A stretch of 64,000 nucleotides of DNA, taken from contig JBHGNT010000009.1 of assembly GCA_043228905.1 (NCBI GenBank), forward strand, positions 21,328,001-21,392,000. Direction: 5' to 3'. The position numbers and the translations under genes are program-made. Below, piece by piece: positions 1 to 64,000 of the stretch. Within the stretch, counting starts at the first letter, position 1. Every line of letters starts with the position of its first letter. Source of the DNA: Azolla caroliniana. Taxonomy: Eukaryota > Plantae > Polypodiophyta. A model generated the notes under the pieces. That model was not told the origin of the DNA. It saw only the letters and a list, made by a program, of their open reading frames with translations, and did not search any database.

Positions 1-3000
1 ACTTCCGTGTAGCCCGATGCTGGTTGTCGAGGCTGCTGTCGTAGACGAGCACCCAGTCACCTTCCTCGATCTTCTTCGGTCGGAGCCGGTGCGTTCGGTC
101 GAACCTGGCTTTGTTCTTTGTCCTCGCCACCCGGAGCTTCTCCGAAGCCAGCTCCACGTCCTCCGGTCTCCGCTCGAGTTGTCGTATACGCGCGGCCAAC
201 AACTCCTCCCGGCTCATCTCGTCCCTCCAGCCGACCGTTGCCCATGAGGAGATCGTCCGTTCCATCGGCATGATCGGTTTCTGGCCGAACATGAGCTCCG
301 TCGGCATGTACCCGGTTACCGAACTGTGCGTAGTCCGGTCTGCCCACAAAGCATAAGGTAGCAGCCGCGGCCAGTTACCGACTTGGCCTCCGCATGCCCG
401 AACCAACGCCTTGACGATCGGCCCGTGTCCGCGCTCCACCTTTCCATTCGCCTCCGGATTGTACGCAGTGGTGAGCGAGAGCTTGACTCCCAGCCGGTCG
501 AACAGCTCCGCGGCTTCTTCGGCGTCCAACTCCCCTCGGTCAGCCACGATCTTTCCGACACACCCGTACCGGCATATCACGTCCTCGATTAGGAACCGAC
601 ATACGGCCGCGGTCGTTTTGTTCTGAAGGGCTCGGCCTTCCACCTGGTTCGTCAGATCCTCCTGTGCTAGGACCAGATACCGCATCTGTCCTACCCCCAT
701 TGGCATCGTTACCAGATCTACCATCCATTTGAAGTGGATGGTCGGAGGGTACGTAGGGTGAAGCTCGTCCCGGTGTCGGACTACGGAGTGCATATGACAA
801 TTTTCGCAAGTCGTCACGAACCGACGCACGTCCCGGTACAATCCCGGCCACCAATACTTCCCCTTTAGTTTCTCGAATGTGGCCCACGTTCCACGGTGTC
901 CAGCCCAAGGGCTGTCGTGGTAGGCCGCCAGCAGCTCCTCCTGTTCCTCCTTCGTCGCCACCACCCGGAGCGGGACGCCGCTCCTCTTCTTCGGGTGTTT
1001 CCATAGATAGCCATCCCGGAGAAAGAAGCGGTATGCTTTCTTCCGGATCCGGTTGGCCTCGTCTTTCGTCCATGACGCATCCGGCGCCATTGTCCTCAAG
1101 AACCCGCCGATCCGCAGCCACTCCCCGTCGTACTTGCTCGCGTCGAAGTCGTTAAGCGCCGGAGTGCTCGTCCCGTCTGTTGTTACGTATGCTGCCTCGA
1201 AGAAGTCCACACCGACCTCTTCGTCCTCCGACACCATGCCGCCCTCGTCATCGAACCTCGCCCTCGAAAGCATGTCGGCCATGGCATTGTCTTTCCCGGA
1301 AATGTGTCGTATTTCTGGGTCCAGGGACTTGATGTACGCTATCCACCTGAGCATTGCCAGGTCCGGCGTCGCGCATCCAGAAACCATGCCGAGAATTGGC
1401 AGGCAATCCGTCTCGATAATCACTTCTGTCCCGATCAGATAGTCTTTGTCGGCCTTTACCGCCGAAACGATACCCCAGAGTTCGCGCTTAACCTGGGCGT
1501 ATCCTCGCTGCCGCTCACTAAGGACTTTCGCGCCGAATCGAATTGGAAACCGATTGCCGTCCTCGTCTTCTTGGTTGACGACCCACCCGATTCCGGTCGG
1601 ACTCGTGTCAACCGTTATGTATACTGGGGTGCCCTTCTTGTAGACGGCCTTCCGGAGCGCCGGTGCTGCCGAAAGAGCCTCCTTCAGCTTCCGGACCGAC
1701 TCCGTGTGCTCGTCAAGCCATTCGAACCTTCGCCCTTTCTTCAGCAACCCGTACAGCGGCTCCACGACGTGTGCGTAATGCGGGATCCATATGTGGTAGA
1801 ACGCGCATGCTCCCAAGAATCTTCGTACTTCCGTGACCGAGCTGCAGTCGGGCTTCATCGCGGAGATGGCTTCTACCTTTGCCGGAGACGGTTTCCGGCC
1901 ATATGGCCCACATAAGTGTCCGACCACCATGATTTCCGACTGCCCGAAGGCTGATTTCTCCCCCGAGAAGGTGAGCCTCGCATCCTCTAGCCTTTGCAGC
2001 ACCTTCTCGCAGTCGTCGATGTGCGTCGCCACGAATCGTCGGCATCCGTCCGGCCCGATCGTCTCGTCCTTCTCTGCTACCGGGCATCCCTTGATCGGGA
2101 CGTCGTCCAGAAACGGCATGGTGATGTCCGGGATGCAGTCCCTCAGAACCTTGTTCATTGCATTCACCATGTGGGCCACCGAGTTGGTCCCTCCTTGCGG
2201 CAGCGTACACATCCGCACTAGGCCGAGGGGAGTTCGTATCGTCGTGATGTCTCTGCTCTCCACGGCTAGCTGGAACTGGTCGTACCCTGAGTATAGATCA
2301 CCGACTGAGTAAATCGACCTTCCGGCGAAGGCCTCCGCGAACTCGTCTATGGTCGGTCCGATCCCTGCGTTCCGAATGGTCACCCTATTGACCGGTTGCA
2401 GGTCCTGAATGAAGCGCAATGATCCGTTTTTCTTTGGTACGGTAAACCATCGGTTTGAATACGGGGCGCTCGACGGCTCGAGAATGCCCATATCAACTTT
2501 CTGCTTCAACAGCTCCATCAACTTCGGGATGTGAGCTCTCGGAACCGGAATTGGCTTGAGATTCCACGGTACATGCGGTACCGTGAATATCACCATCGGC
2601 TCTACGATCGTCGGGTCTACGCACCCGATTTCCTCCGGTGAGAATGCGAAGGCTTTCCCGTGCCTTCCGAGCATTCTCCGAAACCGGTCTTCCTCCGCCG
2701 GTAGTAGGAACCCGCCCCCACCGATTTTGAGCTCCCGGAGCGTCTCGTTGGTGAAGGTGTGTCCTCTGCGGGCCGGATCTCGTAAACTGGGGTCTGACGC
2801 AACCCCTCTGATCCGGGACTCGGTGCCCTCCGGTAAGGGTGCCGCGACTGGCCTTACCTTCCGGTCCACAGTCTTGTACTTTGTGCTCACTCGGGCCGTC
2901 CGATCCGACCCGAGCCCCCGACTGAAGTCCGCGATGACTTCATACATTTCTTCGGAACATACCGGCATCGTCCGGTCTTCGTTAAGGTCTTCTTCGACTA

Positions 3001-3271
3001 CCTTCCCCAGCATTCCCAAGGTGTCGTCGAAGGAGACCGCCTCCACGGCTCCGTTGATTTCCTCGTCAGGGCCGAGAACTCCGCACGCTCGAAGTCTCCC
3101 CTCCGTCCTTGTCTTCTCTCGGCCGGCGATGCCGACTACCGTACATGCCCCGCTGTCGGAGAAGCAAAATTTCCTACCTATTGTACACGGTCTTATCGTA
3201 CAGATGTGAGGTTTTCCCGGAGCATCCGGACTGTCGCGGCCCCACGCCTTGGCAGTCCTCTCTAAAAATCC
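1..3271 (-). CDS. Gypsy-1 Pol (RT-RNase H-integrase), read in the -1 frame relative to gag-PR; runs off the left edge
   Basis: Frame opens at GGATTTT (3265-3271): GFLERTAKAWG...KYKTVDRKVRPV...PYSNRWFTVPKKNGSLRFIQDLQPVN...GDLYSGYDQF...FLDD. Missing from the ORF track, consistent with no stop before position 1 (not every codon checked). Confidence 0.85.
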
Positions 3272-5388
3272 TCTCGTTTTTCGGAACCGAGGGAGTCGCG
3301 GTTATGTTCGTGGTTCGGCCGTACCGTCAGAAACTGGACCGAATGGCGCCCGTCCTGGCTTTTGACCCTTGCATAGGCCGAACCGTTATTCAGCACCTTG
3401 GTCTCCATTCGCGCCGCCGTGATGTACAGCTCTCCCAATATTACCGGATGCGAGGACGTCTCCTGTACGAAGAAGTGTTGGTCAATTTCGACGTCGCCGA
3501 TCTTGACCCGTACGTTCGGGCAGGCCCCGTGCAGTTCCTCGGTGGCGCGCGTCGCCGCCCGTATCTTCCACCCGTGATTGGTGTTGATCGGCCATTTGCC
3601 CTTCTTGTAGAAGTCCATGGACATTAGGTTGATCTCCGAACCGTGGTCCACCAAAGCTACCACCGGTTCCTGGACATCTCCGATCTTCACCGGGGTTTCC
3701 GTGGTTGCTCGGGCCCAGTGTGGCCTCGAATAGTGGCTCTCCGCCCACTCATCTTCCAGCGACATGTCGTCTAGGTGCGTCGTCCGCACCTCTACCAGTC
3801 TTTCCGGTTCTACCTCCGTTGACAGCCTCTTCCGCTTCACCAAGTCCACGATGGAGTCGTGGAACTCCTTCCTGGCGATTCCTAGCACTTCCCGTAATGA
3901 TAGTTCCACCTTGCTGTCGAGGATCTGTTCTTCTAGGACCTTCCGCAGGTCCGTGGTCCTCTCTATTTCCGTCCCCAGTCGGTATCCGCCCTTCCTGGGG
4001 TTATCTTGCGCACTGGACCCGCCGGCCTCGTTCCGTCGTTGCCCGAACCGGGTCTCGTATCGTTGTGAGGGCCCGGTCGTTCCAGTTTTCCCCACCCGCT
4101 TCTCTTCTACCAGAGCCTCGTAGTTCTGGCAGGCGGCTTCCACGAAGCCCGTCTTTTCCTCGACCGGGTCGCTCCACCCGGTTATCTCCCGGACCCGTTT
4201 CTCCGCGCGGTCCGCTTCGTCCCCTTTCAGCCGCGTACCGGCGAGGCCTTCCAGCATCGCCGACCAGAATCCGGCTTTGCTTTCCTTTCGGGCCTCGCTG
4301 CCCCCGACCCGAATGCCGGCCGACGCCGAGTAGTGGACGGTTTCCGCATGTCGGGCCGCCGCCTCTTCCATCAGTCTCTTCATTCCTCCTCGCCCGTCGT
4401 TTCGGTTTAGGGCCCTTCTGGTGTCGCTGGCGTGCACCCGGCCTTCCCACAGGTACACCACCCGGTTCTTCAGCGCCTCCGCGAAATCGCCGCAGTCCTT
4501 CCGAATGTGGCCGACCTCGTCGCACCACATGCATCTGCTTCCCGCTGTCGGCCGTCGGTCGCGAGCCGGTTCGCCGCCTTCCCTGCGGGCTTGTGCAATT
4601 TGGAGGTCCTTTATCGCCCTCGTCAATTCCTCCAGCGTGGCTCCTCCGGTCGAGCCTCTGATCACGCCGGTCGAAGCTGAACCGGTTTCCAGCCACTCCC
4701 GGGTCTCTCCCTTTCGCACCGGCTGCGCCGGTTCAAGCTTCCTTGCTGCGACCAAGCCCGACCCGGTCGCCCCGTTATCCGCCCATTCTCGCCGCTTGTC
4801 GAAACGGCCGCAGGCTCTCTTAACCACCGCCCAGTCGGTCGTCAGCCCGTCTTCGGTTTCCAGCAGGGCGCCCACGTGATCCCGATCCCGCTCGTCCACC
4901 GACTTGACGAACAGTAGGACCCGGCTTGTATCCAGGATCGTTCGGTCAAGCGTCGAAAGGCGCACAAAGTTTTCCTCAAACTCCCGGAGGAGTGCCGACG
5001 CGTTTCTTCCCTTCCCGGGGGACTCCACCCATTCCATGAAGCTTCGTTTCGAAAGCCGGAGCGCGTCGTCCAGCCCGTATTTCTCTAGGAGCCGACCTTC
5101 AAACTCCTCCTAGGTACGGCTCTCCGCCCGCACCTCGAGCACCTCCGCATGGATGCTCGGCATCGCCACTCGGGGAAATCCGGCAAGACGCCTTTCTTCC
5201 GGAATGTCCCGCATCAGCATCTCTGCACCGTAGGACGCCAAGTACTTCGTGGCATCCTTTCCGCTGAATCGGCCGATTGTACCAACGACCGCCTCAATGG
5301 CTCTGTCGAGGGCGCCGGAGCCCTCGCGTGCGTTTACTAACCGGTCAACGGCCGAAGCCATGGCTTCTGCCAGATCCGATCCCCTCAT
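3262..5388 (-). CDS. Gypsy-1 Gag-protease ORF with one premature stop (TAG at 5110-5112)
   Basis: ORFs 5110-5607 and 3262-5037 share a frame; zinc knuckle CMWCDEVGHIRKDC; protease-like ALVDHGSEINLM and VILGELY. Confidence 0.9.
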
Positions 5389-5410
5389 CTCCTGCTCTTC
5401 TGCCGCCTCT

Positions 5411-5428
5411 TTCACGTCGGGTTCACCA
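5411..5428 (-). promoter_or_regulatory. Primer-binding site complementary to the 3' end of tRNA-Trp
   Basis: Minus strand TGGTGAACCCGACGTGAA, 3 nt after the LTR; complements the plant tRNA-Trp 3' end ...TTCACGTCGGGTTCACCA as I recall it. Confidence 0.85.
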
Positions 5429-5431
5429 AGA

Positions 5432-6109
5432 TGTCGTGTTATTACGCTAGTGCGTATAGAAACGAGGCGGGACCGCGGGGGTCTTGAACCGAAGAGCAAG
5501 CGAGGGTGGAGAAAGAGAGAGGACCGGTTACGCGGGACCGGGGATACACAGGGACACGGCCCTTCAACACAGAGAACGCGAACAGACGTCGACACAGGTA
5601 GACGCAAACAAATGAATATAAATGTATATATATGAGCAAATATCTGATCAAGAAGCTACAACCCGCGATGGGGCACAGGATGGTTACAACCGAACAGGCC
5701 GGCGAACAGATGCCGATGCCTGTTCGCTGCGTCGCACAAAAGGGAGCAGGTCGGAGGTGCTGCCGGAAGCACTCAGGCGTTCCTCGCAACAGCGCAAGCC
5801 TCCTCGAAAACCCTGCACAGGAAAAGCTATGGAGGAAAAGAAGGAGAACAGAGAGCGAAGCGTCCAGAATCGGTCCGACAGCACTTCGTCCTCTCTGCGC
5901 GATCCCCCCCGTTCTTCCCCGTCCTCCTCCTTTTTATCCGTCAAGAAGGAGCCGTTCGGCATTAAATTCCTACCTACCGTATCTAACCACTTCGATCCTC
6001 CTAGGTACCTAATTCGCCTCTATGTACAACCTGGCGCGCACGTGCGTGAAGAGCCGGTTGCCACGCCTCGGTGCCCCAATTCCACCCTCGGACGGTTTTC
6101 TTCACGACA
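5432..6109 (-). repeat. 5' LTR of Gypsy-1 (678 bp)
   Basis: Terminal inverted repeats TGTCGTG...CACGACA; directly upstream of the PBS; GC content drops sharply beyond 6109. Confidence 0.9.
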
Positions 6110-8659
6110 CCGTGCCAATATATTGAAAGTTAATTATGCAGTAAACATTCGTCAATAACATGAGCCTTCATATAGCCATACCCTGATTGATCTAGTTTTT
6201 AAAAACATCACTAGGTAGCATGAGGACCCTACAATCAGTCATGGGGATGCTTGTTTTAACTCTAGATATTGTTATTGTCACTCCATCTGAGAAAGTTGGG
6301 TGAATCGTGACCACATAATGATCGTGTACATTTTTAATTGCAGCATTAAGAGAATTTTGTGATGCCGTATGCGTAATAGTCATTAGAATTTGGCCTATTA
6401 GTTTGAGAAGACTTCCAGATATTATCTTCGTGTAACTGCTGGAGGTTGAAACTCTAAGCCACACACAACAGGGAATCTGGCGGAGCAAACATATTGATGA
6501 ATCCTTGCATAGCTCTAGTTACGAAGACACCAACATGGGTGAGAGTTCATGAGACAATGAGATGGATAATGATTGCTATTCCAATTTCCTATTCCAGAGC
6601 AATAGCACGGCATTTTAGTTTTTGTGGCCTGATAAATTTGGAAAGGACCTTTGCTCGAGAGATTTTCTCTTCTCCTAACCGTATATATTCATATATGCCA
6701 TGCTGGTTTGTTAGTTGTTCCTCGAACATGCTAGGCCCTGACATTGTCACACAACATTCAATCATTCTTTCTAACAATTTGGTCTTTTCCCCTTAGTAAT
6801 GATTTTCTGCTCAATGTGCACATCAAATTTCATGTTGTATCCCTCTTCCATGTATATCAGCATATGAGACACTTGGACATTTTGAACCAACATTTGGAGA
6901 AAGATACTTGCATTTATTAAAAAGAATACTTCGAGGCATTGGGGAATAAAGAAAAACTTGGTTATTTTTAGAGTTTTTCTCTATTTTAACCAGTTAGGGT
7001 TAAACTTATGAAAACCTAGATGGTGTGTATTGTCAGGTACTATTATTATTGTTGAGTACAAGCAAGCGATGAATGCAAGTACAAAATGCTCATTTTTGAA
7101 GAAGTCAATGGTTGTCTGCTCTTCAAAGGACACTTTGCTCCATGTTTCTTCTGTGATTATCCATTTGATTCAGTTGTTATATAATCCTCAAAAGGAAGTG
7201 TTAAGATTTCAAACTTCAATTCCTTTTGGGTATCAAAATGTATTGTCACTTTCTCATACTTATCTCTCTACATTTTTATTTCTTAGTCAGATGCTCAGAT
7301 AACTATCATTTTATATTTTTTGGAAAAAAAAAACTTTCATTTTATCAGTCTTGGACTTGATGCTTTTTTGAAGGACTAAGAAAGAACTCTTGCTTAAAAC
7401 GAGAAATTTGATGAACTTAGAGAAAATGAAGTGAAGAATTGTGATTAGGGATGTGTGAGCACTCTAGCTGAAGGTGAAATATGAGAATCGATTGATTAAG
7501 AAAGATTATCATTAAACTATGGTAACTAGAAAATCCTAACCATCCAATATATAACCCTCGTAAAAAAAAAAAGTTATTCTTTGACAACTTGCCATTCTTT
7601 TGATACCCTATGCGTTTCCAAAATGATGAACGGAACAAGGTATGGTGGCAAGACTTATGACAACTCTTAGTCTCAAAAGACTTTGATCACACCAAGGGGG
7701 TGTCTTCCCATAATGATGGGCCAATTGTTCCCACGGTGGATTCATACAAAGGTTGAGGTACATTAATAGATGATTGAGAATATATAATCTCCACCTGGAG
7801 ATTGGCATTGAGCAACAAATTGTCCTAGCCATATACCCAACACTCTACAATGGAAAAGTGTGGGCATGATCAACATTTGTCCCCACATGACACAATAAGA
7901 TGTTTCAATGATGTGGCTAATTTGATTTAAGAAATGTCTAGTGTGCAATCCCCATGGTGTTCCTTTTCTTCAATGACAAATGCTTTTGAAAGTTGTTCAC
8001 TACAGAACTACATATTTGCATGGAACTTGCATTCTATGCCCTCCCCCAACAATGTCCCTAGTTAGATTTCCTTAATGCACAATGGATCTTCTTTAAAGGT
8101 CACTTAAACTAGCCAATTTCCCCCCACCCTCATGACAATAATCCTATGAAAATCAAAATGCTAAGGTCATGACCAACTTTGTCAATAATGATCTTGAAAT
8201 ACCCAACTATGCATTGAAAGATTACTTTGAATCTTTATATTCTAAGTCACAACTACACTACTTGGGGCATCATTATCTATGTCAATATATGCCACACAAG
8301 GAGACAAATGATTGATCTTTTGATCACCATGCTACCCTCGTATCAACAAGACTTTGAAGCCATGGTTGATACACAACTTATCACCATGTTCTCTAGCAAC
8401 CTAAAAAGTTTTTGCAAAGTTGTGGTGCTGGTGCAAGACATTTCCTTGTCTATATTAAATGCCTATTGCCTCCAATATGATCATCCCCTCTCATACCATA
8501 CAATCAAATTCCCGATTGTACCATCCTTGTGAGAGATGCAGTGTCCTCACTTGTTCCAACCCTCTCCACCACTATGATCAAAACTTCACCCTCCATCCAA
8601 TGTGATGACACCTAAGGGAACAAAGGAAAATCTAAAGGTTGACTTGGCCATTGAACAAC

Positions 8660-9220
8660 ACACTTCAACTCTCGTAGGAGTTAAATATTATTGAAAAAAA
8701 GTTGTGTCCATCTATGACTACACCCCAAAGTTTTAGTTTGTGTGTGATGATGCTCTTGCCTCCATCAATATATGGGTCGATGAGCAAGAAATGGTTGAAA
8801 TGTGCATGGACAAGCTCTCACAATGATTTGTTCCATTAAGGAACCCGAGCTTTAAAAGAGGAAAGCTGCTATCATTCTTCGATATTCAGCCTATGTTGTG
8901 GTAGAAGAAAACCACATTGCCACAAAGAGCTCAACGATTAAGGTAGATTGTAGTAAGAAGAGAGTGATGCCACCATCGGTTTGAAACTCACTAATCACAC
9001 AACTAACTTTGGTCACGATCATTATGACAGCATGTTTACGATGAAACACAAAGGCAAACTCCATGTAAGGGTCTTCTTGTGCATATCTAAAAGAGCTTTT
9101 GATACAACATGGTTTGAGAATCACAGTGGTTTTTTTCAAGAAAGCAACCCTCTTCGTAGCAAACATGAAAAACCACCTTATCACTCAACAATGTGCATTT
9201 GTTGCTATTTGAACAATTAG
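8660..9220 (+). mobile_element. Highly degenerate Ty1/Copia gag remnant
   Basis: Broken frames giving DALASINIWVDEQEMVEMCM and SFFDIQPML..VEENH, similar to the gag of the Copia elements at 42.3-43 kb and 62.4-63 kb. Confidence 0.55.
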
Positions 9221-9242
9221 GGTTGGATTTGACCTTAATACT

Positions 9243-9595
9243 TACACATACACATACACATACACATACATATACACATACACATAGGGACATACATATA
9301 CCAAGGTAAAAAATAGTCATAGAGTCAAAGACCACCAAGAGAGATAGATGGAGAGAGAGAGAGTATGTACATATAGAGAACCAAAGGCCTTTTATACCCA
9401 GAAAAAGGCCAGCGCCATATACATGATGCTCTGGTCATGGAAGCTCTTGCATTCTCATGAGATGAAGCAACAGGTGAGGAATTGGGGAGGAGGAGGAGGA
9501 GGAAGAAGAAGAAGAAGAAGAAGAAGAAGAAGAAGAAGAAGAAGAAGAGAAGCAATCTTGATCATGGTCTTCTTCTTTTCCTCCTCCTCCTCCTT
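9243..9595. repeat. Microsatellite cluster (CATA/CA, GA, GGA, GAA, CCT)
   Basis: Directly visible simple repeats. Confidence 0.9.
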
Positions 9596-10715
9596 CTTGC
9601 TCACCATAGGTTCAGACGTGCAGGGAGGTACATAAGCACAAGAGCCATCATCAGGAATGAATGAGAGCATATTCCATACTGGCCTTTTTTGTTCTGAAGG
9701 CAAGAACTTCTCTCTTTCTCTAACAATTTCACACAACACTATGAGATTTTTATGATTGAAAGTGATTGATTTTGGTCATGTTGTATGAGGTTTTAGTTGT
9801 TGAAAATGATTGATTTTGACATAGAGCATGGGTATGGAATTTATTATAGTCTAGTACCAATACCATTTTATTGCTACAAGCTAAGCAAAATCTATATTCA
9901 AATCTGTTCAATGTGATGGTCATTGGTACGAAATTGCAGCCTTCGATGACAGTGTTTGATGATATGGTTCGAGGTACGAATGCAATGTCCGAAAACAGGG
10001 ATGGCGCTGACCAAGGTTTTCCGACTTGCTAGACAAACCAATGTTTCACCCTCCATCGGATGCGTCCAAGCTGAGTGGAAATTGTCGATCGCCTGTTGGA
10101 TATCAAATATGACGCCTCATATTATTGTAACTTAAGCCTTGGTACTGGTGGTCTTGGCCTATTTTGCCTTTGGGCCTAGCTTGGCATGACATGACAGCAT
10201 CTACTATTGGGTAAACACAACATCATTCTTTCTTTCTCAATAAGATTTGCTTTGTGTTGTTTTCTTCTTAATGGATGGGGGTTGATTTCCAATTGCAGGT
10301 AGGTGAGATCAATATAGGCTAAATATAGAGTTCTTATAAGCTTTGTAGACAGCCTTTTTTTCACCTGTAGGGTCTGGATTGCAATTAAGTCATAGGCTGA
10401 ATAGTATCTCATGACATATGCTTGCAGTCAGCACGGAACTTTTGATGCAATAGATAAACTATACTAGAAAAGAATAGATGCCAATTGCAAGTTGTGCAGA
10501 ACAGATCATGAGTATTGATTATACACCTAAGCCTTGTGCAATTTCCACACCAAATGACTGTCCATGAACTTATTATTAGCCTACCTTTGGCTTAACTGAC
10601 TCTATCAGTGTATGTTTATTTCTATGCTTCTTCCCAACCTATAGCTTTATAGAGTGAGGCCCTTTTTTTACAAAGGACCGTTCAAATTTCGATGCCCCAC
10701 TAACCATGACCCTCA

Positions 10716-11304
10716 TTGTGTGGTTTTGACAACAGATACACCGAGGAAGCTCTGGTTCTTTACATACAGGCAGCAATGTATGCAACATTATTGGTGGCCG
10801 TGGTCGTGATGATACGATGCATGGGACCTGAGGAGCAATTCTTTATGGCTGATCTTTTTCCATACACAAGAAGATGGTTTGGGCAAGCTATGGTTCTAGT
10901 TATGTAGGAATGCTTAAATCGAAGGTGATGGTGCCTAGTTGCATTTTGGTCAGCTTTTTGATGCCATCTCTAATGGTTCCAATAACAACACATCCATTGA
11001 TGAGGTGGGGCCTTAGTCTTTTTGGGTCCTTGTCTCTTCTTATGGCTACATCATATGCTTTGGACTTGCACCTTTTTCCGTTAGTAACTCCATGGTTTTG
11101 ATTTTTGGGAGTTTATCATTCGTAATGGCTTCACCTTACTACAAGAATGGGATATTGAGGGCTTTTGTGATTGTGGGGTATATTGGCTTTTCCACTCCTA
11201 TGCTCTGGTGGTCCTTAAAGGTCACAATGGGCAAAGCTAACAAGAAATCGCTCATCAAGTCTGAGGCTATTCCATTAAAGAAAGATTTATTGATCCTACT
11301 ATAA
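10716..11304 (+). pseudogene. Possible frameshifted multi-pass membrane protein remnant, unknown family
   Basis: Three overlapping hydrophobic ORFs (10716-10907, 10874-11101, 11092-11304) that join via two frameshifts. Confidence 0.3.
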
Positions 11305-13511
11305 AACCTTATTTTGTACATCTCATGCGATTACTCGATCAACAACAAGAAAGTGCTGCTCAAGTTTGAGTCTATTTTATCGAAGATAGTTGATCTACTA
11401 AAAGGCTTATTCCTGTATATTTCTAACCATTGTAATTCATTGCATCATTGGTTTTTTATTGCAAAAGCATTAATCAAGCTCAATCATTGGTGGAAACTGG
11501 CAACTCCAAGGCCCAGGCACAGGTTTGTGCCCACACACGCACTTACACTTTGTATGCTAAATGGCTACATGATTTGCAATTTAATGCATAGATCTCTTGG
11601 ATGTATATTTGATACTAACTCTAATGCACATTTGATAAATCCATAAAAAAATATCTCCTAAGAGTCACCTTGCAAATCTTCATGTTATGTATTTGTGCAC
11701 AGGAATTATCTCAAACATTCATTCCTGGTGCTCATAAAGATACGTCCAAGCAAAATATGAAAAGGTAAAAGTTTGCAAACAAGTAAAAAGCAGAGGTTTA
11801 AAAACTTCCAAGAAGCAACTGATGATGATAAGGAATATTGGAAACTTTTTTACAGTTCAATATTTACCTCACCTTAAAGCTTTCCGACCCAATGTTTTTA
11901 ATGAAAAAAAATAGAACCAAACTGCATGAAAAGATAGGGTTCTTTACAATTCGACTTCAAAATCATTTTTTGTACATGTGAAATCTCGAGTGCAAGCAAA
12001 GTGTTGTGATGTGAAAAATAAAGAAAGTCATCCCATATTTTGGACAAATCATTACTATTTGATGGCAATGGCATTGATCTTCGGTTGTAATGGATTCATG
12101 AAATGCCTAAGGCTTTTTATACATTTCTGTATACAATCTCTTGTAACATATTGAATTCATTCTGGCATAAAGAATAATGGATTGATAAATGTGCAAGCTC
12201 ACTTCTTTTTTCTTTTTCTCAACACTACTTATATTACTAGTGGCAAACCTCCGTGTGAGACAAAAACCCCAGAGAAACGTAGAAGCTTTCATTCAATGCT
12301 CAAACGTTCATTCAAAGATTTCAGCTCTGTTGTAACATGTTGAATTTATTTTGACATGAAGAATAATGGATAGATAAACGTGTAACTTATATTACTAGTG
12401 GTAAACCTCCTTGTGAGACAAAAACCCACAGAAATGTAGAAGCTTTCAAGATCATAAAATGGTGAGCATGATGGGAACTTTAGCAAGCTTTGTTTTTCCT
12501 AGCTATGGAGTGTATTCAAGCAGGAGAATACTTTCAAGTTTTGCCGGAAGTACAGCAACTTATTGGGAACTTCCTAGAACCAAGTATAGGGAAGTCTGAG
12601 AAGCAACAACATGAGGATCACCTATATGAATTACCAAGTTGAAAGAGCATTGTTATCTCTATGTCAATATCAAGAATTTATTGACCATGTGTGCTTCTAT
12701 ATGCTTCAAATGCGTCCTAATTTATAGAGTAGCATACATAGTTTGCAGCATTGCTAGAGTACAGATCACCATTACCAGATAATTTTAATAGCTATATTAA
12801 GAAGTTTCAAGAACGGTTTGGATGTTTAATAGCTATATTAACATTTAGTTTCGATATCATCTCCAATAAGAACAATAAACAGCCAATCTTGCTAGGGTTT
12901 GGTAATCCCAAAACGTGAGACCAAATTCGATAGTCTGGTAATCCCATCCTCATGCATTGTAAGAAAGTGACATCTCGCATGTCTATATATATATACATTG
13001 GGTAGCTACTTCCTACACTTTTTTTCTACAATATGTATCTCTTCCGTAACTAGTGACAAGGTTTATGTATTTGATATCTCTTCCTTCCGTAACTAGTTAC
13101 ATTGGGTTGGCATTGTCCAAAGGGTGATTGGCATTTAAACTGTCATTATCCAAAGAGTGAGTTGACATTCCATAATTAAAACCCGACAGCCAGAAATACA
13201 ATTTCTTATTTTCTTCGAAAGAAAGAAAAATGGCAACTAGAATTGGAAACAAAGAGTATAATGTCTAGAAGTGAGTTTCTTGGGGGTAAAGAAACATTTC
13301 TTTCCACCACAACAATAGAAAAAACTAGGAATGAAAAAATCAAGTGACTACTCTTTTGTTTTCTTTCTATTGCCATGTACAGCATCATCATTATCATGTA
13401 CAGTTTCAGGAACGAGGATGAAATAAAATCCGTGGCCATCAATGAGAACTAGAAGCAACAGAAAAAAGAGATGAAGAGAGAAGAAGCAAGGCCATCACAT
13501 GTAGTAATCAC

Positions 13512-13592
13512 CTTCTCTGCAAAGGAAGACGGTACCACCAAGTGTGTCCTAGAAGATGATCTTCGACTCATACACATATCTTCTGGAATAGT
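13512..13592 (-). CDS. TPX2-like protein, exon 3 (further exons not resolved)
   Basis: TTGCAG acceptor; 81 nt in frame, TIPEDMCMSRRSSSRTHLVVPSSFAEK; GTGATT donor. Confidence 0.5.
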
Positions 13593-13721
13593 CTGCAAAT
13601 CACGTAGAGAGTAAAACATTAAATAAAGTTGTCACCAATAGCTCAAAACGTTAATCTAGAAAAAATAAAAAAAATTGCTCCGAATTTGAATAAAATATTT
13701 CAGTGATAAAAAGCTTTTCAC

Positions 13722-13813
13722 CTGAGCTTGAATATTAGGCTTAGGTGATTGGCAAGTAAGCTCCTTTTCAGGCTTAGGTGATTGGTAAATAAGCTCCTTT
13801 TCGTGTGGGCAAC
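13722..13813 (-). CDS. TPX2-like protein, exon 2
   Basis: AG acceptor; phase 1 completes G-CPHEKELIYQSPKPEKELTCQSPKPNIQAQ; GT donor. Confidence 0.6.
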
Positions 13814-14346
13814 CTTCAACGACAAAATGATGGCATGAAATATGATTCATAAAATTATTCATGTAGCAGCAAAACAACCTAAACATTAGAGTACAAATAA
13901 TGACGTGATTTAGATAAAGCACTATCAATGTGACAAAAAGCGTAACGTAAAGTAGAAGCAATGAAAACCAAATCATGAAACAGAAACCAATTAGTTGATG
14001 TATAAACATGGCTAGAGATTTTGTAGGGTCAAAACAACACCCAGTTTTCATTGCCAGTCTATCCAATAATAGCCAATAAAAGTTTTGATTACAAATATAA
14101 AAAGAAAATCAAATAAACGCCTGAAGATGTTAGTATGTCATATAGTTAAAAATCACGTAGGCACAAATTAAGAAACTCCAGATTTTTTTTAAACGACTGA
14201 ATGTTCCAAGAAACGATGTTTTGGGGACCATTTTAAGGAAATGTTTAATGAACTATTTTAAGGAATTAGAGAGACATCTTGCAGATATTCGTTTATGAAA
14301 GAGATCTGTGATAATTCCTCGATGTGTGATATTGTCATATCCTTAC

Positions 14347-14509
14347 CAGGTCTTTTGCAGAACCACTCGTAATCATCCACAGGTACTTCGGGAAGTTCGA
14401 AATCAATCCATTTAGGGGCCTGGATGTTCTCATAGAAGAAGTCATTCAGAAAAGTTTCACTGTCTTTGTCATTATGAGGTGGATTAGGTTCCATGTTCGA
14501 GATCTCCAT
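14347..14509 (-). CDS. TPX2-like protein (N-terminal Aurora-binding-type motif), exon 1
   Basis: MEISNMEPN...FYENIQAPKWIDFELPEVPVDDYEWFCKRP, resembling the Y.AP.W.DF...WF motif; donor GTAAGG after 14347 (phase 1). Confidence 0.65.
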
Positions 14510-14529
14510 GGACGAATTGGAAATACAGA

Positions 14530-15019
14530 TGCAAGAAGAAGAAAGGAAAGGTTCCGAAATGGAAGAAGAATAGAGTATCGAAAAGAAAAGGAAAGAAGAT
14601 TCTGTAGAAGAAGAAGAAGAAAGTGATTGTAGCGATGGAATGAGAAGTCTATTGAGAAGTCGATGACAATGCCGCAATGGAATGAGAAGATGATGATGAA
14701 GATGGAGATGCAGCAATGGAAGAAGATGATGAAGAAGAATAGGAAGGTCTTCTTGAGGAGAAGAAAGAAACTCACTCGGAAATTGAAGAAGGAGAAGAAG
14801 AAGAAGAAGAAGAAGATGATGATGATGATGATGATGAAGACGAATTGAAGGTGAAGAAAGTCTTAAGGAGAAGAAAGAAATAATGGTCGGAAATTGAAGT
14901 AAGTAGAAGATGCAGAAGTAGACGAGCAGAAAATGAAGAGAAAGATACAGAAGAAATAATGGTGTAGGTGAAGGCGATGGAGAACTGGAAGAAGAAGAAG
15001 AAGAAGAAGAAGAAGAAGA

Positions 15020-15081
<62 letters not shown>

Positions 15082-15082
15082 A
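14530..15082. repeat. Compound microsatellites (GAA, GAT, GT, GA) upstream of the TPX2-like ATG
   Basis: Directly visible; pyrimidine-rich on the coding strand, typical of plant 5' UTRs. Confidence 0.85.
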
Positions 15083-15550
15083 AACGCAATGACATTCCAA
15101 CTTGTCATACGTATCATACGTGTCATTCGCATTCGCGTGTGATTCAATCCAACGTGCATGGGGTAAATCAACTCAAAGTTGGATTGGATTCACACGTTTG
15201 ATTGTATTTACTATTGATCTATATTATGAGCTAAATTTGTAATGAAAAAAAAGAAAAAAGAAAAGGAGCACGTATTTTTCCCTTTTGCAAACGTTTTCAA
15301 ACGTTCGAATGCTTGCACGAACACACGACTATTACATTCTATGGAACTTCCAAGAATAGGGTTGAAACATGTTTCTGATGTAATTTTGTCCTCAGAACTC
15401 CGTTTTTTTATGATTTTTTGGATCATTGCGAAGCTTGTTCAGAGGGCTTTCTAATGATTACTTAGACGTCAAGTTTCGTTATCATTACGAGAATCTACAA
15501 ACAAAATTGTCATCGTCTCAGGTTAGTTCCCTGAATCTCTATTAGATAGG

Positions 15551-16740
15551 ATGGTTGACACAACAATAGAAAGTGAGTTGATGATTGTTGATGGATGTGG
15601 TGATGATGATGTTTGTGAAAATTACAAGAGGCAAAAGTGTATTGATTCTACAGAACATGAGAAAACATCATATGTTGCTATTCTTGGTGGGAAAGATGTT
15701 ATCGGAGATGATTATGATATTGACAGTTATCGTGATTTTGTTAAGGCTTTGCTTTCTGATTTTATGGGAAAAAATGAGAAAGATGCTAAAGATTGTGTGG
15801 TGGAGGATGTTGTAGAGGTGGTGATGGAGACCAACTCTATGTTAGCAACTTTTGACAGGTTCTATAATCGTGGTGTTATTTTGTATTTCACTTGCAAACT
15901 TCGCTTGGTATCATGGATTAAGTAGTGGTTGAATTCATTCATAAACCTAATTGTGTTGAGGATGTGTATGTGGGTCCAAGAGGTTTCTATTATGTGGTTT
16001 TTCGATCGCCAGAACACCGTACGGCTTTGATGGCAAAAGTACCAATCTTTTTTGATAGAAGATTAGTGCATGTGATGGAATGGGTTCCAATGGTGGATTA
16101 TAAAGATTTATTAAAACAACAATGCCCAATTTGGGTGACAGTTGATTGTAGTAACTCATTCTTTTGGGATTGATTACCAGGATTGATGTCTCAAATTGGT
16201 AAAGTTTTGGTTACTCATGTTAATTCATTGAACAAATGTAGATTTTGCATGTTATGGGATACAAGTTGTAAACGTCCAGGATGGTTGAGTATTGATACAT
16301 CTCGATTTGGTCGATTTCGTTTTAAGCTTCAATGGGAAACTTTTGCCGGACACTATTTTAAATGTGATAAATTGGGGCATTTTATGGCTGAATGCCAATA
16401 TGATGGTGAACTATTCCCGGAAAATAATATCAAAGGGAAAAATAAGGAAGATGGTGAGAAGGATATTGTTTCAATGGTTGATATGGTTAGGGATGAAGGA
16501 ACATCTCATGGGTTAGAGCGAGATCCTAAAGTTCATGGTCATGTTAGAGGTGTTGGAGAGGAGAATGGAGTACGTATTAATGATGGCCCAAATGTTGAAG
16601 ATGGAGAGTGGCATCAAGTGAAGCATAAGACAAAAGGGAAGGGTGTTGCCATACAAAGGGACATAAAAAATACTAATGGTAAGGCATTCCCAAAATATAA
16701 TTTGAGATTGGAGGGGTTTAAGAAAAATCCTTGGTAGAAA
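15551..16740 (+). mobile_element. L1-type LINE ORF1 remnant (DUF4283/RRM-like region plus zinc knuckle)
   Basis: GFYYVVFRS...LVHVMEWVP...PIWVTV...IGKVL and a degenerate knuckle (Y)FKCDKLGHFMAEC; several stops. Confidence 0.8.
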
Positions 16741-17299
16741 CAAGTGCGAAACCAAAGATTGTTCAATCAATTACAATTTGATTCTTCAGGAAGGGTGGTG
16801 TGACCTCAATTAAATCAAGGACTTCGTCGTGGAGTTAGACAACAAAACCCTAGTATTGGTGGGGGGGATGTAGTACACACAAATCCTTATGCAGCGCTTG
16901 AACAAGTAGCTCGTACATTCATGAATACACTTGCTCATAAAGAGCAAGTTCTTACCAAAGGTGTTAAATGAAAGTGGTATCATGGAATGTGAGAGAGGCA
17001 TCTTCTCCTCATAAGAAATATATATTATGGAAAACTTTATTTGATAAAGAATGGGATGTTTTATGTGCAGTTGAACTTAAGTGTCATGATTTATTTATTT
17101 TCCAGAACAATATTCTTCATTAGTATAAATTCTTCATACATGAGAAAATGATTAGTCTGACAACATCGTAAAAGTTGCGGCCATGATAGGCCAATAAAAA
17201 ACTCAAAGACTCAAAGTAGAAGACTACAAGGAACGGTGGACACACATACATGACTCTTCTTCCCATCTCATGTGATCATTGGCTAAGACCCAATGTTCC

Positions 17300-17500
17300 T
17301 CCATCTTCTTCCATTCTCGCATGCTGATCAGCATACAAATAAACGCTCATCATCATGGCTTCACAATATATTTGACCTTTATCTACCATGGTTGTATGAC
17401 TACAAGCATTTCCAACCGGATTTGCTAAAACTCCATTTCTTCTCATTTGGCCATACCCTGCAAATGTGACAGAATTAGGAGAGAGATTCTCTTCTTTTGC
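17300..17500 (-). pseudogene. PPR (PLS-class) gene fragment
   Basis: EENLSPNSVTF, QMRRNGVLANPV and NACSH..MVDKGQIYCEAM are PPR repeat motifs joined with internal deletions. Confidence 0.6.
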
Positions 17501-17789
17501 ATCCACTCAAAAACATTAAGAGTCTGCTCTTCAAGCTCCTAGTGCACATAACCTGTAAACAATGTATTCTATGTCAATGTGTTCCATGTCAGTGTATTCC
17601 ATGTCAATGTATTCCATGTCAAGCACTGCCTTTTGCTCATGCCACATTTCACATCATATCTATTAGTGCATTTCCAACAAGTTGGCTTTTTCAGAAAAGC
17701 TCTTTCCTCTCAGAATTGAAATGCATCTCCTCGCCCTTGTTTGTGGATCTAATGCACCCACAAGCTTTCAAAATTCCTGCAGAAAACTA

Positions 17790-18097
<308 letters not shown>

Positions 18098-18459
18098 TCA
18101 CTACAAGAACATTCTCATGATTCATGTGAGCAAGAATCTTAATTTCGTCAAGCATATGAAAAGACTAGTTCTCTACTAAAATCCACTCTCCTCAGACCCT
18201 CACTAAACTTTGCTTCTGCCTCTGCCACCATCTTCGCTCATCGTTATATAAACTATAAACAAAAATGTGCTTCAAATATTTCCACATCAGCCATCTCTCC
18301 ATTTTCCTTGAAATTCCTGCATAGACAACCAAGAAAAAATTAGTTGTCCCAATCCATCCATTCATGACGTTGACAACATTCTCGCTCATCCTTTCAAAAA
18401 AATAAACAGCTTCCTTTTCCACAACATCCAACTTGGCAATCACCGCTCGTTTTCAACAA

Positions 18460-18950
18460 TTTCCTATACCTACTCATAATATTTTGCTTCACCCCCCATG
18501 CCGTCTTCGCTCATCCTTATCCCTCAAAAAATTCTTCTTATGTCCACATCAACCATCTCACCGATTACCACCAAATTCCAACTCATGATAATTGTTTCTT
18601 CAACCCCCACACCATCTACACTCATCCTTATCGCTCAGAAGAAATTGCTTCTTACATCCACAACAACCATCTTGCCTTCTCGCTAATCGGCACCAAATTT
18701 TGGCTTGCCATGTCCTTGATTTCCTTCCATCAATCATCCTGCCATATAGACCACAAACAAATTAATGTAAAAAAACCCTCACCAACTCATGATAATATAC
18801 TTCTTCAACCCCCACACCATCTACACTCCTCCTTATCACTCATAAGAAAATTGCTTCTTACATCCACAACAACCATCTTGCCTTATCGTTAATCGGCACC
18901 CAATTTTGGCTTGCCATGTCCTTGATTTTCACCAACATCAATTATCCTGA
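18460..18950. repeat. Imperfect tandem duplication (units of about 100-200 bp)
   Basis: CCCCACACCATCTACACTC...ACAACAACCATCTTGCC...GGCTTGCCATGTCCTTGATT occurs at about 18570-18760 and 18780-18950. Confidence 0.7.
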
Positions 18951-18979
18951 CAAAAAGATCAACGGTCATCTATATTATA

Positions 18980-21900
18980 TCATGTTATTTCTACTAAAGA
19001 TGGTGTCAGTGGTGGGAATAACCACCGAGGTGGTACATAGTCCCACTTGACATTTGCGGCTTCATTCAACATAATAGGTGTAGACAACCAAACTTTACGA
19101 ATTCTCATTCTTTTCTTATTAGTTGTGTGTTCAAAACCCTTATAACTATCATATTCACCTTTAACTGTATGTACCAATAAGTTCCAAAAGGACTTAACCT
19201 GATCCAAGATGTGAGTGTTTTCATCATTTTATAGGTTGGAGCACCTAGCTTTCCAAAGAATCCATAAAGCCAAAGAGGAGACAATTTGCCAGACGTGACT
19301 CCGGGAGAAAAACTTGATTCCCTGCAATGAGGTTGAAATATAGTCTACCTGCAAACTTGTGACACATAATGACAAAGATGAGTAATGCTGATGATAGAAA
19401 GTCATTTGTTGATCTAACCTTCCCCATAAGACTGCACCCCACGTAAAAATCTATGACCTATACTTACAACCTAGTAGCCTAAGAATTCTAAACCAAAACT
19501 TTTTTGCGACAACACATTCCCAAAATACATGATGCAATGACTCACTTGCATAACCACACATAACACATGACCGATCAGTTACAGATCCCCTCATCAAATC
19601 ACCTATTGGCAACGCATAATGAATCATCAACCAACGAAAGTGTAATATCTTGTTCATACATTTAATTGACCAAAAGTGTTTCCAAAACATCATCATCTGA
19701 GAAGATGATACATTACCTTCGTCCCAATACTTTTTTCCCGTAGGTATTGACTCAGTCTGACACAACATAAAGTTTCTCTCGAACGCCACCGAATATGTGA
19801 AGAATGGTAGGACCTTAGTGGAATTATTAGGCATGGACAATTTCCAACCATAATCTGTAGGATCCCACTACAAATCCACAAGTGGTCTAGCATGTACAAC
19901 CCAAATATGAGATGCATAGCTAACAATTAAGGGACTAGGGTTAATAACCAATTTTTTATCCAATCTAGCAATTACTCGCACTGGTAATTGCTTTGCAGCA
20001 GACATGATTGGAGACTCGACATCTACTAATACCAACCTACCATTATCCAATACTTCATAGAAGTGAATACTGCCATTTTGATGATATAAACGAGCACCTA
20101 TAAGTATATTAAGTGTCGAAAACAGATCGTACCACCTTTGAAAATGATTGAGTTGCAAAGTTGGTATTGTGACCTAATACACCATGGACAATTGATCTAC
20201 CATTATATTTGCCCCTCTTAACCTATACAACCTATTCTTTCAGTCCTGAGCCGATGTCTGCAAGAATTTTATCCAATCCACAACTGTACGAGCTGGACCA
20301 TTATCTATTGCAACCCAAGATAACCTAGGCCTTAGACCCAACACACATGTGGCTTCATCCGTAAATAAAGGGTTCCATATCAAAGGTTGACGCATGAATT
20401 GAGGATAAGTTTTCGGAGGCAAGAAAACGAGTGCTTGGCGAATACTTTCCCATGCTCGAAATATTCCATTAAAAAAACCTAAGGATCCAACATTAGACTT
20501 CGGCAATGGAAAATCTGCATTAAAAAACCATCTAAGACTATCTTTCCATTGACCACCTGTTGATGGCTTAACGTTATGTAAATGCCAAATCCATAGCTTT
20601 TTCCATAACTCCTCTCCTAGCAATAAACTCCTAACAACATGTTTAGAAAGTAAGGCTTTACTTTGCATAAAAGGATCAATCAAACCTAAACCTCCTTTCC
20701 GCTTAGGTTGTATAAGAACCGTCCAAGCTACCTTTGCTACCGAATTGTTAGACGCGTTGTTCCCCCAAATAAAATTCCGTATTAGGCGTTGAACTTTAAT
20801 CATTATTGTCCTTGAAAATAGCCATGTAGATGCTATATACCAAATCGAGGACAAAAGGACCGAATTAGCTACAACTATCCGACCTGCTAAAGATAACTTT
20901 TCCTTATTCTAGTAAATTAACTTATTCCTTAATCTTAATAACAAGGGTGCAACCATATCCTTTGCCTTTAATTCCAAGCCCACTCTACAGCCTAAATACC
21001 TAATGAACTGACCTTTAGGTATCCATGTGAATCTTGAGGAAGGCACATTAACTGGCGGCTCTCCCGGAGCAACCCAAAAGCCTAATGAATTATTCCAATT
21101 TATCAATGCACCCAATGCATCTGAAAAATCATCCACAACCTTTTGCACCTGTGCTAAATTTAATCGTGAAGCCTGAACATATAAAGATGTGTCATCAACA
21201 AACTCACTATCCACATCAGCATACGACACTGGTAATGCTAACCCTTTGATATTTACATCTTGAGAATTAAGATGTATAGAAAATGCTTCAGATACTAATA
21301 AAAACAGGAAAGGAGCAAGTGGACATCCTTGTCTTACTGATCTTGAGATTGGGAATCTCCTACCAACATCCCCTGCAAATAAAAGAGAGCTATACGCATC
21401 ACGATATGTTGATACTCCTCTTATCCATGTGTTTGGGAAACCCATCCTAACCAATGTTACCTCCATAAAATCCTAGTCCACTCTGACATAAGCCTTTTCA
21501 AAATCAAGAAATAATACTGCTAAGTCTTGCTTACGCAATTCCGCAAAGGCAACCATTTCCCAAAAGAGAATAATGTTATCAAAAATACTTCTCTCTTGTA
21601 TGAAACCAGTCTGAGAATCATGGATCAGCTCCGACAGATAAGGCTGTAGCCTTCTAGCTAATGTTTTTGCTAATATTTTATAAATAACATTCAACAAGGT
21701 AATTGGTCTCCAATGTTGAAGTTCTTATAATTGTCCACTTGATTTAGGTATCATATAAATTAAACCCTCCTTCCATTCTTGTGGCATATTTCCCGAATCT
21801 AATATCTTTTGGTAGGCTTTGGTCAATCCATCACCTATCAAATCCCAATATTGGATATACCACTGGACTCCCAACCCATCCAAGCCAGGACATACATCTT

Positions 21901-24900
21901 TAGCAAGGGCTTTAGTAGCCTTAAAAACCTCTAGAGAATTTAACGGTTGTAAAAGAAAATCTATCAGTTTTACAGATACCCTATTCTGAATCTTTGACCA
22001 TATGATGTCCCTTTTAATCAAATCAATCTACGAAAATGACCTAGCTTTCAACAAAGTCTCATAATAATCTGAGGCTATTTGCCTCATCTGACTAGAATCC
22101 GTGGTATAAGAGCCGTCCTGACATTTTAACCTCGAAATCCTAACAGATGTCTTATGATGATTATGCATTGCAAAAAACAGTTTATTTACTTTATCTCCCG
22201 ATTCTACCCATGAAGACGATATATTATGATAATTAAAATCTGCTGAAATCTTTTGTAATTCCAATATCTGGTTCCCTACTTGTATCACACGAGAATTTAT
22301 ATACGTCGAATATGGTCTTCTCTCTTGTAGATGTTGCAAAGATTTCAACCCCCTACGAAGTCTTCCTATTTTAGTACAAGACTCATAAAATACTTGTTTA
22401 ACTTTACAGTGGAAAAATTGTTGTGTTTCGCTAATAGCGTTTTGAACACTAGATAATGCATAATCATATGAATAGTCGTATTTGTTCCAAATATTATGCA
22501 CACTAGGAGCACAATCTTGTCTAAACGTGAGCTACACCGCCTAGAAGCCATGGCTAGGGCACTCTCTACATTGGAACCCACATCAAGACCCTTTGACCCC
22601 CCACTTCTTTTCGAGAGGCTTGGGTGGAAATAAAATTAGGCTTAGTGTATAGTCACTTTCGAGTATACTACATATTGTACACTACTAGAACTCTTTTAGT
22701 TTAAGTTCTATTTTTTACTTAATTTTATTTTAGTTATGATAACTGGATAAATACTCTTTTGTTGTAAAACAATTGTCTCATGGGCCAAATTTGGCCTTAG
22801 AAGACGTTAATATTTCTTTCTTTCTTTCTTTCTTTCTAAGAAACACATGATTTGGAATTTTAAACCTAGAATTTCTATGTTGCTCCTGCAAGACTATAAC
22901 TAACCAAAGTGGTGCATGATCAGAAAAGGAAAATGAAGGTAAAATTCCAATTGAGACTCCTTTGTCCCACAAAAAATTATCCGCATAAACTCTATCTAAC
23001 CTAGACAAATCGGTATTTGATTGTTTTCTATCCAAACATGAATAAGCTAAGGAATCTTGCATGCGTTCAAAGGAAGACACATGCCACAAGTCCATTAAAC
23101 CTAAAGAAAAGATCAACCACTCCCATTCATATAATTCTGAACCAAATAATGGTTGAAATGTGCCTCCTAACCTATCACACGCATCCTCCAACATATTAAA
23201 GTCACCCGCAATTGCCCAATGTTCAACAACTGGTAATTGTGGCATTATGCTCTTCCATAATGCCGTTCTATCTCTTGCATGATTCGGTGCATAAATATTC
23301 AACAAACCCCACTTCTTTGAACCAATTTGAAGAATTATATACTGTCCTCTACCACAATCCAAAACTCCATAATGCATGAAAGCAGACCACCAAATATCGC
23401 TTATTGTTATACAAAGACTTGCTTTCAAACTATTATCCCCAATCGCAGGCACCCAGAATTGTTTCCACTGGCCTGGCAACAAATTTCCATATTTTTGAAT
23501 TCTTTGTTCATTTAAATGATGCTCTTGAATAAGAAAAACATCAATCCTACCGATCAAAGATTTTCTTAGCTGACGACAAAAAACACTCCTTACCTTACAA
23601 CAATGTCTACCTCCTAAGCCTCGTACATTCCATGAAATAAGATTGAACCTATCCATCATTCATGTTTTGCCCACCTACTCTTTTTTCGGCTAGTGCACCT
23701 TCTCTATCTTTCCTTCCATCCTCCGTGGCCCTTAATTGTCTCCTATTTGACCACATGTCTTTTCCGGACAACTTATGGGCACGCACTGGCAAATGTTTAT
23801 CTGCTATAGAGACCCTATCGGAGGACTTAGTAGTTGTAAACGCCGCTATATTGCCACAATCCATATCTGTATGTGATGTGTCTACCTTGACCACTTCCTT
23901 TGTTGTAATCTCATTCACTACTATGGACCTATTATCTTGTTGTACTTTATGTAAAACCAACTGCTTGTCCTTACTTGATTGATTATTAACCCTAGAAAAA
24001 GATTCTACTGTTTGCACCTTATTTGTATTATGATCCAGCTGATGCTCCATTGTGCCAGCTGGAATGGACAAACTACCATCAACTTTACTACTCCCTGCTT
24101 CCTTTTCAAGTGTTTGTAAAGATTGATAAGGATTAGCCTCTAGTAGTAACAGTGGATTAATTATCTTATTAGTCGGTTTAAAAACATGTTTATTAGACAC
24201 TGTAGACCAGCCATCTTTACTAACATGTTGTCAAGTAGTTGGATGAGCATCAATATTGACATTCGAGCGTTTCTTTTGACAATCTCGACCTAAATGCCCA
24301 AACTGTCGACACACAAAACATTGATCGGGCAAACCTTGATAATATACCTTTTGTATAATCGGTGGTTTATTTATAAGTAGATTAGGTAAAGAAATAGTTG
24401 TCGGCAAACGTCTAGATCTTGGTGCGATTATCCTAACTGCAGGGGCCCCACACACTCTATCTATTCCATAATCCTGTCCGTAACGCGTAGCAATCACCTT
24501 ACCAAACAATGCCCCAATACTAGGCAAAACATTCCTCCATTCCTTTCTCAATCCAGGAAATATTGCCGTAAAAAGCATAGTAGACTCTTGATCTTGCAAT
24601 ATGTCATCTACCTTAATATTATGCGACCATTTATAAAAAGACAACCACGCACCTTCCACTCCAGCCTCCTTAATTGCCAATAACTTTGTGACGGATTCCT
24701 CATCGACAAACTCCACATGGTAGCATCCTCGAGACATGAATTGAATGTCGACAATGTTATCCGTTTCCTCCGAAAAGGCAGCGCAACGTACAAAGTATGT
24801 CGAAGCTCCGATCTATTCAATCTCGCACCCTGTACCTGCACAACCAAAGAAAACACCTCTAAACGTTGAACCTCTCCTAAGACTCTGATTTATCCTCCTC

Positions 24901-25140
24901 CGACAGCATTAGGTCAACTTGCTCATCACAAAGATGAGGCAAAAGTTGGGGGGGTACACTGGACTCCCCTGTACGCATGTACGGCCCAGCCACAGATGGA
25001 ACCTGTGTTTGATCCGCCGTCGACCTCCTGCTAGTGGTGGAAATAGGTCGCACTGTGGCGGCACTGTTTGCACCACACGCGACCTACTCGTTTTCTGCCT
25101 GCTGCGTCTGTTGCATCGTTCCTCGTTGTTTCCAAGACCA
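18980..25140 (-). mobile_element. Near full-length degenerate L1-type LINE (ORF1; ORF2 with APE endonuclease, RT and zf-RVT)
   Basis: ORF1 knuckle CFVCRQFGHLGRDC; ORF2 ISWNVRGL, IQEHH, IYAPN, GDFN, SRLDRVY, SDHAPL, PGLDG, LDFEKAY, SVRQGCPLAPFLF, FVDDT, IRYLG, C..C...ESLHHVFWEC. Confidence 0.93.
22525..22834 (+). mobile_element. Short 5'-truncated non-LTR retroelement insertion with (TTTC)n tail (RTE-like) inside the LINE
   Basis: TCTAA duplicated at 22520-22524 and 22835-22839; removing it restores LINE ORF2 (HVFLR-QDCAPSVHNIW). Confidence 0.75.
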
Positions 25141-25149
25141 AAAATATAA

Positions 25150-26810
25150 GATCCACATAAGTGTCATGATTTAGGAGGATCTGTGTTACATTTGTGTGGA
25201 TATTCCGCATATTATGCAGGACAATTATCACATCATTACTCAGGGGTTGTCATGATTATTCATGATTCATGTTGTCCATATATAGTCTATAATGGTCCAT
25301 ATGGACGTTTTTTGGTGATGGAGGTCAAGTATTTTGAGGATTTGATATGGTTGGTAGAATCTATGCACCCAATAATGCTAATCAACGCATTGAGTTATGG
25401 TCTTCAATGTATTCACGACTATCATTGGGCCGTGTTGGTTTGTTAATGGGTGATTTTAATATGTGTGTTGATGCTTCACAATCTACTTCAAGATTCTCGT
25501 TGATGGATTCTCTTAAGCAAGCAGTTTGGGACAAATTGGCATCAGAGGTTTTGAAGTTAGATGTATGGAATTGGTTGCATCAAGATAAGGTTGGGTTTAC
25601 ATTTCAATCTATGCAATATAAGGAAACATGGAGTAGGTTAGATAGAATGTATGTTATGCATGATGAGTCCTTCTTGCCAGAGATGCTTAATATGTCAATT
25701 ATGCAAGAGGTTGTGACATCGGATCATTTTCCCATATGTTTTGAGTTTAATAAAACATGGGGTAGACATGTACAAAACATTGCTTCATCGAGTTCCCTTG
25801 AGGTTTAATTCTTCGTTATTATTACATTCCTTATTTGATGCCTATATGCAACAAATTTTTGGCATGTTTTCAGAACAAGTTATTTCAAAAGGATGGCATG
25901 CATGGGATATAACACTACAAAACATCAATTATATTCATCGTATGTATGGTATGACTAATGCTAAAAGATGTAAGAAATTGATTGATAAGTTCTCATATAT
26001 TCTTACGCGATGCAATGTACTATTGATGAATAATCCGCATGATGAAGAGCTTTTGGATGTTCAAGTTCAAGTACAGGAAATTGTGAAGAATTCGTCTTGT
26101 CAAAGTTATCAACAAACAAGACTACGCCAATTAAAGGAGGGATTTATAGATAATCAATCACAATCTCATATGTTTTTTCAAGGATTAAGACTACCATATG
26201 CTCGTTCAAATGTGGTACAAATTAAGATAGGGGATGACATTGTTGTAGACCCAGTGAAGGTTATTGAGTTATGTATTACTCATTTTAAGAATTTGATTGG
26301 GCCAGAGATGATTATTAATGAGGATGTCTTAAAAGCGCGACAAGAATTTTATAATGTAATTGGTAATTGGGAGTGTCATGAATACAAATATTTGTTAACA
26401 ATTGGATGCCGATTTTGAAGAAGTTGAGGTGGAAAAGGTATTGTTACAATGTCCAAATGGTAAAAGCCCTGGATGGGATGGTGTTACAAATGAAGTTTTT
26501 AAGAAGTATGCTAACATGCTTAAGAGTCCATTCACACAAATGTTTCAAAAATGTTGGGATTCTGGTTTCATGCCTGAGAGCTGGAAGGTGGGCTTAATCA
26601 AATTGATACCAAAGGTACCATCTCTGGAGTCATTTCATCAATGGTGGCCTATTTCATTGATGGGAGGGTTGTACATAGTGTTTGCAAAGATATTATCTAA
26701 CAGACTTAAGAAATTTTTACCTCAACTTATTCATCCATCTCAATATGGTTTTATTACAGGTAGAAATATATTGCATAATATTTTGAATGTTCAAATGGCT
26801 ACCGAGTATT
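25150..26810 (+). mobile_element. Second L1-type LINE ORF2 fragment (endonuclease plus RT N-terminus), truncated at both ends
   Basis: IYAPNNA, MGDFNM, SRLDRMY, SDHFPI, KSPGWDG, WPISLM, IHPSQYGFITGRNI. Confidence 0.88.
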
Positions 26811-28634
26811 GTTACATATGATTGACTAAACATGCATTTGGTCAAATGTTGGTCCTTAGACATGCTTTTGCTCATAAGTTTGTACCTATGCATCACTTTT
26901 CTATTCAAAATTTGAAAATTCAAATGTTGTGTGCTATTGGCCCCAACTTCCATTCTCGAATTTGTATCCTCATTCCCAAAATGTTCCTGTGCTAGGTAAC
27001 CATGCTTTGTAGCGTAGTGTATTTGATATTGATATTGCTTGGGAAGAAAGCTTTGGGGCTTGATTGCATCATTTATCAAATGTTAGATGTTCTTGAAGAT
27101 GTTTCTCTCATTGCACAAATTCCTTTGACATGGATCTAAAACCATGATTGAGAGTACAATCAACAATCACTACTATACTAGTGCTCTAGTGTAGTGTATT
27201 TGATATTGATATTGATATTGCTTGGGGAGAAAGATTTGGGGCTTGATTGCATCATTTATCAATGAACAATCACTACTATACTACTTGTGCACACGTTATG
27301 ATCAATTGAACTTTGTGCTAAAGACATTATAATAGTGAACTCTAATATTCAAGCTATGCTCACAACCCTTCCATTTAGATGCCCCATGAAAATTGGAGGA
27401 TGCACCATGAAAATTGGAGGCAAAATCTTACATATTCTAACTTGTGGTAAGGCAAGTCCAAGGTGGGAGTCTTGCCAAACTACTGGCGCACACAAGAGAT
27501 TGATAATCATTCAAATAAATGTTACAAAGATTTGCTACAAGAGCTCGAAAAAAATTGCTCTCAAACATTCAAAGCCACCATTGAAGAGATTATAACTGCA
27601 AATCCCCCTCGAAGAAGTTCTTGATGAAGACGAGCATTAAATTCTAGTATTCAATGAATTAGATTCAATGATATGAGATAGTGTTATTCATTAAGGTATG
27701 AAAAGGACAAGATCCAACGATGTGCATTGTAAAGGTAAAAACTATATATGTTATTATGGTTCAAATGGCTATATCATGATGTATCTGATTCACATTGTCG
27801 CATATACAAGGATGAAATACAAAATGATAAAAGGTTTAGGGTTTAGATTTCACAAAACAGTATTACTCGATACAAGACTTGTGCATTACTTCATACAAGA
27901 CTTGCACCATAAAATTGGTAAAAACCCAAAACTTTTGAGCTATAGACCTGAGCCATGGGTGGGTTATATAATGAGATCATTGAATATTCCTGCATAAGTC
28001 TAAGAAGATTAGAACCTTTTGTTGCTCAAAAATTATTTCTAGAGCTTTCTAAGAACTCCTAATCAATGCGAAAAAGCCATCCAAATTCCTAGATCAAGAA
28101 ATTTAGTGATTTTCAAGGTCTTGCGTGGCAAACTCATTTACTTAAAAGCTTCGAGAAAGATGTTGAGAAGAATAAGATAGAGTATGACACTGATCACAAC
28201 ACACCTAAACATTCAAAGTCCTTGCATGTACGCATGCCAAACAAAGGAGCTAAATGAACTCTTATCAACCACATTTCACTGGTGTGCATATCTTTACAGA
28301 TAGATAAATGTCCATCTATGGGCTACTTTACATAGTAACCTGTTGGAAAACAGTGAACATAATACCTTTTGCTATGAATTCCATTAAAAATGATCATAAA
28401 TACCTTTTTTAGATGAATCTCAATAAGAAATGTGAGGAGTGGAATTGGTACTAAATGTATTGCTTTTGGATTTTTAGATATCCCCCACCCCCTTCGCACG
28501 TACCTTTTGTTAGTGTCTGCTGACTGTACCATCTTCTCAATCATCGCCACAATCCTTGATTGATCATCCTTCCTTGATCCCACTTTGATCCTTATAGCTT
28601 TTTAGGGTCATGAGAAAGGCAATAGGATCATGTG

Positions 28635-30156
28635 TTATTCCAAATCTTTCTTAACCATCAAATTCAAAGGAACAACTTTCCATTTTCTCCACTTCGCAAC
28701 TTGTGCAAAGTACTTGGGTAATACGACTCCATCAAATCCCTCCGTCAAAACTACTCCATTATCAGACATATATAGTTTCATGCCATCTGGAGACAATATG
28801 GCACATGAATATTTATGTAGATAGAACAAATTCATATATAGAATGAAACATATGAAAACTCAGACACAATATGGCATGTCTATGTAGATGTAGATAGAAC
28901 AAATTCATATACAGAACAAAGCATATGAAAACTCAGACCTTCAAGGGGTTTCTTAGAATCTAAGTATATTATAACATCACTGGAAGATCTCATTCCTGCA
29001 ATCCAATGGAAAGTTTAGAGAGTCATGGCTTAATTAAGTTTGATCTCAATATGTACTTCAGATTTAACTTGATTATAATTGGCATACCACTTATTACTCC
29101 ATCCTCCGTCGGTAAACCGGTTGCAAAATGTACATGATTTCTCCCCATCCTTTTTAATCCAGAACGCAGTATTAAATCGAGATTGTTCATTGAAGTACCA
29201 TGTATACAAACTGTCAAATAATATAAAGTGAGAACCAATTTACACATGCCTATCGAAAGCTCCCATAAAGGGATATGATGATTCACAAATGGCATTCTTA
29301 TAAAATTTCATAGAATAAACACATGGTAGATTTAATTCCCAAAATTTACCAGGAATTTCATCAGCTGACAAGATTGGTTTCAACAACTTCTCTGTTTCCA
29401 CGGCCTAAAACAAAGAGCCAATCACTCAAGAAAAGCAAAAATCTCCCAATTGGAGAAACTCTTCCAAAACTAGATTTAAATAGTTTTCCACTTACTTTTA
29501 GACTATGTCCTTGATTATCCCTTATCAAGAGGACGCCATCTTCCTCCAATAATCCAAAACGTTGCTTATTGTCTTATTCTACAGCCTACACAAATAATTC
29601 CACATAAAAAACACTTACAAATTACAATGTACAAATATGCCTTTGCCAAGCATTTGAACATAAGAACATGAAAACAATCCAGAGTCTCCAACAAAACAGA
29701 CGTAGACAGAATGAAAACGTTGTATATTCTTGTAATCTTTAATCTCTCGAGTCAAAATCCAATCTGTGAAACAAATAAACCATCATTAAAGATATTGCAT
29801 GTTGATAGAAAAACCAATGAATTATGTCACTACCACATTTGTGATGTGATGGTCAAAACCAACTATAAAACAACTAGAAAGGTGTGCATAAAAAACTATC
29901 AAACAATAGAGAAACATAGGCCACAAAGACTCAATCAAAGTTGTTTGCAAGATTTATATGCCATTGCTAAAACTATGGAACTTATTCTAGTGCAGTTCAA
30001 GGTGGCACCTTCATTACATCTTCCACAGTGTAGACACTCAACAGTATCCCGGCCATTGTTTTGACTTCAAGTTTTAGCAAGTCTACAACTGCAATATAGC
30101 CATTGGCACAGATTTTCAGGTTCAAGTCTACTGCACGATGCCTCAAAGTACTTGTT
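28635..30156 (-). pseudogene. TPT1: tRNA 2'-phosphotransferase (Tpt1/KptA) pseudogene; exons 30009-30156, 29496-29585, 29350-29404, 29088-29210, 28939-28995, 28635-28786
   Basis: LRHRA...DNKQRF...IRDNQGHS...CIHGT...GLKRMGRNHVHF...SGMR...LYMSDNGVVLTEG with GT-AG introns; in-frame TAA at 29574-29576; 5' exon not found. Confidence 0.9.
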
Positions 30157-30727
30157 CTACCAATAAGGAGAACAAATTATCACAATTTTATGACGGAGTT
30201 TTCAACTTGTTTTAAAATAATATCTTAATAGAAATACCCCTGACGTTTGAATATTTACCAAAATACCCCAAAGTTTTCAATGACCCTATTGAAAGATTTT
30301 ACTCAGACGTAAACCACTAATATACTGAGACACAAACAAAACGAAAAACAAGGAGCACACGATTTACGTGGAAAACCCTGATTTCAGGGAAAAACCATGG
30401 TAAACAGAAATTTCCACTATAAGACAAGAAGAAATACAAACATGGAATGATAGAACTTGATTTGGTATGGATGTACTGTCAGGTTGTTATCTGAAACCAC
30501 AAATTCAGCTGAGTGCATCAAACCCTAACTTGTAGGTATCTGTCACTTTTGAAGCTTCCAAAGCTTCTCTGTTCTGTCTCTCTTTCTTCTCTAATTCACT
30601 TTCATTTCTTTGTTTCCTCTCACGCTCAGCTTTTGCGCTATGTCACTCACACAACCACTACTGTGTTAGCACTCTATCGTTCTCTATATCACTCTACTCT
30701 TGCAACACATTCACTTACACCTCACGC

Positions 30728-31417
30728 TGTCGTGAAGATTTTCGTCCACGAGCGAAAACCCGAGCAACGAGAGCCAAAGAGCGATGTGCAACGTTGCACA
30801 CGTACATAATGTATTTGTAATAATAATAGGGGAAAAGGGTATGGTGCTAGAAATGCCCCATAAGATCCCTAAGGTATAAAGGCGATGTGGTCTTGTGCGC
30901 ACATCCACGCAAGAGAGAGAGAGAGAGAGAGGTACTATGCGGTACATAGGTACCTAGTTGTTTGTGAGGAGGTGGGAGTTAAGGGGCCATCAATCTCACC
31001 CTCCCCAAATCAAGGCAAATATCCCCTTTGAATGAAAGGGGATATTTTAGTCTCGTTTTTGTAAACGGTCTTCCCTCCTTGTGCTATAAAAGGAGAGGGA
31101 AGGCACCATTGTGAGGGTTGCCTATTTTGAGTGTGTGGGGTATACCACATAGGTCGAGCGTTAGGGTTAGGGTTAGGGTTTCGAGTAGTCGTTTGGTGCG
31201 GCCTATGCGGCCACCATTTTGTAATCGTTCATTTCGTTTTAATACATCTTGTTGATCATCTTGTCTCCATCTTCCTCTTGTTCGATCTAATCTCGTGTTC
31301 ATTCTTCTTCTTCTTGAGCAAAGCTTCCATTCCCTGTCCGATTCCTTCTCCTCTACTCCTTAGTCCAAGACCCCCGTGGTCCCACCCTTCTCCACGCACG
31401 CGCGTAGCAACGCGACA
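30728..31417 (+). mobile_element. Solo LTR of the Trp-PBS Gypsy lineage inside the Copia-A 3' LTR
   Basis: TGTCGTGAAGA...CGCGACA; ACGC duplicated on both sides; empty site visible in the Copia-A 5' LTR (45968-45985); TATA at about 31085. Confidence 0.85.
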
Positions 31418-31554
31418 ACGCGCTCACTTACTAAAGTTCACATTCGCGCTTCTCTCATTGTTTTTACTCTTAGTAAGTTATCCCACATACAAACGCAGCT
31501 AGTTCGACTCTCACTATATATACTAACTCATCTCATATACATATATATGATTAC

Positions 31555-31596
<42 letters not shown>

Positions 31597-33317
31597 TTAT
31601 TTATTTATTTATATGTATATATATATAATGTATATGTTCGTTCGAACTTCTATTCGGCCGACTCCCATTCGACCAAATCCCATTTCGGTTTTCTAACCGA
31701 ATTCGGCCAGCCGACTCTTGTTTTGGCTTTTCGACCAATTTCGGCCAGCCGACTCCCCCACAAGGAGGGACAATCTTACATAACAAACTCCCCCTTCACT
31801 CATGTAGGGGGAGAGCCAACCAAACCAACCTTTTGCCGGCACACAACAAGTTTTTCCATAGGCAAGATTTTAGTAAGCATGTCTGATCCATTTTCGTCGG
31901 TATGAATCTTCGCTAAGACAAACTCATATTCTTCTACTCTCTCTCTCGCAACCAATGATACAATCTTTGAATGTGTTTTATACGAGAGTGATAGGCAGCA
32001 TTCGTAGTGAGATGAATAGCACTCTAATTATCACAATGACGTACGAATGTTTCTTGTTTCATTCCTAATTCATTAAAAAAATCTCTCATCCAAATTAATT
32101 ATTTTCCAGCTTCTAGTGCAGCCATATATTCAGCATCTGTGGTTGACAAAGCCACAGCCTTTTGCAATCTTAATTGCCATGACACAGCTCACCCTGAATA
32201 AGTTATCACCTACCGTGATGTGGATCAACCAGAATCTACATCACCCGACATATCAGAATCTGTGAAATGTTCGAGCATAGGTTTCCCAGAGCTATATCTA
32301 ATGCATACACTCGAAGTACCTTTGAGGTATCTGAGTATCCATTTTACGGTTGCCCAATGTTCCTTTCCAGGATTACTCATGTAGTGACTAATTGTCCCAA
32401 CAGCAAATGCAATGTCCGGCCTCATGCAGACTATAGCATACATTAGGCTCCCCACAACAGAGGCATACGGCACCTTTGCCTTATCTTTCTAAGTTTTCAA
32501 ACATTGTCCTGAATTTAACTTACAATTCACCGGCAACGGAGATCCAACACATTTCGCATTGTGCATGTTAAACCTTTGCAAAACTTTCGCCACATATTTC
32601 TAACAGCCATAGCATGTTTTTAGTCTTGTCCTGGACTATATGCATTCCCAAATTTTGTTTTGCCAATCCTAAGTCTTTCATGGCAAAAGATTTGCTCAAG
32701 GCTTTCTTCAAGCTTGCAATCTTTTTAGCATTCTATCCAACAACCAACATATCATCCACATACAACAAAAGAATCATAAAATCACCTTCATCATACCTCT
32801 TCACAAATACACAATGATTGGCTTGTGTTTTGTGGAATCCATATTCCAACATCAAGGACGCAAACTTCTTATACCATTGTCGAGGAGCTTGTTCCAGTCC
32901 ATACAAGCTATTCCTCAACCTACATACAAGATTTTCTTTTCCTTTCACCTCAAAGCCCTCCGGCTGCTGCATATAGATTTCCTCTTCCAACTCACCATGC
33001 AAGCATGTTGTTTTAACATCCAACTGTTCAATTTCCAGATTCATATTCGCAGCCATACTCAAAACAGTCCGGATGGAGGTCATCTTCATTACTGGAGCAA
33101 AAATTTCATCAAAATCAACACCCTTTTTCTGTTGGAAACCTTTCACTACAATACGGGCCTTATACCTAGGTGTACTTCCGTCTTCTCTAGTTTTTAGTTT
33201 GTAGACCCATTTGTTTCTAAGTGCCTTCTTTCCATCAAGCAAGCTCCATCAGCTCATAGGAGTGGTTCTTATGCAAGGAATCCATTTCCTCTTGCATGGC
33301 ATTACACCATTTCTCCT

Positions 33318-33760
33318 TGTTAAGTAATTAGGTAATTAACTAGGGTTAATTAGAGACTAATTATATGGTTATGTTAAGCAGTGGAAGATTAGTATGATAT
33401 GCACATGAGAGTGTGTGAGAGGAAGAGAGAGAGAGAGAGGAAGTTACACTTATGAACACGAAGATAAATGGGGGATGATTGACTATATTGAAAAGTGTCA
33501 TCAACATACAAAAATACCCACAATGAGGTATATACACAACCCATGTGCAAAGGTGCACATGTGTGGGTAGAACATAGGTACTTATGTGTAAGTCCTACAT
33601 TAAATGTACTAAGGAGTGGAGGATCTAGAATATCCCACTTAAGTACAAGGTCCTATTTAAAGGCTTAAGGTCAACACATTAACTAGATTCGATCTAGGTA
33701 ACTACTAAGTTACATGTGTTGACTAACTAGATTAAACTAGTTGAGCTTGATATCTCAACA
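33318..33760 (-). mobile_element. Solo Copia LTR (family of the element at 61749) inside Copia-A pol
   Basis: TGTT...AACA ends; CTCCT TSD on both sides; reverse-complement similarity to 61749-62189; Copia-A frame resumes across it (TDVHK-EKWCNAMQEE). Confidence 0.9.
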
Positions 33761-34085
33761 CTCCTTATGTACATCAGTCATGACCTCTTCATAGCATTCT
33801 GGTTCCCCTTCATCAGTCAAGAATATATTGACTGGCTGGATACCGAGAGGAGGTCTTCATTTGTCTTCGTGGATATCTTCTTCCTTCAACAACTGACACA
33901 AGTTCGGTTTCTTCTACCAGCTCATCATCCGACTCTGATTCGTGTGCATCTGTTTGCTGTTGAGTGTCAGCCGAGTCAGATTAGGCTTCATCGGCCAGTT
34001 GTTGTCTGCCGACTGGTTGTGTGGGAGTGATTGACTAGTGTTGACTCCAAAACAGTAGTCGATTGGGAAGACGACTCTGGTCTTT

Positions 34086-34106
34086 TAAACCCTAAACCCT
34101 AAACCC
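34086..34106 (-). repeat. Short interstitial telomeric repeat GGG(TTTAGGG)2TTTA
   Basis: TAAACCCTAAACCCTAAACCC on the plus strand, exactly at the Copia-B / Copia-A junction. Confidence 0.85.
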
Positions 34107-37100
34107 CCCTCCATATTGAAACACTGCAAAACCTTAGAGATATACTCCTGCTGAGATAGAAAGAGTACCCCTTTCGATCGGTTTCGGAGTATTCGCATAC
34201 CAAGGATGTGATTTGCATCACCAAGATCCTTCATATCAAAGCTGTCATGAAGGCTTTGCTTCAATGAATCCAAGGCATGAATATCCTTGCCAGCAATCAA
34301 CATATCATCAACATACAAAACCAAGATAATCAAGCTGCCATCTCCTACCTTCTTGATGTACAAGTAGTGGTCTACTTGACTTCTACGAAAACCTTGAGAC
34401 CGCATAAATGCATCAAATTTATGATACCATTCTCTTGGAGCTTGTTTCAACCCATACAAACTCTTTTTGAGCTTACAAACCATCTTCTCTTTGCCTTTAG
34501 CCACAAAACCTTCATGTTGTTGCATATATATGTCTTCATGCAGATTGCCATGTAAAAAGGCGGTCTTCACATCCATCTGTATGAGCTCCATATCTTCAGC
34601 TACAACTAAGCCCAAAATGATTCGTAATGTAGTCATCTTGACTACAGGCGAGAAGATCTCATCAAAATCAACTCCATATTCTTGCTTGTATCCTTTTGCA
34701 ACCAATCTTCCTTTGTACTTTGGCGAGGAATCAGAAATGACCTTCATTTTATAAACCCATTTGCATGGAAGTGTTTTTTGCCCTTTAGGCAATTGCACCA
34801 AATCCCAAGTGTCATTTTTCTCAAGAGACTCCATCTCTGATAACATGGCTTTATACCATTTCTTATTGTCATGTCTGTCCATTGCTTCCTTGAAGCAAGT
34901 CGGTTCGCCACAATTAGTTACCATGACATAATTAGCCACACTGTTTTCATCAGGAACAAATCTGTCAGGCTATCTAGTAACTCTAGACGATCTCCTAACC
35001 CAATGCTCATTGTTTGGTAGTTGTTGAGCTTGCAAATCATCATTTTCAATTTGCAGTCCAGGCATTTCAGCTTGCAAATCAACATTCACAACTTATTGTT
35101 GTAGCTCTTCCTGCACATTTGGTGGCTCATCATTATTGGCAAAGGCTGGCTGATCATTTCCAACCTCATTTTTTGCATTTGCAGGTAATTTTACAATAGG
35201 TGTTTGTTGTTGTACAACGGGCACATTTTCCTGTCTAAAAGGTATTTCTTCTTGGAATACAACCCTACGTACTTCCTCAGTCTTTTCGGGTTGTTTATGC
35301 ATGCGATTTTCCCGGAAGATAACATCATTGCTGCGTACTATTTTTCTTTTCTCGGGATCCCACAATTTATACCCCATTTCACCCTCATCACCGTATCCTA
35401 GGAAAATACATTTGTAGGACTTTGGCTCAAGTTTGTTGCGTTCTTCTTTACGAATGTGCACAAAAGCCTCACAGCCAAACACTCTCAAGTGAGCATATGA
35501 AGGTGGCTTGCCCGACCACGCTTCTTGGGGTATTCCCCCTCCCAAAGACCTATGAGGTGACCGATTAATCAAGTGAATAGCTATCATAACAACCTCTACC
35601 CAAAAACCATGGGGTAACGCAGCATGAGACAGAATAGTACGGACCTTATCTTGAATAGTCCGAACTCCATTTTGGGGTGGATTATAAGGGGCAGTGAGTT
35701 CCCTCTTTATCCCTTTGCTGTCACAAAATGCTTGAAAAGCCTTGGACACATATTCCCCATCATTGTCAGAGCGAAGACACTTAAGTTTCTTATCAATTTG
35801 ATTCTCAACTAATGCCAAAAATGTTCAAAACTTGTCGAGCACTTCATCCTTGCTACAAATAGGGTAAACCCATACCTTTCGTGTAGCATCATCGACAAAA
35901 GTGACTAAGTATTTCTTTCCCCCTAATGATAGCCCTGGCATTTGACATACATCTGAATGTACTAACTCAATCGGGGACGACTTCAGCGAAAGAGACTTTT
36001 TATGAGATGTTTGTACATGTTTACCATAAATGCAATGATCACAATGTTCAAAATCTGCATAACGAAGGCATGGCAAGTAACCCAAACGAGAAAGTACTTT
36101 CATACCAATTTCACTCATGTGTCCCAACCAGCCATGCCACAAAGAAACACTAGGCTACTCGGTTATGGCAACAACATGGTCACTCACACTAAATACATGG
36201 AGAGGATACAAAGTATCACTTTTACTACCCTTTTCAATAACTCTAGATCCCTTACAAATCTTCCATTTCCCATCACCAAAGGTTGTGTGAAATCCATCAT
36301 CATCTAGTTGTCTTGTGCTAATCAAGCTCCTCTTGAGCTGAGGTACATGCCATACATGCTGAAGTGTGAAAGCAGAACCATGCTGAAACTGTAATTGCAC
36401 AGTGCCAATACCTGCAATTTCACATGCATAGTTGTCCCCAAGATGGACAACACCATGTCGACCCCCTGTGTAATCTGAAAACCACTCACGATGAGGAGTG
36501 ACGTGAAAAGAAGCACCGGAATCGAGTATCCAAGTGTGCATGTCACCATCCGTATCTGCAAGTAAGGCATGTTCTCTATGGCATGATGAAACAACGAGTA
36601 CATCATTTCCACTATCACTATCATGAGTGACTACATTCACCTCTTCAATTTTAGTATTTCCTTTCCTCAGTTGAATGTCTCTCTTTTCTTCTATGAAATC
36701 ATCTATCTTCTTGCCCTTTCCTTTCTCTTTCTTCCATTTCAAACAATCACGTTTAAAGTGACCTTTTCGCCACAGTGATGGCATTCTACATCTTTACCAC
36801 GTGATGTACTACGGCCATAACTATCCAATTTGCCTCTTTGTTGTAACCTACCCCTCATAAGAAACGCAATAGAGGACTTATTGGATGCATTATTTTGCTG
36901 ACTCATCTCTTCCATGAGTAGTGAACTCTCTACATCGGCATAAAGAAGCATCGCATTTGAATTGCTCATAGCAGTCCTGAAAGTATCCCAACTTTCTGGC
37001 AAGGTGCAAAGTAAAACCGTGGCCTTAAACTCATCATCAATGATGAATTTCAAGGCAACCAACTGGCTGAAAATGTAATTGAACTCACTCAGGTGAGTTG

Positions 37101-37496
37101 ACATGGGTGTGCCCTCTGTCATACGCAAATCCATAAGTTTCTTAAGCCAATAAACTTTGCTAGTTGCCGTCTTTTGGGCATACAGTTCCTCTAGTCTAGT
37201 CCATATAGAATAGGCGGAGTCCAAACCTTCGATATTAAAAAGCAAGGCATCGGAGATTAACAACTCAATAGTCGAGCATGCAAGCTCGTTGAACTCTTGC
37301 CAATCATCTTCGTCCATATCTGTAGGCTTTACCCCTTTGACTTTAATAGGCTTTGCATGCTTCTTCTGTAGCAAGATGTTGTAGCACTGCTTTTTCCAAA
37401 CCGCGAAGTTATGTGCACCCTCAAGCTTCTTGATGTGGATAAGGTGGCTACTATCACTACTGCTAGTCATGGTTTCTTAGCCCAAACGGAGGACCA

Positions 37497-37666
37497 AACC
37501 TGCTCTGTAGAAAACGTGATCTGCTCTGTAGAAACCCTAAACTCTGCTCTGCAAAAAACCCTAATCTCTGCTCTGCAAAAAACCTTAAAACTCTGCTCTG
37601 TAGAAAACTCTAAACTCTGCTCTGTAGAAAACCCTAAACTTTTCTCTGCATAAAACCCTAAACCCT
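37497..37666. repeat. About 22-bp tandem repeat (about 7 copies) in the Copia-B 5' UTR, containing AAACCCTAA
   Basis: Repeated CTGCTCTGTAGAAAACCCTAAA variants between PBS and gag ATG. Confidence 0.85.
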
Positions 37667-37878
37667 GCTCTGATACCAGTTTGAAGGCAGCACGAGGATT
37701 AGGGTTTAGGTCAAAAACAGAGAGGGAGAGAGTCTGAGTGAGAGACAAAGAGAGAGAGAGAGATGCACTTTGTCTTGGGTACAAAGAGTGTACCTCTTTT
37801 TTGGTTTTTAGATATTATGTATATACAAGTCAAAAGTGTGCTAAGAGTGCGTTCACACTCGTGCACTAATAAAAGGCA

Positions 37879-40800
37879 TGTAAAGAATATGTGCGGAAGC
37901 AATAGAAAACCGAACACTAAAGATACGCATGTTTAATGGAGAGCTTGAATATACACAGTATGCGGGAGAGACAGATAGAACACACAGAAACTCAATTCAA
38001 AATAATGCTAAATTTGTACATAGGATGTGCTTAGTGAGCACTTTTATACAAGTACATACGGACTGACAGAAGTACTAACACGTACTTCAATGCTCATAAG
38101 TGAGCTCTACACTAACTCTCAAAATGTATTCCTACGCGGAATATCTTCCCAATGGCCTTGCGGTTTACGCACCGCTACGGCTTCTCGTTGCGTACCGGTC
38201 TGCGCACCGGTTTACGCACCCAGTTTTCGCACCGGTCCGGCCTAACCAATCGGTCCCAACCGATCCGGTTCTCGGCTTGCACAATCGATCCGGCCAATGC
38301 TGAGCTTGTATCTCAACACTCCCCCTCAAGCTCAACTTGAGGTTCCATCTACTCTTCCGGATTTGCGCTCCGGTTCCTTTTGGCTTCACGCCTCGCTCGC
38401 ACTCCTCAACCTGTTCGATTCCGCGCACCTCGACCCTTCCGGTTGGCTTGTCTGCTCACACGGCCCTTCTCAGCTTCCTTGTTGTTGCGGTGTTGGCGCC
38501 TCTTCTGCTGCCTTCTCTTCCGCTTGGCCCTTGGTTGATTCAGCATATCCGAATCAAACATCTGAACCGACTTGGCTTCCTCCGATCGGTTTTCGCTCTC
38601 GTCCGAGTTGGTTGTCTCCAACTCGTCTTCAGTCTTCTCGTCCTTAGTTGGCTTCGGTTCTTTCTTTTGATTGCTCCCCTTATGTCCACTTTCGGAATCT
38701 TCCGCGGGTCCGCCCTCGGCTTCTTCAGCCAATCCGAAATCAAATTCGTCATCCGACTCGGCGTTGCGGTCTTCCGAAACTTCTCTCCCCCTTTCGTGGT
38801 CATTCAGGACGTCTCTCCCCCCTCAAGTTCGACACGTCGAGGTGACGCAACCCAAGTGCACCCAAGAATTGCCGCAACTTGTCCAAACCAAGAGGCCTGG
38901 TGAAGATGTCGGCGTTCTGCCGATCCTTCGAAACATAGTAAAGTTCAACTTCACCAGAGAGGACACGCTCACGGACGAAATGGTAGTGCACCTCAATGTG
39001 CTTAGTCCGGGCGTGGAAAACGGGGTTCTTTGCGAGCTGGATGCTGCTGAGGTTGTCGCAGTACATGGTCGTTGGATCAGATACCTCCACCTGCAGATCC
39101 TTAAGTAGCCGCTTCAACCAAATGGCTTCGCAGGTCACGACAGCCGCTCCTCTATACTCGGTTTCGGTGCTCGACAGCGCAATTGTCGGTTGCTTCTTGC
39201 TACTCCACGCGATCGCGGCACTCTCGAGAGAGAACATGAAATCGGACGTGGATCGACAATCGTCGGCGTTTCTGACTCAATCAGCATCGATGTAACTGAC
39301 CAACTGCGCGGCAGTATCGGCCCGATATAGTAGCCCCCAGTCCTTAGTGCCACTGACGTATCGGAGTACTCGTTGTGCGCACTGAAGGTGCTCCTTGGTC
39401 GGTCGCGCCATGAACTAACTAATCACCCCGACCGGGTAGCTGAGATCTGGTCGAGTGATGGTCAAGTATATAAGGCTTCCGACGATCTATCAGAACCTCG
39501 TTGGGTCGCATACCTTTTCGAAGTCGGGGAGAAGCTTGATGGTTCTATCCAGAGGAGTTGAGACAGACTTACAGTCTGCCATCCTGAATTTGAAGAGCAT
39601 ACTCAGCACGTAATGTCGTTGGCTAATCAGTATGCCCTCGGGGGTGCGGATCACTTCGATCCCGAGGAAGTAATGAAGGTCCCCCAGATCCTTTATGTCG
39701 AATGATGCCGCAAGCTGGAGCTTTACTCAGTCAATCTCACCTAGGTCGGTGCCGGTGATGACCAAGTCATCAACATAAAGTAAAATGTTGACCGGCCCGA
39801 GTCGACATTTCCGAATGAACAATGAGTCTGATTTGGATATTGCAAAGCCCAACTGACGCAATTGTTGCGTGATCTTCGCGTTCCAAGCACGTGGGGCTTG
39901 CTTTAGTTCGTAAAGGGACTTCTTCAATCGGCACACCGCCGAAGTGTTCATTCCGGAGTGAAATCCGGGGGGTTGTACCATGTACACCTGCTCCTCAAGA
40001 TCACCTTGCAGGAACGCATTCCTCACATCCATTTGAAGTAAGTGCCACCCCTTTGCCACAGCTACCGCGAGCAAAACATGGACGGTCGTCATCTTCGTGA
40101 TCGGCACAAACGTCTCATCGTAGTCGATGTCGTGTTTCTGCGCGTAGCCTTTCGTTACTTACCGGGCCTTGTATCAGTTGGCCGAGCCGTCAGTGTTGTA
40201 CTTGACCTTGTACACCCACCTACATCCGATCGGCTTCACACCTTTTGGTGCGTCAACCAAGTCCCAGGTTTCATTCTCTGCCAATGCGCGCATCTCTTCC
40301 TCCATTGTGGCATGCCAGTTCGTGTCTTTCGCCGCTTCTACATAGCTCTACGGCTCACGCACTTCCGCTACACGCGTCATGTACGCATAGTGATGCACCA
40401 TGTACTCGTTGTAACCGAACTGCACAATAGGGTTCTTCTGGCGGGTAGATCGGCGTAATTGCTCATTAGCCGATGTCGAGGCTTTCTTGGCTGACGCGGA
40501 CTTCGCTCCCGAAGACCCGGCATCACTTCCCTCGGAGTCGGACTCGCATCGATCCGACTCGTTCCTATCCATGCCATGATCCGACACCTTCTTCTTCCCT
40601 ATTTCCTTTCGCGTAAGCCGTCTCCTCGGCTTCCTACGCGGGGAATGCACGGTCGAGTCTCCACTACTCGTCGGCTCTTCATCGGCCTGGTCGAACCGAC
40701 TCAGTCGTCCATTCGGTCCGCTTAACCGAAACGAAAACGGACTCTCTTCGCGGGTCCTGATTTCAGGCTCATCCGGAGGCATCTCGGCCTCGCTGACTTC

Positions 40801-43617
40801 ATCGTCAGAGCTCGGATTGGAGGTGAGGTCTGGAGTTGGAGGCAAGTACCAGGACGTGGACTCGTCAAACACAACGTCACGACTCACCCGCACTTGTTTG
40901 GTGTGTGGGTTATAACACTTATAACCCTTCTGCTCGTCCGAATAGCCGACCAAGATACACTTCTCGGCTTTCGCGTCTAGATTCCTCCGTTTCTCCTTCG
41001 GCACATGCACATACACAATGCTACCGAAAACTCTCAAGTGTCGCAGATTCGGCTTCCTTCCGAAATATAGCTCATGCGCCAACACTTTTTCTCCCATCCG
41101 ATTCTGAATGTACACCGCGGTTCATACCGCCTTTGCCCAATAGAACTTGGGCAAGCTCTTCTCCTCCAGCATTGCCCGTGCCGCTTCTACAATTAACCGG
41201 TTCTTCCTCTCGGCCACGCCGTTTTGTTCCGGCGTGTATCTACAACTGAATTCACACCGAATTCCCTTCTGTTGCAGATAGCCGTTGAATTGACCGGAAA
41301 AGTATTCTTTTCCGCCATCCGACCACCGACACTTGATCTTTTGTCCTGTTTCCATTTCCACGAACCCTTTGAGGTCCCGGAAACAGTCAAAAACTTCACT
41401 CTTCTTCTCGATGAGATAGATTCATGTGTGTCGCGTATAGTCGTCGATGAAGGAGACAAAATATCGACTCCCACCAAGACTAACGTTCTGTGCCGGCCCC
41501 CATACATCGGAATGTATTAAGTCGAGCTTGTTCCGGCTCCGATTACGCTTGTTAGGGAAGGGAAGTCGGTGTTGCTTCCCTAGCTGGCAGGCTTCACAAA
41601 TTTGTGCCTTCCGGCCACTAAATTTGGGCAATCCGAACACCACCTGTTTCGATTGCAGGTCTTGAAGCCGTTGATAGTTGACATGGCCTATCCACTTGTG
41701 CCATAAGTCAATATCCGACTCGACTTTTTGTCCTTTCATGAACATTACGATGCCACCGTCACTAGAGTCGAGGATAAACATCCACCCGTCTCTGCACCCT
41801 TGCGCAATAACTCGGCCTTCTTCCTCAATGAAGCACCCTAGATGCGTGAACCGGACTTGCATCCCCTGGTCGACGATCTGTCCGACCGACACCAAGTTCT
41901 TCGTGATTGTCGAGATGTGTAACACGTTCATGAGTTTCCCTTTCTACCCGACATGGCTCAGGGGAACTTCACCCGACTTTCGCGATCGGATGTGGGGTGT
42001 GGTCTCTGGTTGCGACTACTCCTGGTTGCATCGGTTTTTCCAGGTACGAGAACCACTCCTTGTGGCACGTCATGTGGTTTGACGCGCCAAAGTCGACGTA
42101 CCACACCTCGTCCGACTTCGGGGTGATCTTCTTCATCGAGTTTGCTTTGTGTCTCGTCACGAAGACTGACCCTTTTTTGGCTCCTTCGGCGTAGTGCGAT
42201 CGTTGCCGATTACCCTTGTCGGTCTGTCCGGAACCTGATTCAGACCCGGTTCTCTCCGAATCGGCGCGCTTTTTCCAGCACTCACTCTCCATGTGGCCTT
42301 TCTTGCCATAGTACTAGCATTCCGTGGTGGATCTTCCTTGCCGGTTCTCATCGCCTCGACTCCCCCTGTTTTCGGAGGGTCTAGAGTTGTTGTCAGCATC
42401 ACTTCGGTGCCTTCTTCCTTGGTCCCGTTGGCCGCCTCCATTGCGCACCGACACGCCTCGTCCACCACGACCACGGGGTCTATCTCCCTCCGTGTACAGC
42501 ATCTTGATGTCGTCATGCGCGCTCGTCGACGCACCCGCGTGGTTCTCCTCTATAAGGAGCATTGACTGTAGGTCGAAAAACGACGGCGTATTCTCCCGTG
42601 TACACACAGCAATTCGGAATGCTCCGAACTTCAACGCCAGTCCCCCGAGACAAATCTGCACCATCTCGCCTTCCTCGATGTTCACATCGATGGAGGCTAA
42701 AGAGTCACATATATCTTTGATCTTTGAGGTGTAATCAGCCACCGACAAGTCTCGTTGTCATAGGTTGCTCAGCTCCTGTCGGAGTTGAAGCTTCCTGGCT
42801 GTAGTGCTTGCAGCGAAAATCTTCTTAAGATTTCCCCAAGCATCCTTCATCGTTTTCGCATCCCGAATGTAGCTTAGGAGTTTTTCGCCCACACAAGACA
42901 CGAAGTCGTACAGTACTCTGCTCGCCGATTGTTCCCACACCGGGAAATCTCTATGTGTCGATTCAGGTGCTGTGTCATTTGCTTCGTCGACATAGCTCCA
43001 GTAACCGTGCCCGAGCAGGTACTGGTGCATCTTGTAGGACCAAGATGCTTAGTTGTTTCTGTCAAGCTTCTCCGTCGGAAGCGAGCCAGCCATGCCTCTA
43101 TCCATCGGTTTTACCTATTCTTCTTGGTTGGTTTTTCTTTTCAAGTTATGTCGGATGCAGAGGTTCTCAACCCTCGCGCTCTGATACCATGTAAAGAATA
43201 TGTGCGGAAGCAATAGAAAACCGAACACTAAAGATACGCAGGTTTAATGGAGAGCTTGAATATACACAGCACGTGGGAGAGACAGATAGAACACACAGAA
43301 ACTCAATTCAAAATAATGTTAAATCTGTACATAGGATGTGCTCAGTGAGCACTTTTATACAAGTCCATACGGACTGACAAAAGTACTGACACGTACTTCA
43401 ATGCTCATAAGTGAGCTCTACACTAACTCCCAAAATGTATTCCTACATGGAATATCTTCTCAACGGTCTCACGGTTTACGCAACGCTACGGCTTCTCGTT
43501 GCGTATCGGTTTACGCACCCAGTTTTCACACCAGTCCGACCTAACCGATCAGTCCCAACCGATCCGGTTCTCGGCTTGCACAGCCGATCCGGCCAATGTT
43601 GAGCTTATATCTCAACA
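37879..43617 (-). mobile_element. Complete but degenerate Ty1/Copia 'Copia-C' inserted in the Copia-B 5' LTR
   Basis: LTRs 37879-38318 and 43190-43617 (roughly 7% diverged by eye); TSD AGGCA; PBS-Met 43178-43189; PPT 38319-38330; gag-PR-INT-RT-RH with many stops. Confidence 0.95.
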
Positions 43618-46139
43618 AGGCACGATGGCCCTTTATTCCCAACACCCCCTTCAAAGGTACGGGAGACCTGTTTATAAGGTAGACAGCCATCAACATTGCC
43701 TCAGCCCAATACGACTTTGGCAATTTTGTATGTGCCAACATGCGTCTTACCCTTTCCATTATGGTCCTATTCATTCTCTCCCAAACCATTGAGCTCAGGT
43801 GTCTTTATAACCATATACTCAAATTTGTTGCCTTGAGACTTGCAATACATCTCAAATTGGCCTCTATACTCACCACCATTATCTATCCAGATAGCATTGA
43901 ACTTTTGTCCAGATTCTCTTGTTGGCTTTGCATGAAACTCTTTAAAGACCGACAACACTTGGTCTTTAGACACCAACACAAAAGCCCACACATTTCTACT
44001 CAAATCATCGAAGAATTATCCACCACGGTGTGATGGGGCATCCACATAACACACATCTGTGTGAACCAGTTCTAGGGCATGCTCTCTTCTCATCGGAGGC
44101 CTGGAGTGAAAGATTGTTCTATTCTGCTTTCCAGCCAAGCAGTCCACACACTTTTCAAGGTGTATCCCTTTCACTTCTGGTAGGAAATCCTTTTCAGCAA
44201 GGATATGCATTCCCCTTTCGCTCATGTGCCCGAGCCTTTTATGCCACAACTCACCATTTGAGTCCCCCACAACATTTGCTTCATCTCGGCACATCACAGT
44301 GTGTTCTGTTTTTGAGCTCGAGCCACAATCAAACTCCCTTTACAGAACTTCCATGTACCATTACGAAAACCACATTGTAGCCTTCGTCGTCTAGCCGTCC
44401 ATCCAATATCAGATTCAATCTGACATCCAGAACATGGTAAACATCCCTCAACATTAACCTACAGCCAGTAGATGTTAGCAAACACACGTTTCCTATGCCC
44501 ACAATCTTGCATTCACCGTCATTTCCCATCCTTACGTAGCCATAGTCACCAGCTATGTAAGATGAGAAACATTCTCTTTTAGGGGTTAAGTGGAATGATG
44601 CACCGAAATCCACTACCCATGAGCACTCAGCATTTGCAAGATTCATACTAGCTTGTTCACAGATAAATAACATCTCTTCCTAACTAGTTGCAATGGCTGA
44701 GGTGTTTTTATCATTGGAAACTTTTCTAGGTTTGACCTTGTCAGTCATACCTTTGTCCTTTCTAAGGTGTCGACCATTCTTTTGGAAGTGGTCACCTTCC
44801 CACAATAGAAGCATGTAGGTCTTCCTCTAGATTTCGACCTTGCATAAAACCTATCTCCATTTTCGAGACTTCTGTGTTTGCTTCTTCCTCTACTAAGCTC
44901 TTGGGTCACATTAGCTTCTAATTGAGACAAGGCACTTTTATCCTTTCTTCTTGTCTCTTCATTTAAAATACTTGTCTTTACTACTTGTAAAGATAGATTG
45001 TCTTCTTTACATGAGGTATTGAGTGTCACTATTAAGTTTTCCCAACTGTCAGGTAGAGTACATAGTAGTAGTGTGGCTTGCATAGCATCATCTAATGGGA
45101 ACTTCGTTGATGCTAACTGATTCACCAGTCCCATGAGCGTACTAATGTGCTCTACAATGCTCTCCCCATCTACGTACTTTTAGTCTCACTATTTTCCTCA
45201 TTAGGGAAGTTTTATTTAGAGTATTTTTCCTTTCATAAAGTGCAGAGAGTTTATGCCATAACTCGGAGGCATTGGTATCACTTGCTACATGTTGTAGGAT
45301 GCTAATGTCCACACACTGTCTTATAGTTACCACTGCCTTTCTATGTAGAGTTTTCCATTCAGATTCTATTACCCCTCTAGGTATGTCTTCCTTTTCTATA
45401 GGCTCATACAGATCTTTGACTATCAAAAGATCTTCCATTTTGATCTTCCAGTCTGAGTAGTTTTGTGAGTTTAGGACAATCATCCCTAGAAAGCTACTCA
45501 CATTCCCTTCCATCTAGAACCTAGGATCTTATACCAGTTTGAAAGATTTTACTCAGACGTAAACCATAATATACTGAGACACAAACAAAACGAAAAACAA
45601 GGAGCACACGATTTACGTGGAAAAACCTGATTTCAGGGAAAAACTACAGCAAACAGAAATTTCCACTATGAGACAAGAAGAAATACAAACATGGAATGAT
45701 AGAACCTGATTTGGTATGGATGCACTCTCAAGTTGTTATCTAAAACCATAGTTTTAGCCGAGTGCACCAAACCCTAACTCGTAGGTATCTGTCACTTTTG
45801 AAGCTTCCAAAGCTTCTCTGTTCTATCTCTCTTTCTTCTCTATTTCACTCTCGTTCCTTTGTTTCCTCTCACGCTCTGCTTCTGAGCTATGTCACTCGCA
45901 CAACCACTACTGTGTTAGCACTCTATCGTTCTCTGTATCACTCTACTCTTGCAATACGTTCACTTACACCTCACGCGCTCACTTACTTAAGTTCACTTTC
46001 GCACTTTTCTCGTTGTTTTTACTCTTAGTGAGTTATCCCACATACAGACCGAATTCGGGCAGCCGACTCTTGTTTCGGCTTTTCGACCAATTTCGGCCAG
46101 CCGACTCTCGTTTCGGCTTTTCAACCAATTTCGGTCAAC

Positions 46140-49100
46140 CGAGTTCATTGCACCTTGAGGTAAGGTACACATCCGCACGAGCCCGATTGGAGTCCTCATG
46201 GTTGTAATGTCACAACTGTCGATCGCCAATTAGAATTGGTCATATCCGAAGTAGAGATCACCAATGGAGTAGATGGACCGGCCCGCAAACGCCTCGGCAA
46301 ATTCGTCCACGCTCGGACCGATTCCAGCATTTCGAATTGTCACCTTGTTGACGGGTTGAAGATCTTGGATGAATCACAATGATCCATTCTTCTTCGGCAC
46401 CGTGAACCACCTATTAGAGTAAGGAGCATTCGACGGTTCTAGAATACCCATATTCACTTTCTCCTTTAAGAGCTCGATTAGCTTCAGAAGGTGCGCTCTT
46501 GGAACTAGTATCGGTTTCAAATTCCAAGGTACGTGTGGCACCATGAAGATCACCATCGGCTCTATCGTCCTTGGATCAGCACATCCGATTTCTTGTGGGA
46601 AAAATGCGAAAGCCTTCCCATGTCACGAAACATTCGCTCTTCTTCAGGGGAGAGGAAATCCTCCCTTCCAACTCGCAACTTTCCCTTCGTCTCTTCGGTG
46701 AAGATATGACCTATCGTCTTCAAATCTCTTAAGCTTGGATCGTTAGTGACTTCCTTCATCTTTTGCCAGCTATCTTCCAGTAGCGAAACCGCAACTGGCT
46801 TGATCTTCTTATCCACCATTTTATATTTTGTGTTGACTTCAGCTTCCTCCATCAAGATGCCACGAGAGTATTCATCGATGATAGCGTACATGTTGACGGA
46901 GTTAACCGAAATCACGCGTTGGTCGTGAAGATAGCTCAAGTCCACGACGTCCTCAATTTCGCCGATGGTATCGTTAAATGAGGCTTCTTCCATAATATGA
47001 GTCACGAACTCTTCTTCTTCTATTATGTTTTCTTCTTTCAACATCTTCTCGAATTCGTGTATCCGACGCTTGTCCTTCTTGTCGGGTAGTACTAGTTTAC
47101 ATGTGCCACTAGGTGTGACACATGTTGCTTCTCCTCGCAATCCACGCGCTCTTCTTTCTTGTGGGAACTTCTGATCACTCGGACTATTTGTGCCCCATGC
47201 TTCCATAGTCCACTCTAAAAATCCGAGGATTCGCCTCCAAGACTATCTCGATTCCTTTCATGATTAGCTCGCACCATTAGGAATTGAACAAATCTTTGGT
47301 TGTCAAGACTCTTTATTCGAGCAAATGCCGCACCATTGTCGAACACTTTGGTTTCCATCCGAGATTATGTGATATACGGTTGTCCTAGGATGATAGGATG
47401 CGATGCCGATTATTGCACAAAGACATGTTGATCCATCTCCATATCCCCGATCGCGACGTTAACATTGGGACAAGCTACGTACAAGTCCTCTGTAGTCTTT
47501 ATTGCCGCACGAATCTTCCATCCGTGATTTGTATTGATTGGCCATCTTCCTTTTTTGTAGAAGTCGGTTGCCATGCGGTTGATCTCCGAGCCGTGGTCGA
47601 TCAAGGCTACCACGATCTCTTTCTTCTCCCCGATCTTCATTGGCGTCTCTGTTGTCGCTCGTGCCCAATGAGGTTGAGTATAGTGGTTGTCCACCATTTC
47701 GTCATCGACTTCGTCTCTTGCCATCGTTATGGCATTTGCTTTCGCTTTTAGGGGCTTCTCTTCTTCTTCGTCCGATTGTTGCCTTTTTCGCTTTACAAGG
47801 TCCACGATCGTGTCGTGGAACTCCTTCTTTGTAATGCCGAGTAGTTCCCTCAAGGACAAGGTCATGTGGTTGTCAAGAACGCGTTCCTCGAGAATCTTCT
47901 TTAGGTCTGTCGTCTGCTCTATGTCCGACCTTAGCTTATAGGTAGGCATAGTCCTTGTCTTTCGAGCGGGGTCTTCGACACCAATCTTCACGGGCCGAAC
48001 CGTTTCTTCGACTCGTTTGCTCGACTCCACTTTTCGGCTAGCATCTCCTTCCTCCATTTGTAAAGATCGACTCGTTTCTGCATCTTCTTTATTTTTCATG
48101 TTCCTTGTTTCATGTCTTTTTGATGGGCAAGCTCTTCTATTCTTTTTCTCTTTTCTTCGACGAACACCTCGTGGTTGTCGCACATCACTTCCGCGAGTAT
48201 GGTGTTGTCGTCCACCGGATCCGACCACCCGGTTATGCTTTGCACACTTCGGTCTGCAAGCTCTACCTCGTTCGATGTGACCTTCCCCATCTTCTCATAC
48301 TCAAGAACGGAAGACCAAAACTTTGCTCCCACTTTCGCAGCTTCATTTTTGTCCCGACTCTTATTCCGGCCGTTGCAGCATAGTGCATCGCATCCACATG
48401 AGTTACCTCAACATCTTCCATAGATTTCTTCATTCCCCCTCTTCCAAAATTCACCCGTAGGGGTTTTCGAGTTTCAGTCGAGCAGATCATGTTGTCATCT
48501 ATGTATACGATATTTTGTCGGATCGCCTCTCGAAGGCTCGCGCAATCCCTTCTCATGTGGTCCATGCTATCGCACCACGCGCATCTAAAGGGTTCTTTTC
48601 CTTTGGGCCCCCGACGATTCATGTTGGCTAGCGTAACCATCTCGAACTTCTTCACTAGCTCTTCGATGATGTCATCATCAATCTTCTTTTCTTTCGGGTT
48701 GCTTTGTTTGGGCGGCTCAGCTACTTTCGGTTGTCTAGTTTTCTCCGCAACAATCGATCCCGCTAAGTCGATGTCATCGACCCACTGACAACACTTGTCG
48801 AGCCTATTGCATGCTCGCTTCACCGCGACCCAGTCCGCCACAAGCTCGTTCGCTTGGGTATCATCTTCGAGGAGAGTACCCAGTTCTCATCTATCCTTTA
48901 TGTCCACAGCCTTTAGGAAGTACAAAGTTTTGTCCTCCTCAAGTAGCACTTGGTCTGTGGCGGGGAGACGACGAAACATTTGGTCGAATTCGTCGTACAC
49001 CCTCGAAGCGCTCATCTTCTTATTCTTCTTTTCTATTCACTTCATCAAGGCATGTCGAGTCATCCTCGACAAATCTTCCGTCGCGAACTCCGCTAATATC

Positions 49101-50544
49101 GCTTTCTCAAACTCCGACCACATTGTCTCCCCTTCTTGAAGCTCGATGACGCACCTTTGGATGTTGTTGGCGACAACTCTCTTGAAGCTTGTGATTTGAC
49201 GTGCTTCAAACACGTCCCTTTGATTCATCTCCCTTTTGTATGCATCGAGGAACTTCGTAATGTTCCTTCCATCGAATTGACCCTCGAGCTCCACGACACG
49301 GTCGACGGCCTTCTCCACACTCGCATCGTTGTCTCGAGATCTCATCATTTGTTCGACGATCAACATCATCCTTTCGAACTCTCCTGCTTGGTTGCTTGAG
49401 GACGCCATCTCCAAGTATTGGTCTCAACTTGATCCTTCCTACTGCCTCTTTCACGTCGAGTTCACCGCTTAAATATGTCGTGAAGATCCGTCACTACGTG
49501 CGGATCGCGAGGCGGAACTGCCGGGGTTCTAGACCGGAAGGATTCAAAGTTGCACTAGCTTTAGCGAGAAAGAAATTAAGACAGATTGGAAGAGAGAGAG
49601 ATTGAGATAAGATAGAACGCTTGATTTTAGATTAAGAGAGAGCTTAAGATTGGACCCTTGACTTTAGTTTTAAGAAACAAGATACACCATCAATTGGACA
49701 ACGAATTTTTCTTCTTCTTAAATTCGTGAATTACATTCTATTCTTTTACCTTTTCAATTGTTACATTCATTTCCTACCATCTGTCTCTTGGGTCCCACAT
49801 TGGTTCTCAACGCAACTGCCCAAGTCTCTAGTTTTAAGAAACAAGATACACCATCAATTGGAGAACGAATTTTTCTTCTTCTTAAATTCTTGAATTACAT
49901 TCTATTTTTTTACCTTTTCAATTTTTACATTCATTTCCTACCATCTGTCTCTTGGGTCCCACATTGGTTTTCAACGCAACTGCCCAAGTCTCTAGATACC
50001 ACCGTCCATCTCTTGGGTCTCACGTTGGCTTTCTACAACTGCCCAAGTCTCCGCACATAGACACTCCCCTACCATCTGTCTCTTGGGTCCCACGTTGGTT
50101 CTCAACGCAACTGCTCAAGTCTCTAGATGGAGTGTCCTACATGGGTATCACCATCGTCCATCTCTTGGGTCTCATGTTGGCTTTCTACAACTGCCCAAGT
50201 CTTCGAAACATGTGTGCTCCTCACATAGACACAAAGGTAATAGCTTTTGCTCTGCCTTATATATGGTGGGATCTTTATTTGTCCCGTCGATGTGGGATAT
50301 CACATATTTTTCTCTTCTTCTTTGTAAACTTCATACCCACATAACTTGACACTTAGATGTCTATTTCCTACGTAGTAAAGTACATTCAGAAGCTCTTCAA
50401 GACCTCCATCTCTTTGTACCACGATATTAAACTTATTTAAAATAGTATCCTTACTATTATTGTTTTATATTTCGTGAGAAGAACCACACTCGATTTCGTA
50501 TGTTCCTTACAAGTTTCACACTATCGCCGAAAATCTTCAAGACA
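46140..50544 (-). mobile_element. Ty3/Gypsy 'Gypsy-2', relative of Gypsy-1; truncated within RT
   Basis: LTR 49476-50544 (TGTCTTGAAGA...TCTTCACGACA); PBS CGGTGAACTCGACGTGAA; knuckle CAWCDSMDHMRRDC; PR ALIDHGSEIN; pol KYKMVDKKIKPV...LPQGAMNSV. Confidence 0.9.
49665..50203. repeat. Tandem and hairpin repeats within the Gypsy-2 LTR
   Basis: About 165-bp duplication plus five copies of a CTTGGGTC..CA..TTGG...CAACTGC.CAAG unit. Confidence 0.8.
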
Positions 50545-51811
50545 CCGTGTGCCCTAGATGGTTAGTTGGGTTGTAGATAGGATTAAAGAAAGGGCGATTA
50601 GGGTTATAAAGTAAGACTCGTGGGCCATAATGGTTTTGATGAGGATTTCTACTTACTTGATTATTTGTTATGTTGCAGATGTATTGCGGGAGGAGGTTCC
50701 GGTGGTTCAATGATCGAGGATTTCTTTTTGCTGGAAAATTAGGGTTAGCAATAGGGTTAGATTTTTGAAAGGGATTAGGTTGTAGGTTCTTTGTAGAGGA
50801 TTTTAGTTTGGGGTTGGGGTTAGTGTTAGAGTTAACATTAACGTTAGCTTTAGGGTTAGGTTTTTGAATGGGATCATTTGTAGAGAATTTCTTTGGTTTT
50901 TCACTCCTAATGTAATTTGGAATTGTTAAGGAACTGTTATTAACATTATAATCTTCATTATCACTCATCTCTATGTCGATTTCTCTAACATTGTTTGTAT
51001 CGTTAATGTTGTGCATGCTACTCTCTGCTTTGTCTCTACTGATAGTGGCCTTCTTTCTAATAGTCGTAGTAATAGAATAAGTAACTACTACTTCATCACA
51101 AGCTCTAAGGATTTATGTGGCAAACTCTTGCTGCCAATGTGCCATTCTATCTTGGAATGAATCGGGACCTACTAGTGATGTTACTTCTTGTATGAATGGG
51201 GGTTCTTGCATTGTTTCCATTATTTTTACTATGTTGGTACAAACTTGATTAGGAAAATCATCTATGGCTTTGGTTAATGCGTGGACTAATAAGTCTAAAT
51301 GCCGAATATATCATGTTGTAAGATCCTTGCGATATTGTGTTGTGAGGGCTAGAAATTTTGTTCGCAAGCTCGAATTGATCTCCTCATGACCTACTATTAA
51401 TTTCGGTGGGTGAACCCTAAGATTATGAGGGGTGATGTCATGTGAGTTTAGATCAGAGATACGCTTATATGTATTCTTAGCTTCTTGTGTGCGCCTATAT
51501 AGATGTTTAAATTCAGATACCACTTTACGCTTATAGTCTTCAAAGTGGTGTGAGGACATATATGAGTCGGAGGAATTTACCTTTTCATTACTAGGATTAG
51601 AGTTTATGAAAGTTGGGGATAATGTAGGGGCACGTTGTCGTTTATTAGGACATTTGTTGGCGCTTCTCAGTTTTGTTGGTGTTGGTGTAGTTGATGCCAT
51701 CGCTGCAAAAGTCATCATCTGTTGTGGAGGAAACTCGGCACTAAATGGTGATTCGATGCGAGTCGAAGTATCACTATTGTGGGTTCCAAACTCCAATGAT
51801 AATCCCTCCAT
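50545..51811 (-). pseudogene. Unassigned ORF of over 400 codons downstream of the PLE hammerhead (putative PLE ORF1 or RT N-terminal extension)
   Basis: ORFs 51311-51820 and 50537-51016 share a frame, broken only by TGA 51311-51313 and TAA 51113-51115; cut by the Gypsy-2 LTR. Confidence 0.55.
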
Positions 51812-52057
51812 AGGAACCAAGATAACAATTATTGTTGTGACCGTAGCGTCGTGACAAGGAGTGCGAGCGAACTAGCACAACTATTGAGATGATATGGGAA
51901 GAGTAAGAAAAGAAATAAAGCAATGATGCAAGTGAAACTAAGATGAGTAGGATTAGAGGTGAACAAGAGTAAAAGAGAATGAGAGAATGAGATGAAAGAA
52001 GAAGAGAATAGTGAGTGAGAAAAAAAAAAAAAAAGCTTAAGAAATTTTCATTAGAAA

Positions 52058-52109
52058 GACCTTGTGCAAACTAGTAGAGCTCTAGGTAGAGCTCATCAGT
52101 GCCAAGGTC
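52058..52109 (-). ncRNA. Degenerate minimal type I hammerhead ribozyme
   Basis: GACCTTG-GCA CTGATGA GCTCT-ACCT-AGAGC [TCT in place of GAA] ACTAGT T TGC-A-CAAGGTC. Confidence 0.7.
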
Positions 52110-52129
52110 ATTTACAACAAGAGGGTAGG

Positions 52130-52137
52130 TTTATATA
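52130..52137 (-). promoter_or_regulatory. TATA box of the PLE pseudo-LTR
   Basis: CCTATATAAACC on the minus strand, about 20 nt upstream of the hammerhead, preceded by a (CT)n tract. Confidence 0.5.
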
Positions 52138-52341
52138 GGGGGAAGAGAGAGAGAGAGAGAGAGAATAGGAGTTTAATGAGGGGAGTGAGGGAAACGAGGA
52201 ATTGTGATAGGCAAAGGATTGATAAGTGAAAGTGGGCTAGAGGGGGGTTATATGTATGTATATGATAAGTGATAGGTGGGGGTGGGGGTGGGCTCTAAGA
52301 AAAGGGGGATTATAGGGGTGGGATATAAAAGGAATATAGTA

Positions 52342-52899
52342 TTAAGTGGGAGTATTTATGGATTTATATTTAGTTTTGACAAGAATGGAATGAATGGACT
52401 TAGACTTAGTCCAACATATGAAGGGTCGCGGTAGTTCGGATAGTTGGGGATGTGTGGCTAAATCTGCGTGGAGGTTTTCTAGCATGTCATAAATTCCTAA
52501 TCTAGGGGTATCTTTCATATACCTAAGTTTGAAGATAACATGTATAAGGGTACTTATAGGTTTTCTACTAAATACTACTGATTTCCTAGCGCTAAATAGG
52601 ACCTTTTTATAATTCTCTAATATAAAAGAAAGGGGATATCCTCTCTTAACTAATCTACTAAAAAATAGTTTTTTCATTCAAAGGAAACCTAAGGGGGTAC
52701 TTTCTCTAATTAGGTATCATTTTAGTTCATTAATAATAAAATGATGTTTTAAGTGAAGGGGGTTAACTGACGAGAATGAGAGATACTGGTAGGCATTTTG
52801 GGGCTTTTGGTAGCAATTAAAGGAGAAATGTGAATTCCTTATGTTAATCCATAAATCTAAGAATGGTAATCACAAGGGAGAAGTGGTGATGGTAATTTT
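52342..52899 (-). pseudogene. PLE reverse transcriptase C-terminus (last RT motifs and thumb), no C-terminal GIY-YIG
   Basis: One frame with three stops: LPFLDLWI...CYQKPQNAYQYLSFSSVNPLHLKHHFIINELK*Y...FFSRLVKRGYP...PRPFICWTKSKSIHSILVKTK. Confidence 0.85.
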
Positions 52900-53214
52900 G
52901 AGGCTATGATTAAAGATTATGACATCACTCCTACACTCGAGCATCACACATGCCTAGTAGATCTTTTTGGCCGATCAGGTCAGTTAGAAAAAGCTATAAT
53001 AGCAATGGAGGAAACACTATTTTATCCGAACAGTGTGATGTGGCATGCTATGTTGGGTGTTTGTCGGAAGTGGGGCAATGTAAAGCTCGGAAGATATGCA
53101 TTTGACCAAATACTGAAGTTTGATGAAAGTGAGATTGGGGCATATATATCCATGCATAACATTTATGCCGATGTTGGCATGTTGGATGAGAATATGAGTG
53201 AGATAGATGGATAA
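52897..53214 (+). pseudogene. 3' end of a PLS-class PPR gene (last repeats plus E domain), 5' part replaced by the PLE
   Basis: FEAMIKDYDITPTLEHHTCLVDLFGRSGQLEKA...PNSVMWHAMLGVCRKWGNVKLGRYAF...AYISMHNIYA. Confidence 0.85.
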
Positions 53215-54856
53215 ACAGATGTTTAATTTAATTTTCGCGGGATATCTATGGGATAAGCAGAGCCCATCTCGAATATTATTGGAGTAACACATACTAATGC
53301 AATATTTGACGCCCTTGTAAGGGCATCATAAACTTTTTATTCCCCTTCACTTACATCTCTCCACAAGGATGTGGAAGTTGGAAGCCAATCAAGAGACAAT
53401 GCATTGACGCAAAAAGAACTCTCCGATGAAACAAAAACACATCCATGTTGTGGAAAAAAAATTGTCGACAGGGAGAGCACCTTATGGGGAACTCTTTAAA
53501 TTCAAACCCACCCTTAGGACTTAAGACAACATAAATCAAGTGTTGCTCGATAGTGAAGGGCCGGTTGAACAAAACAAAATATGCAGAGGTTGGTTGACAA
53601 TGCATGTAGGTATACAAAGGGATTTAAACCTTATCCAAGGAGTATGCCAGCCAGATCGACTCAACAAGCACCTCCTCTGACATAACACTTAAACACGGTA
53701 ACATAGAACAAAGTGTAGAACTCTAGGACCGATCTAAATTTCCTAAAACTACCCAATCATACCGTGTTAGATGTGAAAGGGACATGTTTGATGCACCGCC
53801 TTGCAAGGGTTCTTACTACTTAATGAATTGCAACAATAAGCACATGCCGTAGGAAATTTGGATTGTATACTTAGAGGGACAAGGTCTAAAACTATGTTAC
53901 TAAGGGTCTGAAAATAAGGGTCGTAATTGAAAAACAAACTTTAGTGAGAGACAAGTTCCTAAAGAAGTTTGACTCTATTGAACATGAGTTAACAACAATA
54001 AAGGGAGCATCACACATCTCTTACTAACAAAAGTTTACAGCCAAACATAATTAGGCCAGGCAGCACCCTTCAACGCCTATAGAAGATGGAGAAATAAACC
54101 TCCTACATTCAACATTTCAAATGGCCATTTGAGGAAAAAGTATTGGGTGGATTCTAGGGTGAGATCAAATACCCACCCTAGATTCTCTCCCCCAAGAGCA
54201 ACTCTACTCAAATCAAAGCCTTTTTGTATCTCTAAACTCTATACAATATCAATATCCCTGATGGAGAATAAAATCAGTTATTTATTGTCGATGAGGAGGC
54301 CAATTTTGACCTATGGTACCAAATAAACATATCATCTTGAATGTGACTCCTTGCTAAGAAGAGGGGTTAACCTTGTTGTGAAAATAATGCATGCGCATAT
54401 GAGTGCACCCGTTTTTGGTGGAGATTTGAGTATGACAATTAAGTTTCAATGCATGTCTAAGTACAAGTCATCATAATTCTCTCAAATTTCCTTATATGTT
54501 GACCATGCAAGGGTTAAGCAATATTCATCCTCCACAAACTCTTCATTGCATATCTTCATACTAAGGTAATGATAGTATGATTGTGTGAGAGTGTGAGAGT
54601 GTTTGAAGAAGTGTTATCTCCAAGAGCCAAGGGTCATGGGGGGTATGAAGATGTGGGATATGTTTTGGCATCTTCACCTTGTATTGGGGGTTAACATTTG
54701 AAATGTAATTGATCAATTTTGACATCGTAGCATCTAGCCACTTCGTCGTTAGTGTCTATTAATCAATCTTCAATGATCACATACTTCATAACATCACTTG
54801 AGAGCTCCAATATATCTTCTACTCCCCATCTTTCAAACCATTTCATAATGTCCACC

Positions 54857-54890
<34 letters not shown>

Positions 54891-57800
54891 CTTGGAGGGA
54901 GTGTGTATGTGGAGGTTGAGGTTGAGGTTGAGGTGAGGTAGCACGGTGAGAAGTGGGGGCATTTCGGTTAGAAAGTGATGTGTCTATGGGTGAGGGGGTG
55001 ATCGATGACAAAAGACGAGGGGCACATGATGAACCAAGAAGGTGGCAAGGGATGGAGGAATGGGGGTAAAAAGGAAAAGTATTAGGGAAAAAGTAAAAGG
55101 AAAAATAAGGAAAGAAGGGAGATAAGAGAGAGAAACAAAAACAAAAAGGAATAAGTTAAAAAATATGTACAAGAACCAATGAATTGTATGGTTTGCAACC
55201 CTATGGTCCGAAAACAGCAAGATAAGGAGAGGGAAGGGAGAAACCACAACTTAAGTGTCTCATGGACATTGGTTTTACTACTTACTCTAAAGAAATTATG
55301 TACATGGCGAGTGATTGTTCCTCTAAACAACCACAATCTCTAACGTATTGTGAGATTTGACTATGACTGACATTTTCGAGGGAAGCTCCATATAGGTATC
55401 TTGTTTGGGATAGAATGTTGAGGTTAAACATGGGTGTTTGGATGCAATTGCCAAGCTCAATGGTACAAGTCAAAGGTTTTTTCATTGTAGACCCAGGAAG
55501 TGGCATGATTGACAAACCAATGTGGGCATTGGTAGAGACTAAAAGGTGAGGGGTGGTCCAACACAAAGAGCATTATGTGGCAACTCAAGATGAACGCGAG
55601 GGCCAAAATTGAGCGTTACCTTCGTACAAACTTTGCAGTTTCATGGTTTGATGGGAGATTGACATCAACTAAGTGTCGAATACGAGTGTATAATGGCCGT
55701 ATTCACACTGTCCCTTTGGACAGCCCAAGTTTGGGCTATTTCTATAAATAGCATAAAGGGCAATTGCCCTAAGACAGTCACTATATAAAGTGACTTTGTA
55801 ACCTTTAGAAAAGGTTGGTTGTTAATTTTGTAACTGTTGCTATTGGAATATAACATTTCTTTGTGCCTATCTCTCTCCCTCTCTCTCCGTGTCTATCTTG
55901 CTCATGCTCATACACAGGTTCTGCTTCATCACGAATGTTGCTTGCACTTCCGCATTGACGGCCTTGTTCCCAACATTTGGTATCAGCATGTTGGAGGTTC
56001 TTCAACCCGTTGTCGGTCATCATAGTACACCACACAACATTCTGTTTTCGTTTTCTTTGAAGAACATAGAAGGGAGAAGAAAAACAAAAAAGCTCGCATA
56101 TCACTCTGTTAAATCACAAATCGGAGTAAGCCAACCAGTTGTACTCTGTTCCTGTGATTGTAACCGGTTGAGGGGAGCTCCTTGTGCAACAACCGACCCA
56201 ATCATGCTTCATTCGGTTAAACGGCATCCGAATAGGTCACCCGACGCTATTCACCCACTTGTTGTAACCACCTAGTGCATATTGGTCTCCTGGCAACAAC
56301 CACTTCGTGCTTCACTCGGCTGATCGACATTCAAGAGGATCAGTTGGATCCGTCCATCTCATCGCTGCAGTCATCTGAAGTAGAATCGGCCTAAACAATC
56401 GGTTTCTTGTAATCAGTATTCGGCATACAATCGGAAGCTAACCGGGTTCACTCCAACTCGGCAACATTCGGGAAGACCAGCCGGTTTTGTCCCTCAAGTT
56501 ACCGTAGTTACTCCGAGCAAGTTCAGCAACAAGTATCCGAAACCAAACCGAATTGGGTTCAAAACCGACTAGAACGATATCAGGTGAGCCGACCGGCTGC
56601 ACCTCACCAAAGTTCGTAGTCAACTCCGAACCGAGTCTTACCAACCGAAACCGAATCAAATGGCATCAACATCCGGCACATCGGAGATGAGTCTAAGGGG
56701 GTTCAACGGTTCGAACTTCAACTTCTGGAAGGAACAAATGCAGGACTATCTCATAGTCAAGGGTCAGATAGACCCGATTGAGAATGAAAATCCTCCAGAA
56801 GCATACAAGGCAAACGAGTGGCTAAAGCTGGACAGAATCGTCCGCGCCACGATTCGGATGCACTTGTCAGAGTCAGTATACTTCATAGTGCAATCATGCA
56901 CGACAGCTTTCGAACTTTGGAAAACACTGTCGGAAACTTATGAAAAGAAGCGACGAAGATGTATCTGATCCGGCGCCTCTACAATCTGCGGATGAAAGAA
57001 TCTGATTCGGTTCAGGCACACCTCAATGAGTACGAAAGCATAAGCTCCCAAATCTCGTCTCAGGGGACGACAATCAAGGATGAACTCATAGCAATGATAC
57101 TCATGAGTAGCCTCCCCTCTTCATGGGAAACTTTCGTTACAACCGTGTGCAATGCTTCAACGATTTCTATCAAGTACTCCAAAATCACGAGCGCAATCCT
57201 GATTGAAGCAGCTCGGAGAAAGTATCTCGCCAATGACTCGGCAGATGAAGCTTACGTAGTACAAGGTTCGACCGACCGATCGAACAACCAGGGAAGAAGT
57301 TCTTCCCGACCACCGAACAATCAGCGAAGACAGAGCAAGTCCCGGGACAACCGAATATGCAACTACTACAAGAAACCGGGACACATCAAAGCCGAATGTC
57401 GGGCACTCAAAGCAAAAACCGACAAAGCGCAGAGAGTGGATCAGAAGAGTAGCCGGCATGAGGAGGTCAACTACGTCGGCTCTTCAGCCGAAATTCTGAC
57501 GACCGACCCAAACATATTATCCATAGAGAACCCAGTCGAATCAGAAGTTTTGCTTACAACTGAGGAATCGAGCACATGGCTCCTGGACTCGGGTGCATCG
57601 TATCATGTGACACCTCATCGATCTCAATTTCGGCAATATTCGGACCGGCACTCTAACTCAGTTCGAGTCGGAAACTCGCAGCATTGTGCAATAATCGGAA
57701 TCGGCACCGTAGAGCTCAACCTTCCGGGTGGCTCTACACTCGTACTACACAACGTCTGACACGTTCCTAAGCTCTCAAGACCCTTGATCTCAATCGGACA

Positions 57801-58395
57801 ACTTGACGAAGCCGGCATCCGTGCCGGGTTCTCATCGGGAGGGTGGACACTCCACAAAGGGAACCTCCTGCTTGCTCGAGGACCAAAGGTACATTCCTTG
57901 TACCCTTTATATGTCACACTCAAAAAGGGTGATTTGTTTTTGGTTGATATTCCTGTGTCATCATTATGGCACGGACGACTTGGACACCTCAGCAAGTCCG
58001 GCATAACGCACCTATCCAGAGCCGGCTACATCCCCAAGCTCTCCTTCTCGGATCACCAATTCTGCGAGCATTGCCAGTACGGCAAATAGGTAGCCGCATC
58101 ACACCCGACATCACCACCAAGAGAATCGAGCCCACTCGATTTGGTCCACTCAGACGTCTGTGGCCCGATGCCACATCAGTCTCTCGGCGGTGCTTTGTGC
58201 TTCGTCAGTTTTATTGACGACTTGACTCAGAAGGTGTGGGCTTACCCCATTAGAACCAAAGATCGAGTGTTCTCGATCTTCTCTGAATGGCTTGCAATGG
58301 TCGAAAATCAGACCAATCGGAAACTGAAATGTCTTCGAACCGACAATGGAGGAGAATTCAAGTCTGAAGAATTCGTCAAATTCTGTCGGGAACGC

Positions 58396-58730
58396 TGTCG
58401 TGAAGATTTTCGGCAATGGTGTGAAAATCACATAAAACGTACAAAATCGAGTATGAATCACATAAAACAATAATAGTGAAAATAACATTTTAAATAAGTT
58501 TAATATCTAAGTACAAAATGATGGAGGCCTTCAATAGCTTTCGAATGCACTTTATTACACGAGAAACGGACAACTAGATATCAAGATATGAGGGTATAAA
58601 GTTTGTGAAAGAAAAAGAGAAAACTGTGAGATATCCCACATATGCACGACAAATACGGCTCTCATCATATATAAGGTAGAGCAAAAGCTATTATCTTTGT
58701 GTCTATGTGTGGACCATAGAGAGTTCAAGG
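58396..58730 (+). mobile_element. 5' part of an LTR of the Trp-PBS Gypsy lineage inside Copia-E
   Basis: Begins TGTCGTGAAGATTTTCGG; similar to the reverse complement of 50225-50544. Confidence 0.8.
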
Positions 58731-59005
58731 TAACTTGAACTAAGAGTGGAGGTGGCCTAGCACTCTAAAGGTTTTGGCCAACCAAAACCGATCCGGCGAT
58801 GAAGCCGGTGCTCCGGTGGCACACCGGCAACCGGTGATCCGATGGAGCCGGCGAGCCGGTAGAACCGACATCCGGCGGTGCACCGGTGAGGCGGGGGCAT
58901 CCTACGGCGCACCGACATCTGGCGCCAGCGAGGCACCGGTAACCGACAGCATCCGGCGAACCGGCGACTAGATAAATAAATATATAAATATATATACATA
59001 TACAA

Positions 59006-59076
59006 GGAGGGCAAGTAAAGATTGGAACTTTGCACCTCCAAGTTAAAAGTCAATTGGCTTACCACTAAGCCAAGAT
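59006..59076 (-). other. Degenerate tRNA-Lys(UUU)-like sequence (SINE head or tRNA relic)
   Basis: A-box-like TGGCTTAGTGG, anticodon loop GACTTTTAA, B-box-like GTTCCAATC; no convincing acceptor stem. Confidence 0.45.
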
Positions 59077-60699
59077 ATTTAGTTGAAATTATATTTCTAT
59101 CATTGTACTTTTACATATAAATTCTCATACATGAGAGCTAAAATGAGTGACATGGTTATCATGCACCACATGTAATACATAAGCGCCAAATGGCAAACAT
59201 GCATTATGGCTTGGTCGGTTGGCGCACACATTTTGACAAGTCGACTCCGACTCGGCTCCAGTTGTCTACAACGACAATCAGGGTGTTGTTGCTTTGTCAA
59301 AAAATCCGGTTCACCACAACGCCTCCAAGCATATCGATGTTCGATATCACTTTGTTCGGGACTGCATCATTTCAGGGAAAATCGGTCTCGAGAAGATATC
59401 CACAACCGATAATGTCGAAGATGGAATGACCAAGTGTCTTTTTGCGGATCGCTTGGACCAGTCCCTTCGGCACCAGATGGGCATAACGAAAAATCAGTCC
59501 GGTTAAAGTCGGACACACATCACAGGATGGTTTCAGACCACCGACATCGGTTCTTTGAGAATCGACTTTAGCTCTTCCGATCCGACCGGTTCGGTCTTGT
59601 GTCTACGGATCTTGCCGACTCTAACAAAACCGATCTATCCAATAAACCTTGTATATACCTGTAATTTTCTTTTAGATAACCCATGTATACGCCCATTACG
59701 GGGGAGTGTCGAATAGGAGTGTATAATGGCTGTATTCACACTGTCCCTTTGGACAGCTCAAGTTTGGGCTATTTCTGTAAATAGCATAAAGGGCAGTTGC
59801 CCTAAGACAATCGCTATATAAAGTGACTTTGTAACCTTTAGAAAAGGTTGGTTGTTAATTTTGTAATTGTTGCTATTGGAATATAACATTTCTTTGTGCC
59901 TATCTCTCTCCCTCTGTCTCCGTGTCTATCTTGCTCATGCGCATACACAGGTTCTGCTTCATCACGAATGTTGCTTGCACTTCCGCATTGACGGCCTTGT
60001 CCCCAACACTAAGGATGGCACAACGAATACATCACTCATCAATGATGAACGAGGTACTAGCTGAACAAAACAATGTGTATGGAGGTTGGTTTATCTCTAG
60101 GGTAACATAACTAAACTAGAACCAAGACACGTGTGAGCCAGCTAGCATGCCAAACACATTGGCAGAAACTACAACATGAACATGCTGATGTAATACTAGA
60201 AATTAGAATAATAGGACAAGAAATGGATTGCCAATATGATTGATTGCTCAAAGGAATACAACCAAACTAGTACAACACAAAATCAAAGTAGCATTACAAG
60301 AATGAACTTTGGAATGATACAACTATTAATAAAGCTAAATCTATATATTATGATCTTATAAACACTCAAATGTGCTAGATCACCTTTGGAAAAGGCTCCC
60401 ATGCAAAGGTAAGTATGCTAGACCAAGTATTACACAACACCTATAAGTGAAAACAAAAACATCCAATAAGAGACAAGCCAACAATCTATTAAAGTGAGCC
60501 AAAATTCTTGAGACTCATATAAGACACCCACACCTCACAAAAACCTTGGGTGGCCATACAAGCTATACATGCATTAATCTCGCTAATGGAAAAGGAGAGA
60601 TAATCCATCCAACCCTCTTAAAAACCAATTAATGACTATTGTGAGTGTGCACAAATTAGCAATTTGGTCTTGAAGTTTACATAGTTTGGTGATGCTTAT

Positions 60700-61748
60700 A
60701 ACCACATGGAGCACTTCAAACGAAATCCTCAAGCTTATGAGCTTATTACAAATGTAATGTGTTTATGACCTTCAAGATCACACTTGATGACTAACCTGAC
60801 ATGTGGTTCTAGGTTCGTCAAGGTGATATGCTAAACAAATTCAATTATGTGGAGAAGTTTTATCATTGTGTGCTACGTGAAACCTATTGAACAACTACTT
60901 ATCACTCAAATAATGCAAGGGAGATAATGTAGGCTTACATCATGCATGCCAAAAGCATGCATAATTGATGCAAACCATAAGATAAAATGTAAAATGACAA
61001 ACTCGTGAGTTGGTTTGTCAAAGGGTTATGTGATCTTACCTTACCTAACTTGTTGTTTGTCAAATCATGTAGGTCCTTTTTTGAAGCTTACACCATGGTA
61101 ATGGTCATGAAAGAGTCCATGATTAGACTCCAAATGCCAACTGCCACAAACACAAACCCAAGAGGGTGGTCCATGTACAACCCAAAAGAAGGTAGAATCT
61201 CCTACAAGCTACAAGATTGGAGAAAACATTAGTTTCCCTACATGTTATGGACACCCAACAAGTCATAAGTGCCGACTTGTAAACCAACATAAATCACAAT
61301 ATTGTAAATTGTGCAAGGCCTTTGTAATGCGCCACCTAGATATTTCTAGAATGCAACCAATGGAAGGTAAGATTTGAACAAGGACCCTTGGTGGTATATC
61401 CTATGTCTCCAACTCAGTCACATAGATCGCCTCCACTAGCCATTTCACGACGAAAACTCCCAAATCCTACATCAACATAGTATGAAAATCCAAATTTTGA
61501 CCATGGGTCAAGACTCATGAAGGACAAGGGGGTAGCCCACCCTATTAACCAAACAAATCACAAAGTGATTATGACCGAGATTGAAATAACAATGTTGATA
61601 TGGCATGTGCAAAAGGGGAAAACTAAGAAAAAAGGCAAAATGCACAAAGGCTTAAGATGTTGGTTTAAATTCTCACTAGAAGAAAAATTGAGGAGAACAA
61701 GATTAAAACAAGAAACCATATTCCAAATGGAAAGAGGTAACTAATAAT
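60700..61748 (+). mobile_element. Very old LTR-retrotransposon gag-like remnant
   Basis: WFVKGL motif and decayed Cys/His knuckle-like stretches; weak. Confidence 0.25.
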
Positions 61749-62037
61749 TGTTGAGAGATCAAGCTCAACTTAGTTTAGTTAGTTAGTCAACCATGTAACT
61801 TCGTAGTTACCTAGATAGAATCTAGTTAGAAGTGTTGACTATAACACCTTAAATAGGACCTTCTACTTAAGTGGGATATTGTAGATCCTCCACTCCCAAG
61901 TACATTTAATATACGACTCACACATGTGCACCTTTGCACATGAGATGTATATATACCTCATTGTGGGTATTTTTGTATTTTGATGATGATAATGCTAATT
62001 TAATATACTTACTCATCCCCCATCTTGTGTTCTTCAT

Positions 62038-62072
<35 letters not shown>

Positions 62073-64000
62073 TCTCTCTCTCTCTCTCTCTTCCTCTCAC
62101 ACACATATCACTTAATCTTCCGCTTATCAACTAATCACATAATTAGGTACTAATTAATCCTTGCTTAATTACTTACCTAATTCTTAACATGGTATCAGAG
62201 CGTGTGGTTTAGCACATCCACTAAGCCCACCCAATTCTTCGTAATTGTGTGTTTGAAACGCCGACGACAAATTCCGGCCATTCGCTATTGTCGTGCCGCT
62301 ACGTAGCACGTACACGTGATTGAAGGAAGAAAAACAAAAGAAGAGAAGACACAATCAACATGAACACACAAATGGGTAGCTCGCTCCCTAGCGAAAAGCT
62401 AGACCTGAGCAATTATTCATCTTGGGAATACAAGATGACCCAATACCTCGTCGGCCAAGAGTATTGGAGCTACATCAACGGTGCACAAGAAAATCGACCT
62501 GACTCGAAAAATGCTGACTTTGCAACATGGGAGCAAGCTGCGAGTCAAGTAATGTATTGCATGGCAACATGTGTCCACGACCACATGCTTAGCCACATTC
62601 AAGACGCCAAGACACCCAAAGAGGCGTGGGAGAACTTAAAGAAAATGTTTGCCGCCAACACAACCGCCTGAAAGCTTCAACTCCGATAAGAGTTGAACAA
62701 CATTCGGCAAAAAGACATGTCTGTGTTGGACTACACCGCCAAGATCAAGAGCATTTGCGACTCTCTTGGCTCCATCAAAATAAACGTCGACAAAGACGAG
62801 ATTGTTCAAGTATGCTTGGGCGGCCTCTCACAACGATTCGACTCGTTGAGGACGGAAATCTTGGCGAGGGAAAACCCTCCCTCGTTCTTCGACCTTCAAT
62901 CAATGCTAATGGTTGAAGAGAACCATGTCCAAACCAAAACTAAGACATCGGAAGGACAAATGTTCTTCTCGAATTCAGATGGTGACCGAGGACGAGGTTA
63001 CGGCGGTAAAAGAGATAAATTCGACCCATCACACGAAGGGAAATCAAACCTTCACGGAAGCCATCGAGGAACCTTCGGAAGAAGGGGGAGCTTCCACGCC
63101 GAACATGGTCGGCAAAAGAGGCCCGCAACTTGAAATTACTGTGGCAAAGTTGGCCACTACGAGGCGGAGTGTCGAAAAAAGAGAAGTGAGTCGGCTTCAA
63201 CAAGTCGACAACTTACAAACTACGCATCGAACTCCGACTACGATGACCGTGGCAGAATGTTCGTAATGAGGCATAGAGTGAACTCTATGTCGGCCTCTAA
63301 CTCCGTAAGCGCCTCCAACTCGGAAGACGTGTGGTTCGTCGATTCCGGCGCCTCACATCACATGACATCTCACGAAGAGTGGTTTCGTGATTTCCGAATG
63401 CCGGATCGACCCGGCTTCATAAAGACGGGAGATGACACCACGCACCCCATTCGGCACATTGGCAATGTCACATTCGAGAAAGAAGGCGAGCAAACTTGCA
63501 TCAAGAATGTCTTGCACGTGCCCACAATAACGAAGAATTTGGTCTCGGTCGGCCAAATCGTGGAGTAAGGCATGCAAGTCCGCTTCAACAATGAAGGTTG
63601 TTTCATTAAGAAAGATGGTTGACTCATAGCTAAGGGGCGGAGAGACGACCGAATGTTCATCCTCGATTCGAACAAGGTGAAATCGGCAATGTACGTTAAA
63701 GGTCTCAAAACCGAGGCAAGCATCGAGTTGTGACACAAGAGAATCGGCCACATAAACCTCCAACGGCTTCAAGCGATGCAAACCAAGGGAGTCGTCATCG
63801 GACTTCCGACATTCGAGTCAAAACGAGTCGACCGAGTATGTGAAGTGTGTCAACTCGGCAAACAACATCAACTCCCATTCCCAAAGGAGGGCCACGTGAG
63901 CAAAGGCCTCCCCGACATCATACACTCGGATGTATGGGGACCGGCTCAAACACCGACAATTGGCGGATGCCGATACTACGTAACCTTCATCGACGACTAC
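61749..64000 (+). mobile_element. Ty1/Copia 'Copia-F' (5' part; continues beyond the window)
   Basis: 5' LTR 61749-62189 (TGTT...AACA); PBS TGGTATCAGAGC 62190-62201; gag from 62360, PR WFVDSGASHHM, start of integrase; several stops. Confidence 0.93.

Follow-up and report, generated by a model that had tools for sequence, protein, structure and literature searches.

How is Pol made in a retrotransposon whose protease lies at the end of its first open reading frame (ORF1, Gag-PR) and whose pol lies in another frame? This question is raised by a Ty3/gypsy element on the minus strand of the window (the whole stretch of 64,000 nucleotides of Azolla caroliniana DNA that was analysed). Plant retrotransposons have been described as mostly single-ORF elements in which the Gag/Pol ratio is set by splicing (PMC5580714). 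For the Gag-PR/Pol junction of this Phygy-like element, we propose a pseudoknot-stimulated -1 slip on G_GAU_UUU, and for a sister family, which has AG_GUU_UUU and a 5-nt spacer, a slip of -2; we put the probability of this reading at about 0.85. Comparison of copies established the layout, the frames, their conservation, the covariation of the stems, the (predicted) protease fold of ORF1 and the purifying selection on pol.

The element and the cassette in the window

The whole element is 7074 bp long. Its features, and those of a second element, are as follows.

6110..6113: target-site duplication (TSD) CCGT, of NCGN type, identical on both sides
5432..6109, minus strand: 5' LTR, sharing 99.1% identity with its 3' counterpart, which lies upstream of the window
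5412..5428, minus strand: primer binding site, complementary to tRNA-Trp(CCA)
3262..5388, minus strand: ORF1 (Gag-PR), with zinc knuckle, DUF4100 and the protease at about 3720-3320
1..3271, minus strand: pol ORF in the -1 frame, with a linker of about 125 codons, RT, RNase H and integrase
3265..3271, minus strand: slippery heptamer G_GAU_UUU (GGATTTT), the final two Gag-PR codons, Asp-Phe
3259..3264, minus strand: 6-nt spacer, opening with the ORF1 stop TAG (3264-3262)
3228..3258, minus strand: stem 1, a 31-nt hairpin, from pairing and covariation
3240..3245, minus strand: 5' strand of stem 2 (GUGGGG), within the hairpin loop
3206..3211, minus strand: 3' strand of stem 2 (CCUCAC, with one G-U pair; the majority of sister copies read CCCCAC), giving a predicted H-type pseudoknot
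47162..47224, minus strand: cassette of element 2, a degenerate truncated element, with the heptamer at 47224-47218, TAG at 47217-47215 and the hairpin at 47211-47181
47197-47193 with 47166-47162, minus strand: stem 2 of element 2

The window copy of ORF1 contains a single in-frame stop (5112-5110). Meanwhile, pol is open for 1171 codons from 3301 and continues beyond the window start, and its RT, RNase H and integrase were assigned by Pfam. Read on the minus strand, element 1 gives G GAT TTT TAG AGA, followed by the 31-nt hairpin (3258-3228). The sequence-only reading had ended Gag-PR at G GAT TTT TAG, continued Pol in the -1 frame and begun a hairpin 6 nt after GGATTTT; the ORF1 C-terminus (EDF, then the stop) and the overlapping pol ORF were both seen, and the hairpin coordinates agree on the minus strand of element 1. 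In addition, a second element with the same heptamer, stop and spacer length had been claimed and is present at 47224-47181, and the compensatory change from G-C to A-U between the two elements is real and falls on pair 6 of the stem. The known layout of a dianthovirus-type heptamer and a 5-9 nt spacer plus structure is found here as well, the structure being predicted. However, the suggested loop partner GCTCC (3223-3219) is specific to its own family, where 35 of the 49 loci carry it, compared with 5 of 164 in other families, and we replaced it by CCYCAC, 16 nt past the hairpin (3211-3206).

Within the window, the 12-mer GGATTTTTAGAG has two exact matches and one with one mismatch, against 0.47 expected; the last of these, at 28468, does not match the element at the protein level. 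The window hairpins alone fold only modestly better than shuffled sequences (z -1.67 and -2.68; 0.03 for the 77-nt context), and thus the case for the cassette rests on comparison. A search of Rfam over 3100-3400 gave no matches at E ≤ 5.

The C-terminal 152 residues of ORF1 have a predicted retroviral-type aspartic protease fold (pLDDT 81), and its top structural matches are Ddi1 and retroviral proteases (best E 8e-7). Because the Pfam protease match of the window sequence is under the cut-off (E 0.0064) and a PDB sequence search with the protease gave no matches, the protease call rests on this predicted fold. With the predicted protease in the ORF1 C-terminus, the frame junction therefore falls downstream of it, which is where the sequence-only reading had set the shift. 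Furthermore, the protease motif is D-H-G-S-E (window 3648-3640, minus strand) instead of D-T/S-G, and its His is conserved in at least 90% of alignment A1. The motif might serve to tune down a protease that would be made one-to-one with Gag.

The named homologues of ORF1 come from Physcomitrium, Riccia and Adiantum, and those of Physcomitrium have 59-70% identity in the protease region; no relatives turned up among viral contigs. The Phygy lineage (Neumann et al. 2019) has an NCGN TSD, a tRNA-Trp primer and a length of 7656-9968 bp, and its ORF organisation is listed as ND in the supplement (PMC6317226). The window element shares with it the 4-bp NCGN TSD (CCGT on both sides), the tRNA-Trp primer site and the close Physcomitrium homologues, and we assigned it as Phygy-like Ty3/gypsy from the TSD, the primer site and the homologues. 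Elements of both are short; the window copy (7074 bp) is below the published range, and the -2 family measures 7898-8003 bp.

Some further observations concern the surroundings of the element. The 3' end of tRNA-Trp, the primer of the element, has 64 matches genome-wide, with tandem clusters at C8:17.80-17.82 Mb (spacing about 1.2 kb), C16:4.99-5.11 Mb and C5:10.11 Mb; tRNA-Trp genes were confirmed at the three loci examined, all outside the tandem clusters. Element 2 (46137-49460, minus strand) is degenerate, with ORF1 split across frames and pol truncated early in RT, and its cassette is nearly intact. Locally repeated blocks lie upstream of it (49660-50200, judged by eye), and a degenerate copia-like gag-pol fragment lies at 44000-45520 (minus strand, judged by eye). 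A weak integrase-like match (35444-35953, minus strand; 27% identity, E 9e-6) marks another old retroelement remnant.

Conservation of the site, the frame and the predicted pseudoknot

The metagenome sample comprised the best 80 of 173 loci, which were picked on protease sequence only, to avoid motif selection, and 77 of which came from one assembly series. Pol occupied the -1 frame at 58 of these loci and the +1/-2 frame at 4, and 18 loci lacked it, so that the -1 frame was found in 58 of the 62 loci containing pol. [quoted passage not shown] In addition, the 18-nt core pattern GGATTTTTAGAGNGGACT had 969 exact matches genome-wide and its reversed-pattern control had none. GGATTTY stood immediately before the stop in 65 of the 80 metagenome loci, where the stops were TAA in 28, TAG in 26 and TGA in 11. 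Thus, UAG after the heptamer, as first described, is right for the window but is not a general rule.

The heptamer is of X_XXY_YYZ type in the zero frame, and in the -1 frame pol can be read across the site without a stop; G_GA is an accepted variant of XXX in -1 slippery heptamers (PMC5009743). Across 22 families, the mean top-letter share of the heptamer was 0.94 versus 0.42 in each flank, and the spacer was 6 nt long in 20 families and 5 nt in both -2-frame families. At the protein level, 93 of 120 ORF1 homologues, entries from Physcomitrium, Riccia and Adiantum included, had ends that fit the site: 70 ended in [DGN]F, 21 in F plus five residues and 2 in VF plus one residue. A search of 50% clusters for ORF1 homologues returned mostly fragments; the 33 sequences with the anchor motif ended in xF (11), F plus five (6) or F plus one (1), ran on (11) or ended otherwise (4). 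In the class with five residues after F (L139, L163, L166 and L168), heptamer, spacer and hairpin are unchanged, and the ORF1 stop falls within stem 1. Physcomitrium and Adiantum proteins share an ending five codons past the slippery site.

For the analysis of RNA structure, the cassette was obtained for 213 of 229 loci, the other 16 having no callable heptamer or too little sequence, and these were grouped into 27 clusters. Alignment A2 holds 22 undamaged representatives and is nearly gap-free; the damaged L114, L181, L206, L216 and L222 were excluded. In stem 1, 90% of 220 cells were paired (28-46% in slid controls), and both sides had changed in 8 of 10 pairs. Its covariation score was 0.492, versus 0.273±0.026 after shuffling (reached in 0 of 500 shuffles), and 31 cells had changed on both sides versus 11.2±3.3. 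Furthermore, RNAalifold recovered the stem 1 helix.

For stem 2, the loop pairs with a segment 11-16 nt past the hairpin in 22 of 22 families (4-8 bp). The score with the family's own partner was 344, versus 283.5±11.5 with swapped and 234.5 with shuffled partners (0 of 100,000 permutations), in a test whose windows were picked after data inspection and which ignores relatedness between families. The mean score was 15.6 at the true offset versus 7.1-10.2 at 17 alternative offsets. No more than 8 of the 22 families gave their own partner the top score, as stem 2 mostly pairs a G-run with a C-run; pairs of different sequence include GCAGGGA/UCCUUGC, GCGAGA/UCUCGC and AUGAGGGU/ACCCUCAU. Since the 3' strand lies at 11-16 nt, its codon phase varies; the encoded peptide varies too. 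Stem 1 and stem 2 are predicted to form an H-type pseudoknot.

The check proposed at the outset, an alignment of copies with a covariation analysis, thus showed the heptamer and stem to be conserved and the stems to covary across 22 families. With conservation also of the phase, the spacer length, the 31-nt stem and pol's -1 frame, the proposed interpretation as -1 frameshifting gained support, and we consider such frameshifting highly probable in the main class. Most ribosomes would terminate at the ORF1 stop and release Gag-PR, and the protease would thereby be made one-to-one with capsid. The pseudoknot, 6 nt downstream, would make the ribosome stall while the heptamer occupies its P and A sites, and in a minority of ribosomes both tRNAs would re-pair at -1, giving Gag-PR-Pol with RT, RNase H and integrase.

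Pol could also be reached by splicing, as in Ogre, with TTTTTAG as the 3' splice site or with a CAG/GT donor in the sister family. TTTTTAG is like a plant acceptor and CAG/GTT like a donor, as is generally known. However, 39 of the 65 metagenome loci have TAA or TGA where this AG would directly follow the T-run, and the spacer has no AG in 4 of 22 families. In Ogre, a non-coding gap separating GAG-PROT from RT-RH-INT is removed as an intron, whereas here the ORFs overlap and such a gap is absent; in addition, the linker reads open, and its dN/dS of about 0.25-0.6 shows purifying selection. PolyA reads, which at the junction came from related copies, none of them 99% like the window copy, showed no joint across the junction and no dip in depth (depth about 7-14). 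Thus, we regard splicing as very improbable.

Hardly more probable is a role of the structure in packaging, dimerisation or reverse transcription, with Pol arising through reinitiation or low-level accidental slippage. Conserved retroelement RNA structures can serve such roles, as is generally known, and a second role would be compatible with frameshifting. However, the phase of the heptamer and its fixed 6-nt distance from the stem are kept in 20 families. Pol has no conserved Met (the position of its first Met ranges from codon 3 to 111), which speaks against reinitiation, and coding constraint acts on the linker that lies upstream of RT. Transcriptional slippage was rejected by reasoning, as the T runs of 4-6 are short and the fixed spacer would be left unexplained.

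The sister family with pol in the -2 frame

A sister family, which the sequence-only reading had not noted, came to light in two metagenome loci, where the junction reads CAG GTT TTT (G/T)AC TAG GAC, followed by the same hairpin one base closer. The sister family thus has an AG_GUU_UUU site, a spacer of 5 nt and not 6 nt, and the same predicted pseudoknot. It has 98 matches in the genome (control 0), of which 88 carry GAC. Of 30 genomic copies fetched, 24 had pol in the -2/+1 frame, as did both metagenome loci; of the other six, three had pol in frame 0, two in frame -1 and one had no pol match, and these copies look indel-damaged. When 30 copies were chosen by DNA similarity, the site was present in every one. 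In the GAC variant, the -1 frame meets a TGA stop two codons in.

The hairpin keeps its phase in pol and lies one base nearer the slippery site, and the shorter spacer together with UU_UUU would let the A-site tRNA pair again two bases further back. After the shift, site and stem would be 7 nt apart in both classes. In the common variant, a -1 slip would hit a stop at once, and therefore only a -2 (or +1) shift would reach pol. For a -2 slip, the P-site tRNA would re-pair poorly (GUU to AGG), which also holds for arteriviruses.

A +1 shift would serve equally well as far as the frame goes, since DNA alone cannot separate +1 from -2, and UUU_U in 10 of 98 copies and in L136 would permit a +1 slip of tRNA-Phe. 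However, 88 of the 98 copies have UUU_G, which offers no good +1 re-pairing, and the site matches RG_GUU_UUU, the purine included. In addition, the pseudoknot is kept with covariation, and the spacer has changed in the direction predicted for -2. We therefore take +1 shifting to be unlikely and a -2 shift to be the likely one in the sister class.

The least probable alternative is that a one-base deletion left the sister family dead and that it was multiplied in trans. Non-autonomous families can, as is generally known, spread on the enzymes of helpers. However, both metagenome subfamilies have 985-987 open pol codons in the -2/+1 frame, and between them dN is 0.105 and dS 1.18 over 975 codons; the resulting dN/dS of about 0.09 indicates purifying selection and thus a pol in use. 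Nine full-length copies of this young family, which were selected for open pol, have LTR pairs of 99.4-100% identity. Both ORFs are open in 5 of the 9 (734-736 codons of ORF1 and 1154-1155 of pol), and most of the nine have NCGN-type flanks, some ends being not cleanly called. RNA data for the family amount to 10 reads and 1 contig, which leave the junction uncovered and are uninformative on splicing.

The result of phylogenetic analysis showed that the sister families formed one clade (100/100) among 23 -1 rows, in a tree that took in 25 of 26 rows, was midpoint-rooted and had weak inner support (84/90). A -1 ancestor and the direction from -1 to -2 follow on this tree by parsimony only. We find it reasonably likely, slightly less so than the -2 shift itself, that the lineage turned a pseudoknot-driven -1 shift into a -2 shift through the loss of one spacer base and the adoption of an arterivirus-type site. 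Furthermore, L164, a single low-coverage contig, has G_GUU_UUC with a 6-nt spacer and pol in the -1 frame, and its frame fits a control by the spacer.

Relation to known systems and meaning for the lineage

In animal -1 gypsy elements, the shift separates gag from a pol that includes the protease. The PEG10 shift lies between gag and the protease-bearing pol (PMC7212762). Animal Ty3/gypsy elements with -1 frameshifting and PEG10 have a heptamer, a spacer and a pseudoknot between overlapping ORFs (PMC5009743). The same layout between two ORFs is found here, the pseudoknot being predicted; however, the protease of the plant element lies upstream of the shift. Protease upstream of the shift is known from alpharetroviruses, where it is in frame with Gag (PMC3185560) and a -1 shift gives access to RT/IN (PMC5009743). 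The gag-pro/pol junction of alpharetroviruses (RSV/MAV) and the pro-pol junctions of MMTV and HTLV likewise place the protease with Gag and a -1 shift before RT/IN. The present case differs from alpharetroviruses in being a plant Ty3/gypsy element with G_GAU_UUU, a linker of about 125 codons before RT and the D-H-G protease motif.

Dianthoviruses and umbraviruses use G_GAU_UUU with a nearby stop (PMC5009743). The heptamer is identical here and a stop is close by; however, the stimulators of those viruses pair about 4 kb away, whereas the partner here lies 11-16 nt past the hairpin. Where the 2016 review turns to plant cases, it gives only +1-frame ones, from a 2003 survey (PMC5009743), and a moss gypsy expression paper, in the parts of its text that bear on these elements, mentions neither frames nor ORFs (PMC7466625). 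In the open-access literature searched, we found no account of this cassette. What is new in the main -1 cassette is the lineage; the proposed mechanism is known.

The -2 site of arterivirus nsp2TF is RG_GUU_UUU (PMC5644247), and a -1 slip there meets an immediate stop (PMC5644247, PMC5009743). The sister family likewise has RG_GUU_UUU, an ORF in the -2 frame and, in its common variant, a stop that a -1 slip would reach at once. However, the arterivirus stimulator is a protein complex on a C-rich motif without RNA structure, whereas the sister family has a covarying predicted pseudoknot 5 nt downstream. The sister family resembles arterivirus -2 frameshifting in its putative working and is not a member of that system. 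For -2 shifts, the review names phage Mu, arteriviruses and Trichomonas virus 1 (PMC5009743). Our search of the open-access literature found no natural pseudoknot-stimulated -2 shift in a retrotransposon. For -2 shifting, the best spacer is 1-2 nt shorter than for -1, also with pseudoknots (PMC3458567). In the U6A spacer series of Lin et al. (2012), a spacer shorter by 1-2 nt favours -2 (PMC3458567), as proposed for the sister family; that series consists of laboratory U6A constructs, whereas the pair here would be one of natural sister lineages with different heptamers.

With this cassette, an abundant plant lineage would gain a virus-style pseudoknot frameshift (predicted), whose single compact structure comes in 22 natural versions. 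In addition, pol in the +1 frame of retroelements may conceal a -2 shift. Between the two sister cassettes, -1 and -2, spacer and heptamer each differ by a single base, and therefore the spacer-tension model of shift size could be tested with natural signals. If the -2 reading is true, the sister family would offer a natural case of structure-stimulated -2 frameshifting in a retroelement of eukaryotes, and would put the mRNA-tension model to an evolutionary test.

What the first reader, a model, noticed from the sequence alone, without database searches (positions are those of the whole stretch)
50545..52899. Penelope-like retroelement junction: RT tail without endonuclease, promoter, ribozyme, then a new ORF
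Seen, in order on the minus strand: 5'-truncated RT end (PFLD, YQKP.N.YQY..FSS..P, FI..EL..Y, RL..RGYP, P.ICW.K..SI..ILV) with a stop right after the thumb, then C-rich UTR, TATA, hammerhead-like motif, a pyrimidine-rich intron-like tract and a long ORF. The ORF track shows only the last 111 aa of the RT. Known: PLEs form partial tandems in which the upstream 3' end supplies the promoter and hammerhead. Penelope/Poseidon types have a C-terminal GIY-YIG; Chlamys-type elements have it N-terminal and Athena/Coprina lack it. PLEs are patchily distributed in land plants. Inference: a permuted or endonuclease-less PLE family, possibly undescribed in this lineage.
Basis: partly seen in the sequence, partly recalled or inferred. 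Interest (0 to 1): 0.8.

Follow-up and report, generated by a model that had tools for sequence, protein, structure and literature searches.

The report
Nuclease-free retroelement duplicating kilobases on insertion
This is a decayed copy of a plant jumping gene that encodes a telomerase-like copying enzyme but no DNA-cutting enzyme, yet is scattered through chromosome interiors, where its copies are often flanked by duplications of hundreds to thousands of bases (about 4,800 here, including the end of a host gene), which suggests it likely inserts by patching existing DNA breaks.

Summary
Real, and richer than reported. The stretch is the 5' part of one insertion of an endonuclease-less, Coprina-like Penelope element: truncated RT tail, TATA, hammerhead (core mutated here) and ORF1 of the next 4.66-kb unit, cut by a Gypsy element; the rest lies 76-108 kb away. 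Intact relatives have a helical ORF1 and a TERT-like RT in the -1 frame, and no GIY-YIG at either end; none was found in the genome's six families. Against the telomere rule for this class, 70 of 82 RT loci lie over 1 Mb from chromosome ends. Of 35 scorable insertions, 16 are flanked by junction-to-junction duplications of 26 bp to 4.8 kb (5 over 1 kb); 15 show none. 3' ends fall just behind a conserved hairpin signal, some 5' junctions carry telomere repeats, and two insertions were primed from both ends by different RNAs. Best reading: priming on pre-existing breaks, finished by replication-type repair. A 5S-derived repeat shares the 3' signal. The scan noted this family before on other DNA of this genome (EN-less, 3' signal, two-ended fusion); the listings did not mention long duplications. 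Intron and permuted domains are not supported.

The parts
52895..63046 (+). Duplicated target block (about 4.8 kb of matching sequence; here swollen by a later Copia at 55672-60008 and a 1.0-kb unmatched piece at 60311-61320). Its twin is at G000:C9:21263800-21269931, directly beyond the element's 3' end.
   Evidence: three collinear blocks, 96.2% over 2790, 98.0% over 303, 93.5% over 1740 columns
52895..53214 (+). 3' end of a PPR gene, a duplicate; the intact 715-codon frame stays at the twin (C9:21261972-21264116)
52895..52912 (-). 5' junction: 18 bases identical to the target twin and matching the element at 14 of 18 positions (microhomology, read by eye)
52342..52894 (-). 5'-truncated RT tail (palm end and thumb), three in-frame stops, ORF stop at 52344-52342, no endonuclease after it
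52138..52341 (-). C-rich 3' UTR / promoter region with CT microsatellite
52130..52137 (-). TATA box, about 20 bases before the hammerhead, same place in families A-E
52058..52109 (-). Type I hammerhead with minimal palindromic helix III; GAAA core mutated in this copy, so predicted inactive
51870..52057 (-). Pyrimidine-rich spacer; in families B and C the same stretch holds reverse-complement telomere-like repeats; intron not shown
51839..51865 (-). 3'-end signal: invariant 9-base motif (51865-51857) followed by a covarying 4-bp hairpin (51850-51839)
51823..51832 (-). Zone where 22 of 23 mapped family-A 3' ends fall (unit 518-527), the inferred priming window
50545..51811 (-). ORF1 of the next unit, first 422 codons, two premature stops; conserved helical domain then Asn/Pro-rich low-complexity region
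49476..50544 (-). LTR of a Gypsy element inserted into ORF1; the element resumes at G000:C9:21302207 after the other LTR, with a 4-base duplication (one mismatch)

Best explanation
The stretch is one end of a decayed insertion of an endonuclease-less Penelope-like retrotransposon, whose reverse transcriptase likely primes on free 3' DNA ends at pre-existing breaks and whose insertion is likely completed by replication-type repair that copies the target twice. Shown: two-ORF unit without GIY-YIG, fixed 3' ends behind a conserved hairpin signal, variable 5' truncation, head-to-tail arrays, genome-wide dispersal, flanking duplications of 26 bp to 4.8 kb. Inferred: (1) RT is made by a -1 frameshift at A AAA AAC ahead of a hairpin; (2) RT binds the 3' signal and pairs a 10-20-base window behind it with a broken DNA end through 3-8 bases of imperfect homology, as telomerase does with its template; (3) cDNA runs back through the hammerhead site into the previous unit, from a read-through or circular RNA; (4) the cDNA end rejoins the target at a point upstream, either a second free end or by microhomology invasion at a broken fork, and the distance between the two points becomes the duplication.
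For: No nuclease: Pfam finds only RT in ORF2 and nothing in ORF1; the AF2 model of ORF2 (pLDDT 87) ends at the thumb and matches TERT best; ORF1's conserved 190 residues model as four long helices with no PDB match at E<=0.001; genome search with PF01541 gave 1 match, an intron-split gene away from any PLE ORF, and a PLE-type GIY-YIG query gave 0; a sixth family at 42% identity also stops after the thumb. Interstitial: 70 of 82 RT loci on C1-C22 are over 1 Mb from an end; family A 28 of 29 over 0.5 Mb. Duplications that start at the 3' junction and end at the 5' junction in 16 of 35 scorable insertions: about 4800, 3813, 3131, 3045, 1433, 973, 812, 386, 343, 286, 120, 119, 105, 42, 30, 28 bp; several have diverged 1-6%, so they are not assembly doubles, and here their divergence equals that of the element's own two repeats (95.8-96.7%). 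Free ends: telomere repeats fill the 5' junction at C4:8.70 Mb and C7 tip and cap both cDNAs at C3:1.69 Mb; two insertions have canonical 3' ends of different RNAs on both sides of one duplication (C3:1.69 Mb; C8:11.41 Mb). Junction and target share 3-8 bases at 13 of 13 readable 3' junctions (by eye, no test). Precedent for the repair step: 1-10 kb duplications at L1 insertions, at low frequency, ascribed to break-induced replication (10.1101/2024.12.14.628481, passages). EN+ PLEs give 8-10 bp duplications (PMC3846280, passages).
Against: 15 of 35 scorable insertions show no duplication within the flanks fetched and 4 only a partial one; 11 further insertions could not be scored (8 in satellite, 3 split by LTR elements). 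The search would miss duplications under about 20 bp; one possible 10-bp case was seen by eye (C3:19.77 Mb). Copies were picked from top-scoring hits, not at random. There is a modest excess near chromosome ends (11 of 82 within 0.5 Mb against 3.8 expected, p=0.001), and young copies often sit in a 178-bp satellite near telomeres. Nothing here shows what made the break: a nick by a LINE or host nuclease met by a fork would leave the same marks. The genome searches score only the best candidates (113 of 489 RT candidates), and the GIY-YIG query had no positive control genome. No empty site was seen. The frameshift hairpin lies in coding sequence and its covariation is moderate (3 pairs, 68 of 500 shuffles as high; cells 3 of 500); family F lacks the same slippery site.
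Confidence: 0.7

Rival explanations
1. A nuclease acting in trans (the abundant APE-bearing LINE, a host enzyme or an unseen GIY-YIG element) nicks the target for ordinary target-primed reverse transcription; long duplications arise later when a fork meets the intermediate.
For: An APE-RT LINE with 1515 candidate copies is present. L1 can give 1-10 kb duplications from its own cuts. The searches for a GIY-YIG partner are not exhaustive.
Against: That LINE ends in GA microsatellite in the 29 copies read, a target the PLE junctions do not share, and none of its 12 copies with a mapped 5' end had a duplication of 60 bp or more within 1.5 kb (weak control). No duplication under 26 bp was resolved among PLE copies. 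Telomere fillers and two-RNA insertions point to open, untethered ends.
Confidence: 0.17
2. It is an ordinary telomere-attaching Coprina element; interior copies are secondary, moved or doubled by rearrangement after insertion.
For: Telomere-like repeats follow the hammerhead in families B and C; excess near ends; published behaviour of the class (PMC8557442, PMC6431247, passages); earlier scan note e1-10619883.
Against: No examined copy has its 3' end joined to a telomeric array: 3' junctions lie in LTR elements, satellite and unique DNA. The C7 tip copy points toward the telomere and is cut inside ORF1. Duplications match both junctions to the base and there are no PLE pieces at their outer edges, which unequal recombination would need.
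Confidence: 0.06
3. The long flanking duplications are assembly artefacts or older tandem duplications that the element merely landed between.
For: Three of the longest are 99.4-99.97% identical; raw reads were not available.
Against: Others diverge by 1-6% and carry different later insertions in each copy; an element landing at the exact seam of an older duplication 16 times, with microhomology at the seam, is improbable.
Confidence: 0.05

Closest known systems
Coprina-type EN-minus PLEs, including Selaginella moellendorffii Sm1/Sm2 (PMC8557442, PMC4209133, PMC13159263; passages and sections read)
   Same: TERT-like RT with DKN, no GIY-YIG, type I hammerhead in the terminal repeat, partial tandems, telomere-like repeats beside the hammerhead (families B, C); RT falls in an EN-less clade with a Selaginella protein and a Puccinia element.
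   Different: Mostly interstitial, 3' ends not on telomeric arrays, long flanking duplications, separate 3' hairpin signal just before ORF1, two ORFs joined by a likely -1 frameshift.
Athena / Terminon elements of bdelloid rotifers (PMC6431247, PMC8557442, passages)
   Same: No endonuclease, coiled-coil-type ORF1 that can be separated by a frameshift, hammerhead near the 3' end, 5' truncation capped by telomere repeats.
   Different: Athena attaches to G-rich telomere overhangs; membership by RT tree not tested, no Athena sequence was in hand.
EN-minus PLE-X families of Chara and Selaginella (PMC8557442, passages)
   Same: Green-lineage PLEs that spread through the genome with no identified endonuclease; the paper leaves the mechanism open.
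   Different: PLE-X belongs to Chlamys, has CxC motifs and targets (CA)n or 28S rDNA; none of these was seen here.
L1 insertions with 1-10 kb tandem duplications (10.1101/2024.12.14.628481, passages)
   Same: cDNA at the seam of a kilobase duplication, ascribed to break-induced replication.
   Different: There a rare by-product of an endonuclease-bearing LINE in cancer cells; here 13 of 16 resolved duplications exceed 100 bp in a germline record, with no element nuclease.
EN-plus Penelope/Neptune elements (PMC3846280, passages)
   Same: Pseudo-LTR reaching to the ORF start, partial tandems, priming from both target ends, microhomology at 5' junctions.
   Different: C-terminal GIY-YIG and 8-10 bp duplications; absent here.

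Membership tests
Penelope-like elements | RT closest to telomerase RT | tested here: met
   AF2 model of family B ORF2, best Foldseek hits are TERTs (E 2.7e-12); window RT tail is 95% identical to family A, whose RT is about 72% identical to B
Penelope-like elements | Pseudo-LTRs / partial head-to-tail tandems | tested here: met
   arrays of 1.5-4.1 units on C20, C29, C22, C32, C400
Coprina-type EN-minus PLE | No GIY-YIG endonuclease | tested here: met
Coprina-type EN-minus PLE | RT groups with Coprina | tested here: inconclusive
   own families sit in a 51-row DKN clade without EN (100/99) that holds Selaginella, Closterium, gymnosperm and Puccinia proteins; no labelled Coprina or Sm1/Sm2 sequence was available
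Coprina-type EN-minus PLE | Type I hammerhead in the terminal repeat | tested here: met
   cleavage not tested; window copy mutated
Coprina-type EN-minus PLE | Reverse-complement telomeric repeats next to the hammerhead | tested here: inconclusive
   present in families B and C, absent or decayed in A
Coprina-type EN-minus PLE | Restricted to chromosome termini, 3' end on telomeric repeats | tested here: not met
Athena-like two-ORF EN-minus PLE | ORF1 separated by a frameshift with pseudoknot | tested here: inconclusive
   slippery heptamer, 6-base spacer and long hairpin in families A-E; pseudoknot not shown; family F differs
Chlamys / Naiad | N-terminal GIY-YIG and CxC linker | tested here: not met
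   neither in the full units of families A, B, C
Chlamys / Naiad | Insertion-in-fingers domain | not tested
   no reference sequence in hand
Penelope/Poseidon, Neptune, Nematis, Hydra | C-terminal GIY-YIG | tested here: not met
   ORF stops after the thumb in six families; EN-bearing rows fall outside the clade

The most novel reading that the evidence does not exclude
Land plants carry an ancient, vertically inherited lineage of telomerase-like retrotransposons that have left the telomere and live as break-patchers: the RT reads a hairpin-bounded internal template window, heals DNA ends anywhere in the genome, routinely leaves kilobase tandem duplications that copy host gene ends without destroying the gene, and mobilises a 5S-derived Pol III repeat through the same signal, a SINE-like partner of a Penelope element.
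Probability: 0.45. Interest if true: 0.85.

Novelty: new variant of a known kind. Interest (0 to 1): 0.68.

Why it matters
How Penelope-like elements without an endonuclease get a primer away from telomeres is stated as open in PMC8557442. This genome holds six families, some with intact, near-identical copies, whose junctions record the answer and give a compact RNA signal, a candidate template window and a non-autonomous test substrate for the missing in vitro system. It also points to an unrecognised source of kilobase tandem duplications in plant genomes that standard target-site searches (under 30 bp) cannot see, and to a living analogue of the step between retrotransposon and telomerase.

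Tried and rejected
Rfam scan of the region: no hit. Expression: no RNA holder listed; laying contigs of five runs gave patchy cover, no splice or back-splice joint in the leader, and cannot show strand, level or ends. ORF1 homology: word search 0 hits, Atlas no usable hit, profile search 41 hits, two clusters named from Cryptomeria, fold search no match. PDB sequence search gave only weak RT hits. Longer fused relatives exist (28; Closterium, Ginkgo, Puccinia on top), GIY-YIG only in two distant ones. LINE control for duplications was weak because that LINE targets GA repeats and flanks were 1.5 kb. My first estimate of 6.1 kb for the window duplication was cut to about 4.8 kb after finding different later inserts in the two copies. 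A statistical test of junction microhomology was not done; the figures are read by eye. Gladyshev and Arkhipova 2007 and Lin et al. 2016 are not held and may describe interior copies or target duplications of plant EN-minus PLEs; the supplement of PMC8557442 held no Sm1/Sm2 sequence; bioRxiv supplements were closed. Cassandra was considered for the 5S repeat and rejected because its ends vary and follow the PLE signal instead of fixed LTR termini. The host species was not identified.

Full report
Observation. The RT tail runs from about 52894 to a stop at 52344-52342 and has three in-frame stops. TATA, a hammerhead and a pyrimidine-rich tract follow, then an ATG at 51811 opens a frame with two premature stops that ends at 50545, where a Gypsy LTR begins. 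The window is G000:C9:21328001-21392000 of a 523-Mb genome. The host is a land plant: TTTAGGG telomere at the C7 tip and a streptophyte PPR gene beside the element. That it is a fern is my inference and the wording of an earlier scan note; it was not tested.

The element. DNA searches gave 40 scored matches each for the RT tail and for the ORF. Arrays on C20 and C29 define a 4661-bp unit, family A; the C29 array has a 745-codon ORF1 frame and 660-codon RT frames open. A protein search scored 113 of 489 candidates at 58-100% identity, which resolve into families A-E, and an ORF1 search revealed a sixth, F, at 42% RT identity. Family B is very young: 4.1 units on C22, 99.9-100% identical, ORF1 about 845 codons and RT frame 668. 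In A-E, ORF1 ends 7 bases after A AAA AAC, the RT is in the -1 frame, often with stops just upstream, and a long hairpin follows; a programmed frameshift is inferred. The RT model (pLDDT 87) has no domain after the thumb and is closest to TERT. ORF1's conserved part models as long helices (pLDDT 84) with no PDB match. No GIY-YIG was found in any unit, and genome searches found none tied to a PLE.

Relatives. Named neighbours are Cryptomeria (38-42%), Ginkgo, Selaginella (37%) and Closterium (32-37%). In a 65-row tree (3 picked rows dropped for lack of anchor motifs) the six families group together with five unnamed rows (95/93), with gymnosperm and Selaginella proteins (100/99), then Closterium (99/96), inside an EN-less DKN clade that includes a Puccinia element (100/99); EN-bearing rows lie outside (quick 118-row tree agrees). 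The root is only a midpoint and no curated Coprina was included. The order fits inheritance along the streptophyte tree.

RNA signals. The hammerhead is a type I motif with a two-pair palindromic helix III, conserved across families with compensatory changes. The window copy has lost the GAAA core; the 3' copy of the same insertion keeps it. About 240 bases downstream in family A an invariant 9-base motif and a covarying 4-bp hairpin (3 of 4 pairs changed on both sides) precede the 3' ends: 22 of 23 mapped family-A ends fall within ten bases, and B-E end 33-55 bases after the same motif. 5' ends are scattered. No poly(A) was seen at the junctions printed.

This insertion, reassembled on the map. 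After the Gypsy element the PLE resumes at C9:21302207, is cut again in its CT repeat by a LINE and further nested elements, and ends at C9:21270563, followed by three 212-bp repeats made of its last 125 bases plus 87 bases of target. Beyond that end lies a twin of window 52895-63046: 4.8 kb of collinear sequence at 93.5-98%, each copy with its own later inserts. The twin starts inside an intact 715-codon PPR gene, so the insertion duplicated the gene's last 109 codons and left the gene whole. The element's own two repeats differ by the same amount (95.8-96.7%), so insertion and duplication are of one age. A 1.3-kb insert in the twin has an ordinary duplication of about 11 bases.

Flanks of other copies. 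I examined 46 insertions with a canonical 3' end; 8 lie in a 178-bp satellite and 3 have 5' parts split off by LTR elements, leaving 35. Sixteen have a duplication that starts at the 3' junction and ends at the 5' junction (26 bp to 4.8 kb; 13 over 100 bp, 5 over 1 kb), 4 are partial and 15 show none in the flanks fetched. Copies were chosen from top hits, and duplications under about 20 bp would be missed. At 13 of 13 readable 3' junctions (one of 14 rows was out of register) the junction shares 3-8 bases with the target that also match the element exactly or with one or two mismatches; this was read by eye. Telomere repeats fill 5' junctions at C4:8.70 Mb and the C7 tip; at C3:1.69 Mb a B and a D element meet head to head with telomere repeats on both cDNA ends inside one 42-bp duplication. 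At C8:11.41 Mb a family-A copy and a 5S-derived repeat meet the same way inside a 286-bp duplication.

Location. Of 82 RT loci on C1-C22, 70 are over 1 Mb from an end and the spread does not differ from uniform (KS p=0.33), with a modest terminal excess (11 within 0.5 Mb, 3.8 expected). No 3' end examined is joined to a telomeric array, and the C7 tip copy faces the telomere and is cut inside ORF1.

Mechanism. The simplest account is that the RT takes any free 3' DNA end, pairs it loosely with a short window behind the hairpin and copies backwards through the hammerhead into the previous unit. The telomere fillers and two-RNA insertions show that both ends were open in at least three cases. 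The duplication is the distance between the primed end and the point where the cDNA rejoins; for kilobase cases a broken replication fork is the likely setting, as proposed for rare L1 events. Arrays of up to four near-identical units inside one duplication fit a circular template made by the hammerhead, the model proposed in PMC4209133 (sections read), but read-through RNA or later unequal exchange fit too. What makes the break is not shown.

A passenger. The 5S-derived repeat (Rfam 5S 36.7 bits, E 7e-6, just under the gathering score) has a unit of about 410 bp, 40 scored of 463 candidates, fixed 3' ends behind the same motif and hairpin, variable 5' ends, and 20-150-bp duplications in 3 of 30 loci within 1.5-kb flanks; 3' ends of PLE families are joined to it in several loci. 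It is likely mobilised by the PLE RT.

Against what is known. EN-minus PLEs are described as generally terminal, with EN-minus PLE-X as an unexplained genome-wide exception (PMC8557442; introduction, discussion, passages and supplement search). Ten literature searches (listings) showed no report of long target duplications for PLEs, of this lineage in ferns, or of a PLE-dependent 5S repeat; two founding papers could not be read. Verdict: a known kind of element, a new variant in behaviour. Interest 0.68.

Noticed in passing
L147:6760-6980 (G000:C8:11408755-11408980) and L209-L238: 5S-rRNA-derived non-coding repeat, unit about 410 bp, hundreds of candidate copies, ending at the PLE 3' signal; likely a SINE-like passenger of these elements.
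   Followed up: partly
G000:C3:1690984-1699107 (L072, L073): Head-to-head fusion of a family B and a family D copy with telomere repeats on both cDNA ends, a 217-bp extra RT piece between them, and one 42-bp duplication.
   Followed up: yes
L055:1-7880 (C7 tip): Chromosome end broken inside ORF1 of a young family B copy and capped directly by the telomere array.
   Followed up: partly
L091, L088, L076, L090: 178-bp satellite, in places next to telomere arrays; 8 examined young PLE copies sit in it.
   Followed up: partly
G000:C9:21269927-21270563: Three extra 212-bp repeats (125 bases of element end plus 87 bases of target) at the 3' junction of the window's insertion, 98-99% alike: an abortive priming event amplified later, or repeated priming.
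   Followed up: partly
L037:600-6135 and L240-L268: Abundant APE-RT LINE (1515 candidates) that ends in GA microsatellite; one copy inserted into the CT repeat of the PLE promoter.
   Followed up: partly
L035:4209-4456: Contigs of two runs reach depths of 1000-6000 over this short piece of family A ORF1, far above the rest of the unit; perhaps a separate high-copy or highly expressed derivative.
   Followed up: no
window 50700-50900 and L053:4200-4560: ORF1's Asn-Pro run is encoded by decayed repeats resembling the reverse complement of telomeric sequence.
   Followed up: no
L182-L191: Divergent family F: hammerhead about 160 bases after the RT stop, long extra N-terminus on ORF1, different ORF1/RT overlap without the A AAA AAC site.
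   Followed up: partly
window 30289-45976, 37877-43617, 55672-60008: Nested LTR elements (LTR pairs 93%, 91% and 96% alike) that spread one PLE insertion over more than 100 kb.
   Followed up: partly
L044 and L050: The same family A insertion with the same flanks occurs twice on C14, about 208 kb apart: a later segmental duplication.
   Followed up: no
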